Source of the DNA: an uncultured Chloroflexia bacterium
GTDB taxonomy: Bacteria; Chloroflexota; Limnocylindria; Limnocylindrales; CSP1-4
Assembly: GCA_963734535.1 (NCBI GenBank)
Contig: CAVTHS010000004.1
Location: 128,001 to 192,000 of the forward strand
Reading direction: 5' to 3'
Length of the DNA stretch: 64,000 nt
Below, piece after piece: positions 1 through 64,000 of this stretch. Position 1 is the first letter of the stretch. Every line of letters starts with the position of its first letter. The position numbers and the translations under genes are program-made. The notes under the pieces were generated by a model that was not told the origin of the DNA, made no database searches, and worked only from the letters and a program-made list of their open reading frames with translations.

Positions 1-1
1 C

Positions 2-1180
2 TTCGTCTCGCCGCACAAGTTCATCGGCGGGCCCGGCACCCCCGGGTTGCTCGTGGCCCGGAAGGCGCTGTTCCGGAACCGCGTCCCGTCCGTGCCGGGC
101 GGCGGGACGGTCGCCTACGTCAACCCGTCCGAGCACCTCTACCTCGCCGACATCGAGCAGCGCGAGGAGGGCGGCACGCCGGCCATCGTCGAATCGATCC
201 GGGCCGGCCTCGTCTTCGGGCTGAAGCAGGCGGTCGGCGTCGAGGCGATCCGTGCGCGCGAGGAGTCGTTCATCCACCGGGCCATCACCCGATGGTCGGC
301 CAACCCGGACCTCGAGATCCTGGGCAACCCGCGCGCCGAGCGGCTCTCGATCGTCTCGTTCGTGGTGCGCCATCGGCGGGGCGACGAGCCAGCCCGCTAC
401 CTTCACCACAACTACCTGGTCGCGCTGCTCAACGATCTCTTCGGGATCCAGGCGCGGGGCGGCTGCTCGTGTGCAGGTCCGTACGGCCACCGGCTGCTCG
501 GGATCGACCTCGAGCACTCGCACGCGTTCGAGCGAGAGATCGCGCGCGGCTGCGAGGGGATCAAGCCCGGCTGGGTGCGGGTGAACTTCAACTACTTCAT
601 CAGCGAGGCAGTCTTCGCGTACGTTCTCGACGCGGTCGACCTGGTGGCATCCGAAGGCTGGCGGCTCCTCCCCGCGTACCGATTCGACCCGGCGAGCGGC
701 TTCTGGAGCCACCGCGGCGGGTCCGTCGAGCCACCGCTGTCGCTCGGCGCCATTCGGTATGACGACGGCGCGATGCGCTATGCCGCGCATCGGCACCGCG
801 AGCCCGAGTCACGCCTGGCCGACTACCTCGCGGAGGCGCGGACGCTCCTGGCCGGCCTGCCGTCGGCGACGCCCGGCGGCGGCACGATGCTCGACGCAGA
901 CTCGCTCGAGGTTGGGGCGGCCCTCGACGGCAACGTGGCGCCCGACAGCGGCGCGGCGGGCAACGGCGACACACTCGATGTCGGCGCCACGCTCGGTGGG
1001 GACGCGACGCTCGACGACGCCCTGGACGTCGGGGCCGACTTCGAGCACCTCCGCTGGTTCTGGCTTCCCTCCGAGGCAGCCGACGAGCTCGCCTGGTCGT
1101 CGCGACCGATGCGAGCGCTCGTCGACGTCGACGATCCGGGGCGCCTCGCAGGGCGCTCGACGCGCGCTGAGCTTCACTGA
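2..1180 (+). CDS. Aminotransferase class V / cysteine desulfurase-like PLP enzyme (5' truncated by window edge)
   Basis: Frame from base 2 reads FVSPHKFIGGPGTPG (PLP-lysine motif SPHK); RGGCSCAGPYGH and KPGWVRVNF motifs typical of this family. Confidence 0.88.
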   Translation, partial: FVSPHKFIGGPGTPGLLVARKALFRNRVPSVPGGGTVAYVNPSEHLYLADIEQREEGGTPAIVESIRAGLVFGLKQAVGVEAIRAREESFIHRAITRWSANPDLEILGNPRAERLSIVSFVVRHRRGDEPARYLHHNYLVALLNDLFGIQARGGCSCAGPYGHRLLGIDLEHSHAFEREIARGCEGIKPGWVRVNFNYFISEAVFAYVLDAVDLVASEGWRLLPAYRFDPASGFWSHRGGSVEPPLSLGAIRYDDGAMRYAAHRHREPESRLADYLAEARTLLAGLPSATPGGGTMLDADSLEVGAALDGNVAPDSGAAGNGDTLDVGATLGGDATLDDALDVGADFEHLRWFWLPSEAADELAWSSRPMRALVDVDDPGRLAGRSTRAELH

Positions 1181-1513
1181 CGACGCGAACGTCGTCTCTC
1201 GTGGGGCCGGCTGGCCGTGCGACGACTCCGCCGAATCAACGGGAGCCGGAGCCCCGGCCGCGCGGTCGATCGAGGCCGCTGCGCCATGCACACGACGACG
1301 ATCGGCTGAGCCGATCAGATTCGGGAGCCAGGAGCGTGGGCGCGCACGAACCTCGGGTTTGCCTGCAACCGGCAGCGTGCCGCGGGCGTCTGATCGCGCC
1401 ATCCGATATCGGGCGCCCGGGCGGCGGGCCGTGTTCGGCTCGGTTTGGCGTGGGTTCGGCCCGGTCGGGCCGGGTAGGTGCGGGCTGCGGGCACATCCCG
1501 AAGTCCGGGTCGA

Positions 1514-1547
1514 GAAGAAGGGCCGCCGGCGCATGCCGACGGCCCTT
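1514..1547 (-). terminator. Intrinsic terminator after acid phosphatase gene
   Basis: AAGGGCCG(T/C)CGGC-loop-GCCG(G/A)CGGCCCTT hairpin followed by CTTCT on minus strand, about 45 nt after stop. Confidence 0.6.
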
Positions 1548-1591
1548 GGGTTGGCGGGACCCGGCGGCCCGCTCGGAGCGGCGATCAAGCG

Positions 1592-3355
1592 CTATTCGTG
1601 CGGGGGGCGGCCCCCCGCGAGCGCCGAGCCGAGGTCATTGACGGCCGCGTCGCGTGTCGAGACGGCCGGCAGCCCGTACCGCTTCTCGATCGTCCGGAGG
1701 ATCGAGGTGGTGTCGTAGACCGTGTGATCCACGCCCGAGCGGGTGAGGCTGCGGGCAACCAGGAGCGTCGGCACGCGGGAGCCAGGGCCGAACTGGTCGG
1801 ACTGGCCGGGCGCCGCACGTGTGCCGAGGCCCGGTGGCGAGACGTGGTCCCACTGCCCGCCGAACTCGTCATACGTCACGACGATGAGGGTATTGCCGGC
1901 CTGTGGGCCGGTCTCGACCGCGTTGATCAGGTCGACCAGGTGGTCGCTGCCGTTCGGCTCGCTCGTGTATCCGGGGTGCTCGTTGTCGATCCCGAGCGGC
2001 TTGACGAAGCTGACCGAGGGCAGCCGTCCAGCCTTCACGGCCGCGAGGAAGTCCTGCTCGTCCTGGAGGTGGCTGCGGCCGGGCTGGCCCGGTGCGTAGC
2101 GTGCGAAGTAGTTGAACGGCTGGTGGTGCGTCTGGAACGACTTGTCGGGGCAGAACGGGAAGCCGCCGGTCGCCGTGCCGACCGTGGCCGCGGGTGCCGA
2201 GTTCGGATCCGCGCAGGTCGGCCCGCTCCCGTTCGTCCAGCCACGCCCGGTCGTGATCCCCGCGGCGTTGTCCCAGCCACCCGAGTACCACGCCCAGCTC
2301 ACGCCGGCGTCGCTCAGCTCGTCGCCGATGGTCATGGCCTTGGTCGTGTCGTCGACCGGCGCCATCTGGGTGCCAAAGACACTGGTCGGCTGGTACGGAG
2401 GCTGGACGGTGTTGACGGCGTAGTTGCCGCAGGCAAAGCCCGTGACCGTCGTCGGGAGCCCGCACGCCTGCGTCAGGTTGCCGTCGACGACGCTCGTGGC
2501 GGGATGGTAGAGCGGGTAGGTGTTGTTCGGGAACCCGCTCGCGTCGAGGACCGCGTGCGTCCCGATTGTCGACGGGAGCGGCGCCGCGGCGATCAGGTAC
2601 TGGTGATTGAGGAACGACCCGCCGAACGCAGCCTGGAAGAAGTTGTCGGCGATGACGTACCTCGGCGCGCCTTTCTGGTGGAGGTAGGCGTAGATGGGCA
2701 GCTTCGTCGTGTCGTAGTAGCCCATCGTCATGGCGGCCGAGTCGCTGCCGGTCACGTACCGGTTCATCTGCCCGCCGTTGAGCTGGTACTGCTCCTGGTA
2801 GAAGCGGTGGACCAGGTCGCGCGTGCATCCGCCGGGATTGCCGGCCGCATCGCCCGCGAGGATCCCGAACGTGAAGCTGAAGAGGTGACCCCGGTCCGGG
2901 CAGGTGGCCGCCGTCGCGGGAATGAACCGGTCGATGTTGTACGGCGCGTTGCCGAAGTGATACGCCGTCGTCGGCTTGCCCGTCCCGAAGGAGAAGGTGG
3001 CGCTGCTACAGTCGGGCGACAGCGGGGGCGACATGAGGTTGACGTCGCTCATCAGCAGGCACTGGTAGGCGCTGCCGTCCTGGGCGACCTGCGTCGTGTG
3101 CGCCGCCGTCGCATCGGCCCGGCCGACCACGTGCTGGCCATTCACCGAACCCCAGTTCCCGTAGAGGTTGTCGAAGCTGTGGTTCTCCTCGTAGATGACC
3201 ACGATGTGCTTGAAGTGGTCCAGCGGGCCGCTCTTCGGGCCTTCCCTCGGGCCGTCCTTGGCGAGGGCAAGCGGTGCGGCCGGCGCGAAGCCCACCGCCA
3301 CGAGCGCCAGCGAGACGAGCACCGAACGCATGGAACGAGCAGGTCGACGTTGCAT
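1592..3355 (-). CDS. acpA: Secreted acid phosphatase / phosphoesterase (AcpA, phospholipase C family)
   Basis: Signal peptide; IYEENHSFDNLYG, DLVHRFYQEQ, FGGSFLNH, TYDEFGGQWDHV, GPGSRVP motifs; purine-rich RBS before ATG 3355. Confidence 0.88.
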   Translation of the reverse strand: MQRRPARSMRSVLVSLALVAVGFAPAAPLALAKDGPREGPKSGPLDHFKHIVVIYEENHSFDNLYGNWGSVNGQHVVGRADATAAHTTQVAQDGSAYQCLLMSDVNLMSPPLSPDCSSATFSFGTGKPTTAYHFGNAPYNIDRFIPATAATCPDRGHLFSFTFGILAGDAAGNPGGCTRDLVHRFYQEQYQLNGGQMNRYVTGSDSAAMTMGYYDTTKLPIYAYLHQKGAPRYVIADNFFQAAFGGSFLNHQYLIAAAPLPSTIGTHAVLDASGFPNNTYPLYHPATSVVDGNLTQACGLPTTVTGFACGNYAVNTVQPPYQPTSVFGTQMAPVDDTTKAMTIGDELSDAGVSWAWYSGGWDNAAGITTGRGWTNGSGPTCADPNSAPAATVGTATGGFPFCPDKSFQTHHQPFNYFARYAPGQPGRSHLQDEQDFLAAVKAGRLPSVSFVKPLGIDNEHPGYTSEPNGSDHLVDLINAVETGPQAGNTLIVVTYDEFGGQWDHVSPPGLGTRAAPGQSDQFGPGSRVPTLLVARSLTRSGVDHTVYDTTSILRTIEKRYGLPAVSTRDAAVNDLGSALAGGRPPHE

Positions 3356-3493
3356 GGGTCCCCCCCTTGACGCTTCATCCAACGGCCGTCGTGGAAGATC
3401 GGAGGGTAGCCCGTGGCGCCGAGGCATGCAAGGCAGCGCGCCGAAGCAAGCTGACTCAGGCGGACTCCCGGTGGCCGCGTCGCAGCACCGGGA

Positions 3494-4624
3494 TCAGGCC
3501 CCGGTGGGAGCCGATGTCGATCGCCGGACCACGAGCTCCACGGGCAGGTCCAGCTCGTCCCGCGCGGGCTCGGCAGCGGGCGCCGCCGCCCGGCCCGCCT
3601 CCGCCGCGCTGGGCACGCCCGGGGCGTCGAGCAGCAGCCGCGCGGCCGCGTAGCCCTTGAGGCGAAGCGGCTGGTGCACGGTCGTGAGCGAAGGGCGGCT
3701 ATGGGACGCGGCGGCGATGTCGTCGAATCCAACCACGGAGAGCTGCTTCGGGACGTCGACCCGCAGCTCCCGCGCGGCAGCGAGGACACCGAGGGCAAGG
3801 CGGTCGCTCATCGCGAGGATCGCGGTCACCGGATCGGAGCCCTCGAGGAGGTGGCGCCCGGCCTGCTCTCCCAGGTCGGCGTTGCTGTGGCCGCATTCGT
3901 AGATCGGTACGTCGTCGGCGGAGAGGCCCGCCTCGCCGAGCGCCGCGAGGTAGCCCTCGAGACGGCGGGTCGAGACATCGAACGTGGATTCGGAGACCCG
4001 GCCGGCGATCCCGGGGCCCGTGTACCCGTCGGGCTTGAACGGCAGGGCGACGATGCCGAAGCGCCGATGCCCCAGCTGGACAAGGTATTGGGCCGCCATG
4101 CGGGCACCCGCCCGGTCGTCCACGCGGACCGTCGGGACCCCGGCCATCCTGGGCTCGTCGACGATGACGACGGGGGCGCCGCGGACCAGCAGCTGCGCGA
4201 GCACAGGGACGTCGCGCGGCAGCGAGTAGGCGATGAACCCGTCGACCGCGACGTCGATGATGTCCCTGGGGTCCCGCGCCCGGATTGCGCCGGGGATGAT
4301 GAGGAGCCCAAGGCGCCGCTCCTCGCACGCGTCGGCGATCCCGCGGATCAGCTCGTTCGTCGTCGGGTCGTCCAGCGCATACGGGAGTGACTCCGGCAGG
4401 ACCAGGCCCAGAGCCCCGGCCCGGCCTGTTCGGAGCATGCGGGCCACCGGGTCCGGCCCGGCGTATCCAGCCGCGCGCGCCGCCTCGAGCACCCGGTCGC
4501 GGAGGTCGGGCGAGAGCTGATCGGGCCGGCTGAACGCGTTGGAGATGGTCGTCTTGGAGACGCCCAGGGATTCGGCGAGGTCCCGCAGCGTCAGCCGGCG
4601 GCGACTCTTCGGTCCCTGGTTCAT
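3494..4624 (-). CDS. LacI-family transcriptional regulator
   Basis: N-terminal HTH TLRDLAESLGVSKTTISNAFSRPDQLS; C-terminal LSVVGFDD..LTTVHQP..ELVVRRST. Confidence 0.93.
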   Translation of the reverse strand: MNQGPKSRRRLTLRDLAESLGVSKTTISNAFSRPDQLSPDLRDRVLEAARAAGYAGPDPVARMLRTGRAGALGLVLPESLPYALDDPTTNELIRGIADACEERRLGLLIIPGAIRARDPRDIIDVAVDGFIAYSLPRDVPVLAQLLVRGAPVVIVDEPRMAGVPTVRVDDRAGARMAAQYLVQLGHRRFGIVALPFKPDGYTGPGIAGRVSESTFDVSTRRLEGYLAALGEAGLSADDVPIYECGHSNADLGEQAGRHLLEGSDPVTAILAMSDRLALGVLAAARELRVDVPKQLSVVGFDDIAAASHSRPSLTTVHQPLRLKGYAAARLLLDAPGVPSAAEAGRAAAPAAEPARDELDLPVELVVRRSTSAPTGA

Positions 4625-4632
4625 GACACACA

Positions 4633-4687
4633 TCTTGACCGATCCAGACCCGTCGCGTACGATGGTCCTGTTCTTGACCGATCCAGA
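4633..4687 (+). promoter_or_regulatory. Sigma70-type promoter (TTGACC-N17-TACGAT) with two identical LacI-type operators
   Basis: TCTTGACCGATCCAGA at 4633-4648 and 4672-4687 (12/16 self-complementary, central CG); -35 at 4635-4640, -10 at 4658-4663. Confidence 0.75.
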
Positions 4688-4723
4688 ACCCAACGCACGC
4701 GATCGGCCGGGACAGGAGACACG

Positions 4724-4972
4724 ATGGACACCCACACCCCAGCGACCGACGCCGACCCCCTGCGCGAGCGCATCAAGCTCGCCTGGAGCAACTACGAGTT
4801 CTGCAACGAGTGCGGCATGCCGATGGTCATCGAGACGCACGGATCGCGGCTGTGGATCGAGTGCAGGACGTTGCGATCCCTGAGCGGACTTCGGCTCTAC
4901 CTCTCGGCGTGCTTGCACGACCGCTTCGCGATCGAACCCTTCGAAGAGGCGGCCGAACAGGCAGCGGCCTGA
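4724..4972 (+). CDS. Small hypothetical protein, putative Zn-ribbon (CxxC...C...CxH)
   Basis: AGGAG RBS, strong upstream promoter, GC3-rich codons, CNEC motif plus WIEC and CLH. Confidence 0.7.
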   Translation: MDTHTPATDADPLRERIKLAWSNYEFCNECGMPMVIETHGSRLWIECRTLRSLSGLRLYLSACLHDRFAIEPFEEAAEQAAA

Positions 4973-5090
4973 TCCTGCTCACCCCGGCCCCGCCATGACT
5001 GGCAGTGCCGCCGCGATCTGGCGGGCCGCGCCGGCCCCGGTGGCAGGGCCGATCTCGAGCGGAGAGGCGCATGGTAGGATGACCGTCCGC

Positions 5091-5165
5091 GCCGACATAG
5101 CTCAGCGGTAGAGCAGCTGTTTCGTAAACAGCAGGTCCTCGGTTCAAATCCGAGTGTCGGCTCCA
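5091..5165 (+). tRNA. tRNA-Thr(CGT)
   Basis: Acceptor GCCGACA/TGTCGGC, D-arm AGCTCAGCGGTAGAGC, anticodon arm GCTGT-TTCGTAA-ACAGC, GGTTCAAATCC T-loop, encoded CCA; extended -10 TGgTAGGAT upstream. Confidence 0.97.
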
Positions 5166-5180
5166 GCGATCTGAAGGTGA

Positions 5181-5210
5181 AAGCCGGCCGTTTGGGGCCG
5201 GCTTCCTGTT
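5181..5210 (+). terminator. Terminator hairpin after tRNA
   Basis: AAGCCGGCC-gtttgg-GGCCGGCTT followed by cctgtt. Confidence 0.6.
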
Positions 5211-5440
5211 GCATCAGTTTGCATGGACCCCGACGGTGACCCTTGGGCGATCAGCCCGACGGATGTGCTCGACATCGGCGAGCCCGCCCACGCAGCGCTC
5301 GCGTCGCCGCCCCCTCGCGCGAGCGCACTGCGATCACGCAGCCGTCAGCTCCTTCGCCACCCCGGAGCTCATGACGGAGGTGGGCCTCCCGCCGGGCCAC
5401 CGACGCGTGGTGTCGCAGGTTCGAAGGGAGTCTGGTCCGG

Positions 5441-7015
5441 TCAGGACACCATCACGAGGATCCGGTGGTGCCCGCGTGCCCCGTCGGGGGCGGGATCGGA
5501 GCGCTGGTCCGTCTGGACGTCCCCGCTTCCGTCCGTGGCGCGGACCTCCAGGTTGTGCGCGCCGGGCGTGGCGGTCCAGGCCAGCGTCCACTGGACCCAG
5601 GTTGCCGTCGAGATCGGCCGGCTGATCCGGGCCGCCTGCCAGGACCCGTCGTCGATCTTCACCTCGACCGCGGTGATCCCGCGGTCGGGCGCCCAGGCGA
5701 CGCCCGCGATGGCAACCACGCCCGCCCGCACCGAGGCACCGTCGGCCGGCACGTCGATCCGTGACTGGGTCAGGATGGGCCCGTCCTTGGCCCAGCCGAG
5801 GGGCACCCAGTAGCCATCGACCGCCTCGCGGGTCGTGAGCTCGATCTCCGAGAGCCACTTGGTCGCCGAGACGTAGCCGTAGAGCCCGGGCACGATGAGG
5901 CGGGCCGGGAAGCCGTGGTTGGTCGGCAGCGGCTGGCGGTTCATGCCGACCGCGATCATCGGCTCCCGCCCGGGCGCCATCGCCCAGGCCGTCGGGAACC
6001 CCACCGTGAAGCCGTCGACCGAGCGCCCCACGATCTGGGTCGCGCCGGGAGCGACGCCTGCGCTCTCCAGCACGTCCTTGAGGCGCACCCCGGTCCACAG
6101 GGCGTTTCCCACCAGGTGGTCGCCGACCCGGTTGCTGACGCAGGCGATCGTGACGTACTGCTCGTAGAGGGGCATCGCGAGCAGCTCGTCGTAGGTGAAC
6201 GTGAGGGGATGCGCGACCATGCCTTTCACGTCCAGCTTCCAGGTGGCGGGGTCCACGCGCGGGACGAGCAGCGTCGTGTCGATCTTGTAGAAGTCGGCGT
6301 TCGGGATCACGAGCGGCGTGATGCCCGGGACCGCCAGCGCCTGGTCGGCCGCGAGCGGAGAAACCGCGAGGAACGGGGCCGGGATCTTCGAGGAGCTCAC
6401 GACCGCGTCGGCATGCTGCACGTCGATGAGCGACCGGCCCACCCCGCCCGCGACGATGACGCCACCGAGCGTGCCTGCGCTCGCGATCAGGAATCGGCGA
6501 CGGTTCCACTCGGGGCTCTCGAAGGCCGTGACCGGGTCGTCGGTGCCGCGCCGGGCGGCGGCGGCGCTCGCGAGCCCGAGCAGGCCCAGCAGCGTGACGA
6601 TGCCCGCGCTCACCGCGACGGCGGCATTGCCCACGGCGAGCGCCTGTGACGCGAGCGGGTCGCGGAGCGCGGCCGCGCCCGCGAGAAGCCCGACCGCCCC
6701 GAACGTGACCACCCCCAGCCAGCGCCGTCGCGCCGCGAGGATGCCGGCGAGGGCGGCGAGCACCAGCGCGACGACGACCACGGCGACGTTGAGGGCGACC
6801 TTGTCGTTGGTCCCGAACAGATTGACCACGAGGTCCTTGGCGCCGGGTGGCTGCAGGCTGATCACCAGCGACCCGATCGCCGCGACCAGGGAGGGCGCGC
6901 CCTGGACCAGGCCCGCGACAAGCTCGGACGCCGCGATCGCCACGCCCGCCGCGAGGGCCCCTGCGACGGCGCCGGGCCAGCGAAAGGAGAGGCGGCGCGC
7001 GTTCGGATTGCTCAT
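5441..7015 (-). CDS. Membrane-anchored molybdopterin oxidoreductase (sulfite oxidase / MsrP-like family) with C-terminal dimerisation domain
   Basis: N-terminal TM helices, internal twin-arginine-like RRRFL, FYKID, IACVSN (Mo-Cys), WTGVRLKDVL, HGFPARLIVPGLYGYVSATKW. Confidence 0.9.
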   Translation of the reverse strand: MSNPNARRLSFRWPGAVAGALAAGVAIAASELVAGLVQGAPSLVAAIGSLVISLQPPGAKDLVVNLFGTNDKVALNVAVVVVALVLAALAGILAARRRWLGVVTFGAVGLLAGAAALRDPLASQALAVGNAAVAVSAGIVTLLGLLGLASAAAARRGTDDPVTAFESPEWNRRRFLIASAGTLGGVIVAGGVGRSLIDVQHADAVVSSSKIPAPFLAVSPLAADQALAVPGITPLVIPNADFYKIDTTLLVPRVDPATWKLDVKGMVAHPLTFTYDELLAMPLYEQYVTIACVSNRVGDHLVGNALWTGVRLKDVLESAGVAPGATQIVGRSVDGFTVGFPTAWAMAPGREPMIAVGMNRQPLPTNHGFPARLIVPGLYGYVSATKWLSEIELTTREAVDGYWVPLGWAKDGPILTQSRIDVPADGASVRAGVVAIAGVAWAPDRGITAVEVKIDDGSWQAARISRPISTATWVQWTLAWTATPGAHNLEVRATDGSGDVQTDQRSDPAPDGARGHHRILVMVS

Positions 7016-7022
7016 GTCCGAC

Positions 7023-7114
7023 ACCGTATCCGCCGCGTGTTACCGGCCGATGACAGGACCTCGGGCTTCGTCGGGTGCGTCTGTCATCAGGCCGTCATCT
7101 ACCGGCCGCAGCCT
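7023..7114. promoter_or_regulatory. Divergent promoters with OmpR/PhoB-type 11-bp direct repeats
   Basis: Minus: GTCAT(7054-7050)-N6-GTAAC(7043-7039)-N10-TACGGT; plus: GTCAT(7083)-N6-GTCAT(7094)-N10-CAGCCT. Confidence 0.65.
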
Positions 7115-7152
7115 GTCGTGCACCCACACCTCAGCGACTGGAGAACGACAAC

Positions 7153-7686
7153 ATGGACTGGCATCCGACCTCACGACTTACTTCGCTTGCCGCCGCCGGG
7201 TTCGCCGTCGCCCTCGTTGCGGGAGCCTGTACGAGCGCCGGCGCAACCTCGTCGCCGAGCCCGGCGATGATCGAATCCAGCCCATCGCCGAGCGGGGCGA
7301 TGATGGAGGAGAGCCCATCGCCGAGCGGGGCGATGATGGAGGAGAGCCCATCGCCCGTCTCCATGGGGACGTTCCACGCCGTCGATGGCACGGCGACCGG
7401 GACCGCGGGCCTCTTCCACCGGCCCGACGGATCCTTCGTCGTAACCTTCGAGAGCTTCTCGATCGAGAGCGCGGCCAACATCAACGTCATCCTCGTCCCC
7501 AACAAGGACGTGAAAGCAGACGGCGACATCGACAAGGCGTCGATCGTCGACCTCGGGCCGCTCAAGGGGACGAGCGGGATGCAGGACTTCGCGGTCCCGG
7601 CTTCCGCCAACGCCATGACCTACCACGCCGTCGTGCTGTGGGACACGCAGATGGCCCACGCGATCGCCGCCGCGCCGCTGCAGTAG
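7153..7686 (+). CDS. DM13-domain lipoprotein with Met-rich Ser/Pro linker
   Basis: GGAG RBS, lipobox LVAGAC, GTFHAVDG..ATGTA, VDLGPLKGTSGMQDF..YHAVVLWD resemble DM13. Confidence 0.75.
   Translation: MDWHPTSRLTSLAAAGFAVALVAGACTSAGATSSPSPAMIESSPSPSGAMMEESPSPSGAMMEESPSPVSMGTFHAVDGTATGTAGLFHRPDGSFVVTFESFSIESAANINVILVPNKDVKADGDIDKASIVDLGPLKGTSGMQDFAVPASANAMTYHAVVLWDTQMAHAIAAAPLQ
7249..7356 (+). repeat. 33-bp coding tandem repeat (SPSPSGAMMEE)
   Basis: Two exact copies of agcccatcgccgagcggggcgatgatggaggag (7279, 7312) with degenerate flanking copies. Confidence 0.85.
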
Positions 7687-7859
7687 GTCCCCGACGCTGA
7701 CCCCGGTCGCCTCGCGATCGTCAGACAGCTCGTGGAGTCGGCAGGCGGCCTCGTCGGCGCCGAGTCCGGCGAAGGCCTGACCGGTCCTGGATCAGCCTGC
7801 CCGGCTGAAATGACACCGCCCCGGAACGGCGCGTCCGGGCCCAGGAGCATCCGGCCGGC

Positions 7860-7891
7860 GTCATCAGGTCGTCATTCGGCGCGCCGAAGAT
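7860..7891 (+). promoter_or_regulatory. OmpR/PhoB-type direct repeat and -10 of leaderless dipZ promoter
   Basis: GTCAT(7860)-N6-GTCAT(7871)-N10-GAAGAT-N6-GTG start. Confidence 0.6.
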
Positions 7892-7897
7892 GTCCCC

Positions 7898-9220
7898 GTG
7901 CTCCTCCTCCTTGTCGGTGCCTTCATCGCCGGGATCGTCACCATCCTTGCCCCCTGCATCGCGCCGGTGGTCCCCCTCGTGCTGGGGGCGGCATCCACCG
8001 GCGGGCGGAGACGGTCCCTCGGTATCCTCTCGGGGTTCGGCCTCGCATTCCTCGCGGTCACGGTCATCCTTGCGTCGGCCCTCGCCGCGACGGGCCTGAC
8101 CACCGATCGCCTTCGGATGGCCAGCGCCGTCTTCCTTGGCCTCGTCGGGTTGACGGTCGCCCTGCCGGGCATCGGATCCCACCTGGGCGAGCGCCTCGCG
8201 CCGCTCGCGAACCTGGCCGACCGCGCGGCGCGCCGACGGCCTGGGGACGGCCTGGCCGGAGGCCTCGTGCTCGGCGGCGCGATCGGAGTCATCTGGGCAC
8301 CGTGTGCGGGCCCGATCATGGCCGGCGTGATCGCCGCAGCGGCCGTTCGCGGTCCCGGCCTGGACACGCTGCTCATCGCGAACGCCTACGTCGCCGGGGT
8401 GGCGCTCCCTCTCACGCTCGTGGCACGCTGGGGCAGCCGGGCGGGGGACGTGGCGAGCGGCGTCGCGCGGGATGGGCGCCTGCGTCGAGTGTTCGGTGTC
8501 TTGATGCTGGCGAGCGCCCTCCTCGTTCTCACCGGCCAGGACGTCGTGGTCGAAGGCAGCCTGGCAGCGTTCCTCCCTGCTGGACTGAGCAGCGCGCTGG
8601 CGCGAGTCGAGGCACAGCCGGAGGTCCAGCGGGAGCTCAACTTGCTCCGAGCCGGTTCGGCGGCGACGGGGGGACCGGGGGGCGCTCCACGTGCCTCGGC
8701 CCCGGGCCCGGGCGGCGCGGCCACCACACTGCCGGCGCCGATCGCGCAGCCCCTGCCCGGGCGCGTCGAGCTCGAAGACCTCGGTCCGGCGCCGGACTTC
8801 ACCGGCATCGAGGCCTGGATCAATTCCACCCCGCTGACGCTGCTCTCGCTGCATGGCAAGGTGGTGCTCGTCGAGTTCTGGACGTTCGCCTGCATCAACT
8901 GCGTCCACGTCCAGCCGTCCATCACGGCCTGGCACGATCGCTATTCGTCCGCCGGCCTTGTCGTGGTTGGCGTCCACACACCCGAGCTGTCGTTCGAGCG
9001 CGAGCTCGGCAACGTGCGCGAGGCGGTCACCAGGGCCGGCATCGATTACCCGATCGCGGTGGATCCCGCGTTCGCGACCTGGAATGCCTACCGGAACAGC
9101 TACTGGCCCGCCATGTACTTCATCGATCGATCCGGCCGCATCCGGCACGCCCACTTCGGCGAGGGCGACTACGACGGCTCCGAGCAGGTGATCCGCGAGT
9201 TGCTTGTCGAACCGTCGTGA
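7898..9220 (+). CDS. dipZ: CcdA/DsbD-thioredoxin fusion (DipZ-like)
   Basis: APCIAPVVP and WAPCAGP Cys motifs in TM domain; C-terminal redoxin FWTFACINC, GVHTPE, YWPAMYFID, HFGEGDY. Confidence 0.88.
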   Translation: MLLLLVGAFIAGIVTILAPCIAPVVPLVLGAASTGGRRRSLGILSGFGLAFLAVTVILASALAATGLTTDRLRMASAVFLGLVGLTVALPGIGSHLGERLAPLANLADRAARRRPGDGLAGGLVLGGAIGVIWAPCAGPIMAGVIAAAAVRGPGLDTLLIANAYVAGVALPLTLVARWGSRAGDVASGVARDGRLRRVFGVLMLASALLVLTGQDVVVEGSLAAFLPAGLSSALARVEAQPEVQRELNLLRAGSAATGGPGGAPRASAPGPGGAATTLPAPIAQPLPGRVELEDLGPAPDFTGIEAWINSTPLTLLSLHGKVVLVEFWTFACINCVHVQPSITAWHDRYSSAGLVVVGVHTPELSFERELGNVREAVTRAGIDYPIAVDPAFATWNAYRNSYWPAMYFIDRSGRIRHAHFGEGDYDGSEQVIRELLVEPS

Positions 9221-9294
9221 CCGTCCGGACATGCTGGCACGCTCCGATTCCAATCCCGACGACTGCACGATTCGCGCCGGTACCGAGGCGCGTG

Positions 9295-10101
9295 TCACGC
9301 GGCCGCGACGTCGCGCCGGGCGACGCTCATGACGCCGATTCCCGCGAGGACGAGGGAGGGGATGGCGAGCGCCAGGTAGCGCCAGGCCCCCGTCGTGTGC
9401 TCGAGCGGGTCGCCTCCGAACGCCCAGTCCCAGGGCGAGAGATGCTGCCATGGGGCCAGCACGGTGCTGAGCGGGAACAGGGCGACGACGAGGAACCCGG
9501 TCAACGCCACTGCGAGGCCGATGCCCATGACCAGGGACGGCCGGCCCCACAGGCCGGCGATGGCGAGCGCCAGGCTGCCGTGGAACACCGCGAGCAAGGC
9601 ACACAGCGCGATCGTGGAGAGCAGGTAGCTCGACTCCATCTGCAGGCCGACGGCCGCATCCGCCCCGACCTGGACCCCGGTGATCACGGCAGTGATCACC
9701 GCGAGGGCCACCAGCGTGGCGATCGCTCGGCCGAGGAAGACCATCCGGCGATCGACCGGCTGGGCGAGGTAGAGCTCGAGGCGGCCACCTGACTCCTCAC
9801 CCGCCGTCTGGCCGTTCACGAGTATCACGGCCGCGGCGGCGAGCAGCAGCGGCAGGAAGAAGTCGTAGAGGTTGCCGCGCAGGAAGCCCGCGGGGGTGCC
9901 GAAGTCCTCGAGCCCGAATGCTTGCACGACACCCGCCGGGAGCTGGTCGATCGCCGCGGAGATGCCCGACGAGCCCTGGAATGCCGGCCAGAAGGCGACC
10001 GTGATGCCGACGATGCTGGCGAGCCCGACCGACCACCAGAACGTCGCTCGCCGCATGGCTCGCAGGGGCCCCATGACGAGCTCCCGCAGCGGGGCGCTCA
10101 T
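9295..10101 (-). CDS. ABC-2 type transporter permease
   Basis: Multiple TM helices, GEESGGRLELYLAQPVDR motif, C-terminal RRDV; ATGA overlap with ATPase. Confidence 0.88.
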   Translation of the reverse strand: MSAPLRELVMGPLRAMRRATFWWSVGLASIVGITVAFWPAFQGSSGISAAIDQLPAGVVQAFGLEDFGTPAGFLRGNLYDFFLPLLLAAAAVILVNGQTAGEESGGRLELYLAQPVDRRMVFLGRAIATLVALAVITAVITGVQVGADAAVGLQMESSYLLSTIALCALLAVFHGSLALAIAGLWGRPSLVMGIGLAVALTGFLVVALFPLSTVLAPWQHLSPWDWAFGGDPLEHTTGAWRYLALAIPSLVLAGIGVMSVARRDVAAA

Positions 10102-10997
10102 GCGGCACCCGCGTACAGGTCGAGGAAGGCCTCCTCGAGATCCGGCTCCTCGACGAGCATGGAGCTGACGTGGCAGTGGGCGAGCAGGTCGAGGAGCGGC
10201 TGGATCGACCCCGAGAGGGTGGCAGTGAACCGGTGGCCGTCGATGATCGGGTCGACGACGCCGGACAGCGAGCGGAGCTCGGCCGCAGGCGCCTCGTCCT
10301 CGAACCAGACCTCGATCCGCTGGCGTGCGCGCCCCCGCAGCTCGGCCACCGAACCCTCCGCCACGACCTTGCCCGCCCGCAGGACGGCCACGCGGTCGGC
10401 CGCCCGCTGGACCTCGGAGAGGACGTGAGAGGAGAGGAAGACGGTCGCCCCGGCGGCGCGGGCCTCGCGGACGAGGACCAGGAACTCGTGCTGGATCAAC
10501 GGGTCGAGACCGCTCGTGGGCTCGTCGAGGACGAGAAGCTCGGCGTCAGCGAGGAAGGCGAGGAGCAAGGCGACCTTGCGCCGGTTGCCGCTCGAGAGGT
10601 CGCGCAGCGGACGGTGCAGGTCCAGCTTGAGGCGCTCAGCGAGCCCGTCGCGCCGGGCTGCATCGAAGCCGCCCCGCAGCCGCCCGATGCTCGCGACGAG
10701 CTCCATGCCGGACAGCCGCTCGGGAAGCCGCAGCTCGCCCGGCAGGTAGGCGAGCCGGCGGCGCAGGGCTACCCCGTCGCGCGTCGAATCCAGCCCGAAG
10801 GCGCCGATCCGGCCGGCAGTCGGCCGCAGCAGACCGAGCAGACAGCGGATGGTCGTACTCTTGCCCGCGCCGTTCGGCCCGAGGAAGCCATAGACCTCGC
10901 CCCGGCGCACCTCGAGGTCGATCCCGCGCACGGCCTCGACCTTCCCGTAGTGCTTGACGAGGCCGTCGATCCTGACGACAACGTCGGTCTCGCTCAT
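10098..10997 (-). CDS. ABC transporter ATP-binding protein
   Basis: Walker A GPNGAGKST, LSSGN, LVLDEPTSGLDP, SSH. Confidence 0.93.
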   Translation of the reverse strand: MSETDVVVRIDGLVKHYGKVEAVRGIDLEVRRGEVYGFLGPNGAGKSTTIRCLLGLLRPTAGRIGAFGLDSTRDGVALRRRLAYLPGELRLPERLSGMELVASIGRLRGGFDAARRDGLAERLKLDLHRPLRDLSSGNRRKVALLLAFLADAELLVLDEPTSGLDPLIQHEFLVLVREARAAGATVFLSSHVLSEVQRAADRVAVLRAGKVVAEGSVAELRGRARQRIEVWFEDEAPAAELRSLSGVVDPIIDGHRFTATLSGSIQPLLDLLAHCHVSSMLVEEPDLEEAFLDLYAGAA

Positions 10998-13024
10998 CCC
11001 TCGACCTCCCCAGCTGCGATCTCGCTCCCGAGGAGCGCCTCGAGCGGCTCGCGGGCCCCGGGGGCGCAGAAGACCGTCAGGCGATCGCCCGCCCGGAGCG
11101 TGACGTCCCCGCGGGGCACGATGACCCGATCGCCGCGCAGGATCGAGACGAGCACGCTGTCCCTTGGCCAGGCCGCCTCCTCGACCATCCTTCCGGCGAG
11201 GACCGACGAAGGCGCGACCTCGGATTCGAGGAGCGTCCCGGTGGACCCCACTGCCCGCACCTGGCGCACGTTGGCGGCGAGGGCGCGGCGATAGGCACCC
11301 ACCACGTCGCGCGCCGAGATGGTCCCCGCCAGCCGGTCGCCGGCCACGACGGGAGCCCATGAGCGGTGCGCGTCGGCGAGGAGCCCGAGGACGTCGTCGA
11401 GCGGATCGTCGGCCTCGACGATCGGGCCGTCCGGGCCGAGCTCCCCGACCGCAACGGCCGGGTCCGCCGCGACGAGGCTCGCGAGGTCGAGGCTGCCACG
11501 CACGGTGCCGTCCCGGTCGACGACGGGGGCGCCGGGCACGCCCGCGGCCTCGAGGCGTGCGCGCCCGACCCCGGCCATCTCGTCGGCGCGCAACACGGCG
11601 CGCGGGGCCCGCGTCGCGTCGCTGGCCGGGATCGCCCCCATCAGGGGCAGCGCGAACCGGAACCGGTGCGCCGACGACTCGGCCCGGCTGCGGAGCTGCG
11701 AGGTGTAGATCGAGCGGTCGCCGACGATGAGCGTGGCGAGGCCGATCGCGAGCATCGCCGGACCGAGCATCGCGAGGCTGTCGGTCATCTCGGCGACCAT
11801 GAGCATCACCGCCAGCGGCGCATGGGCGATGCTCCCGAAGAGCGCCATCATCGCCACGATCACGAAGGTCGACGGATCGACCGGGACGCCCGGGGCGATC
11901 GGCTCGAGGAGGCGCCAGATCCCGGCGCCGAGGAGGCCGCCGATGACCATCCCGGGGCCGAAGATCCCGCCCGACCCGCCGGAGCCGACCGAGAGCGAGG
12001 TCGCCAGGATCTTGGCGAACGGGAGGACGAGGACCACCCACAGCGGGAGGCCGAGCAGCGTCGTCCGATCCAGCCCGGCCTGGACCCAGCCGTAGCCGGT
12101 GCCGAGCGCGCCGGGGAGGGCGATCCCGATGCACCCGACGCCGAACCCCGCGATCGCCGGCCGCAGCTCGCGTGGGATCGACCAACCCGCGAACCAGCGG
12201 GTCAGGCCGTAGAAGCCGCCGATGTAGAGCCGGCCCACGAGCCCCGCGGCGACGCCGATCAGCGCGTAGTAGGCGAGCTGGCGCGGATCGGTGAACCCGG
12301 CGCCGGCAACGCGGCCGAAGATCGGAGCGAAGCCGACGAGCGCCCCGAAGATCGAGAACGCGACGATCGACGCGACGAAGGCCGGCACGAGAGCCTCGGA
12401 CTCGACGTCCTCGCGATACGGGATCTCGGCGGCGAGAACCGCACCGCCGAGCGGGGCGCGGAAGATCGCGCCGATCCCGGCGCCCATGCCGCTGCTGACC
12501 GCGATTCGCGCATCGCGGGCGTCGAGGTCGAGGACGCGGGCGAGGAACGACCCGAACCCGGCCCCGATCTGGGCCGTCGGGCCCTCGCGGCCACCCGAGC
12601 CGCCCGATCCGATCGTGATGGCCGAGGCGACGAGCTTGACGAGCGGGATCCGCGCGCGGATCCGGCGTGCCCCGTGGTGGAAGGCTGCGATCGCGGCGTC
12701 CGTGCCGTGGCCCTCGGCCTCGGGCGCGAGGCGGAACACGATGATCCCCGAGAGGAGACCGCCGAGCCCGACGACGAACGGAAGCGCCCACGGCCGGGCG
12801 GCGTCCGTGATCGGCTGCGCGCCCTCCCCGAGCGGCGAGGCCGGCACGAGCCCCGCGAGCGTGCCGAGGAAGAACCGGGTCCCGGCCTCGAGCGCGAGGA
12901 AGAAGAGCGCGGCCCCGAGGCCGCTGATGACCCCGATGACCGCCCCGAGCACGACCCACTTGCGGAGGTACGCAGCCGAGCGAACCTGACGCCGGAGTCT
13001 CCGCAGGAGGAGGGCGCCGCTCAC
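10994..13024 (-). CDS. ClC chloride channel/antiporter with CBS and TrkA-C domains
   Basis: GHGT, GREGP (gating Glu), GGSGGIFGP motifs; CBS pair; IVPRGDVTLRAGDRL TrkA-C; GTGA overlap with MarR stop. Confidence 0.9.
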   Translation of the reverse strand: MSGALLLRRLRRQVRSAAYLRKWVVLGAVIGVISGLGAALFFLALEAGTRFFLGTLAGLVPASPLGEGAQPITDAARPWALPFVVGLGGLLSGIIVFRLAPEAEGHGTDAAIAAFHHGARRIRARIPLVKLVASAITIGSGGSGGREGPTAQIGAGFGSFLARVLDLDARDARIAVSSGMGAGIGAIFRAPLGGAVLAAEIPYREDVESEALVPAFVASIVAFSIFGALVGFAPIFGRVAGAGFTDPRQLAYYALIGVAAGLVGRLYIGGFYGLTRWFAGWSIPRELRPAIAGFGVGCIGIALPGALGTGYGWVQAGLDRTTLLGLPLWVVLVLPFAKILATSLSVGSGGSGGIFGPGMVIGGLLGAGIWRLLEPIAPGVPVDPSTFVIVAMMALFGSIAHAPLAVMLMVAEMTDSLAMLGPAMLAIGLATLIVGDRSIYTSQLRSRAESSAHRFRFALPLMGAIPASDATRAPRAVLRADEMAGVGRARLEAAGVPGAPVVDRDGTVRGSLDLASLVAADPAVAVGELGPDGPIVEADDPLDDVLGLLADAHRSWAPVVAGDRLAGTISARDVVGAYRRALAANVRQVRAVGSTGTLLESEVAPSSVLAGRMVEEAAWPRDSVLVSILRGDRVIVPRGDVTLRAGDRLTVFCAPGAREPLEALLGSEIAAGEVEG

Positions 13025-13447
13025 CGGAACGGCTCGAACGATCGGGCCAGCCTGGCGATTGCCCCGACCTCGGCCGGCGTCATCGGCCCCGCTCCGATCA
13101 CCGCGGCGAGGTCGCGCCGGCGGTGGTCGAGCACCTGCGTGCGCATCGCCTGGCCGGCCTCGGTCAGGCCGACCCGTGTGACGCGGCCGTCGGTGGCGTC
13201 CCGTGCCGTCCACACGACGCCGCGACGCTTCAGGCGCGACACGAGCCGGCTTGCCGGCGACTCGTTCGCCCCGATCCGCGATGCGATCTCTCCGACGGTC
13301 GCGCCGCCCGGGATGCTCACCGACGATGAGCAGCACGCGCCACTGCACGAACGTCAGGTCGGCACCCGCCGCGGCGATCGCCCGCTCGGTCATCGCCACC
13401 GCGCCCACGACGAGGCGCTCGAGCAGGTCGATCGGCAGTTCGGGCAC
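13021..13447 (-). CDS. MarR-family regulator (frameshift near 13310)
   Basis: LTFVQWRVLLIV in one frame, then TVGEIASRIG..ASRLVSRLKRRG..DGRVTRVGLTEAG in another. Confidence 0.8.
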
Positions 13448-13464
13448 GTCCTCATCATATCCCA

Positions 13465-13488
13465 GATAGGTTCCATGTGGAACCTATC
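13465..13488. promoter_or_regulatory. Perfect palindromic operator, probable MarR site
   Basis: GATAGGTTCCA-tg-TGGAACCTATC just upstream of the -10 TATGAT (13459-13454) of marR. Confidence 0.7.
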
Positions 13489-13769
13489 CACTCCCCACAC
13501 GATCGACACCGCCGCCGCGGCACGCGTGGGGAGTGGGATCGCGATCTCGATCAGCAGGAACGCCGCACCGATCGGGCCGAAGGCGACGAGATCGCACACG
13601 ACTGCTGTGGTCGAATCTCGCGTTTCATGGGCCGAGGACCACTTCGCCCGACGGTCCGCCGTCAAGGTAGACTCCCCGCCTGAAGCACCGGGTTGAGCGG
13701 CCGGGTTCCGTGTCGCCACCGGGGCATGGACGTGCCAGGCCGGACGCGACCTGGCTGGGGGGTTGCCCG

Positions 13770-14030
13770 ATGAGCGGATCTGACCAGGACCACATGGGCT
13801 CGTTCGCGGACGGCGAGCGGACCACCCCGCATGCTGCTGCCGACGACGCGCCGGGCCACTTCAGCGAGGGACAGGAGACCGCCCACGCGGAGCATCTCCG
13901 GATGGGGTCGTTTGCCGACACCTCATGCGCGGGGTGCGTCGCGATCGAGAGCGCGCACGCCGAGCACGTCCGAAAGGGCACCTTCGCCGACACCAGCTGC
14001 CCGAAGTGCCAGGTGATGCCCGCGGGGTAG
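13770..14030 (+). CDS. Small His/Cys-rich repeat protein (86 aa)
   Basis: Internal repeats GSFAD/GHFSE/GSFAD/GTFAD and AHAEHxRxGxFADTSCxxC x2; G-rich RBS; TAGACT -10 at 13668. Confidence 0.65.
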   Translation: MSGSDQDHMGSFADGERTTPHAAADDAPGHFSEGQETAHAEHLRMGSFADTSCAGCVAIESAHAEHVRKGTFADTSCPKCQVMPAG

Positions 14031-14063
14031 GCCGCCAGCAGGTTGATCCAGATGTCGGGGCGG

Positions 14064-15134
14064 TCACCCCGGGAGACTGAACCACACGCGCGTCACGCCG
14101 TCGGCTGACTCCGCCCCGACCCTGCCGCCGTGGCCTTCCACGAGCTGCTTCACGATCGACAGGCCGATGCCGGCGCCACCCCGTTCCCGGTCCCGCGACT
14201 TCTCGACGCGGTAGAACCGCTCGAAGACATGCGGCAGGGCGTCGGCAGGGATGCCATCCCCACTCGTCGTAACGGAGACGAGGATGTCGGCCGGCCGCCG
14301 CTCCGCCCGGATGCCGACCTGCCCTCCGGGCGTGCTGTACCGAACGGCGTTCTGGAGCAGGTTGCCCAGGACCTGCGCAAGCTGGTCGGGGTTGCCGCGG
14401 GCCGGCAGCCGCGCCGGCACCGCAAGGGTGATCTCGAGCCCGGACGCTCGAGCCGCCGGCAGGACGAGCTCGACGGCGGAGCGGATTGCGATCGCGAGGT
14501 CCACGTCGACCGGCGCCGGCGGTCCGGCAGCGTCCCCGTCGGCCAGGGTGTCGAGCCCCCGGGAGAGGCGGACGAGGCGCTCCGTCTCCTCCCAGAGCGA
14601 CTCGAACGTGGCCCGATCAGGTGGGATGACCCCATCCCGCAGGGCCTCGAGATATCCCTTGAGGTTGGTCAGCGGGGTCCGGAGCTCGTGGGCCGCGTTC
14701 GCGATGAACTCGCGGCGCATGCGCTCCTGCTCCTCGAGTGAGGCCGCCATCTGGTTGAACGAGTCGGCCAGGCTGAGGATCTCCTCGGGCCCCCGCCGAT
14801 CGATGCGCGACTCGTAGCGGCCCTCGGCGATCCTGCGCGCCGCTGCCCCGATCTCCCGCAGGGGCCGGACCAGGCGGGCGGCGATCACCGCGGCGAGCGC
14901 GATCGCGGCCACCACCGCGACGGACGCAGCGACCAGAACCACCTGGACCACCGAGCTCTGGAACATCGCGTCGCTCGATGCCGTGCTGATGCCGTGGCTC
15001 GCCATCAGGGCCGCGAACGACTGCGAGCCGACCACGATCACGCCGGCGGCCAGGATGAGCAGGGCAACCCCGGCGACGAGGATCGCCGCCGCTGCGATGC
15101 GCAGCGCGACCCCGCCGCGTATCCGTCGGCTCAC
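14064..15134 (-). CDS. Sensor histidine kinase (HAMP-HisKA-HATPase)
   Basis: Two TM helices, HAMP, AHELRTPL, NLLQNAVRY, FERFYR, GAGIGLSI; GTGA overlap with regulator. Confidence 0.93.
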   Translation of the reverse strand: MSRRIRGGVALRIAAAAILVAGVALLILAAGVIVVGSQSFAALMASHGISTASSDAMFQSSVVQVVLVAASVAVVAAIALAAVIAARLVRPLREIGAAARRIAEGRYESRIDRRGPEEILSLADSFNQMAASLEEQERMRREFIANAAHELRTPLTNLKGYLEALRDGVIPPDRATFESLWEETERLVRLSRGLDTLADGDAAGPPAPVDVDLAIAIRSAVELVLPAARASGLEITLAVPARLPARGNPDQLAQVLGNLLQNAVRYSTPGGQVGIRAERRPADILVSVTTSGDGIPADALPHVFERFYRVEKSRDRERGGAGIGLSIVKQLVEGHGGRVGAESADGVTRVWFSLPG

Positions 15135-15856
15135 GGTTCGGGCGCGGACGGCGCCGCCCGGTACCCGACGCCGCGCACCGTCGCGACATAGCGGGGGCGG
15201 TTGGGATCGTCGCCCAGCTTCTGGCGGAGCCGCCGAACGTGCACGTCGATCGTGCGGTCCAGGACCTCCGAGTCTCCGTGTCCGTAGACCGCGTCGAGCA
15301 GCTGGTCGCGGGTGAGAACCCGGCCGCCGGCGGCGAGCACTGCTGTGAGCAGGCGGAACTCGACGGCCGTCAGCGCGACCGGCCGCCCGGCGACAGTCAC
15401 CTCGTGGCGATCGGGGTCGACGACAAGGTCGCCGAGCCGCAGCGGCTCCGATGGCGGGCTCGACCCCACCTCCGATCCCGCCCGCCCCGTGCGCTCGAGA
15501 ATCCGCCGGACCCGGAGCACGAGCTCGGCGGGCGAGAATGGCTTTGGCAGGTAGTCGTCGGCGCCCTCGGTGAGCCCGGCGATGCGATCGGCGGTGGTCC
15601 CCCGGGCGGAGAGGACCAGGATCGGGGTCGGGTCCGTGCGGCGGACCGCCCGGATCACCGCCAGGCCATCGATCTCGGGCAGCATGAGATCGAGAACCAC
15701 GAGCGCAGGCGCCTCGAGGGCAATGGCTGCGAGTGCGCTCCGCCCGTCGGCTGCCTCGACCACGCGGAGTCCCTCGCGTTCGAGGTACGTCCGCACGAGG
15801 CGGACGATCTTCGGATCGTCGTCGACGACGAGGATGGGTGCCGGGCCAGTCGTCAC
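15131..15856 (-). CDS. OmpR/PhoB-family response regulator
   Basis: VVDDD, LDLMLP, GADDYLPKPF, recognition helix DRTIDVHVRRLRQKL, TVRGVGY. Confidence 0.95.
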   Translation of the reverse strand: MTTGPAPILVVDDDPKIVRLVRTYLEREGLRVVEAADGRSALAAIALEAPALVVLDLMLPEIDGLAVIRAVRRTDPTPILVLSARGTTADRIAGLTEGADDYLPKPFSPAELVLRVRRILERTGRAGSEVGSSPPSEPLRLGDLVVDPDRHEVTVAGRPVALTAVEFRLLTAVLAAGGRVLTRDQLLDAVYGHGDSEVLDRTIDVHVRRLRQKLGDDPNRPRYVATVRGVGYRAAPSAPEP

Positions 15857-15956
15857 GCGGCCATCCTATGTCAGACAGTGGGGCTCGCAACCGGGCATCG
15901 ACAGCCGGAAGCGGCGGCCGGCGCCGCCGCTTCCCAGCCGACGTGGATCGGGTTGG

Positions 15957-17054
15957 CTACGAAGCCGCCAGGCCGCCCGAGCCGGACGGCAGCCCGGGGG
16001 TGCTTCCGGTCGAGGTCAGGCTGCCGCCCGGACCGATCCGGAACGAATCGATCGCGCCGGCCCCAACGTCGACGACGTAGAGGAAGCGCCCATCACCGCT
16101 CACCGATGCGTCGAGGAGCGGCGCTGTGGACGAACCGCCCGCGGTGGCGTTGACCAGCGTGAGGCTGCCATCGGCGGCGATGGCATAGGAGGAGATCCGG
16201 GCAGGGCTGTGGGCGTCGATCGTGAACGCATAGCGACCGTCTGGTGTGAGGGTCACCCAGCAGGCCGCCTGCTGACCGTTGGCGATCGAGGCCGAGATCA
16301 CGCTCGGCACGCCTCCGCGCGAGACCGCGTAGGAGGACAGCGCACTGCCGGCCGCCTCGGTGACGAACAGCCGGCCGCGACCGTCGAAGGCGAAGCCGTA
16401 CGGGGCAGCGCCTGCCGAGGCATGAACGCTCGGGGGACCGGCGATCCCGAAGAAGCCGACGCGGTAGGTGACGAGCTCACCGGCGCCCTTCTCGGTGACC
16501 ACGAGCACGCGGCCGTCGGGTCCGAAGGCGATCTGCTCGGGCGAGGTCCCCGCTCCGCTCAGCGGCTGGATCGAACCGGGGAGCGCAACGAGGTGCCGGC
16601 CGATCCGGGCGAAGCCTGCGATGTTGCCGCTGCCCCCGGCGTCGAGCACGTACAGGATGGGACCGTGGAGCGTGACGCTGATCGGGCTGGTGCCCCCGGA
16701 TGCAATGCTGTCGGCGAGGTGCAGGTCGCCCTTTGGCCCGACGGCGAAGAGCGCCACGTCATTGCTGCCGGCATCGACGGCGGCCAGCCACCGACCATCG
16801 GCGCTGAGCGTCACCGCGCCCTGGGAGCCGAGACCGACGCCCGTGCCCAGGCCGCCGGTCGGGAAGGTTCCGCGCAGGCTGAGGCTGCCATCAGCCATTC
16901 GCGCATAGGCCAGGACGGCATTGCCGGCCGCCGAGTTGGTCATCGTGTAGACGGTTTCGCCGCCATCGAAGTCGTGCGCGGCAACCGTCACGGGAACGCT
17001 GAAGGACAGTAGGGCGGCAAGGAGTCCGAGTCCTGCCATCAACCTGCGACGCAT
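15957..17054 (-). CDS. Secreted beta-propeller, lactonase (6-phosphogluconolactonase-like) family
   Basis: GGAG RBS, signal peptide, VYTMTN..GNAV, LGSQGA, repeated xDGRxL blades, AACW. Confidence 0.85.
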   Translation of the reverse strand: MRRRLMAGLGLLAALLSFSVPVTVAAHDFDGGETVYTMTNSAAGNAVLAYARMADGSLSLRGTFPTGGLGTGVGLGSQGAVTLSADGRWLAAVDAGSNDVALFAVGPKGDLHLADSIASGGTSPISVTLHGPILYVLDAGGSGNIAGFARIGRHLVALPGSIQPLSGAGTSPEQIAFGPDGRVLVVTEKGAGELVTYRVGFFGIAGPPSVHASAGAAPYGFAFDGRGRLFVTEAAGSALSSYAVSRGGVPSVISASIANGQQAACWVTLTPDGRYAFTIDAHSPARISSYAIAADGSLTLVNATAGGSSTAPLLDASVSGDGRFLYVVDVGAGAIDSFRIGPGGSLTSTGSTPGLPSGSGGLAAS

Positions 17055-17104
17055 ACGGCGAAATCTCCTCGAGTCTGCCCGGAGACGCCTCCGGGTCGGC
17101 CCCG

Positions 17105-17158
17105 AGCGTGTTCCATCGGGATGACGTCGGAATGACGGCCTCGTGTCGGATCGATGAC
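17105..17158 (-). promoter_or_regulatory. Four-unit 11-bp-period OmpR/PhoB-type box array plus -10
   Basis: Plus-strand ATGAC at 17121, 17132, 17154 and GTGTC at 17143; minus-strand CACGCT at 17110-17105. Confidence 0.7.
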
Positions 17159-17215
17159 GACTGCGCGAGCTGTCGACGACTGCAAGCCGCGCGATGAGTG
17201 CGTCGTGCGACGCAT

Positions 17216-17247
17216 GGTCGCTCGCGGTCGCTCGCGGTCGCTCGCGG
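17216..17247. repeat. 10-bp tandem repeat (GGTCGCTCGC x3)
   Basis: Three exact consecutive copies in intergenic DNA. Confidence 0.75.
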
Positions 17248-17423
17248 CCGCCCGCGGCAAGGGATGCAGCGTCGGCCTCGGCGATCAGCGGGTCGCGTGA
17301 TCCGTATGACCACGCGGCGCCGGCGACCTCGTTGGCGCGGATCTCCGGCCCAACCATCGCGCACGAATTGGCGGGTCCAAACGGGAACTTTCCTCCACAG
17401 GGACTGCCCGTCATCATCGTTCG

Positions 17424-18740
17424 GTGAGTCAGGCAATCCCGGCGATCGACCGACTCCTCGCTCCATTCCGCGAGTTCACCAGCAGCAGCGCCGCAAGCGG
17501 GATCCTGCTGATGGCCGCGGCCGTCATCGCGCTGCTCTGGGCCAACTCGCCACTCGCCTTCTCCTACGTCGCGCTCTGGGACACGCATCTCACGATCGGC
17601 GTCGGCGACGCGGTGCTATCGAAGACCCTCGGACATTGGATCAACGACGGCCTGATGGCGGTCTTCTTCTTCGTCGTCGGTCTCGAGATCAAGCGCGAAG
17701 TCCTCGTCGGCGAGCTCGGGTCGGTTCGCCGCGCAGCACTCCCGATCGCGGCTGCGCTTGGTGGGGCGCTCGTGCCCGCGCTCGTCTTCCTTCTCATCGC
17801 CGGGTCCGGCGAGGGCGCTCGCGGCTGGGCCATCCCGATGGCGACCGACATCGCATTCGCCCTCGGGGTGCTCGCCCTGCTCGGCGATCGTATCCCGATC
17901 GGCCTTCGCGTCTTCATGGCTGCCCTGGCCATCGTCGACGATCTGCTGGCAGTCGTGATCATCGGCCTCTTCTACACGTCCGACGTCTCCGTCACCGCGC
18001 TCGCCGCGGCGGGAGGTTGTCTCGCAGCGCTCGCCGCAGCGAACGTGCTCGGGGTCCGCCGGCCGGCCGTCTACGGCGTGCTCGGGCTCGCGCTCTGGCT
18101 GGCGATCCTCCAGTCGGGCGTGCACGCGACGATCGCGGGTGTGCTCCTCGCCTTGACGATCCCGGCTCGAACCAGGCTCGACAGCGCCGACTTCGCGGCT
18201 CGTGCCCGACGGATCGTGGATCACCTGGTTCGGCGCGAGAACAGCGACGAGCCGGCAACCATGGAAGAGCACCACGACGCCCTCTGGGACCTGGAGACGA
18301 TCACCGAGCGTGCCCAGGCGCCGATGCTCCGATTCGAGCATGCGCTCCAGCCCTGGGTGGCCTTCGTCGTCGTCCCGATCTTCGCGCTGGCCAATGCGGG
18401 CGTCGCGTTGGGCGGCAGCGTCGGGACGATGCTCGGCGATCCTGTCGTCCTGGGTGTCGCGATCGGTCTGATCGCGGGCAAGCAGGTCGGCATCACGACG
18501 GCGACCCTGCTGGTCGTGCGAGCTGGTCTCGCATCGCTGCCTTCAGGCGTGACCATGAAGCACATCTATGGTGCGGCCTGGCTTGGCGGCATCGGCTTCA
18601 CGATGAGCCTGTTCATCAGCGACCTGGCCTTTGGCGGCGGGCCGATCCTCGCGCTCGCGAAGGTCGGGATCCTGGTCGCATCGGTCGTCGCCGGCGTGGG
18701 CGGTTACCTGATCCTGCGGTACGCGACCCGGGTCCGCTAG
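17424..18740 (+). CDS. nhaA: Na+/H+ antiporter NhaA
   Basis: WINDGLMAVFFFVVGLEIKRE, GWAIPMATDIAF, LAIVDD, SGVHATIAG, PIFALANAG, GIGFTMSLFI. Confidence 0.96.
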   Translation: MSQAIPAIDRLLAPFREFTSSSAASGILLMAAAVIALLWANSPLAFSYVALWDTHLTIGVGDAVLSKTLGHWINDGLMAVFFFVVGLEIKREVLVGELGSVRRAALPIAAALGGALVPALVFLLIAGSGEGARGWAIPMATDIAFALGVLALLGDRIPIGLRVFMAALAIVDDLLAVVIIGLFYTSDVSVTALAAAGGCLAALAAANVLGVRRPAVYGVLGLALWLAILQSGVHATIAGVLLALTIPARTRLDSADFAARARRIVDHLVRRENSDEPATMEEHHDALWDLETITERAQAPMLRFEHALQPWVAFVVVPIFALANAGVALGGSVGTMLGDPVVLGVAIGLIAGKQVGITTATLLVVRAGLASLPSGVTMKHIYGAAWLGGIGFTMSLFISDLAFGGGPILALAKVGILVASVVAGVGGYLILRYATRVR

Positions 18741-18959
18741 CCCGCCGACGGCCCATGTATCCTGTGACGGTCATGGATGCACGCGAGATGATGAACGTGG
18801 GCCTCGGGCACGCGTCGCTGGTGGTGGCGGCCAGCGACGGCCCGGGTGGATGAGGCAGGACCGAACTCCTCCCTGCTTCCCGACCCGCCGGCTCGACGCC
18901 GCTGCTGACCTTCCAGTCCATCTGACCCCGCGCTCCCGCGCGACCGGGGCGGCCTGACC

Positions 18960-20225
18960 GTGGACGTCTTCCTGGCCGGCGGCGTCTTCCTGGTCGCCTA
19001 CGCACTCATCGCGTCCGAGCGATTTGACCGGACCCTGATCGCCCTGCTCGGCGGTCTGCTGGTCGTCGCCCTCGGCGTCATCGACCAGGAGGAGGCGTTT
19101 GCGGCGATCGACTTCAACGTCATCTTCCTGCTGGCCGGGATGATGGTCCTCGCCGGTGGCCTGGCGACGACGGGCTTCTTCGAGTTCGTCGCCGGCCACG
19201 CCATCCACCTCTCGCGTGGCGAGCCTTTTCGCCTGCTGGTCATCCTGACCCTCGTCACGGCGGCCCTCGCGGCGCTCCTCGACAACGTGACGACGGTCGT
19301 CCTCCTGACCCCTGTCACGCTCTCGATCGCGCGGACGCTGAGGGTGTCGCCCTTCCCGTACCTGATCAGCCAGATCTTCGCCTCGAACATCGGCGGCACG
19401 GCCACGCTCATCGGGGATCCGCCGAACATCCTCATCGGCTCGGCGGCCGGCCTCGACTTCGGCGACTTCCTGCTCAACCTCGCGCCGGTGGTGCTCCTGA
19501 TCATGGTCGCCTTCCTGGTGATCATGCGGTTGGCCTTCGCCCGACACATGGACGACGACGCCGACCGCCTGGACATCCTCGCCACCGTGGATCCCGGCGC
19601 CGCCATCAGGGACCGGCCATTGATGATCCGGGCGCTGGTCGTCCTGGGCCTGACGATCGTCGGGTTCCTGTTCCACTCGCTCCTCGGACTTGAGGCCGCC
19701 ACGATCGCCCTGCTCGGTGCCACCGTCCTGATGATCGTTGGCGGGCTCGATCCGCACGAGGCGCTGCGCGACATCGAGTGGAGCACGCTCTTCTTCTTCG
19801 TCGGCCTGTTCATGCTCATCGAGGCTGTCGTCCACGTCGGCATCATCGGCGGGATCGCCGACGCCCTGGCCAATGCGACCGGCGGGAGCCTGACTGTGGC
19901 GACGATGGGAACTCTTTGGTTCTCGGCGCTGGCCTCGGCCGTTGTCGACAACATCCCGTACACCGCGACGGCCATCCCGATCGTCCAGCAACTGGCAGAC
20001 ACCGGCCTCAAGGCGGATCCGATGTGGTGGGCGTTGGCACTCGGCGCCTGCCTGGGCGGAAACCTGACCATCGTCGGCGCCTCGGCGAACATCGTGGTCG
20101 CCAACCTGGCCGCGCGTGACGGCCACCCGATCACGTTCATGCAGTTCCTCCGCTACGGACTGGGCGTCGTCGTGGTTTCACTTCTCATCTCGACCGGGTA
20201 CCTCTGGATCCGCTACCTGGGGTGA
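18960..20225 (+). CDS. ArsB/NhaD (SLC13/CitMHS-like) permease
   Basis: LDNVTT, SNIGGTATLIGDPPNI, VDNIP, LGGNLTIVGASAN motifs. Confidence 0.9.
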   Translation: MDVFLAGGVFLVAYALIASERFDRTLIALLGGLLVVALGVIDQEEAFAAIDFNVIFLLAGMMVLAGGLATTGFFEFVAGHAIHLSRGEPFRLLVILTLVTAALAALLDNVTTVVLLTPVTLSIARTLRVSPFPYLISQIFASNIGGTATLIGDPPNILIGSAAGLDFGDFLLNLAPVVLLIMVAFLVIMRLAFARHMDDDADRLDILATVDPGAAIRDRPLMIRALVVLGLTIVGFLFHSLLGLEAATIALLGATVLMIVGGLDPHEALRDIEWSTLFFFVGLFMLIEAVVHVGIIGGIADALANATGGSLTVATMGTLWFSALASAVVDNIPYTATAIPIVQQLADTGLKADPMWWALALGACLGGNLTIVGASANIVVANLAARDGHPITFMQFLRYGLGVVVVSLLISTGYLWIRYLG

Positions 20226-20497
20226 TGGACCTGCGTGACCAAGGAGAACCGATCGGCCGCGGGCAGCTGGATCGTCGCGGGGCGGATGCACGGGCGTTTC
20301 GGGATGGGCTGTTCAGCGTGGCGTTCTTCACCACGATCTTGCTCGTCAACGGCATCCTCGTGATCCTCCTGATCGGCCTGCTGCAAGCCATCGGCTGGTG
20401 GGAGACGGCGGACGCCGCGCGAGGCCCCGAAGGGCCTTGGCTCTCGCTGTGCGCCAGGGCTGGGACCGGCATGCAAGCCGACGTTCGGCCGGAGTAG
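20222..20497 (+). CDS. Small hypothetical membrane protein
   Basis: Start overlaps permease stop; long hydrophobic segment. Confidence 0.5.
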   Translation: MMDLRDQGEPIGRGQLDRRGADARAFRDGLFSVAFFTTILLVNGILVILLIGLLQAIGWWETADAARGPEGPWLSLCARAGTGMQADVRPE

Positions 20498-20763
20498 CAG
20501 GAGCCTGACGTCCCAGAGATTCCTCGCGTGGCCGTCCCATCCTCAGGGATCTCGGCTGGCGGTAAGCGGACCAGACGCGCCCGTGGAGGCCACGCGAGCC
20601 CGCGTGGCGCCATCTCACGAGCGAAAGCGGGTCCGCGACTCTCCGTGGCTCGACGCGTCCGCTTCGATCGATCTCGCCGAAAGCGATCTCGGCAGGGCAC
20701 GTGTACCGTGGCCGATCAGGGGGCGCGACAGCGCACCCGCTGATCTCCACCTCGAGGTCGATC

Positions 20764-21265
20764 TTGAAACGCCCGGTTATCCTCGTGGCGGTCGTGACAG
20801 CAGCGCTCCTCGCCGGGTGTGCCGGTGGCGGTTCGACAGCTCCGTCCACCTCCGGCGCGCCTTCCAGCTCGGGCGCTGCGCCAGGCCAGCAGTCGGCGGT
20901 GCCGAGTGCGTCCGATCTCCGGATCGTCGGGCGACACTTCTGCCCAGTTCGGCGGAGACGTCTGCTCGGCGCTCACGAAGGCCGACATCGAGGCCGCGAC
21001 CTATCCGCAGGGGGTCGCGACCTTTGATAGCACCGACACCCAGAAGGACGTGACGACCGGAAAGGCCGTCGTCTGCCAATACCTCGTCGTGTTCGCTGGA
21101 AAGCCCTCCATCGTCGGCGCCTTCGTGAACCTCGTGACCGACGACGAGGTCACGCACCGCCAGCAGGTCGCGCTCATCTTCACTCCGGAGCCCGTCAGCG
21201 GAATCGGCACGGAGGCCTCCGTGGTGCAGGCAGCCCCCGGCCTGTACGAGGTCTGGGTGACGTGA
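20764..21265 (+). pseudogene. Lipoprotein, frameshifted near 20910 and probably 3'-truncated
   Basis: GAGGT RBS plus TTG, lipobox LLAGC, Ser/Ala linker; second frame DVCSALTKADIE..CQY..PEPVSGIG ends abruptly. Confidence 0.6.
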
Positions 21266-21266
21266 C

Positions 21267-21428
21267 CAGCTGGAAGATGCCTGCCTGGTCCGGATCGAGA
21301 AGTCGTTCGTCGGCAAGCGCCCCAATACCAGCGCCTCGCTGACCGCGGCCGGCAGGGAGCGGACCGCGGCGCACTGGAAGCAGCTCGACCGGCTGAAGGG
21401 ACGGGCGGCCTCCTCGACGGACCCGTAG
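21267..21428 (+). pseudogene. C-terminal remnant of winged-helix (HTH_34-like) regulator
   Basis: QLEDACLVRIEKSFVGKRPNTSASLTAAGRERTAAHWKQLDRL* with no start or N-terminal half. Confidence 0.6.
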
Positions 21429-21445
21429 TCCGGCCCGAAAGGCGT

Positions 21446-21479
21446 GGGGGCGCCCCGAGCGTTTGCTCAGGGCGCCCCC
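21446..21479. terminator. Strong hairpin between convergent genes
   Basis: GGGGGCGCCC(c)GAGC-gttt-GCTC(a)GGGCGCCCCC. Confidence 0.5.
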
Positions 21480-21567
21480 GCCGGGTGCGTTGACTGGCGA
21501 ACCGTCGGTGAGCCGTCGAGGCGCCGACGGGGTTCTCGGCGGCGCGTCCGCCGAGGGCCGGGATCCG

Positions 21568-23040
21568 TTACGCCCGCCCGGCCGCCAGGTCGTACTGCAG
21601 GTAGACGACGTGGGTCCGGGTGTACTCGAGCACGCCGTACTTGCCGTCCGCGCCGCCGATCCCTGACTTGCGCCAGCCGGCGTGGAACCCCTGCATGTTC
21701 TCCATCATGTTCTCGCGGTTGACGTACGTCTCGCCGAACCGGAGCTCCTTGCACGCTCGCATGATCACGTCGACGTTCTTGGTGAAGATCGACGAGGCGA
21801 GACCGTAGATCGAGTCGTTCGCCCAGGCGATCGCCTCGTCGAGGTCGTGGAACGTGACGACTGGCATCACCGGCCCGAAGATCTCTTCCCGGACGATGGG
21901 CATGTCCTGCCGGCAGTTGGCGATGACGGTCGCCGGATAGTAGTGGCCTTCCGGCTTGTCCTCGGCACGCTTGCCGCCCGTCACGACCTGGCCCCCGTCG
22001 GCGACGGCTCGCTCCACGCGTCCGCTGACTGCGTCGAGCTGCCGTGCGCTCACCATCGGACCCAGGTCGCGACCCTCGTCGACGAGCGCATTCCCGTATG
22101 TTGCCTTGCTCATGGCCGCGGCCAGCCGGTCGGTGAACTCGGCGGCGATGCTTTCGTGCACGTAGGTCCGGTCGGGTGCGCCGCACACCTGGCCCGTGTT
22201 CAGGAGGCGACCCGCCTTGATGGACCTGACCGCGAGGTCCTGGTCGGCGTCCGGCATCACGATGACCGGGTGGCTGCCGCCGAGCTCCAGGCTGACCTTC
22301 GTGATGTTCTGCGCGGCGAGCTCCATGACCCGGGAGCCCGTCCTGATGCTGCCGGTGACGGTCACCATGCCGATGAGCGGGTTCGAGGCCAGCTCCTCGC
22401 CAACGATCGGGCCGTAGCCGCACACGATGTTGGCGACGCCGGCCGGCACGCCCGCCTCGTCGAAGATGCGGCCGAGCTCGAGGGTGCTGTTCGGCGTGAT
22501 CTCGCTCGGCTTCACGACGATGGAGTTGCCCATGAGAAGCGCGGGCGCCACCTTGCGCGCGAGCACGTAGAGCGGGAAGTTCCAGGGCACGATCCCGCCG
22601 ATGACGCCGATGGGCTGCCGCAGGAGCAGCTGCATGTCGTTCGGCTCGTCGCTGGCGATGACCTCGCCCTCGACGCGGCGCGCCCACTCCGCCGTGTAGT
22701 CGAAGTAGTTCGCCGTGCCGTTCGCCTCACCCCGGGCCTGGTCCAGGGGCTTCCCCTGCTCCTCGGACAGGACGTGGGCGAGGTGGTCGGCGTCCTTCCG
22801 GATCCCCGCGGCGATCTTGTGGAGGACGTTCGCCCGCTCGATCGGGGCCAGCTTCTCCCACTTCCGCTGGGCTTTGTCGGCGAGCTCGATCGCCTCCCGC
22901 GCGTCCTCGACCGACGAATCGGGGACGTTCGAGACCGCCGCGCCGGTGGCCGGGTTCTCGACCGCCAGCGTCTTCTCGCCCGAGGCGCTGACGAAGCGAC
23001 CGTTCACGTAGTTCTGGTAGAGGCGGGTAGCGACAGCCAT
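21568..23040 (-). CDS. aldA: NAD-dependent aldehyde dehydrogenase (lactaldehyde/glycolaldehyde AldA type)
   Basis: PWNFP, ELGG, GQVC, EEIFGP; C-terminal MQGFHAGWRKSGIGGADGK typical of AldA. Confidence 0.9.
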   Translation of the reverse strand: MAVATRLYQNYVNGRFVSASGEKTLAVENPATGAAVSNVPDSSVEDAREAIELADKAQRKWEKLAPIERANVLHKIAAGIRKDADHLAHVLSEEQGKPLDQARGEANGTANYFDYTAEWARRVEGEVIASDEPNDMQLLLRQPIGVIGGIVPWNFPLYVLARKVAPALLMGNSIVVKPSEITPNSTLELGRIFDEAGVPAGVANIVCGYGPIVGEELASNPLIGMVTVTGSIRTGSRVMELAAQNITKVSLELGGSHPVIVMPDADQDLAVRSIKAGRLLNTGQVCGAPDRTYVHESIAAEFTDRLAAAMSKATYGNALVDEGRDLGPMVSARQLDAVSGRVERAVADGGQVVTGGKRAEDKPEGHYYPATVIANCRQDMPIVREEIFGPVMPVVTFHDLDEAIAWANDSIYGLASSIFTKNVDVIMRACKELRFGETYVNRENMMENMQGFHAGWRKSGIGGADGKYGVLEYTRTHVVYLQYDLAAGRA

Positions 23041-23161
23041 CGTGATCCTCCGTGTTGACCGGCCGCATCCTGGGGGCGCGGCCACGACCGTGGGTGGCAG
23101 TGCGCGGAGCGGGGTCAGCCCTCCACCCGCTCCGCGCCCGCCGTTGACATCAGACGCAGAC

Positions 23162-24298
23162 CTAGCCGAGGACGAGCGCCGACAGGCTCAGGTCGGCATG
23201 GGTGGGGCTTCCGGGCTCCGAGCAGCCCTGCTCGCCGAAGGCGAGATAGCCAATCGTGGGCAGGACGCCGACGGTGTGCTCGAGTTCGCCCGGGATCTCC
23301 CGGATCCGGTCGCCGAGCGCGATCGCGCGGCCACCGCAATGGGCCAGCAGGACGGCCTTGGGGTGCTTCACGCCCTTGGCCGCCTCGTGGACGGCATTGC
23401 CGGCCTCCGCGACCAGCCCGTTCACCGATGCCTCGCCCAGCTCCAGCTCCATCCCGTCTTCCATGGCCGCCCCGAAGTCCATCGAGCCGTCCGCGTTGCT
23501 GTTGACCGGGTGGGCGGAGTAGGCGATCCCGCCGTGCCGGAACAGCAGGGGATACTGGACGCTGAACGAGACGAGGGCGCCGCCGCCGATCTCGGATTCG
23601 GGCTTGGCCACCCACTCGGAGTAGACGTCCATCGCGCGCCGGCCGTCGAGCTCGAACACCTTCCGGCCCGAGGCCCGGGTCACCTTGGCCTTCTTGCCCG
23701 TGACCCGATAGCCGTTGGTGAACGCGTAGCCGACCTCGCCGCCGAGGGCGGCGACGGCCAGGTGGTCCTTGAACGCGTGGCCGTTGGCGATCTGCTGGAA
23801 CTTGCTCTCCGCAGCGTGGTCCGAAGCAGAACCGCCGACAACCGGCACGCCCGGGGCCACACTTGCGATCCCGCGCAGCAGCTCCTCCTCCGGCCCCATG
23901 AAGGCGAGGGTCAGCAGCGCCCCTGGGGTGCTGCCGAGCTGCTTCACGACCTCTTCGGCAGCCTTCCTGCCGGCGGCGAAGGCGTCATCGCCAACGGGCA
24001 CGACCGCGACCGCCCCCGCCCGGTCGGCGATCAGCATCAGGCTGGCCGCCCCGCCGGCGCTCGTGACCCAGCCGTCGTCCCGGAACACGCCGGTGGACGA
24101 CGAGCCGCCCCACATGGGGATTCCGCCGAGCAGCTCGGAGACGCTGCTCGCAAGGGCATCCGTGTCGTACTGCGACGTGGCGAAGAGGATGGCCAGGGTC
24201 GGGGCGCCTTCCAGCCCGGCCTTCGCCTGTGAGACGAGTTCGGCTGCCGCCGCCCGCGGATCCGTGGACGTCGTGCTGCCGGTTCCAATGCCGCTCAT
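23162..24298 (-). CDS. Stand-alone FIST N/C domain protein
   Basis: ILFATSQYD, GGSSSTG, PVVGGSASD, VFELDGRRA, CGGR, GYLAFGEQ. Confidence 0.85.
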   Translation of the reverse strand: MSGIGTGSTTSTDPRAAAAELVSQAKAGLEGAPTLAILFATSQYDTDALASSVSELLGGIPMWGGSSSTGVFRDDGWVTSAGGAASLMLIADRAGAVAVVPVGDDAFAAGRKAAEEVVKQLGSTPGALLTLAFMGPEEELLRGIASVAPGVPVVGGSASDHAAESKFQQIANGHAFKDHLAVAALGGEVGYAFTNGYRVTGKKAKVTRASGRKVFELDGRRAMDVYSEWVAKPESEIGGGALVSFSVQYPLLFRHGGIAYSAHPVNSNADGSMDFGAAMEDGMELELGEASVNGLVAEAGNAVHEAAKGVKHPKAVLLAHCGGRAIALGDRIREIPGELEHTVGVLPTIGYLAFGEQGCSEPGSPTHADLSLSALVLG

Positions 24299-25707
24299 GA
24301 GAGTGCCTCCTGCAACGTTTCCGGACTGATCTGCCTGGAGCCCGGCAGCTGTCCGGTTTGACTGATCTGGCCGAGGATCGCCGCCCCGAGCAGCGAAGAC
24401 TGGTCCTGGAACTGGTACTCGAAGTCGCCGGTCCAGCGCCGCCTGGCTTCGAGCATCCCCCGAATCCTGGCCCCGCCGCCGGAGATCCCCACCCTGTGGC
24501 CGAGATCGACGACCTCGGCGACTTCTGCGAGATGCCCGCCCAGGTATCTCGCGTTGCCGCGGACGACGCTGAGCAACAGGTCGTCGCGCGTGGTCTGGAG
24601 CGTCAGGCCGCTGAAGCGGCCGGTAAGAGGCTCGAGGGAGTACCGGCTGCCGCCGATGTAGGGGACGTACTCGGGGAGATCGGCTTCACGGGCGTCCGGA
24701 TCCGGACCCAGGAGGAACGCATCAAGCACGCCGGGAACGTAGTGGCCGTAGAACTCGTCGGCGTCCAGCTCGCTGCAGGCGGTCCGGCGGAACCAGTCCA
24801 GCGCCTCGCCGCCCGCATTCAGCACGAAGAACGTGAGCCACCGACCCGGGATGACGTGGCAGCGGACGTTGAAGGTTGGGGATGCGATGGGGCGGTCGGT
24901 GCACACGCTGGCGATGTCGCACGTCCCGCTGATGATGTTGATGTCGCCGCGCTCGGTGAGGCCCCCGGAGAAGGCGGCGAGCACCGCGTCGTTGCCACCG
25001 CAGAGGACCGTGCAGCCGCGAGGCAGGCCAAGCTCGTCGGCGACGGCGGGCCGGATGGGACCGACCGGCTCATGGGACTGCCGCAGCGGCGGCAGCATGC
25101 CCTCGTCGATGCCGGCCAGACCGAGGACCGCCTGGTTCCAGGTGAGGTCGTTGCTCGCCGTGTTGTAGAGGCCGGTGATCGAGGTCGTCGACGGATCGAT
25201 CGCCCAGCGGCCGGTCATCCGCTTGACGAGATAGGTGTTGCAGTGGCCGAACTTCGCGGTCGCCGCCCAGATGTCCGGGCGCTCGTCCCGGAACCAGAGC
25301 ATGGACGACAGCGACGAGCCGCCGGACACGGGAAGATTGCACGTCTCGGCCAGGAACCTCCTCTCTCCCACAAGGGCACGGATGGCGGCCGACTGCGTGC
25401 GCGACCGCCCGTCAAGGAACAGGACGGCAGGCGCGAGCGCCGTGCCGTCGCCCGCCATCGGCGTGAGTCCCGGAGTGGTGACCGACAGGGAGACGACCTC
25501 CACGCCGGCGAGGCTGGGGGACGCCTCCGCGCAGCACTCGCGCAGCGCCTCCCACCAGACCGCAGGGTCGACGTCCGCCTTGCCGTGGTCGTAGAGGTGC
25601 GGGGCGTAACGGCGCTGCGCCTCGGATCGCTTCACCAGGTCGGCACTGAAGACGGCGATCTTGAGGGCGGTCGTCCCGACGTCGATGGCGAGGATGTCTC
25701 CGCTCAC
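24295..25707 (-). CDS. FGGY-family carbohydrate kinase
   Basis: AIDVGTTALK, LDGRS, GGND, ISGT, PYIGGSR, SGGGAR. Confidence 0.88.
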   Translation of the reverse strand: MSGDILAIDVGTTALKIAVFSADLVKRSEAQRRYAPHLYDHGKADVDPAVWWEALRECCAEASPSLAGVEVVSLSVTTPGLTPMAGDGTALAPAVLFLDGRSRTQSAAIRALVGERRFLAETCNLPVSGGSSLSSMLWFRDERPDIWAATAKFGHCNTYLVKRMTGRWAIDPSTTSITGLYNTASNDLTWNQAVLGLAGIDEGMLPPLRQSHEPVGPIRPAVADELGLPRGCTVLCGGNDAVLAAFSGGLTERGDINIISGTCDIASVCTDRPIASPTFNVRCHVIPGRWLTFFVLNAGGEALDWFRRTACSELDADEFYGHYVPGVLDAFLLGPDPDAREADLPEYVPYIGGSRYSLEPLTGRFSGLTLQTTRDDLLLSVVRGNARYLGGHLAEVAEVVDLGHRVGISGGGARIRGMLEARRRWTGDFEYQFQDQSSLLGAAILGQISQTGQLPGSRQISPETLQEALS

Positions 25708-26610
25708 GACAGGAGTCCCTCGGCGCTGAGGAGCGCCTTCAAGGCCTGGACCTGTCCCGAGTCGAGCGGAAGCAACGGTCGTCGCGGGATGCCGCCCCGG
25801 AAGCCTGCCAGCGTCATCGCTGCCTTGACGCCCGCCACCCCATGGGTCCCCGAGATCGCCGCGTTGATGCGGCTGACTCGATCCTGGAGCGGGACCCCAT
25901 TCGGCTCGTCGCGGGCACGTCCGTAGCTCGAACAGCTGCAGGGCGAGCTGCGGGAACGAGTTGGCGAGCGAGACCGTGCCGCCGGGCGAGCCGCCCAGCA
26001 TGGCCCGGAACAGGAAGTTGGCCGAGCCCGCCAGCACGTGGAACGAGGGGCCCTGGAAGGGAAGGAAGGCTTCGATGCCACTCGACGCGCTGTCCTTGAG
26101 GCCCACGATGTTTTCGTGGGCTGCGAGGCGTCCAACCAGGTCAGGGCTCAGCGTGACACCGCAGAAGCCCGGCGCGTTGTAGAGGAGAAGCGGGACCCGC
26201 GCGTCGTCCGCCAGGGACGAGAAGAAGCGGTAGAGGACCTCGTCGGTCATCTGCGCCCGGAAGTAGCCCGGCGACAACACGAGCCCGAAATCGGCCCCGA
26301 TATCTGCCGCAGCTGCCAGGAAGCGCTCCGCTTCACGCTGGCCGTCGTACGCGGCCCCGGCGAGGACCACCTGCGCAGGCCCCTTGTGCCCGACGACGGT
26401 CTCGAGCACACGCAGCTTCTCGCCCTCCGCCAGGCTCCGGTTCTCTCCGTTGGACCCAAGCGCGAGATAGCCGAGGATCCCGCTCTGTGCATAGCGCGCG
26501 AGGTTGAACCGGAGGGCGTCGTAGTCCACGTCCTCGTTCGGCGCGAAGGGCGTGCTGATCGGCGCGAATACGCCGGCGAGCCTGGACTGGACATCACGTC
26601 CGGCCATCAC
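25704..26610 (-). CDS. DHDPS/NAL-family aldolase, HOGA-like (frameshift near 25930)
   Basis: TPF, GSNGE, LYNAP, IVGLKDS (Schiff-base Lys); C-terminus GVKAAM..PRRPLLPL in another frame. Confidence 0.85.
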
Positions 26611-27429
26611 GTCGCCTCGCGGATCTCGCGGCGGCCATCCTCGGCCGTCTCGATCGCGTCGGCCCCGAGCTCGCTGGCAATTCCCCCAGCGACAGCCCGC
26701 ACCCGTTCGCCGAAGTACTCGAGCCGATCGTGGATCCGGAAGTGGGGCCCCGCGATGCTGATGGCGCCGACCGGCCTGCCGTCGGCTCCGATGATCGCCG
26801 CTCCCACGCACGCACCGAACGGCTCGTTCTCGCGGTCATCGGTGGAGTAGCCGCGGCACTCCGTCCGCCGGATCTCCTCCCGGAACGTGGCCAGGTCACA
26901 GATCGTCCGATCCGTCCGGGGCAGAAAATCCATGCGTGCGTAGATCCGTTCGCGCTCCACGCCGGGGAGCGCGGCGAGCATGGCCTTGCCCAACGACGTG
27001 GAGTGAAGCGGCATCGTCTGGCCGACCGCGGAGACCAGCTGGATGCTGTTCTCGGCCTCCAGCTTGTCCACGTAGATGATTTGGAGGTCCTCGATCACCC
27101 CAAGGTGCACGGTCTCCCCGAGCTCATCGCGAAGGGCTGTGAGGTGCGGGCGCGCAATGCTCCGGAGATCCAGGCCAATCGTGACGCGGTGGGCCAGCCA
27201 CAGGATCTTGCCGCTGAGGCGATAGCGCCGCGTCGACTCGTTCTGGGTCACGTACCCGGCCTCGACGAGCGTCCGAAGGAGGCGTGTCACGGTGGCCTTG
27301 TCGAGGCCCAGCCTGCTGGCCGATTGCCGATGGGCCGAGCCCGTACCCGTCTCCGCGCGCCAGCGTCTCCATGACATCGAGGCCGCGACTGAGGGTCCGA
27401 GTCACCGCTGTTTCACCTAGTGAACTCAC
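26607..27429 (-). CDS. IclR-family regulator (frameshift near 27315; start approximate)
   Basis: TLSRGLDVMETL in one frame, LGLDKATVTRLLRTL, GETVHLG, PLHSTSLGKAMLA in another; TATAAT at 27453-27448. Confidence 0.85.
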
Positions 27430-27661
27430 GGTACGGTGTGCGCACTCATTATAGCGGCCGTTCAAGCCCGGGGTGGGTAGTCCGCGCAACTCCTGGAATG
27501 CCTCGGGCCGGTGCGTACATGAGCTTGCCGTCGTGCGGTATGTCGGCAGCCCACAGGACCCCATAGGCCTTTCAGTCGATTCCCCGCCGGGGCCGGCGTG
27601 TGCACACTGCAGACAGGGCCACGGTCCATCCCACGGCAGGTTCTGGCGTGGTGTTGAGCCC

Positions 27662-28984
27662 GTGAACGCTTGGGATGTGGTGTTGGGCACGCTCGCCGAA
27701 GAGGCGCGATTGCGACTTCAGCGGCTCCGGAGTCTCCTCGAGGCTAAGGAGTACTTCGACGTGGGCGCGAGCGCGCGCTTCAGGGCCGTCCACCGTCGCG
27801 TGACCTGGCAGGCGAGCAGGGCCGCGATGTTGGTCATCGGATTCGGGGCGCCGCTTCACGTCGTTGTTCTCACGATCCTCCATCCGTCCGCATTCGTCCC
27901 GATCGCGATGGTCGACACTGTGCTCGCTGCGGCGGCAGCGCTCGGTTGGTGGTGCCTTGGTGGTGTACTGCGACACTGGCCCGAGCCCGTCGCTTTCGTC
28001 ATGAGCCTGGCAGTCGGGGCAGCGGCGATGCTCCTGGCGGTCTCTGGTCCTCACCTCGTCGCACTGGCGGTCGGATACCTGCTCTTCATCCCGCCGGTCG
28101 TAGCGCTCGTCGTCCCATGGCGCAGCCAGGCGGAGGTTCGCTGGCTGGCCGTCTACGGGGCTGCCGTCATGGTCTTCCTCGCGACCGTCGCCCCGGATGG
28201 CTGGCCTGCCGCCGCCGAGCGACGCGACCTGGTCGTCGCGCTGCTGGTGTCGCTGGCGGCGGCCTTCACCGGCCACGCGCTGGTGTTCCGGCGCCAGGTG
28301 CGCAGCTTCGCGCAGGTCCAGGCCCTCGGAAGGCTTCAGCGCCGTGAAACGCGCCAGTGGGCCGAGCTCCAGCGGGTCCACAGCTCGCTGGAGGTTATCG
28401 CTCGCACCGACGATCTGACGGGCACCGGCAACCGCAAGAAGCTCGACGAGGATCTCAGAATCGCCCGCGGTCGTCTTGCCCGCACAGGTGGCCGCTTCGG
28501 GCTCCTGGAGATCGACCTTGATCACTTCAAGGCGATCAACGACACCTTCGGTCATGTTGCCGGTGACGAGATCCTTCGGCGGGTCTCCAGCGCCCTGCGC
28601 GACGCCGTTCGCAGCGACGATGCCGTGTATCGCTTCGGTGGGGAGGAGTTTCTCGTTCTCCTTGGCAACGTGTCGGGCGGTGTTCTCAGCGCAGGTGAAC
28701 GGGTCCGCGAGGCCGTCGAGGACCTGGGCCTGCTCCATCCTGCGAACGCGCCGTTCGAGCACGTGACGGTCAGTGTCGGCGCGTCCTTGATCAGTCGGGC
28801 CGACCTCGCTGCGAGCAATGACGAGTGGTTCAGTCGCGTCGACGTCGCGCTGTACCAGGCGAAAGCCGATGGGCGCAACCGTGTCGCCGTCGCGCAGCCA
28901 ACCGCGGCGATCGTCGAGGTCCGCACGCTCCGGGCGAATGCGGCGCCTGTCCCCAGGGTCCCGTCCCTCCAGTACCTCCCGTAG
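27662..28984 (+). CDS. Membrane-bound diguanylate cyclase (start uncertain)
   Basis: Several TM helices; TDDLTG..NR, DLDHFKAINDTFGH, I-site RSDD, RFGGEEF, ALYQAKADGRN. Confidence 0.9.
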   Translation: MNAWDVVLGTLAEEARLRLQRLRSLLEAKEYFDVGASARFRAVHRRVTWQASRAAMLVIGFGAPLHVVVLTILHPSAFVPIAMVDTVLAAAAALGWWCLGGVLRHWPEPVAFVMSLAVGAAAMLLAVSGPHLVALAVGYLLFIPPVVALVVPWRSQAEVRWLAVYGAAVMVFLATVAPDGWPAAAERRDLVVALLVSLAAAFTGHALVFRRQVRSFAQVQALGRLQRRETRQWAELQRVHSSLEVIARTDDLTGTGNRKKLDEDLRIARGRLARTGGRFGLLEIDLDHFKAINDTFGHVAGDEILRRVSSALRDAVRSDDAVYRFGGEEFLVLLGNVSGGVLSAGERVREAVEDLGLLHPANAPFEHVTVSVGASLISRADLAASNDEWFSRVDVALYQAKADGRNRVAVAQPTAAIVEVRTLRANAAPVPRVPSLQYLP

Positions 28985-29020
28985 CGACGCCACCGTGGAT
29001 TCGCTGAGAGAGCAGGCGAC

Positions 29021-29431
29021 TTGACGGGCGAGCCTGTCCATGTCGCGCGCGACGCTCGGGTGGCCAACGAGCACCTGGCGCTCATGGAGGGCAGATGCCG
29101 CGGGCTCCTGGAGTCCGCTCCGGACGCGATGGTGGTCGTCAACCCGGCCGGCGAGATCGTCGAGCTCACGCCGGACCTCGTGAAGCTCGACATGGGTCTC
29201 ATCCGTGGGATCAACGCCGACCCTGCACGCCAGGCGCTCGTCGCCGGGATGGGCTACTTCGCCACGAGGCGCAAGATCCGCCTGGTCGCCGAGGGGATCG
29301 AGACCCTCGCCGAGCTCGAGACGCTGCGCTCCCTCGCGATCCGCTACGGCCAGGGCTACCTCCTGGGCCGGCCGCAGGATGGTCGCGGGCGGGGACCGTG
29401 GCCGACGAGCATCGCCGTCCCCGCGTCGTAG
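29021..29431 (+). pseudogene. Internally deleted PAS-EAL protein
   Basis: PAS start LLESAPDAMVVVNPAGEIV joined directly to EAL tail PDLVKLD..VAEGIET..GQGYLLGRP; no EAL or DDFG motifs. Confidence 0.75.
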
Positions 29432-29989
29432 CTGCCACGGGCAGCATCGCTTGCGGGTCCTGCGTGCGGCTGCTCGACCCCGGACAGGACGGGTTGATCG
29501 TGTCGGGCTTTCGGCCCAGGTCCGGTTGAGAACGCCGAAGGTCAGCCGGGCACCATCGCACCGTCGAACCGATCCGCGTCGACGCCGACACGGATGAGGT
29601 GAAGCGGCAGGGCACTCATGACAGGCACTCCCCCCCCTGATCTCGCACGGGACGACGTGGATCTGATCGGGCACGGGTAGACGAACCTCGACCGAACAGC
29701 CCGGGCCGCGCCAGCCGTGCGATGCGAGTCCCCCGGGTCGATCCCGATGACCGTAGTGGACCACGGCGGGTCCCGGATGCGGTAGCCCCTACGTTCGAAT
29801 CTCGCGTGATGATCGACCGAGCCTCCGCGTCCCGGCCTGACCCCGATGAGGTCATTCGGTCGGACCTCATCCTGGATACGAAGACTGATAGAGTCACGCC
29901 GCAGTTCTCCTCGACGAACAGGTCGTCCGGGATGACAACGGCGGGAGGGTCGAATCCGTGTCCATCACCGGGCGCACGTGGCGCGCGTA

Positions 29990-30409
29990 ATGCACTTCAG
30001 GGTGGCGGCCGTGACGCTCGTGGCGGTCGGCTCGATGGCGATCGCGGGCTGCGGCGGGGGCAACAGCAGCACCCAGTCCCCATCGTCGAGCGCGGCGTCG
30101 CCGGCTCCGGTCGCGGCGTCAGCGACAGCGGGGACGGGCTCGGGCTCCTGTGGTGAAGCCACGGCTGCCCTCGTCAAGCAGCACCTGGCCAGACCGGACG
30201 TCGTCTCGGTCACGACCGAGGGCGGGTGCCACGATGCCACCATCGTCACGTCGCTGGGGCCGGGAGATTCGGCGACGGGTCTCGCGATCTGCGACAGCGC
30301 CGCCGACGTGGCCTACACGGGTGACATCAGCTCGATCACGGTCCTCGCTGCGAACAACAAGGAGCTGGCGATCGGCATCAAGGGCCAGCCCTGCATTGGT
30401 GAGCCGTAG
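29990..30409 (+). CDS. Small lipoprotein of unknown function
   Basis: Lipobox IAGC, Ser/Ala linker, compact domain with 4 Cys. Confidence 0.75.
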   Translation: MHFRVAAVTLVAVGSMAIAGCGGGNSSTQSPSSSAASPAPVAASATAGTGSGSCGEATAALVKQHLARPDVVSVTTEGGCHDATIVTSLGPGDSATGLAICDSAADVAYTGDISSITVLAANNKELAIGIKGQPCIGEP

Positions 30410-30579
30410 CAGCCTGCCGCCTCGCGGACCCGAGCCCGCCGTGGTTCGGGCCCGAGAGCCGGGAACCGCGCCCACCGGGCCAGGGCAATATCCATGGAGA
30501 TCGAGGCGCGAGCGACACGGCGATGCCGGTCCGGGCAGAGCCGGACCGGCATCGGTCGGGAGGGGGAGGAGGAGGAGGG

Positions 30580-31470
30580 TCAGCGTGTGCGGGACCGAGC
30601 TCCAGCGAGGCGGAGCGCGCCGAGCGACACGACCCCGAGGAGGGCGACGAAGCCGAGCACCAGCGTAAGCGAGGTGCCGGACGGTGACGTCGTCGCGCCC
30701 GCCGTGGCGGTCGGCGGTGGCGTCACGGTCGGGGCTGTCGAGGCCACCGGGGTTTCCGAAGGCATCGGCGCGGTCGGGGTCGCGGTCGCGTCGACGGCGA
30801 CGATCGCCTTGAGGCCGTTCCCCCCGACTGCCGGGCTCGCCGCCGAACCGACGACGAAGACGCTGTAGCTGTTGCAGTCGGCGACGTTCAGCGTGCCGAG
30901 CGCGAGCGCGACCGTCGTCGTCGCGGCAAGGCGGACGTCGAGGTCATAGGCGCCCGCCTTGACCGCCATGTAGCCGGTGTTCTTCGGATAGACGAGGCCC
31001 TTCACGATGGCAGCATCGGCGGCCGAGCCGTTGGGTGCCACGTCGACGGCCGGCGCATCGGCGCTGAGGTGGATTGCCCGGATCTGGGCAGTGGAGCAGG
31101 AGGCCGCCGGGTCATCGACGATGACCTGGGCCTCGATCTTGGCCACCGCGTTGGTGGCGGCGACGGTATACGCCTTGCCGGCGTCGAGGGTGAGGTTCGC
31201 GTCGATGACGGCGCCGGTGGTGGTGCCGGTCGCGAAGACCTGCACGTGGTGGGCGCCAGCCGGAATGGTGAGGTAGTCGGAGATCACACCGAAGGGGACG
31301 GAGGTAAGGACCTTCGAGTCGTCGACGACGACGTCGACGGCCGGGGCGTCGGGCGAGCCGTGGAGGACGCGGACCTTGGCCGTGTCCGCAGCTGCGGCAC
31401 TGCCGACGGCCCCGAGGAAGAGCGCGCCTGCAACGGCAAACGCCGCGAGGGATCCGATGCGACGGTTCAT
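30580..31470 (-). CDS. DUF4397 surface protein with C-terminal sorting-like anchor
   Basis: Signal peptide; VRVLHGSPDAPAVDV and IHLSADAPAVDV repeats; PPTAT then TM then basic tail; AAGGAAG RBS. Confidence 0.85.
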   Translation of the reverse strand: MNRRIGSLAAFAVAGALFLGAVGSAAAADTAKVRVLHGSPDAPAVDVVVDDSKVLTSVPFGVISDYLTIPAGAHHVQVFATGTTTGAVIDANLTLDAGKAYTVAATNAVAKIEAQVIVDDPAASCSTAQIRAIHLSADAPAVDVAPNGSAADAAIVKGLVYPKNTGYMAVKAGAYDLDVRLAATTTVALALGTLNVADCNSYSVFVVGSAASPAVGGNGLKAIVAVDATATPTAPMPSETPVASTAPTVTPPPTATAGATTSPSGTSLTLVLGFVALLGVVSLGALRLAGARSRTR

Positions 31471-31537
31471 GGGCGAATGCTTCCTTTCGTCGATCGCGCT
31501 GGTCGAGTGCCCAGCATCGGTTGGCTGACAACCCCTC

Positions 31538-31565
31538 TTCGGGCGTAACCAGCGCGGCGGATTGG
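31538..31565 (-). promoter_or_regulatory. Possible ECF (SigK-like) promoter CCAATCC-N17-CGAA
   Basis: Resembles, from recall, the CC(G)ATCC...CGAA SigK-type promoter; lies upstream of DUF4397 gene. Confidence 0.4.
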
Positions 31566-32070
31566 TGTCGAGGTGGCGCTGGCGGGTGGCGCGTTCGGCT
31601 CAACCCTCGTCTTCAACGTGCCCCTGCCGCGTGGCGCTGCGGCCCGGCGACTCCTCCTTCAGCATCGGGGGGCACCAGCAGGTGCTCTTCACCCGCAACC
31701 TGACGAGCTACTGGGAGACCGACTTCAATACGATCCTCGGGCTCACCAGGGCCGGTGGCGGCCGGCTGGTACGGGCTCAGCTCGACAGCCTTGGCGACGG
31801 CATGACAAGCGCGGGCGCGCTGGACGAGACGTTGGCCCGCAGGTGGGAGCAGGTCTTCGACCGCGCCAGCCTGGATGGCCTGTACGTCCTGGGCAGGCTG
31901 TCACGCTCTCCGTGCCGGGACTGCTCGTCGACGCCGGCACTGGCGCTTCCATGACACGGCCACGGCACGAAGATCACGAGCTGGTCGGTCGTGACCAGGC
32001 AGGGGCCGGGGATCACCATCAGCCTGCCCGACTTCACGGACGACATCGCGCTCAGATGGCCGCCCTGCCA
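31564..32070 (+). pseudogene. Collapsed remnant of a secreted protein, possibly glycoside hydrolase
   Basis: Codon-like fragments in shifting frames (QVLFTRNLTSYWETDF..RWEQVFDRASLDGLYVL; ITISLPDFTDDIALR); no start. Confidence 0.35.
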
Positions 32071-32095
32071 CGGGCGGGCGCGCGTCCGGACAGTG

Positions 32096-33892
32096 CTACC
32101 GCGACGGCAGGGTCGTGCCCGCGAGGACCTGGCGGAGGACGAACCGGCCGTCGGTCGCCGGGTCGAGCAGGTTCGGCTGGCCGTGATCGACCACGACGAT
32201 CGGCGAGAGCCGGACCTGGGCCAGTCGCGTCCCGACGAACGTGAGGGAGGTGATGATTCCCTCCTGCGTCTGCCGGCTCCAGTCCTGGTCGAACCAGAAG
32301 TTGCCCTGGCTGGAGCCGACGTACCGATACGTCGATCCCGTCTTCGTGATCGAGAGCGCCCCGGCCCAGTGGAAGTCGGCCCCGACCACGTGGTCCACGC
32401 CCGCCGCCACCAGCGTCTTCACGACGCCGAGCTGGAACGCGGTGAACGTTGCCCGGTACTCGACGGAGCTCCATTGCGGGAGCGCGATCACCACCTGCGC
32501 CCCCTGGGCGCGCGCGCTCGCGACGGCCTTCGCCACGTTCGCGGGGGTCAATGCGGCGACGCCGGCCGATGACGCAGTCGCGTACGCGGATCCGCCGATC
32601 GAGTCGAACCCGACGAAGCCGAAGGTGACGCCGCCGGCATCGACGACGGCCGGACGGAGCGCCTGGCCAAGCGAGCGACCGGCACCCGTCGGCTGGATCC
32701 CGGCGGCCCGGAAGAGGTCGACCGTCTCGCCCACTGGGCCCAGGCCCGCGTTCGTCGTGTGATCGGCCGCGACCGTGACGACGTCGAAGCCCGCCCGGGC
32801 CATCGCCGGGGCCACCCGCGGGTCGATCGAGAAGACCGTTCCGCTGTCGTGCTGGACGAAGTTGCGGGTCATGGCGCACTCGAAGTCGCTGACCGCCACG
32901 TCGGCATTCCGGATCAGGTTGCGGACCGCGCCCGCATTGCCCGTTCGGACGGCGTCGACGACCGTCCAGCCGAAGCGCGGGTCCCAGTGCGTGCCGGTGT
33001 ACCGCGCCGTTCCCCCGGCCGCGAGCCAGTCCCACCCGCGACCCAGGACGTTGGTCTGGTGGCTGACGCCGCGATCCGGGCAGTTGACGCCGGTCGTCAC
33101 GATCACCCGGACGTCGGCCACGGTCCACCGGCTCCACGCGGCCGGCCACGCGGCGGGCGTCGCGATGACCAGCGGGTACCGGGCATTCCGGGCAGGCTTC
33201 TCGCCAAAGAGGTCCGCTCCGTCCAGGGCAACGGCCTTCACGCGCGGGCTGACGAGCGCGGGCGGGACCAGGGCCAGCTGGGTCCTTCCCGGGCCAAGGG
33301 CGGCCGTTACCTGGTCCGCCGGCACGCATGCCGAGGCGGCGCTCCCCGCCTTCCCCAGACACCGCGGCGACCGCGGCCTCGGCCCCGCACGGGACGATGA
33401 GCGTGCCGGCAGCGAAGCGCGCAGCGAGCGTCGCGCGGCTGACGGTGGTCACCGCGTAGTTGTCGAATGCGCTGACGACGGCCAGCGGGACCGTGGCCGC
33501 GCCCGGACCAGCTGGTGCGCCCGGGCTCGCGGAGGCCCCCGCCGCGCCGGCGGGCGAGGCGACCGGCGACGCCGCGGGAGACGCAGGCGCCGAGCGGCGG
33601 GAGACGCGAGTGGATCGGCCACGGTCGACCCCTTGGCGGATGCGGATGCGGGGCCCGCCACGGCAGCGGCCGACGCGCCGCCCGTCCCGCTGGCGCCAGT
33701 GCCCGCGCTACCCGTCCCCCCGGGACCGGGCGGCGTGCCCCGGGCAGGCCCGATCGCGACGGCGGTGCCGAGAAGGGCTGCCACCGCGACGAGCGCCAGG
33801 CCAACGACCGGGGCCGCGCGTCGTCGCGGCCCGTCGGCTGGCCGATCGGGACCCTCGCGCCGGCTTCTCGCCTCCTGCCCCTGGTCACCCAT
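32096..33892 (-). CDS. CapA-family (poly-gamma-glutamate synthesis / metallophosphatase-like) membrane protein; frameshifts near 33330 and 33600
   Basis: ADVAVSDFEC, GFDVVTVAADH, PQWSSVEY, AGVDHVVGADFH, SQGNFWFDQ; N-terminal TM in another frame. Confidence 0.75.
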
Positions 33893-33914
33893 GCCGGCCA
33901 CTATGGCGCAGCGG

Positions 33915-35234
33915 TCAAGAACCGACGACCGTGCCGGGGGCCTGGTCGGCATCCGCAGGTGGATCCCAGCTGCCGATGCTCGCGATGATCCCGGGCAGGT
34001 AGCGCCGGCGGTGGACCAGCAGGCCGAGCGCAACGAGGATGTACGCGGCCGAGAAGACGAGGCGCACGTCGGTCGTGGGGAACGGGAACTGGACGATGAA
34101 CAGCCCGAAGATCGCGGCTGCCTCCCACAGCCCGAAGCGGCGATCCGCGAGCACGGCGAACGCGAGGAGGGCCTGGGCGCTGGTGAGGAGGAACTCCTCG
34201 GTCTGGCGATCGTCGAGCGGCAACGGCGCGCCCGCGCCACCCCCGAGCGAGTACGCAACCCAGAGGCTCCCCACCAGGAGCGTCCACTGGTTGACCTTCG
34301 CGGAGAGCAGCATCCCGAGGCCGTCGGCGGCGTGGAGCCGCCAGGCGAAGATCGTCGCGACGATCAGCTCCGGGGCCTCCGACGAGAGTGGAGCCAGCCA
34401 CTGGACAAGCAGGAACTGGTCGATCCGGAGCGCCTCCCCGGTCGCAACCAGGCCGTCGGCGAACGGCTTGGCGGCCATCACCACGATCGCCGCGGCGGCG
34501 AGGAAGAGGCCCGTGACGAGAACGCGCCGCGAGGCGCGGGGGAGGAGCGCGATGTCCGCCGCGACGCCGATCAGCTCGGGCTCGCCGCGCCCCTCGCGGG
34601 TGACGCGCCAGAGGTAGGCGCCGAAGAGCGCGAGGAGGACGACCGCGTCATACCAGGCGATCGACCGGGTGAACGGGATCACGAAGGCGTATGCGCTGGC
34701 GATCGCGAGGAAGGCGAGCTCGACCCGGTTGTGGGTGGGCAGCACGACCGCCGGCTCGCGGTTGCGAGCCATCGTCTGCGGGCCCGCCGAGACCGCGCTG
34801 ACTGCCACGACCACGCCATCCCCCCGCCGGCGCCGCATCGCCCAGAACGCCACGAAGGCGACGAGCGGCCAGCCGATCCCGATGAGCAGCCGGTTCGACC
34901 CCGTCATGTTCGCCGCCGCGTACTGCGTGTACGCCGGGTCGCCGCCCCCCGTGTACGAGAAGTACAGGTCGACCGCGTATTCGGGCAGGACGGCGATCAG
35001 GGCGAGGATGGCGATGGCCAGGCTGCCCGAGATGTCGACCTGGGCTGCTTCGGCCGCCCACGAGAGGAGCACCGCGGAGGCGACCACGCCGGCCCCGAAG
35101 ACCAGGACCGTCAGCTCGGGCGACAGGACCGTCCCGGTGAGCCGGATGACGATCGCGGGGAGGGCAACGCTCGCGGTGATCCCCAGCCTGCGCCACATCG
35201 ATCGACCGGGTCGCCCGAGGGCGCGTTCCTGCAT
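33915..35234 (-). CDS. Ca2+/cation (Na_Ca_ex family) antiporter
   Basis: IAVLPEYAVD, AAANMTGSNRLL, LAPLSSEAPE, SAKVNQWTLL alpha-repeat motifs. Confidence 0.88.
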   Translation of the reverse strand: MQERALGRPGRSMWRRLGITASVALPAIVIRLTGTVLSPELTVLVFGAGVVASAVLLSWAAEAAQVDISGSLAIAILALIAVLPEYAVDLYFSYTGGGDPAYTQYAAANMTGSNRLLIGIGWPLVAFVAFWAMRRRRGDGVVVAVSAVSAGPQTMARNREPAVVLPTHNRVELAFLAIASAYAFVIPFTRSIAWYDAVVLLALFGAYLWRVTREGRGEPELIGVAADIALLPRASRRVLVTGLFLAAAAIVVMAAKPFADGLVATGEALRIDQFLLVQWLAPLSSEAPELIVATIFAWRLHAADGLGMLLSAKVNQWTLLVGSLWVAYSLGGGAGAPLPLDDRQTEEFLLTSAQALLAFAVLADRRFGLWEAAAIFGLFIVQFPFPTTDVRLVFSAAYILVALGLLVHRRRYLPGIIASIGSWDPPADADQAPGTVVGS

Positions 35235-35521
35235 CCGGACAGGGTACGGGCGCGAGCGTACCGGTGCGCGAGGCGCAAACCGCCCGCGACGGTTCGAGGA
35301 GGCGCGACCCCGACCCCGGCGACCGGCTCGGGTTCGCGGCTCGCGTGCTGTGACGCATCGTGAGCTACCCCGTGTTGTCAGGCGCCGGGTTGCCGGTCAC
35401 TTCGGTGGTGCAGGTGACCGCCCCGGGACGGCTGTCGCCCTGATCACCGCCGAGCGGTGTCAGGTCGACCGCGTGGACCTGTCGGATGGAGCTGACGGCG
35501 CCGGCCCGAACTCGTCATGGC

Positions 35522-36937
35522 CTAGGGTCCGGTCAGGTCGGCCTCGACGATCGAGACCTCGGCCGCGGCGATGTGCGGCCGTCCCGTATCGAGCAGGGCC
35601 CGCTCCACCGTCCGTTGGGGATCGGCCCGGTACGAGCCCGGTGCGTCGCCGGGGCTTGTCACGGCCCCGCGGTACGCAATGACCGTCCGGTCCGCCTTGC
35701 CATTCTCGCGCACGAGGATCGAGAAGCCGTGGTACCCGAGGCCTCCCTGGGGTGGGACCCCGGTCGTGACGGGCAGGGACGCGAGCTGACCGACGAGCGC
35801 CGCCACCTGCACCTCGGTCAGGGCCCAGGACGGGTCCGGCCGGCCGGAGTAGACGCCAAGCGTGACGGTCACCGTCGGAAGCGGGCTGTTCGCAAGCGGG
35901 GCAAGCGGGCCGCTCGGGTCGATCAGCCCGGCCAGGTGGGTGACGGGGATCGTGACCACCGGCATGCCGGCCGCGTACGGGGCCACCTGGTACTGCCCGA
36001 ACGTGATCTCGAGACCGCCCGGCGTGACCGCCCACGCGGCGTAGTTGTCGGCGGTCGGCTCGGTCCCGGTCGCGAGCCACGTGGCCATGGAAGAGTCCGT
36101 CATCCAGTCGGCCAGGGTGACCTTGAGCTGTGCCCTCGCCTCGGTCGCGAGCACGTCCATGTAGCTGCTGCCCGGACGGAACAGGTCCGCGAGCGCAAGG
36201 CGCCTGCCGGACGCGAGGTCGAAGGTGAAGGTGCTCAGCACGTCGGCGCCGTGGGCAGCCCCCGACGGGTAGGAGTACGAGTTCACGCGCAGGCTCAGCA
36301 CGTCCGGCGAGGTGTACGCGACGCTGTAGTCGACCTGGAGCGTCGAGGGCTGGTTCGGGCCGGCCTGCGGATCCTTGCCGATCCCCGACGTGAAGTCCCG
36401 GACCGCGGCGTCGGCCTGGTCCTGGAGCAGCTTGTTGATCGCGGCGCCGGCGGGCGCGTCGCCGAGGCCACTGACCCGCGGGTAGCGCACCTGGTAGGTG
36501 GCACCCGTGGCAGCGGCGACCCCGCTGAGCACATCACCGGTGACAGTGGGGTCCGCGCGCGGCGTCAGACTGGGGCTCGGGGCCGGGCTCACGCTCGGGG
36601 CCGGGCTCGGGCTCGGCGTCCCCGCGATTGGAGAGGCCGACGGCGACGGGACCGGGCCACCCACATCGACGGGACGGCCGTCGCCTCGGGCGGCCCAGGC
36701 GACGACGACCACCGCGACGAGCACGATTGCCGCAGCACCGGCGAACCGGAGCGCCCGGAGGCCTCGGGTCAGCCGGGCTTTGGCCCGCCAGGCCGGAACC
36801 TGCCTGGTGGCAAGGACGGACGCGCGGACGCGCTCGACTGCGGGTTCGAAAAGCGACCGTGGTCCACGCTCCATCCATTCGCGCAGCTTCAGGCCGAACC
36901 CCTCATCAACGACGACCGGGCGCTTCGGCGTGGTCAT
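35522..36937 (-). CDS. Membrane-anchored RsiV/DUF3298-like (anti-sigma-like) protein
   Basis: Short cytoplasmic N-terminus (LREWMERGP..ATRQ), one TM, PS linker, GAAHG..FDLASGRRLALADLF, FGQYQVAPYAAG. Confidence 0.75.
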   Translation of the reverse strand: MTTPKRPVVVDEGFGLKLREWMERGPRSLFEPAVERVRASVLATRQVPAWRAKARLTRGLRALRFAGAAAIVLVAVVVVAWAARGDGRPVDVGGPVPSPSASPIAGTPSPSPAPSVSPAPSPSLTPRADPTVTGDVLSGVAAATGATYQVRYPRVSGLGDAPAGAAINKLLQDQADAAVRDFTSGIGKDPQAGPNQPSTLQVDYSVAYTSPDVLSLRVNSYSYPSGAAHGADVLSTFTFDLASGRRLALADLFRPGSSYMDVLATEARAQLKVTLADWMTDSSMATWLATGTEPTADNYAAWAVTPGGLEITFGQYQVAPYAAGMPVVTIPVTHLAGLIDPSGPLAPLANSPLPTVTVTLGVYSGRPDPSWALTEVQVAALVGQLASLPVTTGVPPQGGLGYHGFSILVRENGKADRTVIAYRGAVTSPGDAPGSYRADPQRTVERALLDTGRPHIAAAEVSIVEADLTGP

Positions 36938-37053
36938 GCCAGTCCCCACTCGGCGAGCCGGCCGAGCCTGGTTGATTCGCTCCATGCGGGCACCGGGGCG
37001 AGACCGGCCGTGTCCTGAGGGGAGCAGCCGAGCTCGGTCATGACCCACTCGAC

Positions 37054-38040
37054 CTACGACAGCGACCCGCGCGGTGCGTGGCCGGCCCAGCGGTGAGCGC
37101 GGACGGCCGCCAGCAGGTCCGGCGACAGCGGCCCGGCGGCCGCGGCGGCGACGTTCGCGGCCAGGTGCTCCGGCCGGCGCATCCCGGGGATGACCGTTGT
37201 CACGTCGGGGCTCGAGAGGATGAACCGCAGGGCGAGCTGGGCGAGCGTCTGTCCCTCCGGCACGAGCGGGCGGAGGGCGTCGACGCGGGGGATCGTGGCC
37301 CCGAGGTTCGCTGCCCCGAAGTACGCGTTCCGCCAGTCTGCCTCCGGCCAGCGGCTCTCCAGGGTCAGCGTGCCCGCCAGGCTTCCCTCGTCGAGCGGAA
37401 CCCGGGCGATGACCGCCACGCCAAGCTCCCGGCAGGCGGGGAAGAGCTCGTCCTCGGCCGCCTGGTCGAAGACGTTGTAGACAACCTGGACCGAATCGAT
37501 GAGACCGGTCCGGAGCGTCCGGAGGACGTTCGCCGGCTCCCACCGGTTGACGCTGATCCCGACGTGCCGGGCAAGGCCCTCGCGGCGAAGGTCCTGGACG
37601 GCGCGCTGCCAGCCCGGGTCGTCCGCCCACTCGTCCTGCCAGACGTGGAACTGCGCGAGGCCCAGCGCCGGCACCTTCGCCCGGCGGAGGATGGCCTGCA
37701 CCGACGAACGGACGTGGTCCGGTGGAAAGACGTCCCGGATCCGGTCGCCCGGCCGGGCCGGCCACTGCCGGTTCTTCGGGGGGATCTTCGAGGCAAGCAG
37801 GAGGTCGCGGCCGGGATTCTCGCGTGCGAGCTGGCCCAGCATCTCGTCGCTGTGGCCCGCGCCGTAGACGAGCGCGGAGTCGAAGAACGTCACGCCGGCG
37901 TCCACCGCGGCCTGGAGGACGGCGAGCGACTGGCGGTCGTTGGCGCCGGTCCACCCGCCGATGCCTCCGCCCATCCCCCACATGCCGACCCCGAGCTCGC
38001 TCACGGACCGGCCGGTCCGCCCGAAGGCGCGTTCCTGCAT
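37054..38040 (-). CDS. Aldo/keto reductase
   Basis: GRTGRSVSELGVGMW, FFDSALVYG, ASK, QVVYNVF, IARVPL, VIPGMR. Confidence 0.93.
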   Translation of the reverse strand: MQERAFGRTGRSVSELGVGMWGMGGGIGGWTGANDRQSLAVLQAAVDAGVTFFDSALVYGAGHSDEMLGQLARENPGRDLLLASKIPPKNRQWPARPGDRIRDVFPPDHVRSSVQAILRRAKVPALGLAQFHVWQDEWADDPGWQRAVQDLRREGLARHVGISVNRWEPANVLRTLRTGLIDSVQVVYNVFDQAAEDELFPACRELGVAVIARVPLDEGSLAGTLTLESRWPEADWRNAYFGAANLGATIPRVDALRPLVPEGQTLAQLALRFILSSPDVTTVIPGMRRPEHLAANVAAAAAGPLSPDLLAAVRAHRWAGHAPRGSLS

Positions 38041-38135
38041 CGGCACAGCGTACGGGCGCGCGCGACGGCGGGGATGCCGGGAATGCGGTCAGCCCGGCCG
38101 GACGCCGAGTCGCCTGGCAGGGAGACGCGCGGCGG

Positions 38136-39749
38136 TCAGGCCGTCGGTTCGGTGCCGCGAGCGACGGCGCGCGGGTTCGTCCGTGCGGGCCGCCGCTGGA
38201 ATCTTCGCAGGATCGTCCGGTCGCGTGCCGTGAGATCCCATCGGCACCGGCACAGGCCCTTCGGGCAGCCCGGGTGCGGCAGCCGTGGTGCGAGAAGCTC
38301 CTTGGCGATCCGGCAGATCCGCCCATCGTCGGCCCGGCAGACGTCGCAGCAGGCCGCGCCAACGAGCTCGGCCTCCTTGGCGATCTCCGCGATGCCGCGC
38401 AGCTCGGCCGCGACCCCGTCCCGGTGCAGCGTGATGATCGCCTCCGGGAGCGTCGACGGCGAGCGGGCGAGACGGAAGAGGGCCATGGCCTGCTCGCGTC
38501 GGATCCGGGAGGCGTCCTCCCAGCGCCGGTCGCGCTTCGCGGACCGGAACGCCCGCTCGACCGTGTTCATGAAGAGCGCGCGAGCGGCTTCCACCGTTTC
38601 CTCGGAGAGCTGCGCGGCGGCCAGGCGAGCTGCGCGCTCGGCCGGCGCACCGGCCTCAGCCCCGAGCTTGAGCCAGCGCTCTCGCTCCCGCGTCCAGCGG
38701 TGGGAGCTGGCGATCCGCCGGCGCTCAGCCTCGAAGAAGAGGACCGCGGCTTCCGTCAGGTAGACCGTTCGCCCGTCGAGGCGCTTGACGACGATCCGGT
38801 GGCGACAGCGCGGGCAACCGCGACTCGACGTCGGCGGCGGCTCCAGCAGGACGGCGCAGTACGGACACGAAGCAGCGACGGCCACGACCCTGGCTGCCGC
38901 CTTCGCCGGTTTGGCGCGACGGGCGGACGCGGAGCGTGGGCTCTTGCCGGCGGGCTGTGCCTTCGTCGCCGACCGAGGCTCGGGTGGGCGGCGCTTCGCC
39001 CGCGCCGGGGTCGAGGGCTCGGTGTCGATGCCGCGGCTCGCGGGCGTGTCCAAGTCGGCCTCCCGGGGGACCGCCGGGGGCGCGTCGACGGGACCTGCCT
39101 CGAGCGCCAGCCCGGGGTCACCGACCTCGCCGGCCTTGGCCAGATCCAGGAGATCGGGAAGCGCACCCTCGTCGGCTTCCGCGGCGCTGCGCATGTCCGA
39201 GGCAATGCCCATGTCCGAGGCGCTGCCAATGTCCGAGGCGTCGCTGACGACCGAGGCGTCGCCGCCGTCCGCGGCCGCAGTGGCGCCCGGACCGCCGTCC
39301 AACGCGTAGTCGACAGCGGCGCTCCACCACGCTTCGCCGGGTGCGGCGGCGACCACCGAGCCAGGTCCCGCCATGACGCCGACCATCGCTCCACCCCGGG
39401 GCTCGGAAGGCTTCTCGGTGCTGGTTTCGTGAGTCTCCGCCCCCTCGCGCGCGGCCCCGCCCGCCCCGGCGCCTGCGGAAGGAGGCCCGATCACGATCGC
39501 CGGGTGTGACCTGCCGCGCCGCTTCGGCCCGGGCGGGCCATCCGCCGCTGGCGGCACATCCGCCGCTGGCGACTGGTCCGCCCCGGGTTCGTCGGAAAGC
39601 GCGTCGGCCTCCGACTGGTCCGTGGGAGTGGTCGGGTCACCGCCGCCGAAGATGTCCGCGAGGCGCGCGGCGAGACGCATCCGGTCGAGCTCGAGCTCGG
39701 CCTCGTCGATCTTCTGTCGCGGTCGCAACAGGCCTGGCATCTTCGCCAT
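38136..39749 (-). CDS. Hypothetical protein: disordered N-half, CPYC/CPRC Zn ribbon, Cys-rich C-terminal motif
   Basis: Long ORF with GC3 bias; CPYC..CPRC; CCDVC..LPHPGC..CRC. Confidence 0.7.
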   Translation of the reverse strand: MAKMPGLLRPRQKIDEAELELDRMRLAARLADIFGGGDPTTPTDQSEADALSDEPGADQSPAADVPPAADGPPGPKRRGRSHPAIVIGPPSAGAGAGGAAREGAETHETSTEKPSEPRGGAMVGVMAGPGSVVAAAPGEAWWSAAVDYALDGGPGATAAADGGDASVVSDASDIGSASDMGIASDMRSAAEADEGALPDLLDLAKAGEVGDPGLALEAGPVDAPPAVPREADLDTPASRGIDTEPSTPARAKRRPPEPRSATKAQPAGKSPRSASARRAKPAKAAARVVAVAASCPYCAVLLEPPPTSSRGCPRCRHRIVVKRLDGRTVYLTEAAVLFFEAERRRIASSHRWTRERERWLKLGAEAGAPAERAARLAAAQLSEETVEAARALFMNTVERAFRSAKRDRRWEDASRIRREQAMALFRLARSPSTLPEAIITLHRDGVAAELRGIAEIAKEAELVGAACCDVCRADDGRICRIAKELLAPRLPHPGCPKGLCRCRWDLTARDRTILRRFQRRPARTNPRAVARGTEPTA

Positions 39750-39994
39750 CGCCCTGGTCCCTCGCCTACCGGCTGCCAGCGGTCCACCCTCGCTCGCCTG
39801 AAGCCCAGCAGCTGATCGCATTCCCTACCGTGGGGGCGCAGCATACTCCTCACCCACCCGGTCTCGTCCAGACCCCAATCGAGCAACCGGTGCGCGCGCG
39901 CACACGCCCGGTGCGCCCGCGCACCCCGGGTGCGCCGGGCGCGCGCACCGTGTTCTCGCTTCTCCGGCGAGGCTCGGACGGCCTGGCCGAGGCG

Positions 39995-40630
39995 ATGCGA
40001 ACGACTACCATTGGGGCCGTGCTGGACTTCGATGCCTACGCCGCCGACTGCCGGCTCTCCGGCCAGGTGGAGCCCGGGGAAGGTCGCCTGACCGATCGGC
40101 TCAACGCCACCCAGGAGCTGTCCATTCGCGCCGCCCGACTCGAGAGCCTGGCCGACGGCCACGTCGTGGAGATGGCGGAAATCGTTGTCGGGTCCGCGGA
40201 GCTGTGTGCCGTGGTCGCCAGCGGACCCCGGGGTGATCTCGGCCGCCGGCTGCGCACGCACGCCACCCGGGTCTCGGTGAACCTCGGTCCGTACACCGTC
40301 GTGGGACTGGTGCACGGGACCCCAGCGTCCGATCCCCTCGGAGCGGCCGTGCGGCGCGCCGCGTGGTTGCCGATCACGGAGGCGACCGTCACGTACCAGC
40401 GCGGCCCGGACTCGGTCTCCGAGGAGGTGGCGACGCTCCTCGTCAACCGGACCAGGGCGAGCTCGTTCCGGGCTCTTGAAGAAGCCAGCGTCGCCTTTCC
40501 CTGGGAAGCGGACCGGGTGCCCCGGCCCGCGACGGCGCGCGCGATCGACTTCACCGGCACGCTTCGCGACGTGGAGCGTCCCGATGATGACGAGCCGAAG
40601 CCGGCCCGGGATTCGGGATCCCCGCTCTGA
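39995..40630 (+). CDS. Hypothetical protein with two similar beta-rich halves
   Basis: GAGG RBS; DCRLSG..GRLTDRLN and GPYTVVGLVH..WLPITEATV..LLVNR; coding-like codon usage. Confidence 0.7.
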   Translation: MRTTTIGAVLDFDAYAADCRLSGQVEPGEGRLTDRLNATQELSIRAARLESLADGHVVEMAEIVVGSAELCAVVASGPRGDLGRRLRTHATRVSVNLGPYTVVGLVHGTPASDPLGAAVRRAAWLPITEATVTYQRGPDSVSEEVATLLVNRTRASSFRALEEASVAFPWEADRVPRPATARAIDFTGTLRDVERPDDDEPKPARDSGSPL

Positions 40631-40872
40631 CCGATCCGCGCGATCCGGTCCGCCCGACGCGGTCCCGGCGTCGCCGCGGGCGAAGGCCCTCGCGATCCTG
40701 AGCCGCGGCGCGCGTGCATCCCGATGCCCGCGCGTGCAATCGATGCCCGAGCCCACGATGGGTCAGCTGGGCCGCACGCGGCGACCCTGCGCCCTGAGGC
40801 ATTCGGCGCCATGCTGCTGTCCGCACCTGCCGGCGGGATTCCCGCAGCGGGGGAGCGCGCTCTGAGCGGACC

Positions 40873-43800
40873 ATGAGATCCAACCAGGCATTTCCGGGCC
40901 CGGGCGATCGCGATCGCCGATGGGCGGGTCGCGAGCGCCGGGGGTTGCGTCGCGATGCCGGGCCCGATGAGCCGATCCTCGCCGAGCTGTTCAGCGTCGA
41001 GCGGCTGGAGCAGCACGCGCAGACGCTGGCAGCCGCCCAGGCGATCACCGACACGCCGCGGCAAGGACACCCCGTCGGGCCGCGCATCGCCGAGAACGGG
41101 CGCATCCTCCTGGATTCGTATCGGATCCTGGCCCGGGCGATCAAGGATGAGCGCTCGATCACGCCGGCTGCAGAGTGGCTCGTCGACAACTTCCCGATCG
41201 TCGACGAGCAGCTCCGCGAGATCCGCGACGACCTCCCCCCGAACTACTACCGGGAGCTCCCCAAGCTGGCCGGCGGCCATCTCGAGGGGTACCCGCGCGT
41301 CCTGGGGCTCGCCTGGGCATACATCGCGCACACGGACAGTCGCTTCGACCCGGAGAGCCTGCGACGGATGGTTCGGGCCTACCAGGCCGTGGAGCCGCTG
41401 GCGATCGGCGAGCTGTGGGCGATCGCGATCAGCCTCCGGATCCTCCTCGTCGAGAACCTCCGCCGCCAGGCGGAGGAGATCGTGCGCAGCCGCACGGCCC
41501 GTCAGCGGGCAGACGAGCTCGCGGATCGACTGCTGGGCCTCGGGCAGGCGATCGGCCCGGACACAGGGCCGACCTCGCGCCGCCTCTCGGCGGAGCTCCC
41601 GACGGCGGCCCGCGTCCAGCTCTTCCAGCGCCTTCGCGACCAGGACCCCGCGGTCACCCCCGCCGTCCAATGGCTCGAGGAGCTCCTGGCGGCCCAGGGA
41701 ACCACGGCCGAGGAGATGGTCCGCCTGGAGCACCAGCGGCAGGCGACCATGAACGTCACGGTCCGCAACGTGATCATGAGCATGCGCCTCATCTCGTGGT
41801 TCGACTGGGCCCAGTTCGTCGAGAGCGTGAGCGTGGTCGATGAGGTCCTCCGGGCCCGAAGCCCGTTCGGCGAGATGGACTTCGCGACACGCGATCGCTA
41901 TCGGCACGCCATCGAGGTGCTGGCGCGGGACTCGGACCTGACCGAGATCGAGGTCGCCCGGCGGGCCGTGTCGATGGCCGAGGATGAGGAGGCGGGTGCT
42001 GGAACGCGGACCGCCGCCCGCACCGCTGCCGTCCACGCCTCGCCCGGCCACCCGGCGCCCTCGGCACCAGCGGCTGTGGCGCCGGCGCCCGGGAATGCCG
42101 CGCCCGAGGAACGCGGGCATCACCGGGACCCCGGCTACTACCTGATCTCGGACGGCCGCCTGGAGTTCGAACGAGCCCTCGGCGCTCGCGTGCCGGTACG
42201 GGTGCGGCTCCGCCGCGCCTACATCCGAACGGCGACGACGAGCTACCTCGGGACCATCGCCCTCGTCACGGCGCTCCTGCTTGCCATGCCGCTTGCGCTC
42301 TCCTGGTACGTGGGCGCGGCGGGCCTCGGCGTCCTGCTCGTCGCGTTCCTCGCGCTCGCGCCCGCATCCGACCTCGCCATCGACCTCGTCAACTGGGCGG
42401 TCACGAACGTGCTCGGCCCGAAGGCGCTCCCTCGACTCGACCTCGACGATGGCGTCCCGTCACGGCTGCGAACGCTCGTGGTCGTGCCGATGCTCCTCAC
42501 GAGCGAGGCGGACGCCGAGGCGCAGGTCGGCGGCCTGGAGGTGCACTACCTCGCCAACCGGGAGGGCGACATCCGGTTCGCCCTGCTCTCGGACTGGCTC
42601 GACGCATCGACGGAGGAGGTTCCCGGCGACGACGAGCTCCTGTCGGCGGTCGCCGCCGGCATCGACCGGCTCAACGAGCGTCACGGCGAGGCGCCAGGGG
42701 GAGGCGCCCGGTTCCTGCTCTTCCACCGCAAGCGACGCTGGAACGAGGCCGAGGGCCGCTGGATCGGCTGGGAACGCAAGCGCGGCAAGCTCCACGAGCT
42801 CAACGCCCTCCTGCGCGGCTCGACGACGACCGGCATCCTGACCACCGGGCGACCCTCCTCGGTCCCGCCGAACGACGTCCGATACGTCGTCACCCTGGAC
42901 GCCGACACGCGGCTGCCCCGGGGCGCCGTGGGGCAGCTGGTGGGAACGGTCGCGCATCCGCTCAACCAGGCGGTCTTCGATGCGCGCGTCGGCCGCGTGA
43001 CCCGTGGCTACGGCGTGCTCCAGCCGCGGATCACCTCTACCCTCCCTGCCGAGCACGAAGGATCGGCGTTCCAGCGGATCTTCTCCGGATCGGCCGGGAT
43101 CGACCCCTATGCATCCGCCGTCTCCGACGTCTACCAGGACCTGTTCGGTGAGGGGAGCTTCACCGGGAAGGGCATCTACGACCTCGACGCATTCGCCGCG
43201 GCAATGGCAAACCGGGTTCCCGAGAACGCCCTGCTGAGCCACGACCTGTTCGAGGGCGTCTTCGCCCGTGCCGGCCTGGTGACTGACATCGAGCTCTTCG
43301 ACGAGTTCCCGTCGAACTACCTGGTCTCCGCGTCCCGCCAACATCGCTGGGCACGCGGCGACTGGCAGCTCCTGCCCTGGATCCTCGGCCGGGCTCGCGA
43401 CGCCACGGGCCGGCGAAGCCACGCCTCGATGCCCGGCATCGCCCGCTGGAAGATGGTGGACAACCTGCGGCGGACCCTGTCTGCCCCGTTCACGCTGGCC
43501 ATGCTCGTCGCCGCCTGGACGCTGCCCTCCGTCTCGGCGTGGGTGTGGACCGCGTTCGTCCTCGCGGCGGTGCTGGTCCCCGCTGCGCTTCCGGTCATGG
43601 GAGGGGTGCTGCCGCAGCGGAAGGGCATCTCCAAGCGCAGCCACCTGCGGGCGGTCGGAGCGGACCTCAGCCTGGCTGCGGCCCACGTCGGGCTCGGCAT
43701 CACGTTCCTCACCCACCAGGCCTGGCTCATGGTCGACGCGATCGCGCGGACGCTGGCGCGCCTCTACGTCACCCGGCGAAACCTCCTCGAATGGACGACT

Positions 43801-46800
43801 GCAGCCCAGGCGAAGGCGAGCGGCGCCCTCGACGCCGCCGAGTTCTACCGGCAGATGGCGGGCGGGGTGGCGATCGCGGCGGCGGTCGCGATCCTGGTCC
43901 TCGCCGTCAAGCCCGGGGCGGCACCGATCGCGGCGCCGTTCGTGGTCCTCTGGCTGGCCGCGCCCCTCGTTGCGCGGCGCGCCAGCCAGCCACCTCCCGA
44001 GTCGGCCGCGGAGCAGCTCTCGCCTGCCGATGTCGCGTCCCTCCGCCGCATAGCGCGCCGGACGTGGCGGTTCTTCGAGGCGTTCGTCGGTCCCGGGGAC
44101 CATGGCCTCCCGCCCGACAACTTCCAGGACGACCCGCTCCCCGCCATCGCCCACCGGACCTCGCCCACGAACATCGGGATGTACCTGCTGGCGACCGTCA
44201 CGGCCCGCGACTTCGGCTGGATCGGGACGCTGGAGATGGTGGAGCGACTCGAGGAGACCCTCGCGTCCATCGGCAGCCTCGAACGCTTCCGTGGCCACCT
44301 CTACAACTGGTACGACACGCGCGACCTGCACCGGCTGGAGCCCGCGTACGTCTCGTCGGTCGACAGCGGCAACCTCGCCGGCCACCTCCTGACGCTGTCG
44401 AACGCGTGCCGCCTGCTGATCGACGAGCCGCTCCCCGTGGCAGCGGCGCTGGCCGGGATCGGCGACGCGATGGCGCTGGCCCGTGAGGCGGCGGGCGGGA
44501 TCGGCGACGACCGGCGCAGCCAGACGCTCACCCGGCGGCAGCTCGACCAGGCCTTCGAGCTGCCCGATGGGGCGAGCCACGTGGTGCCCGCGACGCCCGA
44601 CGACTGGGCGGCCCGCCTGGCGGAGCTCTCCGCGCACACCGCGACGCTCTCGGACGTCGCGGCCGCACTCACCGCCGAGCGTGGCGAGGGACCCGACGGT
44701 GAGCTGGTGGCGTGGGCCGAGGCAACCCAGCACGCGGTGCAGAGTCACGTCCGCGACCTGGCGCTGCTCCAACCGCCCTCCGGGGCGACGCTCGCGAGCT
44801 CCGGGCGACGACTGGCGACCGCCTTCCCGACGATCGCCGAGCTGTCGGATCCGCCCGACGGCGAGATCGGTGCCGGATCGGACGCCGCGGTGATGCTCGT
44901 GCGACGGCTCCGGGCGATCGCCGACCAGGCGCAGCAGCTCTTCCGCGAGATGGACTTCAGCTTCCTGTTCGACCCGACCCGCAAGCTCTTCTCGATCGGG
45001 TTCCGGGTCCGCGATGGCACGCTGGATCCGAGCTACTACGACCTGCTGGCGTCGGAGTGCCGCCTCGCCAGCTTCCTGGCGATCGCCAAGGGCGACGTCG
45101 CCCCGGACCACTGGTTCCGGCTGGGCCGCTCGCTCACGCCGGTCGGTCGTGGCTCGGCCCTCATCTCGTGGTCCGGGTCGATGTTCGAGTACCTGATGCC
45201 GGCCCTCGTGATGCGCGCGCCGGCCCTGAGCCTGCTGGACCACACCTACCGGCTGGTGGTGGCCCGCCAGATGAGCTACGCGGCGGAGCTCCGCGTGCCC
45301 TGGGGCATCTCGGAGTCGGCCTTCAATGCGCGCGACCTCGAGCAGCAGTACCAGTACTCGAGCTTCGGCGTGCCCGGCCTCGGCCTGAAGCGCGGCCTGA
45401 GCGAGGATGTCGTCGTCGCCCCGTATGCGACCGGCCTCGCCGCGATGATCCGGCCCGAGGCTGCCGTCCGGAACTTCACCCGGTTGGCGGCGGCCGGGGC
45501 GAGCGGGCAATACGGCTTCCGAGAGGCCCTGGACTTCACGGCGAGGCGAGTCCCGGAGGGCGCTTCCGTCGCGATCGTGAAGAGCTACATGGCCCATCAC
45601 CAGGGGATGGCCCTCGTCGCCCTCGGCAACGTGATCAACAACCGGGCGATGGTGGAGCGCTTCCATGCGGACCCGATCGTCGAGGCGACGGAGCTCCTCC
45701 TCCAGGAGCGGATGCCGCGCGACGTCCTGGTCGCCCGGCCGCGCGCCGAGGAGGTGAAGAGCGCGGCCGACGTCCGCGACCTCGTCCCGCCGGTCCTGCG
45801 CCGGTTCACCTCGCCGCACGACGCCATCCCGCGGACCCACGTGCTGTCCAACGGGCGCTACGCGGTCATGGTGACGGCCGCGGGATCCGGATACAGCCGC
45901 TGGGGCGACGTTGCCGTGACCCGTTGGCGCGAGGACGTGACCCGCGACTCGTGGGGCAGCTACCTGTTCCTGCGCGACATGGACTCGGGCGCGGTCTGGT
46001 CGGCGGGCCACCAGCCGAGCTGCGCGGAGGCGGACACGTACGAGGTCATCTACGCGGAGGACCACGCCGAGATCTCGCGCCGCGACGGGTCGATCACCAC
46101 CGGCCTGACGATCGTCGTGTCGGCCGAGCACGACGCGGAGATCCGGCGGGTGACGCTCACCAACCTCGGCACGCACGAGCGCCACATCGAGCTGACCTCG
46201 TACGCGGAGGTCGCCCTCGCGCCGCAGGCGGCCGACGTCGCCCACCCCGCCTTCCAGAACCTGTTCGTGCAGACCGAGTTCGTCCCGGAGATCGGCGCCC
46301 TCCTTGCGACGCGCCGTCCGAGATCGCGCGACGAGACGCCCATCTGGGCCGCCCACGTGGCGGCCGTCGAGGACGAGGCCGTGGGCGTCATCCAGTACGA
46401 GACGGATCGCGCCCGCTTCCTGGGCCGGGGCAGGTCGGTGCGCTCGCCGGTCTCGGTCATCGACGGACGCCCGCTGTCGAACACGGTCGGCGCGGTGCTG
46501 GACCCGATCTTCAGCGTCCGGTGCCGCGTCCGGCTCGCACCCGGCGCCACCGCCCACGCGATCTTCTCCACGGTCGTGGCCGCATCGCGCGACGCTGTCC
46601 TGGACCTCGCCGACAAGTACCGGGAGGCGGCGACGTTCGAACGGGCGGCGACGCTGGCCTGGACGCAGGCGCAGGTGCAGCTCCATCACCTGGGGATCGA
46701 CTCGGACGAGGCCCACCTCTTCCAGCGCCTGGCCAACCGAATCATCTTCTCCGACCCGTCGCTTCGCCCGGCCCCGGGCCTGCTGGCCGTGAACGCACGC

Positions 46801-49800
46801 GGAGCACCCGGGCTGTGGGCCCACGGGATCTCGGGCGACCTGCCCATCGTGATGGTGCGAATCGACGAGGAGGAGGATCTCGAGATCGTCCGCCAGCTCC
46901 TCCGCGCGCACGAGTACTGGCGCCTCAAGCTCATCGACGTGGACCTCGTGATCCTCAACGAGCACGGCGCCACGTACGCCGGCGAGCTCCACGACTCGCT
47001 CGAGGCGCTCGTCCGGACCAGCCAGTCCACCCTGGTCCCGGAGGGCCACCGGGGGCACGGTGGCGTGTACATCCTGCGCGGCGACCAGCTGTCCGCCGAG
47101 GATCGCGCGCTCCTCCAGGCGGCCGCGCGGGCGGTCCTGCTCAGCCGCCGGGGCACCCTCAGCGACCAGGTCATCCGCCTCGAGCGCCCGGCCGACCGGA
47201 TCGCGCCGCCGCCGGCGCCACCGGGTCCGAGGCCGCCGAGGAGCGTGGCGGCAGCGCCGCGTCCTGCGCTCGAGTTCTTCAACGGGATCGGCGGCTTCGC
47301 CGACCGCGGCCGGGAGTACGTCGCGATCCTGGGTCCGGGCCAGTCCACCCCCGCACCGTGGCTCAACGTCATCGCGAACGAGGCCTTCGGCTTCCAGGTC
47401 TCCGAATCCGGGTCGGGCTACACCTGGTCCGGGAACAGCCGCGAGAACCAGCTCACCCCGTGGTCCAACGACCCGGTCAGCGACCCAATCAGCGAGGCGA
47501 TCTACCTCCGGGACGACGAGACGGGCGAGCTGTGGGGTCCCAGCGCCCAGCCGATCCGCCTCGAGGAATCGACGTACACCGTCCGCCACGGTGCGGGGTA
47601 CAGCCGTTTCGAGCACCTGCACGACGGGATCGACCTCCATCTCGTCCAGTTCGTCCCGCTCGACGAGCCCCTGAAGGTGTCGGTGCTGACGATCGAGAAC
47701 CGATCCGGGCGCCCCAGGCGGCTGTCCGTGACCGCCTATGCCGAGTGGGCGCTCGGCACCTCCCGCGGCGCCAGCGCCCCGCGCATCGTGACCGCGCTGG
47801 ACCCCGAGACACGGGCGATCCTGGTGCGCAACTCCTGGAACACCGAGTTCGCGGGCCGGGTCGCCTTCCTCGACCTCGGCGGGAGGCAGACGGCGTGGAC
47901 CGCGGACCGGACCGAGTTCCTGGGCCGGAACGGCGCCCCGGACCGGCCCGCCGGCCTCGATCGCGGCTATCGGCTGCGGGGCGCCGTGGGGGCCGGCATG
48001 GACCCGTGCGCCGCGCTGCAGACCAGTTTCGAGCTCCCCAACGGGGCGCGGACCGAGGTGGTGGTGCTGCTCGGCGAAGCCGCGGCGGGCGCATCCGCGG
48101 CCGACCTGGTCCGGCGTGCGCGGGCCGCCGACCACGACGTCGACGCTGCGCGAGGTGGGGCGCTTCTGGGAGGCGGCCCAGGCCACGGTCCAGGTACGGA
48201 CGCCCGAGCGCTCCATGGACATCATGCTCAACGGCTGGCTGATCTACCAGACACTCGCCTGCCGGCTCTGGGCCAGGACGGCGTTCTACCAGGCCGGCGG
48301 CGCGTACGGGTTCCGGGACCAGCTCCAGGACGTGATCGCCCTGGTGACCTCGAAGCGTGAGCTGGCCCGCGAGCATCTCCTGCGGGCCGCGGCCCACCAG
48401 TTCGTCGAGGGTGACGTCCAGCACTGGTGGCATCCGCCCTCCGGCCGCGGCGTCCGCACGCGCATCTCGGATGACCGGGTCTGGCTGCCCTATGCCGTCG
48501 ATCGCTACCTCGCGGTCACCGGCGACACGGCGATCCTCGACGAGACGGTCCCCTATCTCGAGGGGCCGGCCCTGCGGCCCGACCAGACCGACGCCTACTT
48601 CCAGCCGGAGATGTCATCGAAATCGGCCTCGCTGTTCGCGCACTGCGCTGCGGCGCTCGACCGGAGCCTTGCCGTCGGCGCGCATGGGCTCCCCCTCATC
48701 GGATCGGGCGACTGGAACGACGGGATGAACCGGGTGGGCTACGAGGGCCGGGGTGAGAGCGTCTGGCTGGGCTGGTTCCTGTATACCGTCCTTGCAGCCT
48801 TCGCGCCGATCGCGGAGGCGCGCGGCGAGCGCCCCCGCGCGGATCGCTGGCGCGCCCGCATGAGGTCGCTCCGGCGGGCGCTCGAGAGCCAGGGCTGGGA
48901 CGGCGACTGGTACCGCCGCGCCTACTTCGACGACGGCACGCCGCTTGGCTCGGCGATCAACGCCGAGTGCCGGATCGATTCGATCGCCCAGTCCTGGGCC
49001 GTGCTGTCGGGTGCCGCGACGCCCGCCCACGCCGAGCGTGCGATGGCCGCGGTGGAGGAGTTCCTCGTCCGGCGCGGGGACGGCCTCGTCCTGCTGTTCA
49101 CGCCGCCGTTCGACCGGTCCGATGTCGATCCCGGCTACATCAAGGGCTACCTGCCCGGCATCCGGGAGAACGGCGGCCAGTACACCCACGGTGCCATCTG
49201 GTCGGTCCTCGCATTCGCGGCGCTGGGCGACGGGGACAAGGCAGGCGAGCTCTTCTCGATCCTCAATCCCATCAACCATGCCGCAACCCGGGCCGGGGTC
49301 CATCGCTACAAGGTGGAGCCGTACGTCATGGCGGCCGACGTCTACGCCGAGCCGCCACACGTCGGGCGCGGGGGCTGGACCTGGTACACGGCCTCGGCGG
49401 GCTGGATGTACCAGGCCGGGATGGAGTGGATCCTTGGGTTCCGCCTGCGCGGGACCACGCTGGTGATCGACCCGTGCATCCCGCGAGCGTGGCCCGGCTT
49501 CGAGATCGACTTCCGCTACCACTCGGCCCGCTACGCGATCGTGGTGCAGAACCCGCAGGGGGTCAGCCGCGGCGTTGCGTCCATCGAGCTCGACGGCGCG
49601 GCCCTGCCGGGCGGCGGCCCCGTTGTCGGCGGGGAGGCGGGCACCGCGCCGGGAGCCGGCGCGCCGGGGCTCGGCGGCGCGGCGATCCCTGTCGCCACCG
49701 CGGGCGTCGGCGGCGCGGCCGTCCCGCGTGGCGTCGCGGCAATCCCCCTCGTCGACGACGGCGCCACGCACCGGGTCCGGGTCGTGCTGGGGACGGCGCC

Positions 49801-49849
49801 GATCCGGGAGGCGGAGGTGGCCTCCGCGCTCCGGCCCGCCGGGACGTGA
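40873..49849 (+). CDS. ndvB: Cyclic beta-1,2-glucan synthase (GT84 + glucoamylase-like + GH94), frameshift near 48140
   Basis: [81 protein letters not shown]. Confidence 0.93.
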
Positions 49850-49940
49850 CCGAGGATCGCGCGCCGCGATCGATGACACGGTCAGGTTCGAGCCGGTCGG
49901 CGTCAGCGAATCGGTTCGACCCGCTACCATCGGCCGAACC

Positions 49941-50426
49941 ATGAGCGACGAATCCGCGCTTCCGGCGATGGCCGGTGTCGACATCCCGTACCGCGTGGTC
50001 CGGACCGAGATCGCGGGGAGCGCGGAGGAGAGCGCGGCGCTCCAGGGGATCGAGCTCTCGTCGCTCCTGCGGACGATCGTCGTCCGGCGCGGCGAGGGCG
50101 ACTACGTCTTCGTCCTGGTGCCTGCCGGGCGGCGCTTCGACTGGCCGAAGCTGCGCGCCCACCTGGGCGTGCGCCAGCTGTCGCTTCCCGACGCGGACGA
50201 GGCGCGGGCGGTCACCGGGTACGAGCGCTACGCGATCACCCCGTTCGGCGCGGCGCGCGCCTGGCCGGTGATCGCCGACGCCACGATCCTGGAGCGCGAG
50301 ATCGTGGCCATCGGCGGCGGCGCGCGGGGCGTAAACGTCCACGTCGCCGCGTCGGACCTCGTGCGCTTCCTCGACGCCGCGGTCGTGGACGTGAGCGCGC
50401 CGGACGAGACGCATAACCAGGGTTGA
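49941..50426 (+). CDS. YbaK/EbsC aminoacyl-tRNA deacylase family protein
   Basis: LLRTIVVR, VTGYERYAITPFG, AIGGGARG. Confidence 0.85.
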   Translation: MSDESALPAMAGVDIPYRVVRTEIAGSAEESAALQGIELSSLLRTIVVRRGEGDYVFVLVPAGRRFDWPKLRAHLGVRQLSLPDADEARAVTGYERYAITPFGAARAWPVIADATILEREIVAIGGGARGVNVHVAASDLVRFLDAAVVDVSAPDETHNQG

Positions 50427-50730
50427 CCGGCGGCGCCCAGCGAGCAAACGCGAGGATGGCGCGCAGCCGCGCAGCTCATTACCGACAACGGGACGCCGTT
50501 CGTCGCGATCACCGCACGATGCTCAGCCAGTTCCAGCGCAGCCTGGCCGAGCTCGCGACCCGCCACATCCGGACCCAGATCGACACTGGCAAACGCCGGC
50601 CGAACGCTTCGATGGCACGCTTTTCGCCGACCGCGGCTTCAGCAGCGTCCCGTCCCTCGCCGGCGTGGCCGATCTACTCGAGGTGATCCTCGCCGCCTGA
50701 GCCAGTCTCATCTCCACCGGGGAACTCTGC

Positions 50731-51876
50731 TCAGTGCACCGCCGCCCCGACGAGGCTGCCGAGCCCGAATGTGATCGCGGCCGCCAGGAGACCGAAGGCA
50801 ACCTGCCGAGCCCCCGACCGGAACGCATCGGCACCGGTCACGATGGTGATCGCGACGCCGACCGCCATGAGCGCCGCGGCGCTGACGACGATGGACACGA
50901 TGACCGCCGGCAGGCCGCTCGCGACGAGGAAGGGCGCCACGGGCACGATCGCACCGAGGGCGAACAGGCAGAATGACGTGCCGGCCGCGACCCAGGCGGA
51001 GCCGCCGAGCGCATCCGGGTCGATGCCGAGCTCCTCCCGGGCAAGCGTGTCGAGCGCGCGGCCGGCGTCACCTGCGACGATCGAGTGGGCCGTGGTCCGC
51101 GCCTGCTCGGCCGACAGTCCCTTGGCCTGGTAGATGAGGGCGAGCTCCTCCTCTTCCTCCTCCGGGACCTGGACGAGCTCCTGACGCTCGACCGCGATCT
51201 GATGGGCATACAGCTCACGCGCACTCTGGACCGACAGCCACTCGCCGATCGCCATCGAGAGCGCGCCGGCAAGGAGGCCTGCGAAGCCCGCGACGAGGAC
51301 CGCGGCACCGCCGCCCGAGGCGCCGGCGACGCCCATTGAGAGGCTGAGGTTCGAGACCAGCCCGTCGTTGGCGCCGAGGACCGCGGCGCGCAGGGCGTTG
51401 CCGCCGCTCATCCGATGGCGCCCTTCGATCCGCGCGACGGTGCCCCCCTCGAGGCCGCGCCCGTGGGCCAGCTCGCGCAGGAGCCGGGCGTGCGACCGCT
51501 CGTCAGCGGGCATGCCCGAGGTGGCCTCGGGCTGCGCGTCGTACATCAGCTGGTCGGTCGATTCCTTCTCGGCGATCGAGGCGACGACGGCTGCCGGGCC
51601 GAACCGCCGGGCAATCCACATGAGGATCCTGGTCCGCCAGGACGGTCCGAGTGTCCCGGTGGCGATGCCCGCAGACTCCAGCCGCTCGCGCCAGACCCCG
51701 CCGTGGCGGGTCTCCACCTCTGCGAGCCGGCCGTACAGCTCCCGCAGGGCCGGGTTCGTCTCCGCGGCCGCCATCACCTCGTAGATGGCCGCCCCGTCGA
51801 TCTCACCCTGGAGGTTCTCCCGGTAGCGGGCGATGTCCGTCGCGTCGGGCGGCCCGTCCGGTCCGCTGTCGTGCAT
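50731..51876 (-). CDS. Rubrerythrin/ferritin-like + VIT1/CCC1 iron transporter fusion
   Basis: ExxH motifs (ETRH, ERSH); LRAAVLGANDGLVSN, SMAIGEWLSV, REELG. Confidence 0.9.
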   Translation of the reverse strand: MHDSGPDGPPDATDIARYRENLQGEIDGAAIYEVMAAAETNPALRELYGRLAEVETRHGGVWRERLESAGIATGTLGPSWRTRILMWIARRFGPAAVVASIAEKESTDQLMYDAQPEATSGMPADERSHARLLRELAHGRGLEGGTVARIEGRHRMSGGNALRAAVLGANDGLVSNLSLSMGVAGASGGGAAVLVAGFAGLLAGALSMAIGEWLSVQSARELYAHQIAVERQELVQVPEEEEEELALIYQAKGLSAEQARTTAHSIVAGDAGRALDTLAREELGIDPDALGGSAWVAAGTSFCLFALGAIVPVAPFLVASGLPAVIVSIVVSAAALMAVGVAITIVTGADAFRSGARQVAFGLLAAAITFGLGSLVGAAVH

Positions 51877-51929
51877 CGGTTCAGCCTACACGCCGGTCGG
51901 GCGGCACCGTCAGGCCGAAACAGGAGTGG

Positions 51930-53405
51930 TCAGGCGTTGCGTGCCTCGGGTGTTCGTCCGACGCCCGCCGTCGGCGGGCGTCGCGGCCCCGCGATCCAGA
52001 GCGCCACGGACCAGAGGCCAAGGGCGGCGAGGACCACCGGGATCAGCGCGACATAGGAGCCGGTCGTGTCGAAGGCGATCGCGCCCACGTAGACGGCCAG
52101 CGTGCCGCCGACCGGGTAGGCGACCCCCAGGAGCCCGAAGATCGACCCGAAGTTGGGCCCGCCGAATACGTCGCCGAAGGCCGCCGACCGGACCGCGATG
52201 GTCGCGCCGGTCCCAACGCCGTGCAGGAGCACCCCCGCGATCGCGAGCCCCGGCGCCGAGGCGACGAGCCCGAGCGCCGCGATGACCCCGCCGGCCACGG
52301 CGACGGCCGCCACGACGCCAACGACCCGGCGCCCGATCCGATCGGAGAGCCCTCCGCCGACGATCTGCCCGCCGACGTAGGCGAGTGACTGGAGGCCGAG
52401 CGCCGCGGCCGCCCACTCCGCGCCGAGGCCGCTCCTGATGGCGCCCGGGATGAACGCCTGGAGGACGCCCTCGTCGAATACGCCGATCGCGGCGGCCCCG
52501 GTGAAGAGGAGCCAGAAGCGCCGCGTGCGGACCACGCGCCGCACGCTGTGCGCGTGCTCGCTGCTGCCGAGCGGCGGGACCTCGAGGGCGGCCGCGACGG
52601 CGCCGGGGCCCGAGGTCTCGTGGAGGCCCGACGCGCGGGCCGCGATGCCGGCCTCCAGCGCAAGCGTCGTCGGCCGGCCGGCGCTCACGGGCTCGCCGAG
52701 GACACGTGACGGTCGCTCGACCGCGTCCGGCCGTGGCGCCACTCGCGGGGCGGCGCCCCGCACGTCGGACGGCGCCAGGGTGCGGCGGCGCTCGGCGCGG
52801 CGAGCCGGGACCACGATCGCCGGGCCGCTGGTCATGAGCCACACGAACGCCACGCCCACCAGGCAGGTCGCAAGGAAGACGAGCGACGCCGAGCGCCAGC
52901 CCGCCGTCTGGATCAGCCCGCCGGCGATGGGCAGCGCGATCGCGACCCCGATCCCGGGCCCGGCATAGGCGATCCCCAGCGCGAGGCCCGACATCCCCGC
53001 ATAGCGCCGCGCGATCGCGGTGGATGTCCCGATGAACGACAGCTGCAGCCCGAGCGCCATGAAGACCGCGTACGCCAGGATCACGAGGGAGATGTCGCGC
53101 GCGAGGTAGACGGCCAGCCAGCCCGCGGCGAGCAGCACCATGGACGCGGTCAGGAGGTCGCGGTCGGCCCATTCGTCGTATGCGCGGCCCAGGAGCGGGC
53201 TGGCGACTGCCGTCACGACGAGGAACATGGTCCAGGGCGTGACGGCGAGCGTCCGGCTGATCCCGAACTCCTGCGCGAACGCGACGGAGATGGCCGGGAA
53301 CGTGTACAGGCCGCCGTACGCGATCGCGCCGACCGTGAACGCCCCGGCGAGCGGAAGCGATAGCCGGGTCGCGCGTTTCGCGATTGGGAGGGCCACGGCG
53401 GTCAT
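51930..53405 (-). CDS. MFS transporter
   Basis: About 12 TM segments with long central loop; GGLSDRIGRR motif. Confidence 0.88.
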   Translation of the reverse strand: MTAVALPIAKRATRLSLPLAGAFTVGAIAYGGLYTFPAISVAFAQEFGISRTLAVTPWTMFLVVTAVASPLLGRAYDEWADRDLLTASMVLLAAGWLAVYLARDISLVILAYAVFMALGLQLSFIGTSTAIARRYAGMSGLALGIAYAGPGIGVAIALPIAGGLIQTAGWRSASLVFLATCLVGVAFVWLMTSGPAIVVPARRAERRRTLAPSDVRGAAPRVAPRPDAVERPSRVLGEPVSAGRPTTLALEAGIAARASGLHETSGPGAVAAALEVPPLGSSEHAHSVRRVVRTRRFWLLFTGAAAIGVFDEGVLQAFIPGAIRSGLGAEWAAAALGLQSLAYVGGQIVGGGLSDRIGRRVVGVVAAVAVAGGVIAALGLVASAPGLAIAGVLLHGVGTGATIAVRSAAFGDVFGGPNFGSIFGLLGVAYPVGGTLAVYVGAIAFDTTGSYVALIPVVLAALGLWSVALWIAGPRRPPTAGVGRTPEARNA

Positions 53406-53543
53406 CCTACGGGAGCGGTGACGCGAGTGACTCGTCGATCGCCCGCGGCAGCTGGCAGGCCTGATCGGGTTGGGCGAGAGACCGCGCGCCGGGGCGGAGA
53501 GCGTTGATTCTCTGGTCGGGTACCGTTCCCCCGGAGGCGGCGG

Positions 53544-54144
53544 ATGGTCGGGTTCTTCGACAACGCGTACCGCGACGGCGGAACGCCGACGTGGGACGTC
53601 GGGCGGCCGCAGGGTGCGGTCGTGCGCCTCGCACGGACGGGTCTCGTCACGGGGTCCGTCCTCGACGCGGGCTGCGGGACCGGCGAGAACGCGCTCCATC
53701 TCGCCGAGCTCGGGCACGCGGTGCTGGGCGTGGACTTCGCGGTCGCGGCGATCGAACGCGCCGCCGCGAAGGCCGCCGGACCGCGGCCTGCCCGTCGAGT
53801 TCCGCGTCGCGGACGCGCTCGATCTCGCCGCGCTCGAGAGGACGTTCGACACGGTCCTCGACGTCGGGCTCTTCCACACGTTCGAGGATGCCGAGCGCAC
53901 CCGGTACGCCGCGAGCCTCGCGGGCGCGCTCCGACCGGGCGGGCGGGCCTTCCTGCTCTGCTGGAGCGACCGCAACCCGTTCGGGCGCGGCCCGCGGCGG
54001 ATCTCGCGGCGGGAGATCCGGGAGACATTCCGCGAGGGGTGGCAGGTGGAGGCGATCGACCCCGAGTGGCTCGACACGCGCCTCCCGGACGGTCGCATCC
54101 ACGCCTGGCTGGCGCGGATCACCCGGGTCGGCGCCGGGACGTAG
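53544..54144 (+). CDS. Class I SAM-dependent methyltransferase (frameshift near 53780)
   Basis: GGAGG RBS; PTWDVGRPQ, VLDAGCGTGEN; second frame FDTVLDVGLFH, LRPGG. Confidence 0.85.
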
Positions 54145-54236
54145 GGCGCTGATACGGGCGCAGGGCGCGGGGCGGGGGCGGGCCGGCGTCCGGGGAGCGA
54201 CCCCCGGTGCGGCACACACTCCTCGCTAATGCCTCG

Positions 54237-54426
54237 CCCCTGATCACTAACCGGGACGAGTGGACCCCCGCGCCGCCCGGGACACGCGCTGAGCCGACAG
54301 TGGCCGGTGATTCCGTCGCTTGTGCGTCGCGGGCGCAGCATTCGCGAGGGTCCGGAAGCCCGAAACGGGCTCCCGGGGCCTACGAGGGCGACCAGCGATG
54401 GCCCCGTTCTGGTTAGTGATCTGGGG
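54237..54426. repeat. About 190-bp intergenic element with imperfect terminal inverted repeats (MITE/REP-like)
   Basis: ccccTGATCACTAACCgggacg at left versus cgttctGGTTAGTGATCtgggg at right (11-bp perfect core). Confidence 0.5.
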
Positions 54427-54558
54427 GCCATCAACACCGAGGATCCCCGCCCGGGACGGACGGTCGGCTCGAACCCGGGCGCGCACGTCGCGACCCGCGG
54501 CGACGCCGGCCCGGGACACGTCATGGCACGCTCGCGGCAGGCCGGGTATGCTCCCGCC

Positions 54559-54645
54559 GTGAACCAGCCCGAATTGCAGATCGGACCCCGCTGCTCCTGT
54601 CGCCGGCGAGTACCGGTGCAGGGTGCGCGAGCGGTCGGCTGCTGA
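54559..54645 (+). CDS. Putative leaderless Cys-containing leader peptide (28 aa)
   Basis: TATGCT -10 six nt upstream of GTG; MNQPELQIGPRCSCRRRVPVQGARAVGC*; precedes cysteine operon. Confidence 0.55.
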   Translation: MNQPELQIGPRCSCRRRVPVQGARAVGC

Positions 54646-54745
54646 TCGACCGGCACCCACACCGGGGCTCGCGACTCCTCGCGACGTACGAGCGGCGCTT
54701 CATGTCGCCGCTCACCGGCCCGCGTCCCCCGGAGGTTCCCGTCTC

Positions 54746-55259
54746 GTGTCCAGCATCCTCACCCCACCAGCCCGCCAGGTCGATCCGCGCGGCCAGCGCT
54801 TCGGCGCAGGCGTCTCGGCGGTCGTCCTGGTCGTCGCGCTCTGGCTCACCATGCCCTGGCTCGCCGTGCTCGTCGGCTTCAATCTCGGCGTCTCGGCCGC
54901 GTTCGGAACGCGTCTCTTCCTGCCCGGCCGCCTGTGGCCGGTGATCCGGCGAACGCTCCGGCTTCGCCCGGCGGCGCTCGAGCACGAGTACCCGCCCCGC
55001 TTCGCACAGGCCCTGGGCGCCACGGTCATCGGGCTCGGCGCGATCGCCTTCGTGGCTGGGGCGACGCTGCTCGGCCTGGCTCCTCGTGGGCGCCGTTGCC
55101 GGCCTCCAGGTCCTGCTCGCATCCACCGGGATCTGCGTCGGCTGCCGCCTCTACGTCCTCCGCTGGTGGGTGCCCGCCCAGTTCGCACGCCTCTTCCGAC
55201 GAGCCGATCGGCTCGTCGGTCCAACCGTCGGCCCGCCGATCAGCTATCGCGATCGATAG
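54746..55259 (+). CDS. DUF4395 membrane protein (frameshift near 55075)
   Basis: GGAGG upstream; [19 protein letters not shown]; second frame [10 protein letters not shown]. Confidence 0.8.
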
Positions 55260-55287
55260 GCCGGCCGAACACCCAGGAGTCGACGCC

Positions 55288-56136
55288 ATGAGCCCGCCCC
55301 ACGATCGCGACCATGCCTTCGCTGCGACCCTCGCCGATGAGCGACGCGAAGGCGACCGGGGATTCCCGCTCAAGCGCGACGTCGCGGTCTTCGTCGACGA
55401 GCTGCTGGGGATCCTCTTCGGGCAGCTCTCCGAGGGCGCGGCCGGCACGGCCGACGAGCTGCAGGCGCGGCTCACGCTGGCCGTGCGCGATCTTCGCCGG
55501 CTGGTCGCGCCCCTCGCCGAGGCGGGCGCGGCCAGCCGGATCGTGGACGCCTTCGCTGACGCGCTGCCGGACATCCACGACCGGCTCGGGCAGGACGCCC
55601 AGGCCATCGCCGACGGCGACCCCGCCGCCGAGAGCCTGGACGAGGTGATCGCGGCCTACCCCGGCTTTCTCGCGATCGCCATCCATCGGATCGCCCACGA
55701 GCTGTGCGGGCTGGGCGTCCCGATCCTGCCGCGGCTCCTCGCCGAGGTGGCCCACACGCGGACCGGGATCGACATCCACCCCGGGGCGACGATCGGCCGG
55801 TCGTTCTGCATCGATCACGGCACCGGAATCGTGATCGGCGAGACGGCGGTGATCGGCAACGACGTCAAGCTCTACCAGGGCGTCACGCTGGGCGCGCTCT
55901 CCGTCGCGAAGAGCGCCGCCGGCACGAAGCGCCACCCGACCATCGAGGACCGCGCGGTCCTCTACGCCAACGCGACGGTCCTCGGCGGCGACACCGTCAT
56001 CGGCCACGACAGCGTGGTCGGCGGGAACGTGTTCCTGACCGCGAGCCTCCCGCCCGATTCCGTCGTCTACCAGTCCAGCCAGGTCCGCGTCCGTCGCGTC
56101 CGCGACGGGTTCGAGGACTCCGACTTCGTCATCTGA
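55288..56136 (+). CDS. cysE: Serine O-acetyltransferase
   Basis: AGGAG RBS; [39 protein letters not shown]. Confidence 0.92.
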
Positions 56137-56149
56137 AGGAGACCGCTCG

Positions 56150-57064
56150 ATGAAGGCCGATTCCATCCTCGCCACGATCGGCGAGACACCCCACCTGCGG
56201 ATCAACCGTCTCTTCGACCCCCGCGTCGAGGTGTGGGCGAAGCTCGAGCGGGCCAACCCGGGCGGCAGCATCAAGGACCGGATCGCGCTCTCGATGATCG
56301 AGGACGCCGAGGCCCGCGGGATCATTGGTCCGGGCTCGGTGGTCATCGAACCGACGTCGGGCAACACCGGCATCGGCCTCGCGCTCGTGTGTGCCGTCAA
56401 GGGCTACCGGCTCATCCTGACCATGCCCGAGTCGATGTCGATCGAACGTCGCAAGCTGATGACCGGCTACGGCGCGGAGCTGGAGCTGACGCCGCGGGAG
56501 CTCGGCATGAATGGCTCGATCGCGCGCGCCAGGGAGCTGGCGGCCGAGATCCCGGGCGCCTGGATCCCGATGCAGTTCGAGAACCCCGCGAACGTCGAGG
56601 CACATCGGCGCACGACGGCGGCCGAGATCCTGCGCGACTTCCCGGAGGGCCTGGACTACATCGTCACCGGCGTCGGGACCGGCGGTCACATCACGGGCGT
56701 CGCCGAGGTGCTGAAGCCGCTCTGGCCGAAGCTCCGCGTGTTCGCCGTGGAGCCGACCCTCTCGCCGGTGCTCTCGGGCGGCACCCACAGCCCGCACTCG
56801 ATCCAGGGGATCGGCGCCGGGTTCATCCCGGCGGTGATGCGAACGGACCTCCTCGACGGGATCCTCCAGGTTGCACCGGAGGACGCGATGACCTACGCAC
56901 GCCGCGCCGCCCGCGAAGAGGGTCTCCTCATCGGCGTTTCGTCCGGGGCCTCGCTGGCGGCCGTCGCGCAGCTCCTCCCGCAGGTCGCGGATGGCGCGAC
57001 GATCCTCACGTTCTCCTACGACACCGGCGAGCGCTACCTCTCGGTCGACGCGCTCTGGGGCTGA
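56150..57064 (+). CDS. cysK: Cysteine synthase A
   Basis: [49 protein letters not shown]. Confidence 0.96.
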
Positions 57065-57105
57065 TGCCCGAAGCCGACGGTCAGGTTGGGCCGGCCGCCG
57101 GGAAG

Positions 57106-58932
57106 TCAGGGTCCTCCTTCGGGCCGGCCGGGCCGTCCTCCGGGCCGGCGTCCGGCGAGGCCAGCCGCGTCCTCCCAGTCGAGCCACGGGACGTCGTGCC
57201 CGGCGAGGTACGCCTTGACGGCCGTCCCCACGGTCGGGTGGAAGGACGTGTCGCCGAGGCGCTGGTAGACCCCGTAGCCCCGGAGCCGGTCCTTGACGTG
57301 CCCCTTCATCTCGGCGAAATGGAGCTCGATGCCGGCCAGCGCCAGGTCGGTGATCAGCTCATCGAGTGCGTCCGCGGCCGTCGTATCGACGTCGGTCACC
57401 GGCTCGGCACAGACGACCAGCCAGCGAACCGGCGGCTGCACTCCGCGGACCACCGCCCGCGCCCGGATCCGGAACAGGTCCGCGTTGGCGAAGAACAGCG
57501 GCGCGTCCCACCGGTAGAGGAGGAGGCCGGGCACCTGGAGCGCGTCCGGGTGTCGTTCGATATCGTGATAGCCCTTGTAGTTGCGCACCCGTCCCAGGAT
57601 CGCTTCGTGCGGCCGCCAGGCATGCCGGATGAATTCCAGGAGCGAGAGCCCCACGGCGATCCCGATCCCGGGCAGGACTCCAAAGAGGACGACGCCAAGG
57701 AAGCTGACCATCGACAGTCCGAACTCCGAGCGGCGAAGGCGCAGGAGGCGTCGCGCACCCGCGAGATCGAACAGGCCGAGCGCCGCGGCGATCACGATCG
57801 CCGCGAGCGCCGTCGATGGGAGGTTGGTGAGCAGCCCTGGCTCCACCACCAGCAGGAGGACGACGACGCCCGCGCCCACCAGTCCGGTCACCTGCGTCCT
57901 TGCGCCGGCCGCCTCCGCGACCGGGGTCCGCGTGGCGCTGCTGCTGACCGGGAATCCGCCGATGAGCGCGCCTGCGACGTTCGCGACTCCCAACGCAACG
58001 AGCTCATGGTCCGGATCGACGGAGTCGCCGCGGCGGGCGGCGAACGTCCGGGAGATGACGCTCGTGTCGGTGAACGCGATGAGGGCAATCCCGAACGCAC
58101 CCGGGACCAGGGCGAGAAGGTCGGCCAGGCTGACGGCGGGGACCCCCGTGGCGGCGAAGCCGCGCGGGACCGCGCCGACCACGGCCAGCTGGTTCGCGAG
58201 CCCGAGGAACGTCACCGCGAGGGTGGCCAGGATGACCGCGATGAGGATCCCCGGGAGGCCCCGCGAGACGCGGCGCAGCACCAACGTCACGACGAGCGCG
58301 CCGCCCCCGATCAGCAGTGCGACGGGCACCGCCCGGCCGTCGACGACTCCCCGGACAATCCCGATCGAGTCCCCCAGGAAGTCGGACCCGGAGACCGAGA
58401 AGCCCAGCAGCTTCGGGACCTGGCTCACGATGACGGTCAGGGCGATCCCGTTCATGTAGCCGAGGCGGACCGGCCGAGAGAGCAGGTCGGTCAGGAAGCC
58501 GAGGCGCGCCGAGGCCGCCGCCATGCAGATCGCGCCCACCATGAGCGCCAGCGCCGCGGCCAGGGCAACCGAGCGACCGACATCGCCGCCGGCGAGCGGG
58601 ACGATCGTCGCCGCGATAGGCGCGATGAGCGCCGAATCCGGGCCGAGCACGAGGATCCGCGACGGCCCAACGAGGAAGTACGCGACGAGGGGCCCGACCG
58701 TGGCGTACAAGCCGGTGATCGCCGGGAGGCCGGCCGCCTGTGCGTACGCCATTCCGGCCGGGACCAGGAGTGCCGACAGGACGATCCCGGCGACCAGGTC
58801 CGCGCGGAACGAGGCGAGCCCATAGCCGCGGAGGGCCGTGAGGATGGGAAAGGCACGCATCGCGGCGCTCCGCGGATCGCGCGGCGGGCGCGTCTCCGGC
58901 GGCGAGTGGACCTCGGGCGGATCGACCGACAC
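57106..58932 (-). CDS. SulP/SLC26 anion permease with STAS domain
   Basis: ADLVAG, PAGMAYA, GLYA, GPDS, ELVALGVAN, SSSATRT, APLFFANA, DVDTTA. Confidence 0.92.
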   Translation of the reverse strand: MSVDPPEVHSPPETRPPRDPRSAAMRAFPILTALRGYGLASFRADLVAGIVLSALLVPAGMAYAQAAGLPAITGLYATVGPLVAYFLVGPSRILVLGPDSALIAPIAATIVPLAGGDVGRSVALAAALALMVGAICMAAASARLGFLTDLLSRPVRLGYMNGIALTVIVSQVPKLLGFSVSGSDFLGDSIGIVRGVVDGRAVPVALLIGGGALVVTLVLRRVSRGLPGILIAVILATLAVTFLGLANQLAVVGAVPRGFAATGVPAVSLADLLALVPGAFGIALIAFTDTSVISRTFAARRGDSVDPDHELVALGVANVAGALIGGFPVSSSATRTPVAEAAGARTQVTGLVGAGVVVLLLVVEPGLLTNLPSTALAAIVIAAALGLFDLAGARRLLRLRRSEFGLSMVSFLGVVLFGVLPGIGIAVGLSLLEFIRHAWRPHEAILGRVRNYKGYHDIERHPDALQVPGLLLYRWDAPLFFANADLFRIRARAVVRGVQPPVRWLVVCAEPVTDVDTTAADALDELITDLALAGIELHFAEMKGHVKDRLRGYGVYQRLGDTSFHPTVGTAVKAYLAGHDVPWLDWEDAAGLAGRRPGGRPGRPEGGP

Positions 58933-59136
58933 GCCTCATTGCCTCGCGCATTGCGGCGACGCCCGGTGGGCAGGCCGCGTCCCGGCCATGATGCCGCACG
59001 CGGGTTCGCGCGCGCGTGGCGCGGGGCGCGCGGCCGGGCGCGCGCGGCGCGGGGCGGGGCGTGGGCGCGGGACGACGTGCCCGGGCTGATGGCGCGCCAC
59101 CAGGCCTGCCGGCAGGAACCTGCGAAGATCGGGCCC

Positions 59137-59605
59137 ATGACCGATCGCATCAGCGCCGGGATCCTCCTGCATCGACATCGGGGCGGGCGCCTCGAGGTGC
59201 TCCTGGCCCACCCGGGCGGACCGTTTCACGCGAACCGGGACCTGGGCGCCTGGACGATCCCGAAGGGCGAGGCCGATCCCGGGGAGGACCTGGTGGACGT
59301 CGCGCGTCGCGAGTTCGCCGAGGAGACAGGCCACCCGTCACCGGCCGACGAGCCGACCCCACTCGGAACGATCCGGCAGCGCGGCGGGCAAGCTCGTCCA
59401 CGCCTGGGCGCTGCGCGGCGACCTCGATCCGGCCGCGGCACGCAGCAACACGTTCAGCCTGGAGTGGCCACCCAGGTCGGGCCGGCTGGAATCGTTCCCG
59501 GAGATCGATCGCGTGGCCTGGTTCGACCTCGGCGAAGCGCGCCTTCGCCTGAAGGACGCGCAGGTGGCCTTCCTGGATCGGCTGGTCGAGGCCCTGGGTG
59601 GCTGA
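59137..59605 (+). CDS. NUDIX hydrolase (frameshift near 59385)
   Basis: SAGILL, LAHPGGP, PKGE..ARREFAEETG; continuation SNTFSLEWPPRSG..FPEIDR in next frame. Confidence 0.85.
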
Positions 59606-59899
59606 CCGGGGTCCGTCGCGCGGGAACACGGTCACCGGGCTGCGTCCCACGGATCGCGCGGGCCGCCGCGGGGCCCCAGGCCCGGTCGCGCCTCGCCAGT
59701 CGTACACTGCAGGGCGAGCCTCGATCCGCTCGAACCCATCGTTTCGACCCACCGGAGGCATTCGCTTGTCCCGCTTCACCGACGCGCTGGCCTGCTGGGG
59801 CGCCCCCGGCTGCCCGTGCACGATCGGGGAGGGAGCACCGCACGGTTCCTGCCCACCGCGCGTCGGGTGCACGCCATCCTGACGCCGGCAGGCCCGAGC

Positions 59900-60554
59900 G
59901 TGGGCCGCGCTCGGTGCGCTCGGCATCTCGACGGACGCCGCCACGGGGCGGCACTCGTCGCCCTGCTCGTCGGGCTGGTCGTCGCATCCTGCAGTGGACC
60001 CGCGGCCACGGGTAGTGCCACGGACAGCAACGCGCCCTCCGGTTCTCCCGCGGCGTCCGCGAGCGTCGCGTCGCAGCCGATCGCGAGCGTCGCGTCGCCT
60101 CCGGCCGGCGTCCGCGAGCGTCGCGTCGCCCGCCGCGTCCGACGCGAGCGCGGGGGCGACCCCATCGGCGTCGGGTGCGCAGGGCGACTTCACCGGCGGA
60201 ACGGCCATCGCGAGCCTGACGCTTCCCGGCGGTACCGTCGGGTACGCCGGCGGCTCCTGCGAGCACGGTCCGGGCAATGACTGGGTGGCCGTCAACATCG
60301 GCCAGCCGAACGGACCCGAGTATTTCGGGTTGACCGCGGGACGCAGCCCCTACGGCGCATCGGACGTCCGGACGGCGACCGGCGGCGGGACCCTGAAAGG
60401 GGACGCCGTGCTGATCACGTACCGCCACACGGGCACCTCGTTCGTGCTCGACCACGACAGCGCCTCCGTCTTCCTCTTCGTCGACACATCGGGCGGCACG
60501 TTCACCGGCCACCTGGCCGACGGCACGAACGTGAGCGGCACCTTCCGCTGCTGA
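59900..60554 (+). CDS. Lipoprotein of unknown function (frameshift near 60110; start uncertain)
   Basis: Lipobox VVASC, ASVAS repeats, beta-rich domain ending GTFRC. Confidence 0.6.
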
Positions 60555-60649
60555 TCCGCGTCGCCGGGTCGTCCGCTCCCGGGTCGTCCGCACCGGCTTC
60601 GTCCTCGTTGCGACCGCGCAGCCTCATGCGACCACGGGACAGCGCGGCG

Positions 60650-61933
60650 TCAGTCGTCCGCGCGGACCTCGGCCAGGCGCCGCGCGAGGAAGGCCCGCTC
60701 CGTCTGGTTGCCGGCCAGGTCCACGGCGCGTCGGTAGGCGCGCCGCGGCCTCGTCACGCCGCCCGACACGACGCAGGAGGTCGGCGCGGGCGGCGTGGAA
60801 CAGGTGGTATCCGTCGAGCGCACCCTCCGACTCGCAGCGCGTCCATGAGGACAAGCCCGGCGCGTGGCCCGTCGGCCATCGCCACGGCGACCGCACGATT
60901 GAGCTCGACGACCGGGGTCGGCACCTCGCGCGACCAGCGCGTCGTAGAGCCCGACGATGGCGCGCCAGTCGGTCTCGTCGGCACGCCGGGCCCGGGCGTG
61001 ACCGGCCGCGATCGCGGCCTGGAGCAGGTACGGTCCGGGGCGCATGCCGCCGACCGCGAGAGCCGCGGCGAGGGCCCGGTCGACGAGCGCCAGCCCTTCC
61101 GCGATCTCGACGCGATCCCAGCGACCGCGATCCTGGTCCTCGAGCAGCGTCAGCGAGCCGTCCGCACCGACACGGGCGTCGCGGCGCGAGTCCTGGAGCA
61201 GGAGCAGGGCGAGGAGCCCAACGGTCTCGGCCTGCTCGGGCATGAGCTCCGCCACCAGCCGCGCCAGCCGGATCGCCTCGGCACACAGCTCGCGGCGGAC
61301 CAGCGCGTCGCCTGCCGTGGCGCTGTACCCCTCGTTGAAGACCAGGTAGAGGACCGCGAGCACGCCGTCGAGCCGCTCGGGCAGGAGCTCGTCGGGAGGC
61401 ACCCGGTACGGGATCCCGGCGTCGCGTATCTTCTTCTTGGCCCGGACCAGTCGCTGGGCGAGCGTGGCCTCGGGAACCAGGAAGGCACGCGCGATCTCGG
61501 GCGTGGTGAGGCCGCCGAGCGTTCGCAGGGTGAGCGCGACGCGGGCGTCCATCGCGAGAGCCGGATGGCAGCAGGTGAACACCAGGCGAAGCCGATCGTC
61601 GCCGAGGCGGCTGTCGCTCCCGAGGCGCACGTCGTCCTCCTGTCCTCCGCCGTCGACGAGGGCGCGCTCGATCTCGGCGAGCTTCAGGGCCTGGCGACGT
61701 GCCCGGCGGATCCGGTCGAGGGCGCGGTTTCGCGCCGTGGTGGTGATCCATGCCCCTGGGTTGCGCGGAACGCCATCCCGCGGCCAGGTCTCGAGCGCGG
61801 CCACGAACGCGTCGGAGAGCGCCTCCTCGGCCAGGTCGAAGTCGCCCAGGACGCGGATGAGCGTCGCGAGGACCCGACCGGACTCGTCACGGAAGGCCCG
61901 CTCGACGTGCTCGCGGACCGCGTCGGCGGTCAG
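60650..61933 (-). CDS. ECF sigma factor with C-terminal TPR-like extension (ECF42/DUF6596 type); three compensating indels at about 60740-60930
   Basis: [66 protein letters not shown]. Confidence 0.88.
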
Positions 61934-62304
61934 CCGGCCGCCCCCGCGCCCGCGACGTCCGAATCGCCCATGTCGAGGATCGGCCGGACCTCGACCGAGC
62001 CGTACGCCGCGCCCGGGCAGCGGCCGGCCGCTTCGAGCGCCGCGTCGAGGTTCGGGCACTCCACGATGTAGTACCCGCCCAGGACCTCCTTCGTCTCGGC
62101 GTACGGCCCGTCGGTGGTCAACGTGCGGCCGTCGTGGACCCGGACGGTCGTGGCAGCCGTGGACGGGGCCAGCGGCTCTCCTCCCTTGTAGATGCCGGTG
62201 TCGATCATCCACTGCGTGTAGGCATTCCAGGGTCCCATGTCCGGCATCGGCGCGCCCTGGGCCGGCCCCATCTCGGGCCCGTAGATGAGAAGCATGTAGC
62301 GCAT
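61930..62304 (-). CDS. YciI/DGPF-family protein
   Basis: AGGAGGAG RBS; [29 protein letters not shown]. Confidence 0.92.
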
Positions 62305-62564
62305 CGGGTTCTCCTCCTGGAACGTGCAGGCGAGGGGCGGTGCCAGATCCGCCGGGGGTCGACCGTGGCGAGCACAGCGTCCTCTGCCCAGTCGACGAAC
62401 GGAGGTGGCCCGGATCGACGCCGCACTCGCCATCATCCGCGGATTCGTGCCGCGCGTCAGGCCGCGTCGCCCATCGTGGACGGGCTCCGTCGCCGGCGCC
62501 CGATCGTGACGAGATCCTGGCTGTCGAGATCCTGGCTCGACATGACCCCGTATCCTCTCTGGCC

Positions 62565-63940
62565 ATGGCTCCTCGCAGCGAGGTCATCCACGTCGCCGGA
62601 CGCGACGTGACCGTGACCAACCCGGACAAGGTCTTCTTCGCGGCCCGGGATGCCGTCGAACGCGCGATCGCCCCCGTGGGTGCCGAGGCCGGCCCGCGCG
62701 ACGCGGCGACGGCCCCGGTCACAAAGCTCGACCTGGTGCGGTACTACCTCGCGGTCGCAGACGGCGCCCTGCGGGGAGCCGGCGGCCGCCCGATGGCCCT
62801 GAAGCGCTACCCGAATGGCGCGACCGGCCCTTTCTTCTTCCAGAAGCGCGCGCCGGAGTCGCGACCCCCTGGATTCCGACCGTGACGCTCAGCTTCCCGA
62901 GTGGCAGGACCGCCGACGAGGTCGTGATCGAGGACGCCGCGCAGCTGGCGTGGGTGATCAACCTTGGCTGCATCGACCTCAACCCGCACCCGGTCCGGGC
63001 CGACGACCTCGATCACCCCGACGAGCTCCGCGTGGACCTCGACCCGGTGCCGGGCGTGCCGTGGGACGACATCCGCCGGGTTGCGCTCGTCGTCCGCGAC
63101 GCCCTCGTGGACGTCGGCCTCGTGGGCTGGCCGAAGACCTCGGGCAGCCGCGGCATCCACGTCAACGTCCGGATCGAGCGTCGCTGGACGTTCCCGGAGG
63201 TGCGCCGCGCCGCGCTGGCCCTCGCCCGCGACGTCGAGCGCCGCGCGCCGGAGCTCGCCACGAGCCGCTGGTGGAAGGAGGAACGCCACGGCGTCTTCAT
63301 CGACTACAACCAGAACGCGAAGGACCGCACGGTCGCCAGCGCCTACTCCGTCCGGCCGCGGCCGGACGCGCGGGTCTCGACACCGCTGACCTGGGACGAT
63401 GTCCCCGATGTTGACCCGGCGGCATTCACGGTGTGGACCGTTCCCGGGAGGCTCGCGCGGCTGGGCGACCCGCACGCGGCGATCGACGAGCATGCCGGGA
63501 GCCTCGATGCGCTGCTGGAGCTCTCGGCTCGCCACGAAGCGGAGGGCCTGGGCGACGCGCCATGGCCCCCGAACTACGCGAGGACGATCGACGAGCCGCC
63601 ACGGGTCGCGCCGTCGAAGCGTCGGATGCCGTCGAAGCCGCTGATCGAGATCGGGCGCGCCGCGACCCAGGCGGAGGCGATGGCGGGCCTGGCACGCTGG
63701 AAAGAGCGCCATCCAGACGTCTGGCCGCAGCTTGCGCCCGCGGACGTGCTGGTGGACGCGATGCGTGGCCGCTCCACCACCTGGACGCGGATCCGCCTCA
63801 ACCTGGAGCACGTCCCGCCCGACCAGCGGCCCGGGCAGGAGGCGCTCGATCCCGACTACGACCCGTGGGCCGGGGTGGAGTGGCCGGGCCGTGTCGGCCA
63901 GCCGGATCGGACGCCTCGGAAGAAGGCGCCCGCGAGCTGA
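62565..63940 (+). CDS. LigD-type primase-polymerase domain protein (frameshift near 62865)
   Basis: [25 protein letters not shown]; second frame [36 protein letters not shown]. Confidence 0.88.
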
Positions 63941-64000
63941 TCGATGCGCGCCGCGCCATCGGCGTCGCGCAATTGGCGCCGCGTCGATCCGCGCGCAGGC

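Follow-up and report, generated by a model that had tools for sequence, protein, structure and literature searches.

Four promoters with a shared Pho-box-like architecture suggest a candidate envelope redox regulon in an uncultured Chloroflexia bacterium

The proposal, made from the letters alone, that four promoters of an uncultured Chloroflexia soil bacterium share one spacing architecture raises the questions whether this architecture exceeds chance, which regulator might read it and what the genes behind it have in common. Within the window, i.e., the whole stretch of 64,000 nt analyzed here, the full pattern GTCAT-N6-GT(C/A)A(T/C)-N10-nAnnnT occurs four times, at the positions given by this sequence-only reading and exclusively at the promoters of the Mo-oxidoreductase, DM13, DipZ, and lactonase genes (Table 1); the 53,304 bases of coding DNA contain no match. 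In the whole window, GTCAT-N6-GTMAY is found four times versus 0.22 expected (0/100 shuffles reach four), exact GTCAT-N6-GTCAT three times versus 0.05 (0/300 reach three), and GTCAY-N6-GTCAY three times versus 0.42 (4/300 reach three). Allowing one mismatch in the box over the same DNA yields neither an extra site nor enrichment (3 versus 1.85 expected; 27/100 shuffles reach 3). The comparison with shuffled intergenic DNA that the earlier reading had suggested was carried out on 31 segments (11,149 nt) from the analysis' own gene list, with a GC content of 0.717, not below that of the whole window. Here, four occurrences of the two-unit pattern are observed versus 0.112 expected, and four of the full pattern including the hexamer versus 0.002; in neither case does any of 1000 shuffles reach four.

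Table 1. Genes and promoter elements of the locus, in window positions
Feature	Position	Strand	Description
Mo-oxidoreductase	5441..7015	-	Membrane-anchored sulfite-oxidase-family molybdoenzyme; Oxidored_molyb and Big_7 domains
Mo-oxidoreductase two-unit box	7023..7054	-	GTCAT-N6-GTAAC-N10-TACGGT; GTCAT 7054-7050, GTAAC 7043-7039, TACGGT 7028-7023
DM13 two-unit box	7083..7114	+	GTCAT-N6-GTCAT-N10-CAGCCT; units 7083, 7094; CAGCCT 7109-7114
Met-rich lipoprotein	7153..7686	+	SPSPSGAMMEE repeats; C-terminal DM13 domain (PF10517)
dipZ two-unit box	7860..7891	+	GTCAT-N6-GTCAT-N10-GAAGAT; units 7860, 7871; GAAGAT 7886-7891
DipZ-type fusion	7898..9220	+	CcdA/DsbD membrane domain and thioredoxin-like domain; DsbD_TM, Redoxin, AhpC-TSA
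Histidine kinase	14064..15134	-	Two membrane helices, outer loop of ~25 aa, HAMP, HisKA, HATPase
OmpR/PhoB-family response regulator	15131..15856	-	241 aa; Response_reg and Trans_reg_C domains
Lactonase-family protein	15957..17054	-	Secreted 7-bladed beta-propeller, 365 aa, signal peptide; first gene of operon
Short hairpin CCCGG...CCGGG	17078..17095	-	Predicted 5' leader of lactonase operon, before GGAGA ribosome-binding site
-10-like hexamer CACGCT	17105..17110	-	Exactly 10 nt past proximal lactonase unit
Four-unit direct-repeat array	17115..17158	-	11-bp period, upstream of lactonase-regulator-kinase operon; GTCAT 17158, GACAC 17147 (one mismatch), GTCAT 17136, GTCAT 17125

Since the pattern had been defined from the same four window sites, an independent test required a matrix made from relatives only. 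The weight matrix comprises 60 units taken from the lactonase promoters of 15 related Candidatus Limnocylindrales loci; the window and one further locus (L012) were excluded. The G-T-C-A-Y core carries 1.0-2.3 bits and the spacers at most 0.3 bits, and the base ahead of the core is mostly C. The scan, a matrix search including relatives having likewise been suggested beforehand, recovers the window sites: those at 7083 (plus strand, 21.2 bits) and 7860 (plus strand, 19.1 bits) rank first and second, the lactonase array scores 18.4 and 17.5 bits, and the Mo-oxidoreductase site (7054, minus strand) is the weakest of the four with 12.6 bits and rank 8, its geometry being exact.

The shared box architecture is not random, and relatives have conserved it. 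A four-unit array lies ahead of the lactonase gene in 16/16 related loci having upstream DNA and is in register in 15 of them, the sixteenth, L012, having a 1-nt deletion in a spacer; nAnnnT is located at equal distance in all 15 in-register loci and is also present in L012. Across the 16 loci the direct repeats, at their 11-bp period, have conserved cores and variable spacers. Many of these loci are close kin, and their counts are therefore not independent. Strong two-unit boxes also occur before the Mo-oxidoreductase gene in L008, L009, and L012, before the lipoprotein-DipZ genes in L011, and directly before the regulator start codon in one locus, L014; the Mo-oxidoreductase copy of L011 is without a box. 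The link that had been drawn between the redox genes and the lactonase-regulator-kinase run is strengthened by gene order, as the Mo-oxidoreductase gene adjoins this run in L008, L009, L011, and L012, and the DipZ gene in L001 and L011, several of these genes being boxed there.

A second constant feature is the distance to the presumed -10 element. The nAnnnT hexamer, with a background frequency of 0.0217, is found exactly 10 nt downstream in 7/7 sites of at least 18 bits outside lactonase arrays (window 7083 and 7860; L008 7925; L009 6166; L011 8240; L012 8174; L014 6683), six of which are independent, L009 and L012 being near-identical. Weaker sites outside the arrays have it in 1/15 cases, the window Mo-oxidoreductase site only. 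At a threshold of 8 bits, the loci contain 160 sites, of which 24 have the hexamer; lactonase, Mo-oxidoreductase, DipZ, and regulator promoters account for 21 of these 24. Altogether, N10 followed by nAnnnT is present at 4/4 window sites, 16/16 related lactonase promoters, and 5/5 other strong sites. No sigma-70-type -35/-10 pair was found in the boxed promoter regions, which fits the earlier claim that the boxes stand in for the -35; the GTCAYN hexamer, as read from the sequence, is separated from the -10 by 9 or 20 nt, whereas a -35 would be expected at 16-18 nt. Direct repeats about one helical turn apart with conserved cores, and a fixed -10 spacing without a -35, are both hallmarks of a Pho-box-like promoter. 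Structural models cited in PMC9934606 support a strict spacing of the pho box relative to the core promoter elements at PhoB-activated promoters. With the transcription starts predicted from this geometry, leaderless mRNAs are possible for the Mo-oxidoreductase gene, whose ATG (7015) lies 7 nt past the hexamer, and for dipZ, whose GTG start (7898) lies 6 nt past it; the DipZ N-terminus aligns with the ATG starts of the L001 and L011 DipZ proteins. In the leader of the lactonase operon, five predicted pairs, two with compensatory changes, hint at conservation of the hairpin.

The regulator encoded in the run belongs to the OmpR/PhoB family, with matches to PF00072 (1.1e-28) and PF00486 (2e-25) and full-length matches to many solved members. 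As had been claimed, its recognition helix is close to that of PhoB: in the alignment, DRTIDVHVRRLRQKL differs from the E. coli PhoB helix DRTVDVHIRRLRKAL by conservative changes only, and the helix is kept in 9/10 orthologues. Taken as a whole, the DNA-binding domain most resembles those of MtrA, WalR/VicR, and RegX3, and the protein scores below every NCBIfam equivalog cut-off. Identity with PhoB proper is rejected (TIGR02154, 199 versus 296.2; NF007546, 153 versus 471; NF053854, 166 versus 270), and so is identity with MtrA (NF040689, 209.7 versus 300). The kinase gene, whose GTG start overlaps the stop codon of the regulator gene, encodes neither a PhoR (models 185 versus 334 and 134 versus 390; no PAS domain in the domain search) nor an MtrB (145.5 versus a cut-off of 450). 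Two methionines in its outer loop, M44 and M57, are invariant in 8/8 orthologues. Downstream DNA is available for 14 loci, and in 10 of them the regulator-kinase pair comes after the lactonase gene.

Taken together, the GTCAY units at 11 bp are likely to constitute the operator of an OmpR/PhoB-type regulator, the best candidate being that encoded at 15131-15856, and to serve as a -35-replacing activator site of a small, autoregulated envelope redox or oxidative-damage regulon. It is linkage and helix similarity that point to this protein. Phosphorylated regulator dimers would bind head-to-tail to pairs of units, and the proximal pair, ending exactly 10 nt upstream of a weak -10 hexamer (YAnnnT), would replace the -35, with RNA polymerase being recruited as at pho-box promoters. 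Two unit pairs at the lactonase-regulator-kinase operon imply strong, cooperative positive autoregulation, if they are used in this way; the genes for the DM13 lipoprotein, DipZ, and the Mo-oxidoreductase have one pair each. On the whole, the earlier interpretation is supported.

What the boxed genes encode bears on the role of such a regulon. The first gene of the operon encodes a lactonase-type propeller, as judged from Pfam (PF10282, 59 bits versus a cut-off of 21.7) and from the predicted fold: the AlphaFold model (pLDDT 84) resembles 1ri6, 6nau, and 6igb (TM 0.72-0.75), the best fold matches, 16-18% identical, being 6-phosphogluconolactonases and the periplasmic gluconolactonase PpgL. Against the 6-phosphogluconolactonase equivalogs it reaches only ~28 bits, versus cut-offs of 370-500. 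The molybdoenzyme has a twin-arginine-like RRRFL segment inside the chain and an Ig-like domain at its C-terminus. Its closest solved relatives are the SorA sulfite dehydrogenases (E ~1e-25), whereas YedY/MsrP (1xdq) matches at 7e-5, and MsrP identity is rejected (NF003767, 40.5 versus 207 bits). The gene for the Met-rich lipoprotein is divergent from that for the molybdoenzyme, and both are boxed; in L001, the lipoprotein at the equivalent position before DipZ consists of six SPSPSGMMEA repeats.

The strongest competing explanation, albeit an unlikely one, accepts the boxes as real and assigns them to another PhoB-like regulator encoded elsewhere, either a true phosphate regulator or a paralogue, with the local operon as its target. 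A recognition helix nearly identical to that of PhoB makes specificity less than unique, so that any PhoB-like paralogue might read the same box, and the thousands of regulators 70-80% identical in metagenomes render close paralogues plausible. Moreover, the array is kept in 4/14 loci (L001, L002, L013, and L015) although a search within 10 kb (E <= 1e-5) finds homologues of neither regulator nor kinase, and in L004 a perfect array is retained next to regulator and kinase genes broken by several frameshifts; between L004 and L005 the regulator-kinase region is 88.7% identical with 50 gap positions, versus 94.6% for the lactonase region. This explanation is opposed by the linkage of the regulator in the other ten loci and by the dedicated box of L014, a box directly before a regulator's own gene being the usual mark of autoregulation. 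It is further opposed by PhoB and PhoR models under their cut-offs and by targets that include no phosphate gene, the phosphoesterase gene at 1592-3427 having no site among the top matrix matches of the window. A true Pho system is itself rejected, given the PhoB score, the kinase without PAS, and the nature of the targets.

There is only a slim chance that the local regulator binds the boxes as a repressor, or that they pair with the promoter of another sigma factor instead of replacing a -35. The boxes do overlap the polymerase-binding region and, according to PMC9934606, PhoB activates or represses depending on the position of its site, which would allow either sign. However, there is no detectable -35/-10 pair to occlude, the position of GTCAYN does not match that of a -35, and the hexamer keeps its distance of 10 nt in 23 promoters (16 lactonase promoters of relatives, four in the window, and three further independent ones), which is the geometry of an activator. 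Finally, the pattern has almost no prospect of having arisen by chance or as a by-product of composition in AT-richer intergenic DNA: it was defined after the sites had been seen and is not enriched in its one-mismatch version, but this reading is already contradicted by the relatives-only matrix, the fixed hexamer geometry, the intergenic shuffles, an intergenic GC content that is not lowered, and conserved cores between varying spacers across 16 loci.

Compared with known systems, the proposed activator regulon shares with PhoB-PhoR and the pho box of E. coli the 11-bp-period direct repeats around a (T)GTCA-type core, the tandem arrangement of boxes at the strongest promoter, a fixed distance to the -10 without a -35, the recognition helix apart from conservative changes, and, presumably, autoregulation of the regulator-kinase operon. 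PhoB reads a TGTCA-type unit, whereas here the base preceding the core is mostly C, not T. Several other differences exist: regulator and kinase fall short of the cut-offs for PhoB and PhoR, a PAS domain is missing from the kinase, pst and phoU genes are absent nearby, and the boxed targets are redox proteins rather than phosphate-acquisition genes. Actinobacterial MtrA, which binds GTCAC-type direct repeats, ranks first or second among the regulator's matches in the PDB and NCBIfam. The MtrAB operon carries a gene for a secreted accessory protein, and the gene for the lipoprotein LpqB follows mtrAB; here, gene order and partner differ, a lactonase-type propeller gene coming first, the regulator remains below the MtrA cut-off, and the MtrA recognition helix is less similar to the local one than that of PhoB.

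The HprSR system of E. coli (YedVW, HypVW), in which the HprR box is an inverted repeat, is associated with hiuH-msrP-msrQ; it is likewise a two-component system beside a gene for an extracytoplasmic sulfite-oxidase-superfamily molybdoenzyme, which it controls, as the local pair would control its own. Met residues in the periplasmic loop of the HprSR kinase are described as important for activity, and a Met redox switch has been proposed (10.1101/2021.09.09.459708); the short outer loop of the local kinase has its two invariant Met. In contrast to HprSR, the molybdoenzyme is nearer SorA than MsrP, an MsrQ-like haem protein is absent, the regulator reaches 136 bits versus an HprR cut-off of 353, and the host belongs to the Chloroflexota instead of the proteobacteria. 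The SigF/NrsF-MrpX-YedY1 hypochlorite response of Azospira suillum, as presented in PMC4436054, is a small stress regulon combining a Met-rich secreted protein with a molybdoenzyme, a combination mirrored by the divergent, boxed lipoprotein and molybdoenzyme genes. It differs in employing a sigma/anti-sigma pair rather than a two-component system; in addition, the window protein joins its Met-rich segment to a DM13 domain, and methionine sulfoxide reductase activity is not assignable to the local molybdoenzyme.

Given four boxed promoters and the same design in related genomes, a small set of secreted redox proteins is probably under the positive control of the local two-component system. The boxed products are extracytoplasmic redox proteins, and neighbors of the regulon genes in relatives encode MsrB, a peroxiredoxin-like protein, a DsbA-like thioredoxin, and CcdA. 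The regulon would thus most likely answer oxidative, thiol, or methionine damage at the envelope, or metal stress there, with such stress as the candidate signal.

Four promoters of the window share a box, GTCAT-N6-GT(C/A)A(T/C), followed by ten nucleotides and a -10-like hexamer, nAnnnT; they precede the genes for a sulfite-oxidase-family Mo-oxidoreductase (molybdoenzyme), a DM13 lipoprotein, DipZ and a secreted lactonase-type propeller. On re-reading of the window, all four boxes lie exactly where the sequence-only reading had placed them, and its expectation that the motif is commoner than chance is borne out by shuffling. Across whole-window shuffles, GTCAT-N6-GTMAY occurs four times against 0.22 expected, the exact repeat GTCAT-N6-GTCAT three times against 0.05 (three or more in 0 of 300 shuffles) and GTMAY-N6-GTMAY four times against 0.54 (0 of 300). 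Allowing one mismatch in the window added no site and gave no enrichment (3 observed, 1.85 expected). Genes were called from third-position GC content and Pfam, at a window GC of about 70-72%, and the intergenic set obtained by our own gene classification comprises 11,149 nt with a GC fraction of 0.717, which is not below that of the window. When only these intergenic bases are shuffled, the box is expected 0.112 times and the full architecture, with N10 and nAnnnT, 0.002 times; each is observed four times, a count reached in 0 of 1000 shuffles. Neither has a match within the 53,304 coding bases of the window.

Genes and boxes of the window, and strong boxes (at least 18 bits, outside lactonase arrays) in the window and in lactonase-bearing loci of related genomes
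Feature	Locus	Position	Strand
Membrane-anchored sulfite-oxidase-family molybdoenzyme	window	5441-7015	-
Box of molybdoenzyme gene	window	7054	-
Strong box, DM13 gene	window	7083	+
Lipoprotein, Met-rich repeats and DM13 domain	window	7153-7686	+
Strong box, dipZ	window	7860	+
DipZ-type CcdA-thioredoxin fusion	window	7898-9220	+
ABC-2 exporter pair	window	about 9295-11000	-
CLC channel	window	10994-13447	-
Histidine kinase	window	14064-15134	-
OmpR-family regulator	window	15131-15856	-
Secreted lactonase-type propeller	window	15957-17054	-
Lactonase array	window	17115-17158	-
NhaA	window	17424-18740	+
IclR-family regulator, divergent, flanking palindrome	window	26607-27377	-
GGDEF gene flanking palindrome	window	27473-28984	+
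Strong box	L008	7925	
Strong box	L009	6166	
Strong box	L011	8240	
Strong box	L012	8174	
Strong box	L014	6683	

The stop codon of the regulator gene is overlapped by the GTG start of the kinase gene. Between the lactonase and NhaA genes (17208-17250), a 10-nt unit, GTCGCTCGCG, is present in three tandem copies and a fourth, degenerate one. Elsewhere in the window, a 2495-aa open reading frame with GH94 supersandwich and glucoamylase domains (40873-49849) is overlapped in another frame by a 577-aa one with a GH94 catalytic domain; the two may represent a frameshift-split cyclic glucan synthase or phosphorylase gene. Near the end of the window, an ECF-type sigma factor with a DUF6596 extension adjoins a gene whose product has a LigD primase-polymerase domain (60650-62722, minus strand, and 62882-63940, plus strand).

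The box is conserved in relatives, the nearest of which are MAGs labelled Candidatus Limnocylindrales or uncultured Chloroflexia. An alignment of 28 lactonase homologues, used for a profile search of genome contigs, yielded 18 loci (L001-L018), 17 of them from Chloroflexota; L018 is a weak, irrelevant match. For sixteen loci the DNA upstream of the lactonase gene is available; in 15 of these a four-unit GTCAY array of 11-bp period occupies the same register, matches at 18-20 of 20 core positions and is followed after exactly 10 nt by CACGCT, CACCCT, GACGCT, CACCTT or CAGGCT. The remaining one, L012, has the same four-unit array but a 1-nt deletion in one spacer. A weight matrix was built from the 60 units of the 15 loci, with the window and L012 excluded; its G, T, C, A and Y positions carry 1.02, 2.32, 1.08, 2.21 and 1.16 bits, and the spacers at most 0.30 bits. 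Applied to the window, this relatives-only matrix upheld the sequence-only claim of a shared box best for the DM13 and dipZ sites, which rank first and second (21.2 and 19.1 bits) and are followed by the lactonase array (18.4 and 17.5 bits); at 12.6 bits the Mo-oxidoreductase site reached only rank 8, near a few coding-region matches. The motif is very probably a genuine conserved operator. Clusters of Mo-oxidoreductase and lactonase genes, with or without regulator and kinase, occur as paralogous pairs, two per genome, in L011 and L012 (same contig, about 95 kb apart) and again in L008 and L009 (one MAG).

The spacing to the hexamer is fixed. All seven strong sites outside lactonase arrays carry nAnnnT exactly 10 nt downstream of their second unit, at a background frequency of 0.0217 for this hexamer at a random position of the window and all loci; six of the seven are independent, because L009 and L012 are near-identical. 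Among 15 weaker sites outside arrays (12.5-16 bits), the hexamer accompanies one, that of the window's Mo-oxidoreductase. At a threshold of 8 bits it is found at 24 of 160 sites in the loci; 21 of these belong to promoters of lactonase, Mo-oxidoreductase, DipZ or regulator genes, and the other three are roughly the chance expectation. A candidate fifth site in the window, upstream of the GGDEF gene (27401, plus strand; 11.7 bits, CACGGT at N10), was rejected because its second unit sits in a near-perfect palindrome, GTTTCACCTAGTGAAC (27401-27432), next to the IclR gene; the palindrome is probably an IclR operator.

A simple scan of 6950-7950 and 17000-17450 found no sigma-70-type -35/-10 pair. 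A role of the units as the -35 element of an alternative sigma factor was rejected, since the interval from unit to hexamer would then measure 9 or 20 nt. Direct reading of the sequence places the ends of the predicted hexamers 7 nt before the molybdoenzyme ATG (7015) and 6 nt before the dipZ GTG (7898), so that both mRNAs would be leaderless. For the DM13 and lactonase genes, the leaders measure about 30-45 nt and contain GGAG-type ribosome-binding sites. The predicted lactonase leader contains a GC hairpin, CCCGG...CCGGG (17078-17095, minus strand), between the -10 element and a GGAGA ribosome-binding site. It is kept in the equivalent leaders of L001-L017, with weak covariation (two of five pairs with compensatory changes, covariation term -0.35), and is not a terminator because it lacks a T-run. 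The centres of the divergent Mo-oxidoreductase and DM13 boxes (7039-7098) are 44 bp, or four 11-bp periods, apart, and dimers bound to them would occupy the same helix face.

The genes behind the boxes recur in relatives, as surveyed by tblastn with window proteins and by Pfam searches of 54 of the 140 candidate open reading frames of the loci, namely those flanking the operon without prior tblastn identification. In L008, L009, L011 and L012 the gene immediately upstream of the lactonase gene encodes the molybdoenzyme, and in L001 and L011 DipZ adjoins the lactonase gene. Strong non-lactonase boxes stand before the molybdoenzyme gene in three loci (L009, L012 and, as a multi-unit array, L008), before a small lipoprotein gene with dipZ behind it in L011, and before the regulator gene itself in L014, where TAGATT is followed 6 nt on by the ATG. 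In L001, a degenerate box picked by eye and below the matrix threshold (GTTAT-N6-GTCAC-N10-TAGGGT) likewise precedes a lipoprotein gene and then dipZ. This lipoprotein (about 11500-11720) consists of six SPSPSGMMEA repeats and has no DM13 domain; its window counterpart ahead of dipZ carries two copies of the Met-rich SPSPSGAMMEE (7250-7350). A tblastn search of the 18 loci for DM13 homologues returned no DM13 domain, only the Met-rich N-terminal repeats in L001. Among further neighbours, MsrB is encoded immediately behind the lactonase gene in L002. L011 has genes for AhpC/TSA and DinB-like proteins and, past the kinase gene, for CcdA and a thioredoxin of DsbA-like type. A cation-efflux protein is encoded in L013 and L014; no remnant of L014's post-kinase cation-efflux gene was found in the window.

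Which protein reads the boxes is suggested by linkage and by the recognition helix. Regulator and kinase genes follow the lactonase gene in eight loci (L003, L005, L006, L007, L011, L012, L014 and L017); L008, where the contig ends, retains the receiver domain of the regulator, and L004 has both genes in frameshifted form, giving linkage of the regulator in 10 of 14 informative loci. The other four (L001, L002, L013, L015) keep the array, but homologues of regulator and kinase are both lacking within 10 kb. The broken pair of L004 (11139-12917) shows several frameshifts, 88.7% identity to L005 and 50 gap positions, beside an intact lactonase gene and four-unit array (94.6% identity); either gene decay or a local assembly error would account for it. 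The regulator falls below every NCBIfam equivalog cut-off, scoring for example 217 bits against RpaB (cut-off 330), 210 against MtrA (300), 199 against PhoB (296) and 195 against CseB (350), and a reading as a Pho regulon was rejected on model cut-offs and target genes. Taken whole, its DNA-binding domain most resembles those of MtrA, WalR/VicR and RegX3; the recognition helix and its flank are closest to AdeR and PhoB. The resemblance to PhoB's helix proposed from sequence is confirmed (DRTIDVHVRRLRQKL versus DRTVDVHIRRLRKAL in PhoB), and the helix is retained in nine of ten orthologues, the exception being the broken L004 copy. PhoB reads TGTCA-type direct repeats of 11-bp period that replace the -35 element. 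Structural models support strict spacing from the pho box to core promoter elements (PMC9934606). The proposed link between regulator and box is thus a well-supported inference, and the local regulator is likely to be the protein that reads the boxes.

The most likely role appears to be a response to oxidative, thiol or metal stress at the envelope, at an even chance or somewhat better. In the kinase, a loop of about 25 residues, with M44 and M57 invariant, separates two membrane helices, and a Pfam search detected no PAS domain. SorA sulfite dehydrogenase, rather than MsrP, is the nearer relative of the molybdoenzyme, whose membrane anchor is free of haem and whose sequence includes an internal RRRFL segment. 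The confidently modelled propeller (pLDDT 84) shares 16-18% identity with the proteins it resembles, 6-phosphogluconolactonases and the periplasmic gluconolactonase PpgL. By analogy, HprSR-MsrPQ and SigF-MrpX-YedY1 follow a similar logic. Methionines in the periplasmic loop of the HprSR (HypVW) kinase are important for activity and a methionine redox switch has been proposed (10.1101/2021.09.09.459708). In SigF-MrpX-YedY1, hypochlorite is scavenged by a Met-rich protein that a molybdoenzyme presumably regenerates (PMC4436054). In membership tests, the window molybdoenzyme did not fall within MsrP, nor the regulator within HprR. The system is conceivably, though improbably, a convergent Chloroflexota counterpart, built from unrelated parts, of these proteobacterial hypochlorite and copper defences. 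The kinase, with its minimal outer loop, would then sense oxidants via the two invariant methionines and switch on a Met-rich sacrificial lipoprotein, the membrane-anchored sulfite-oxidase-family enzyme that would restore it, DipZ as a putative electron conduit, and the secreted propeller, which might detoxify an oxidised envelope compound or act as the kinase's extracellular co-sensor.

The proposed mechanism is ordinary, textbook OmpR/PhoB-family activation with positive autoregulation; to this an uncultured lineage adds a new regulator, with a new operator and gene set. Literature searches found no paper linking Limnocylindria with two-component systems, none joining DM13 with DipZ and none on this regulator, operator or gene set; for DipZ, sulfite oxidase and regulon combined, nothing relevant was among the matches listed. 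Candidatus Limnocylindrales are abundant, uncultured Chloroflexota of soil and freshwater. The value of the finding lies in annotation and in a basis for experiments, not in a new principle: one sensory system of the Limnocylindrales gains a concrete, testable operator, promoter geometry and core regulon, and a single stress response would tie together a secreted, unassigned propeller, a DM13 protein and an unusual membrane-anchored molybdoenzyme.
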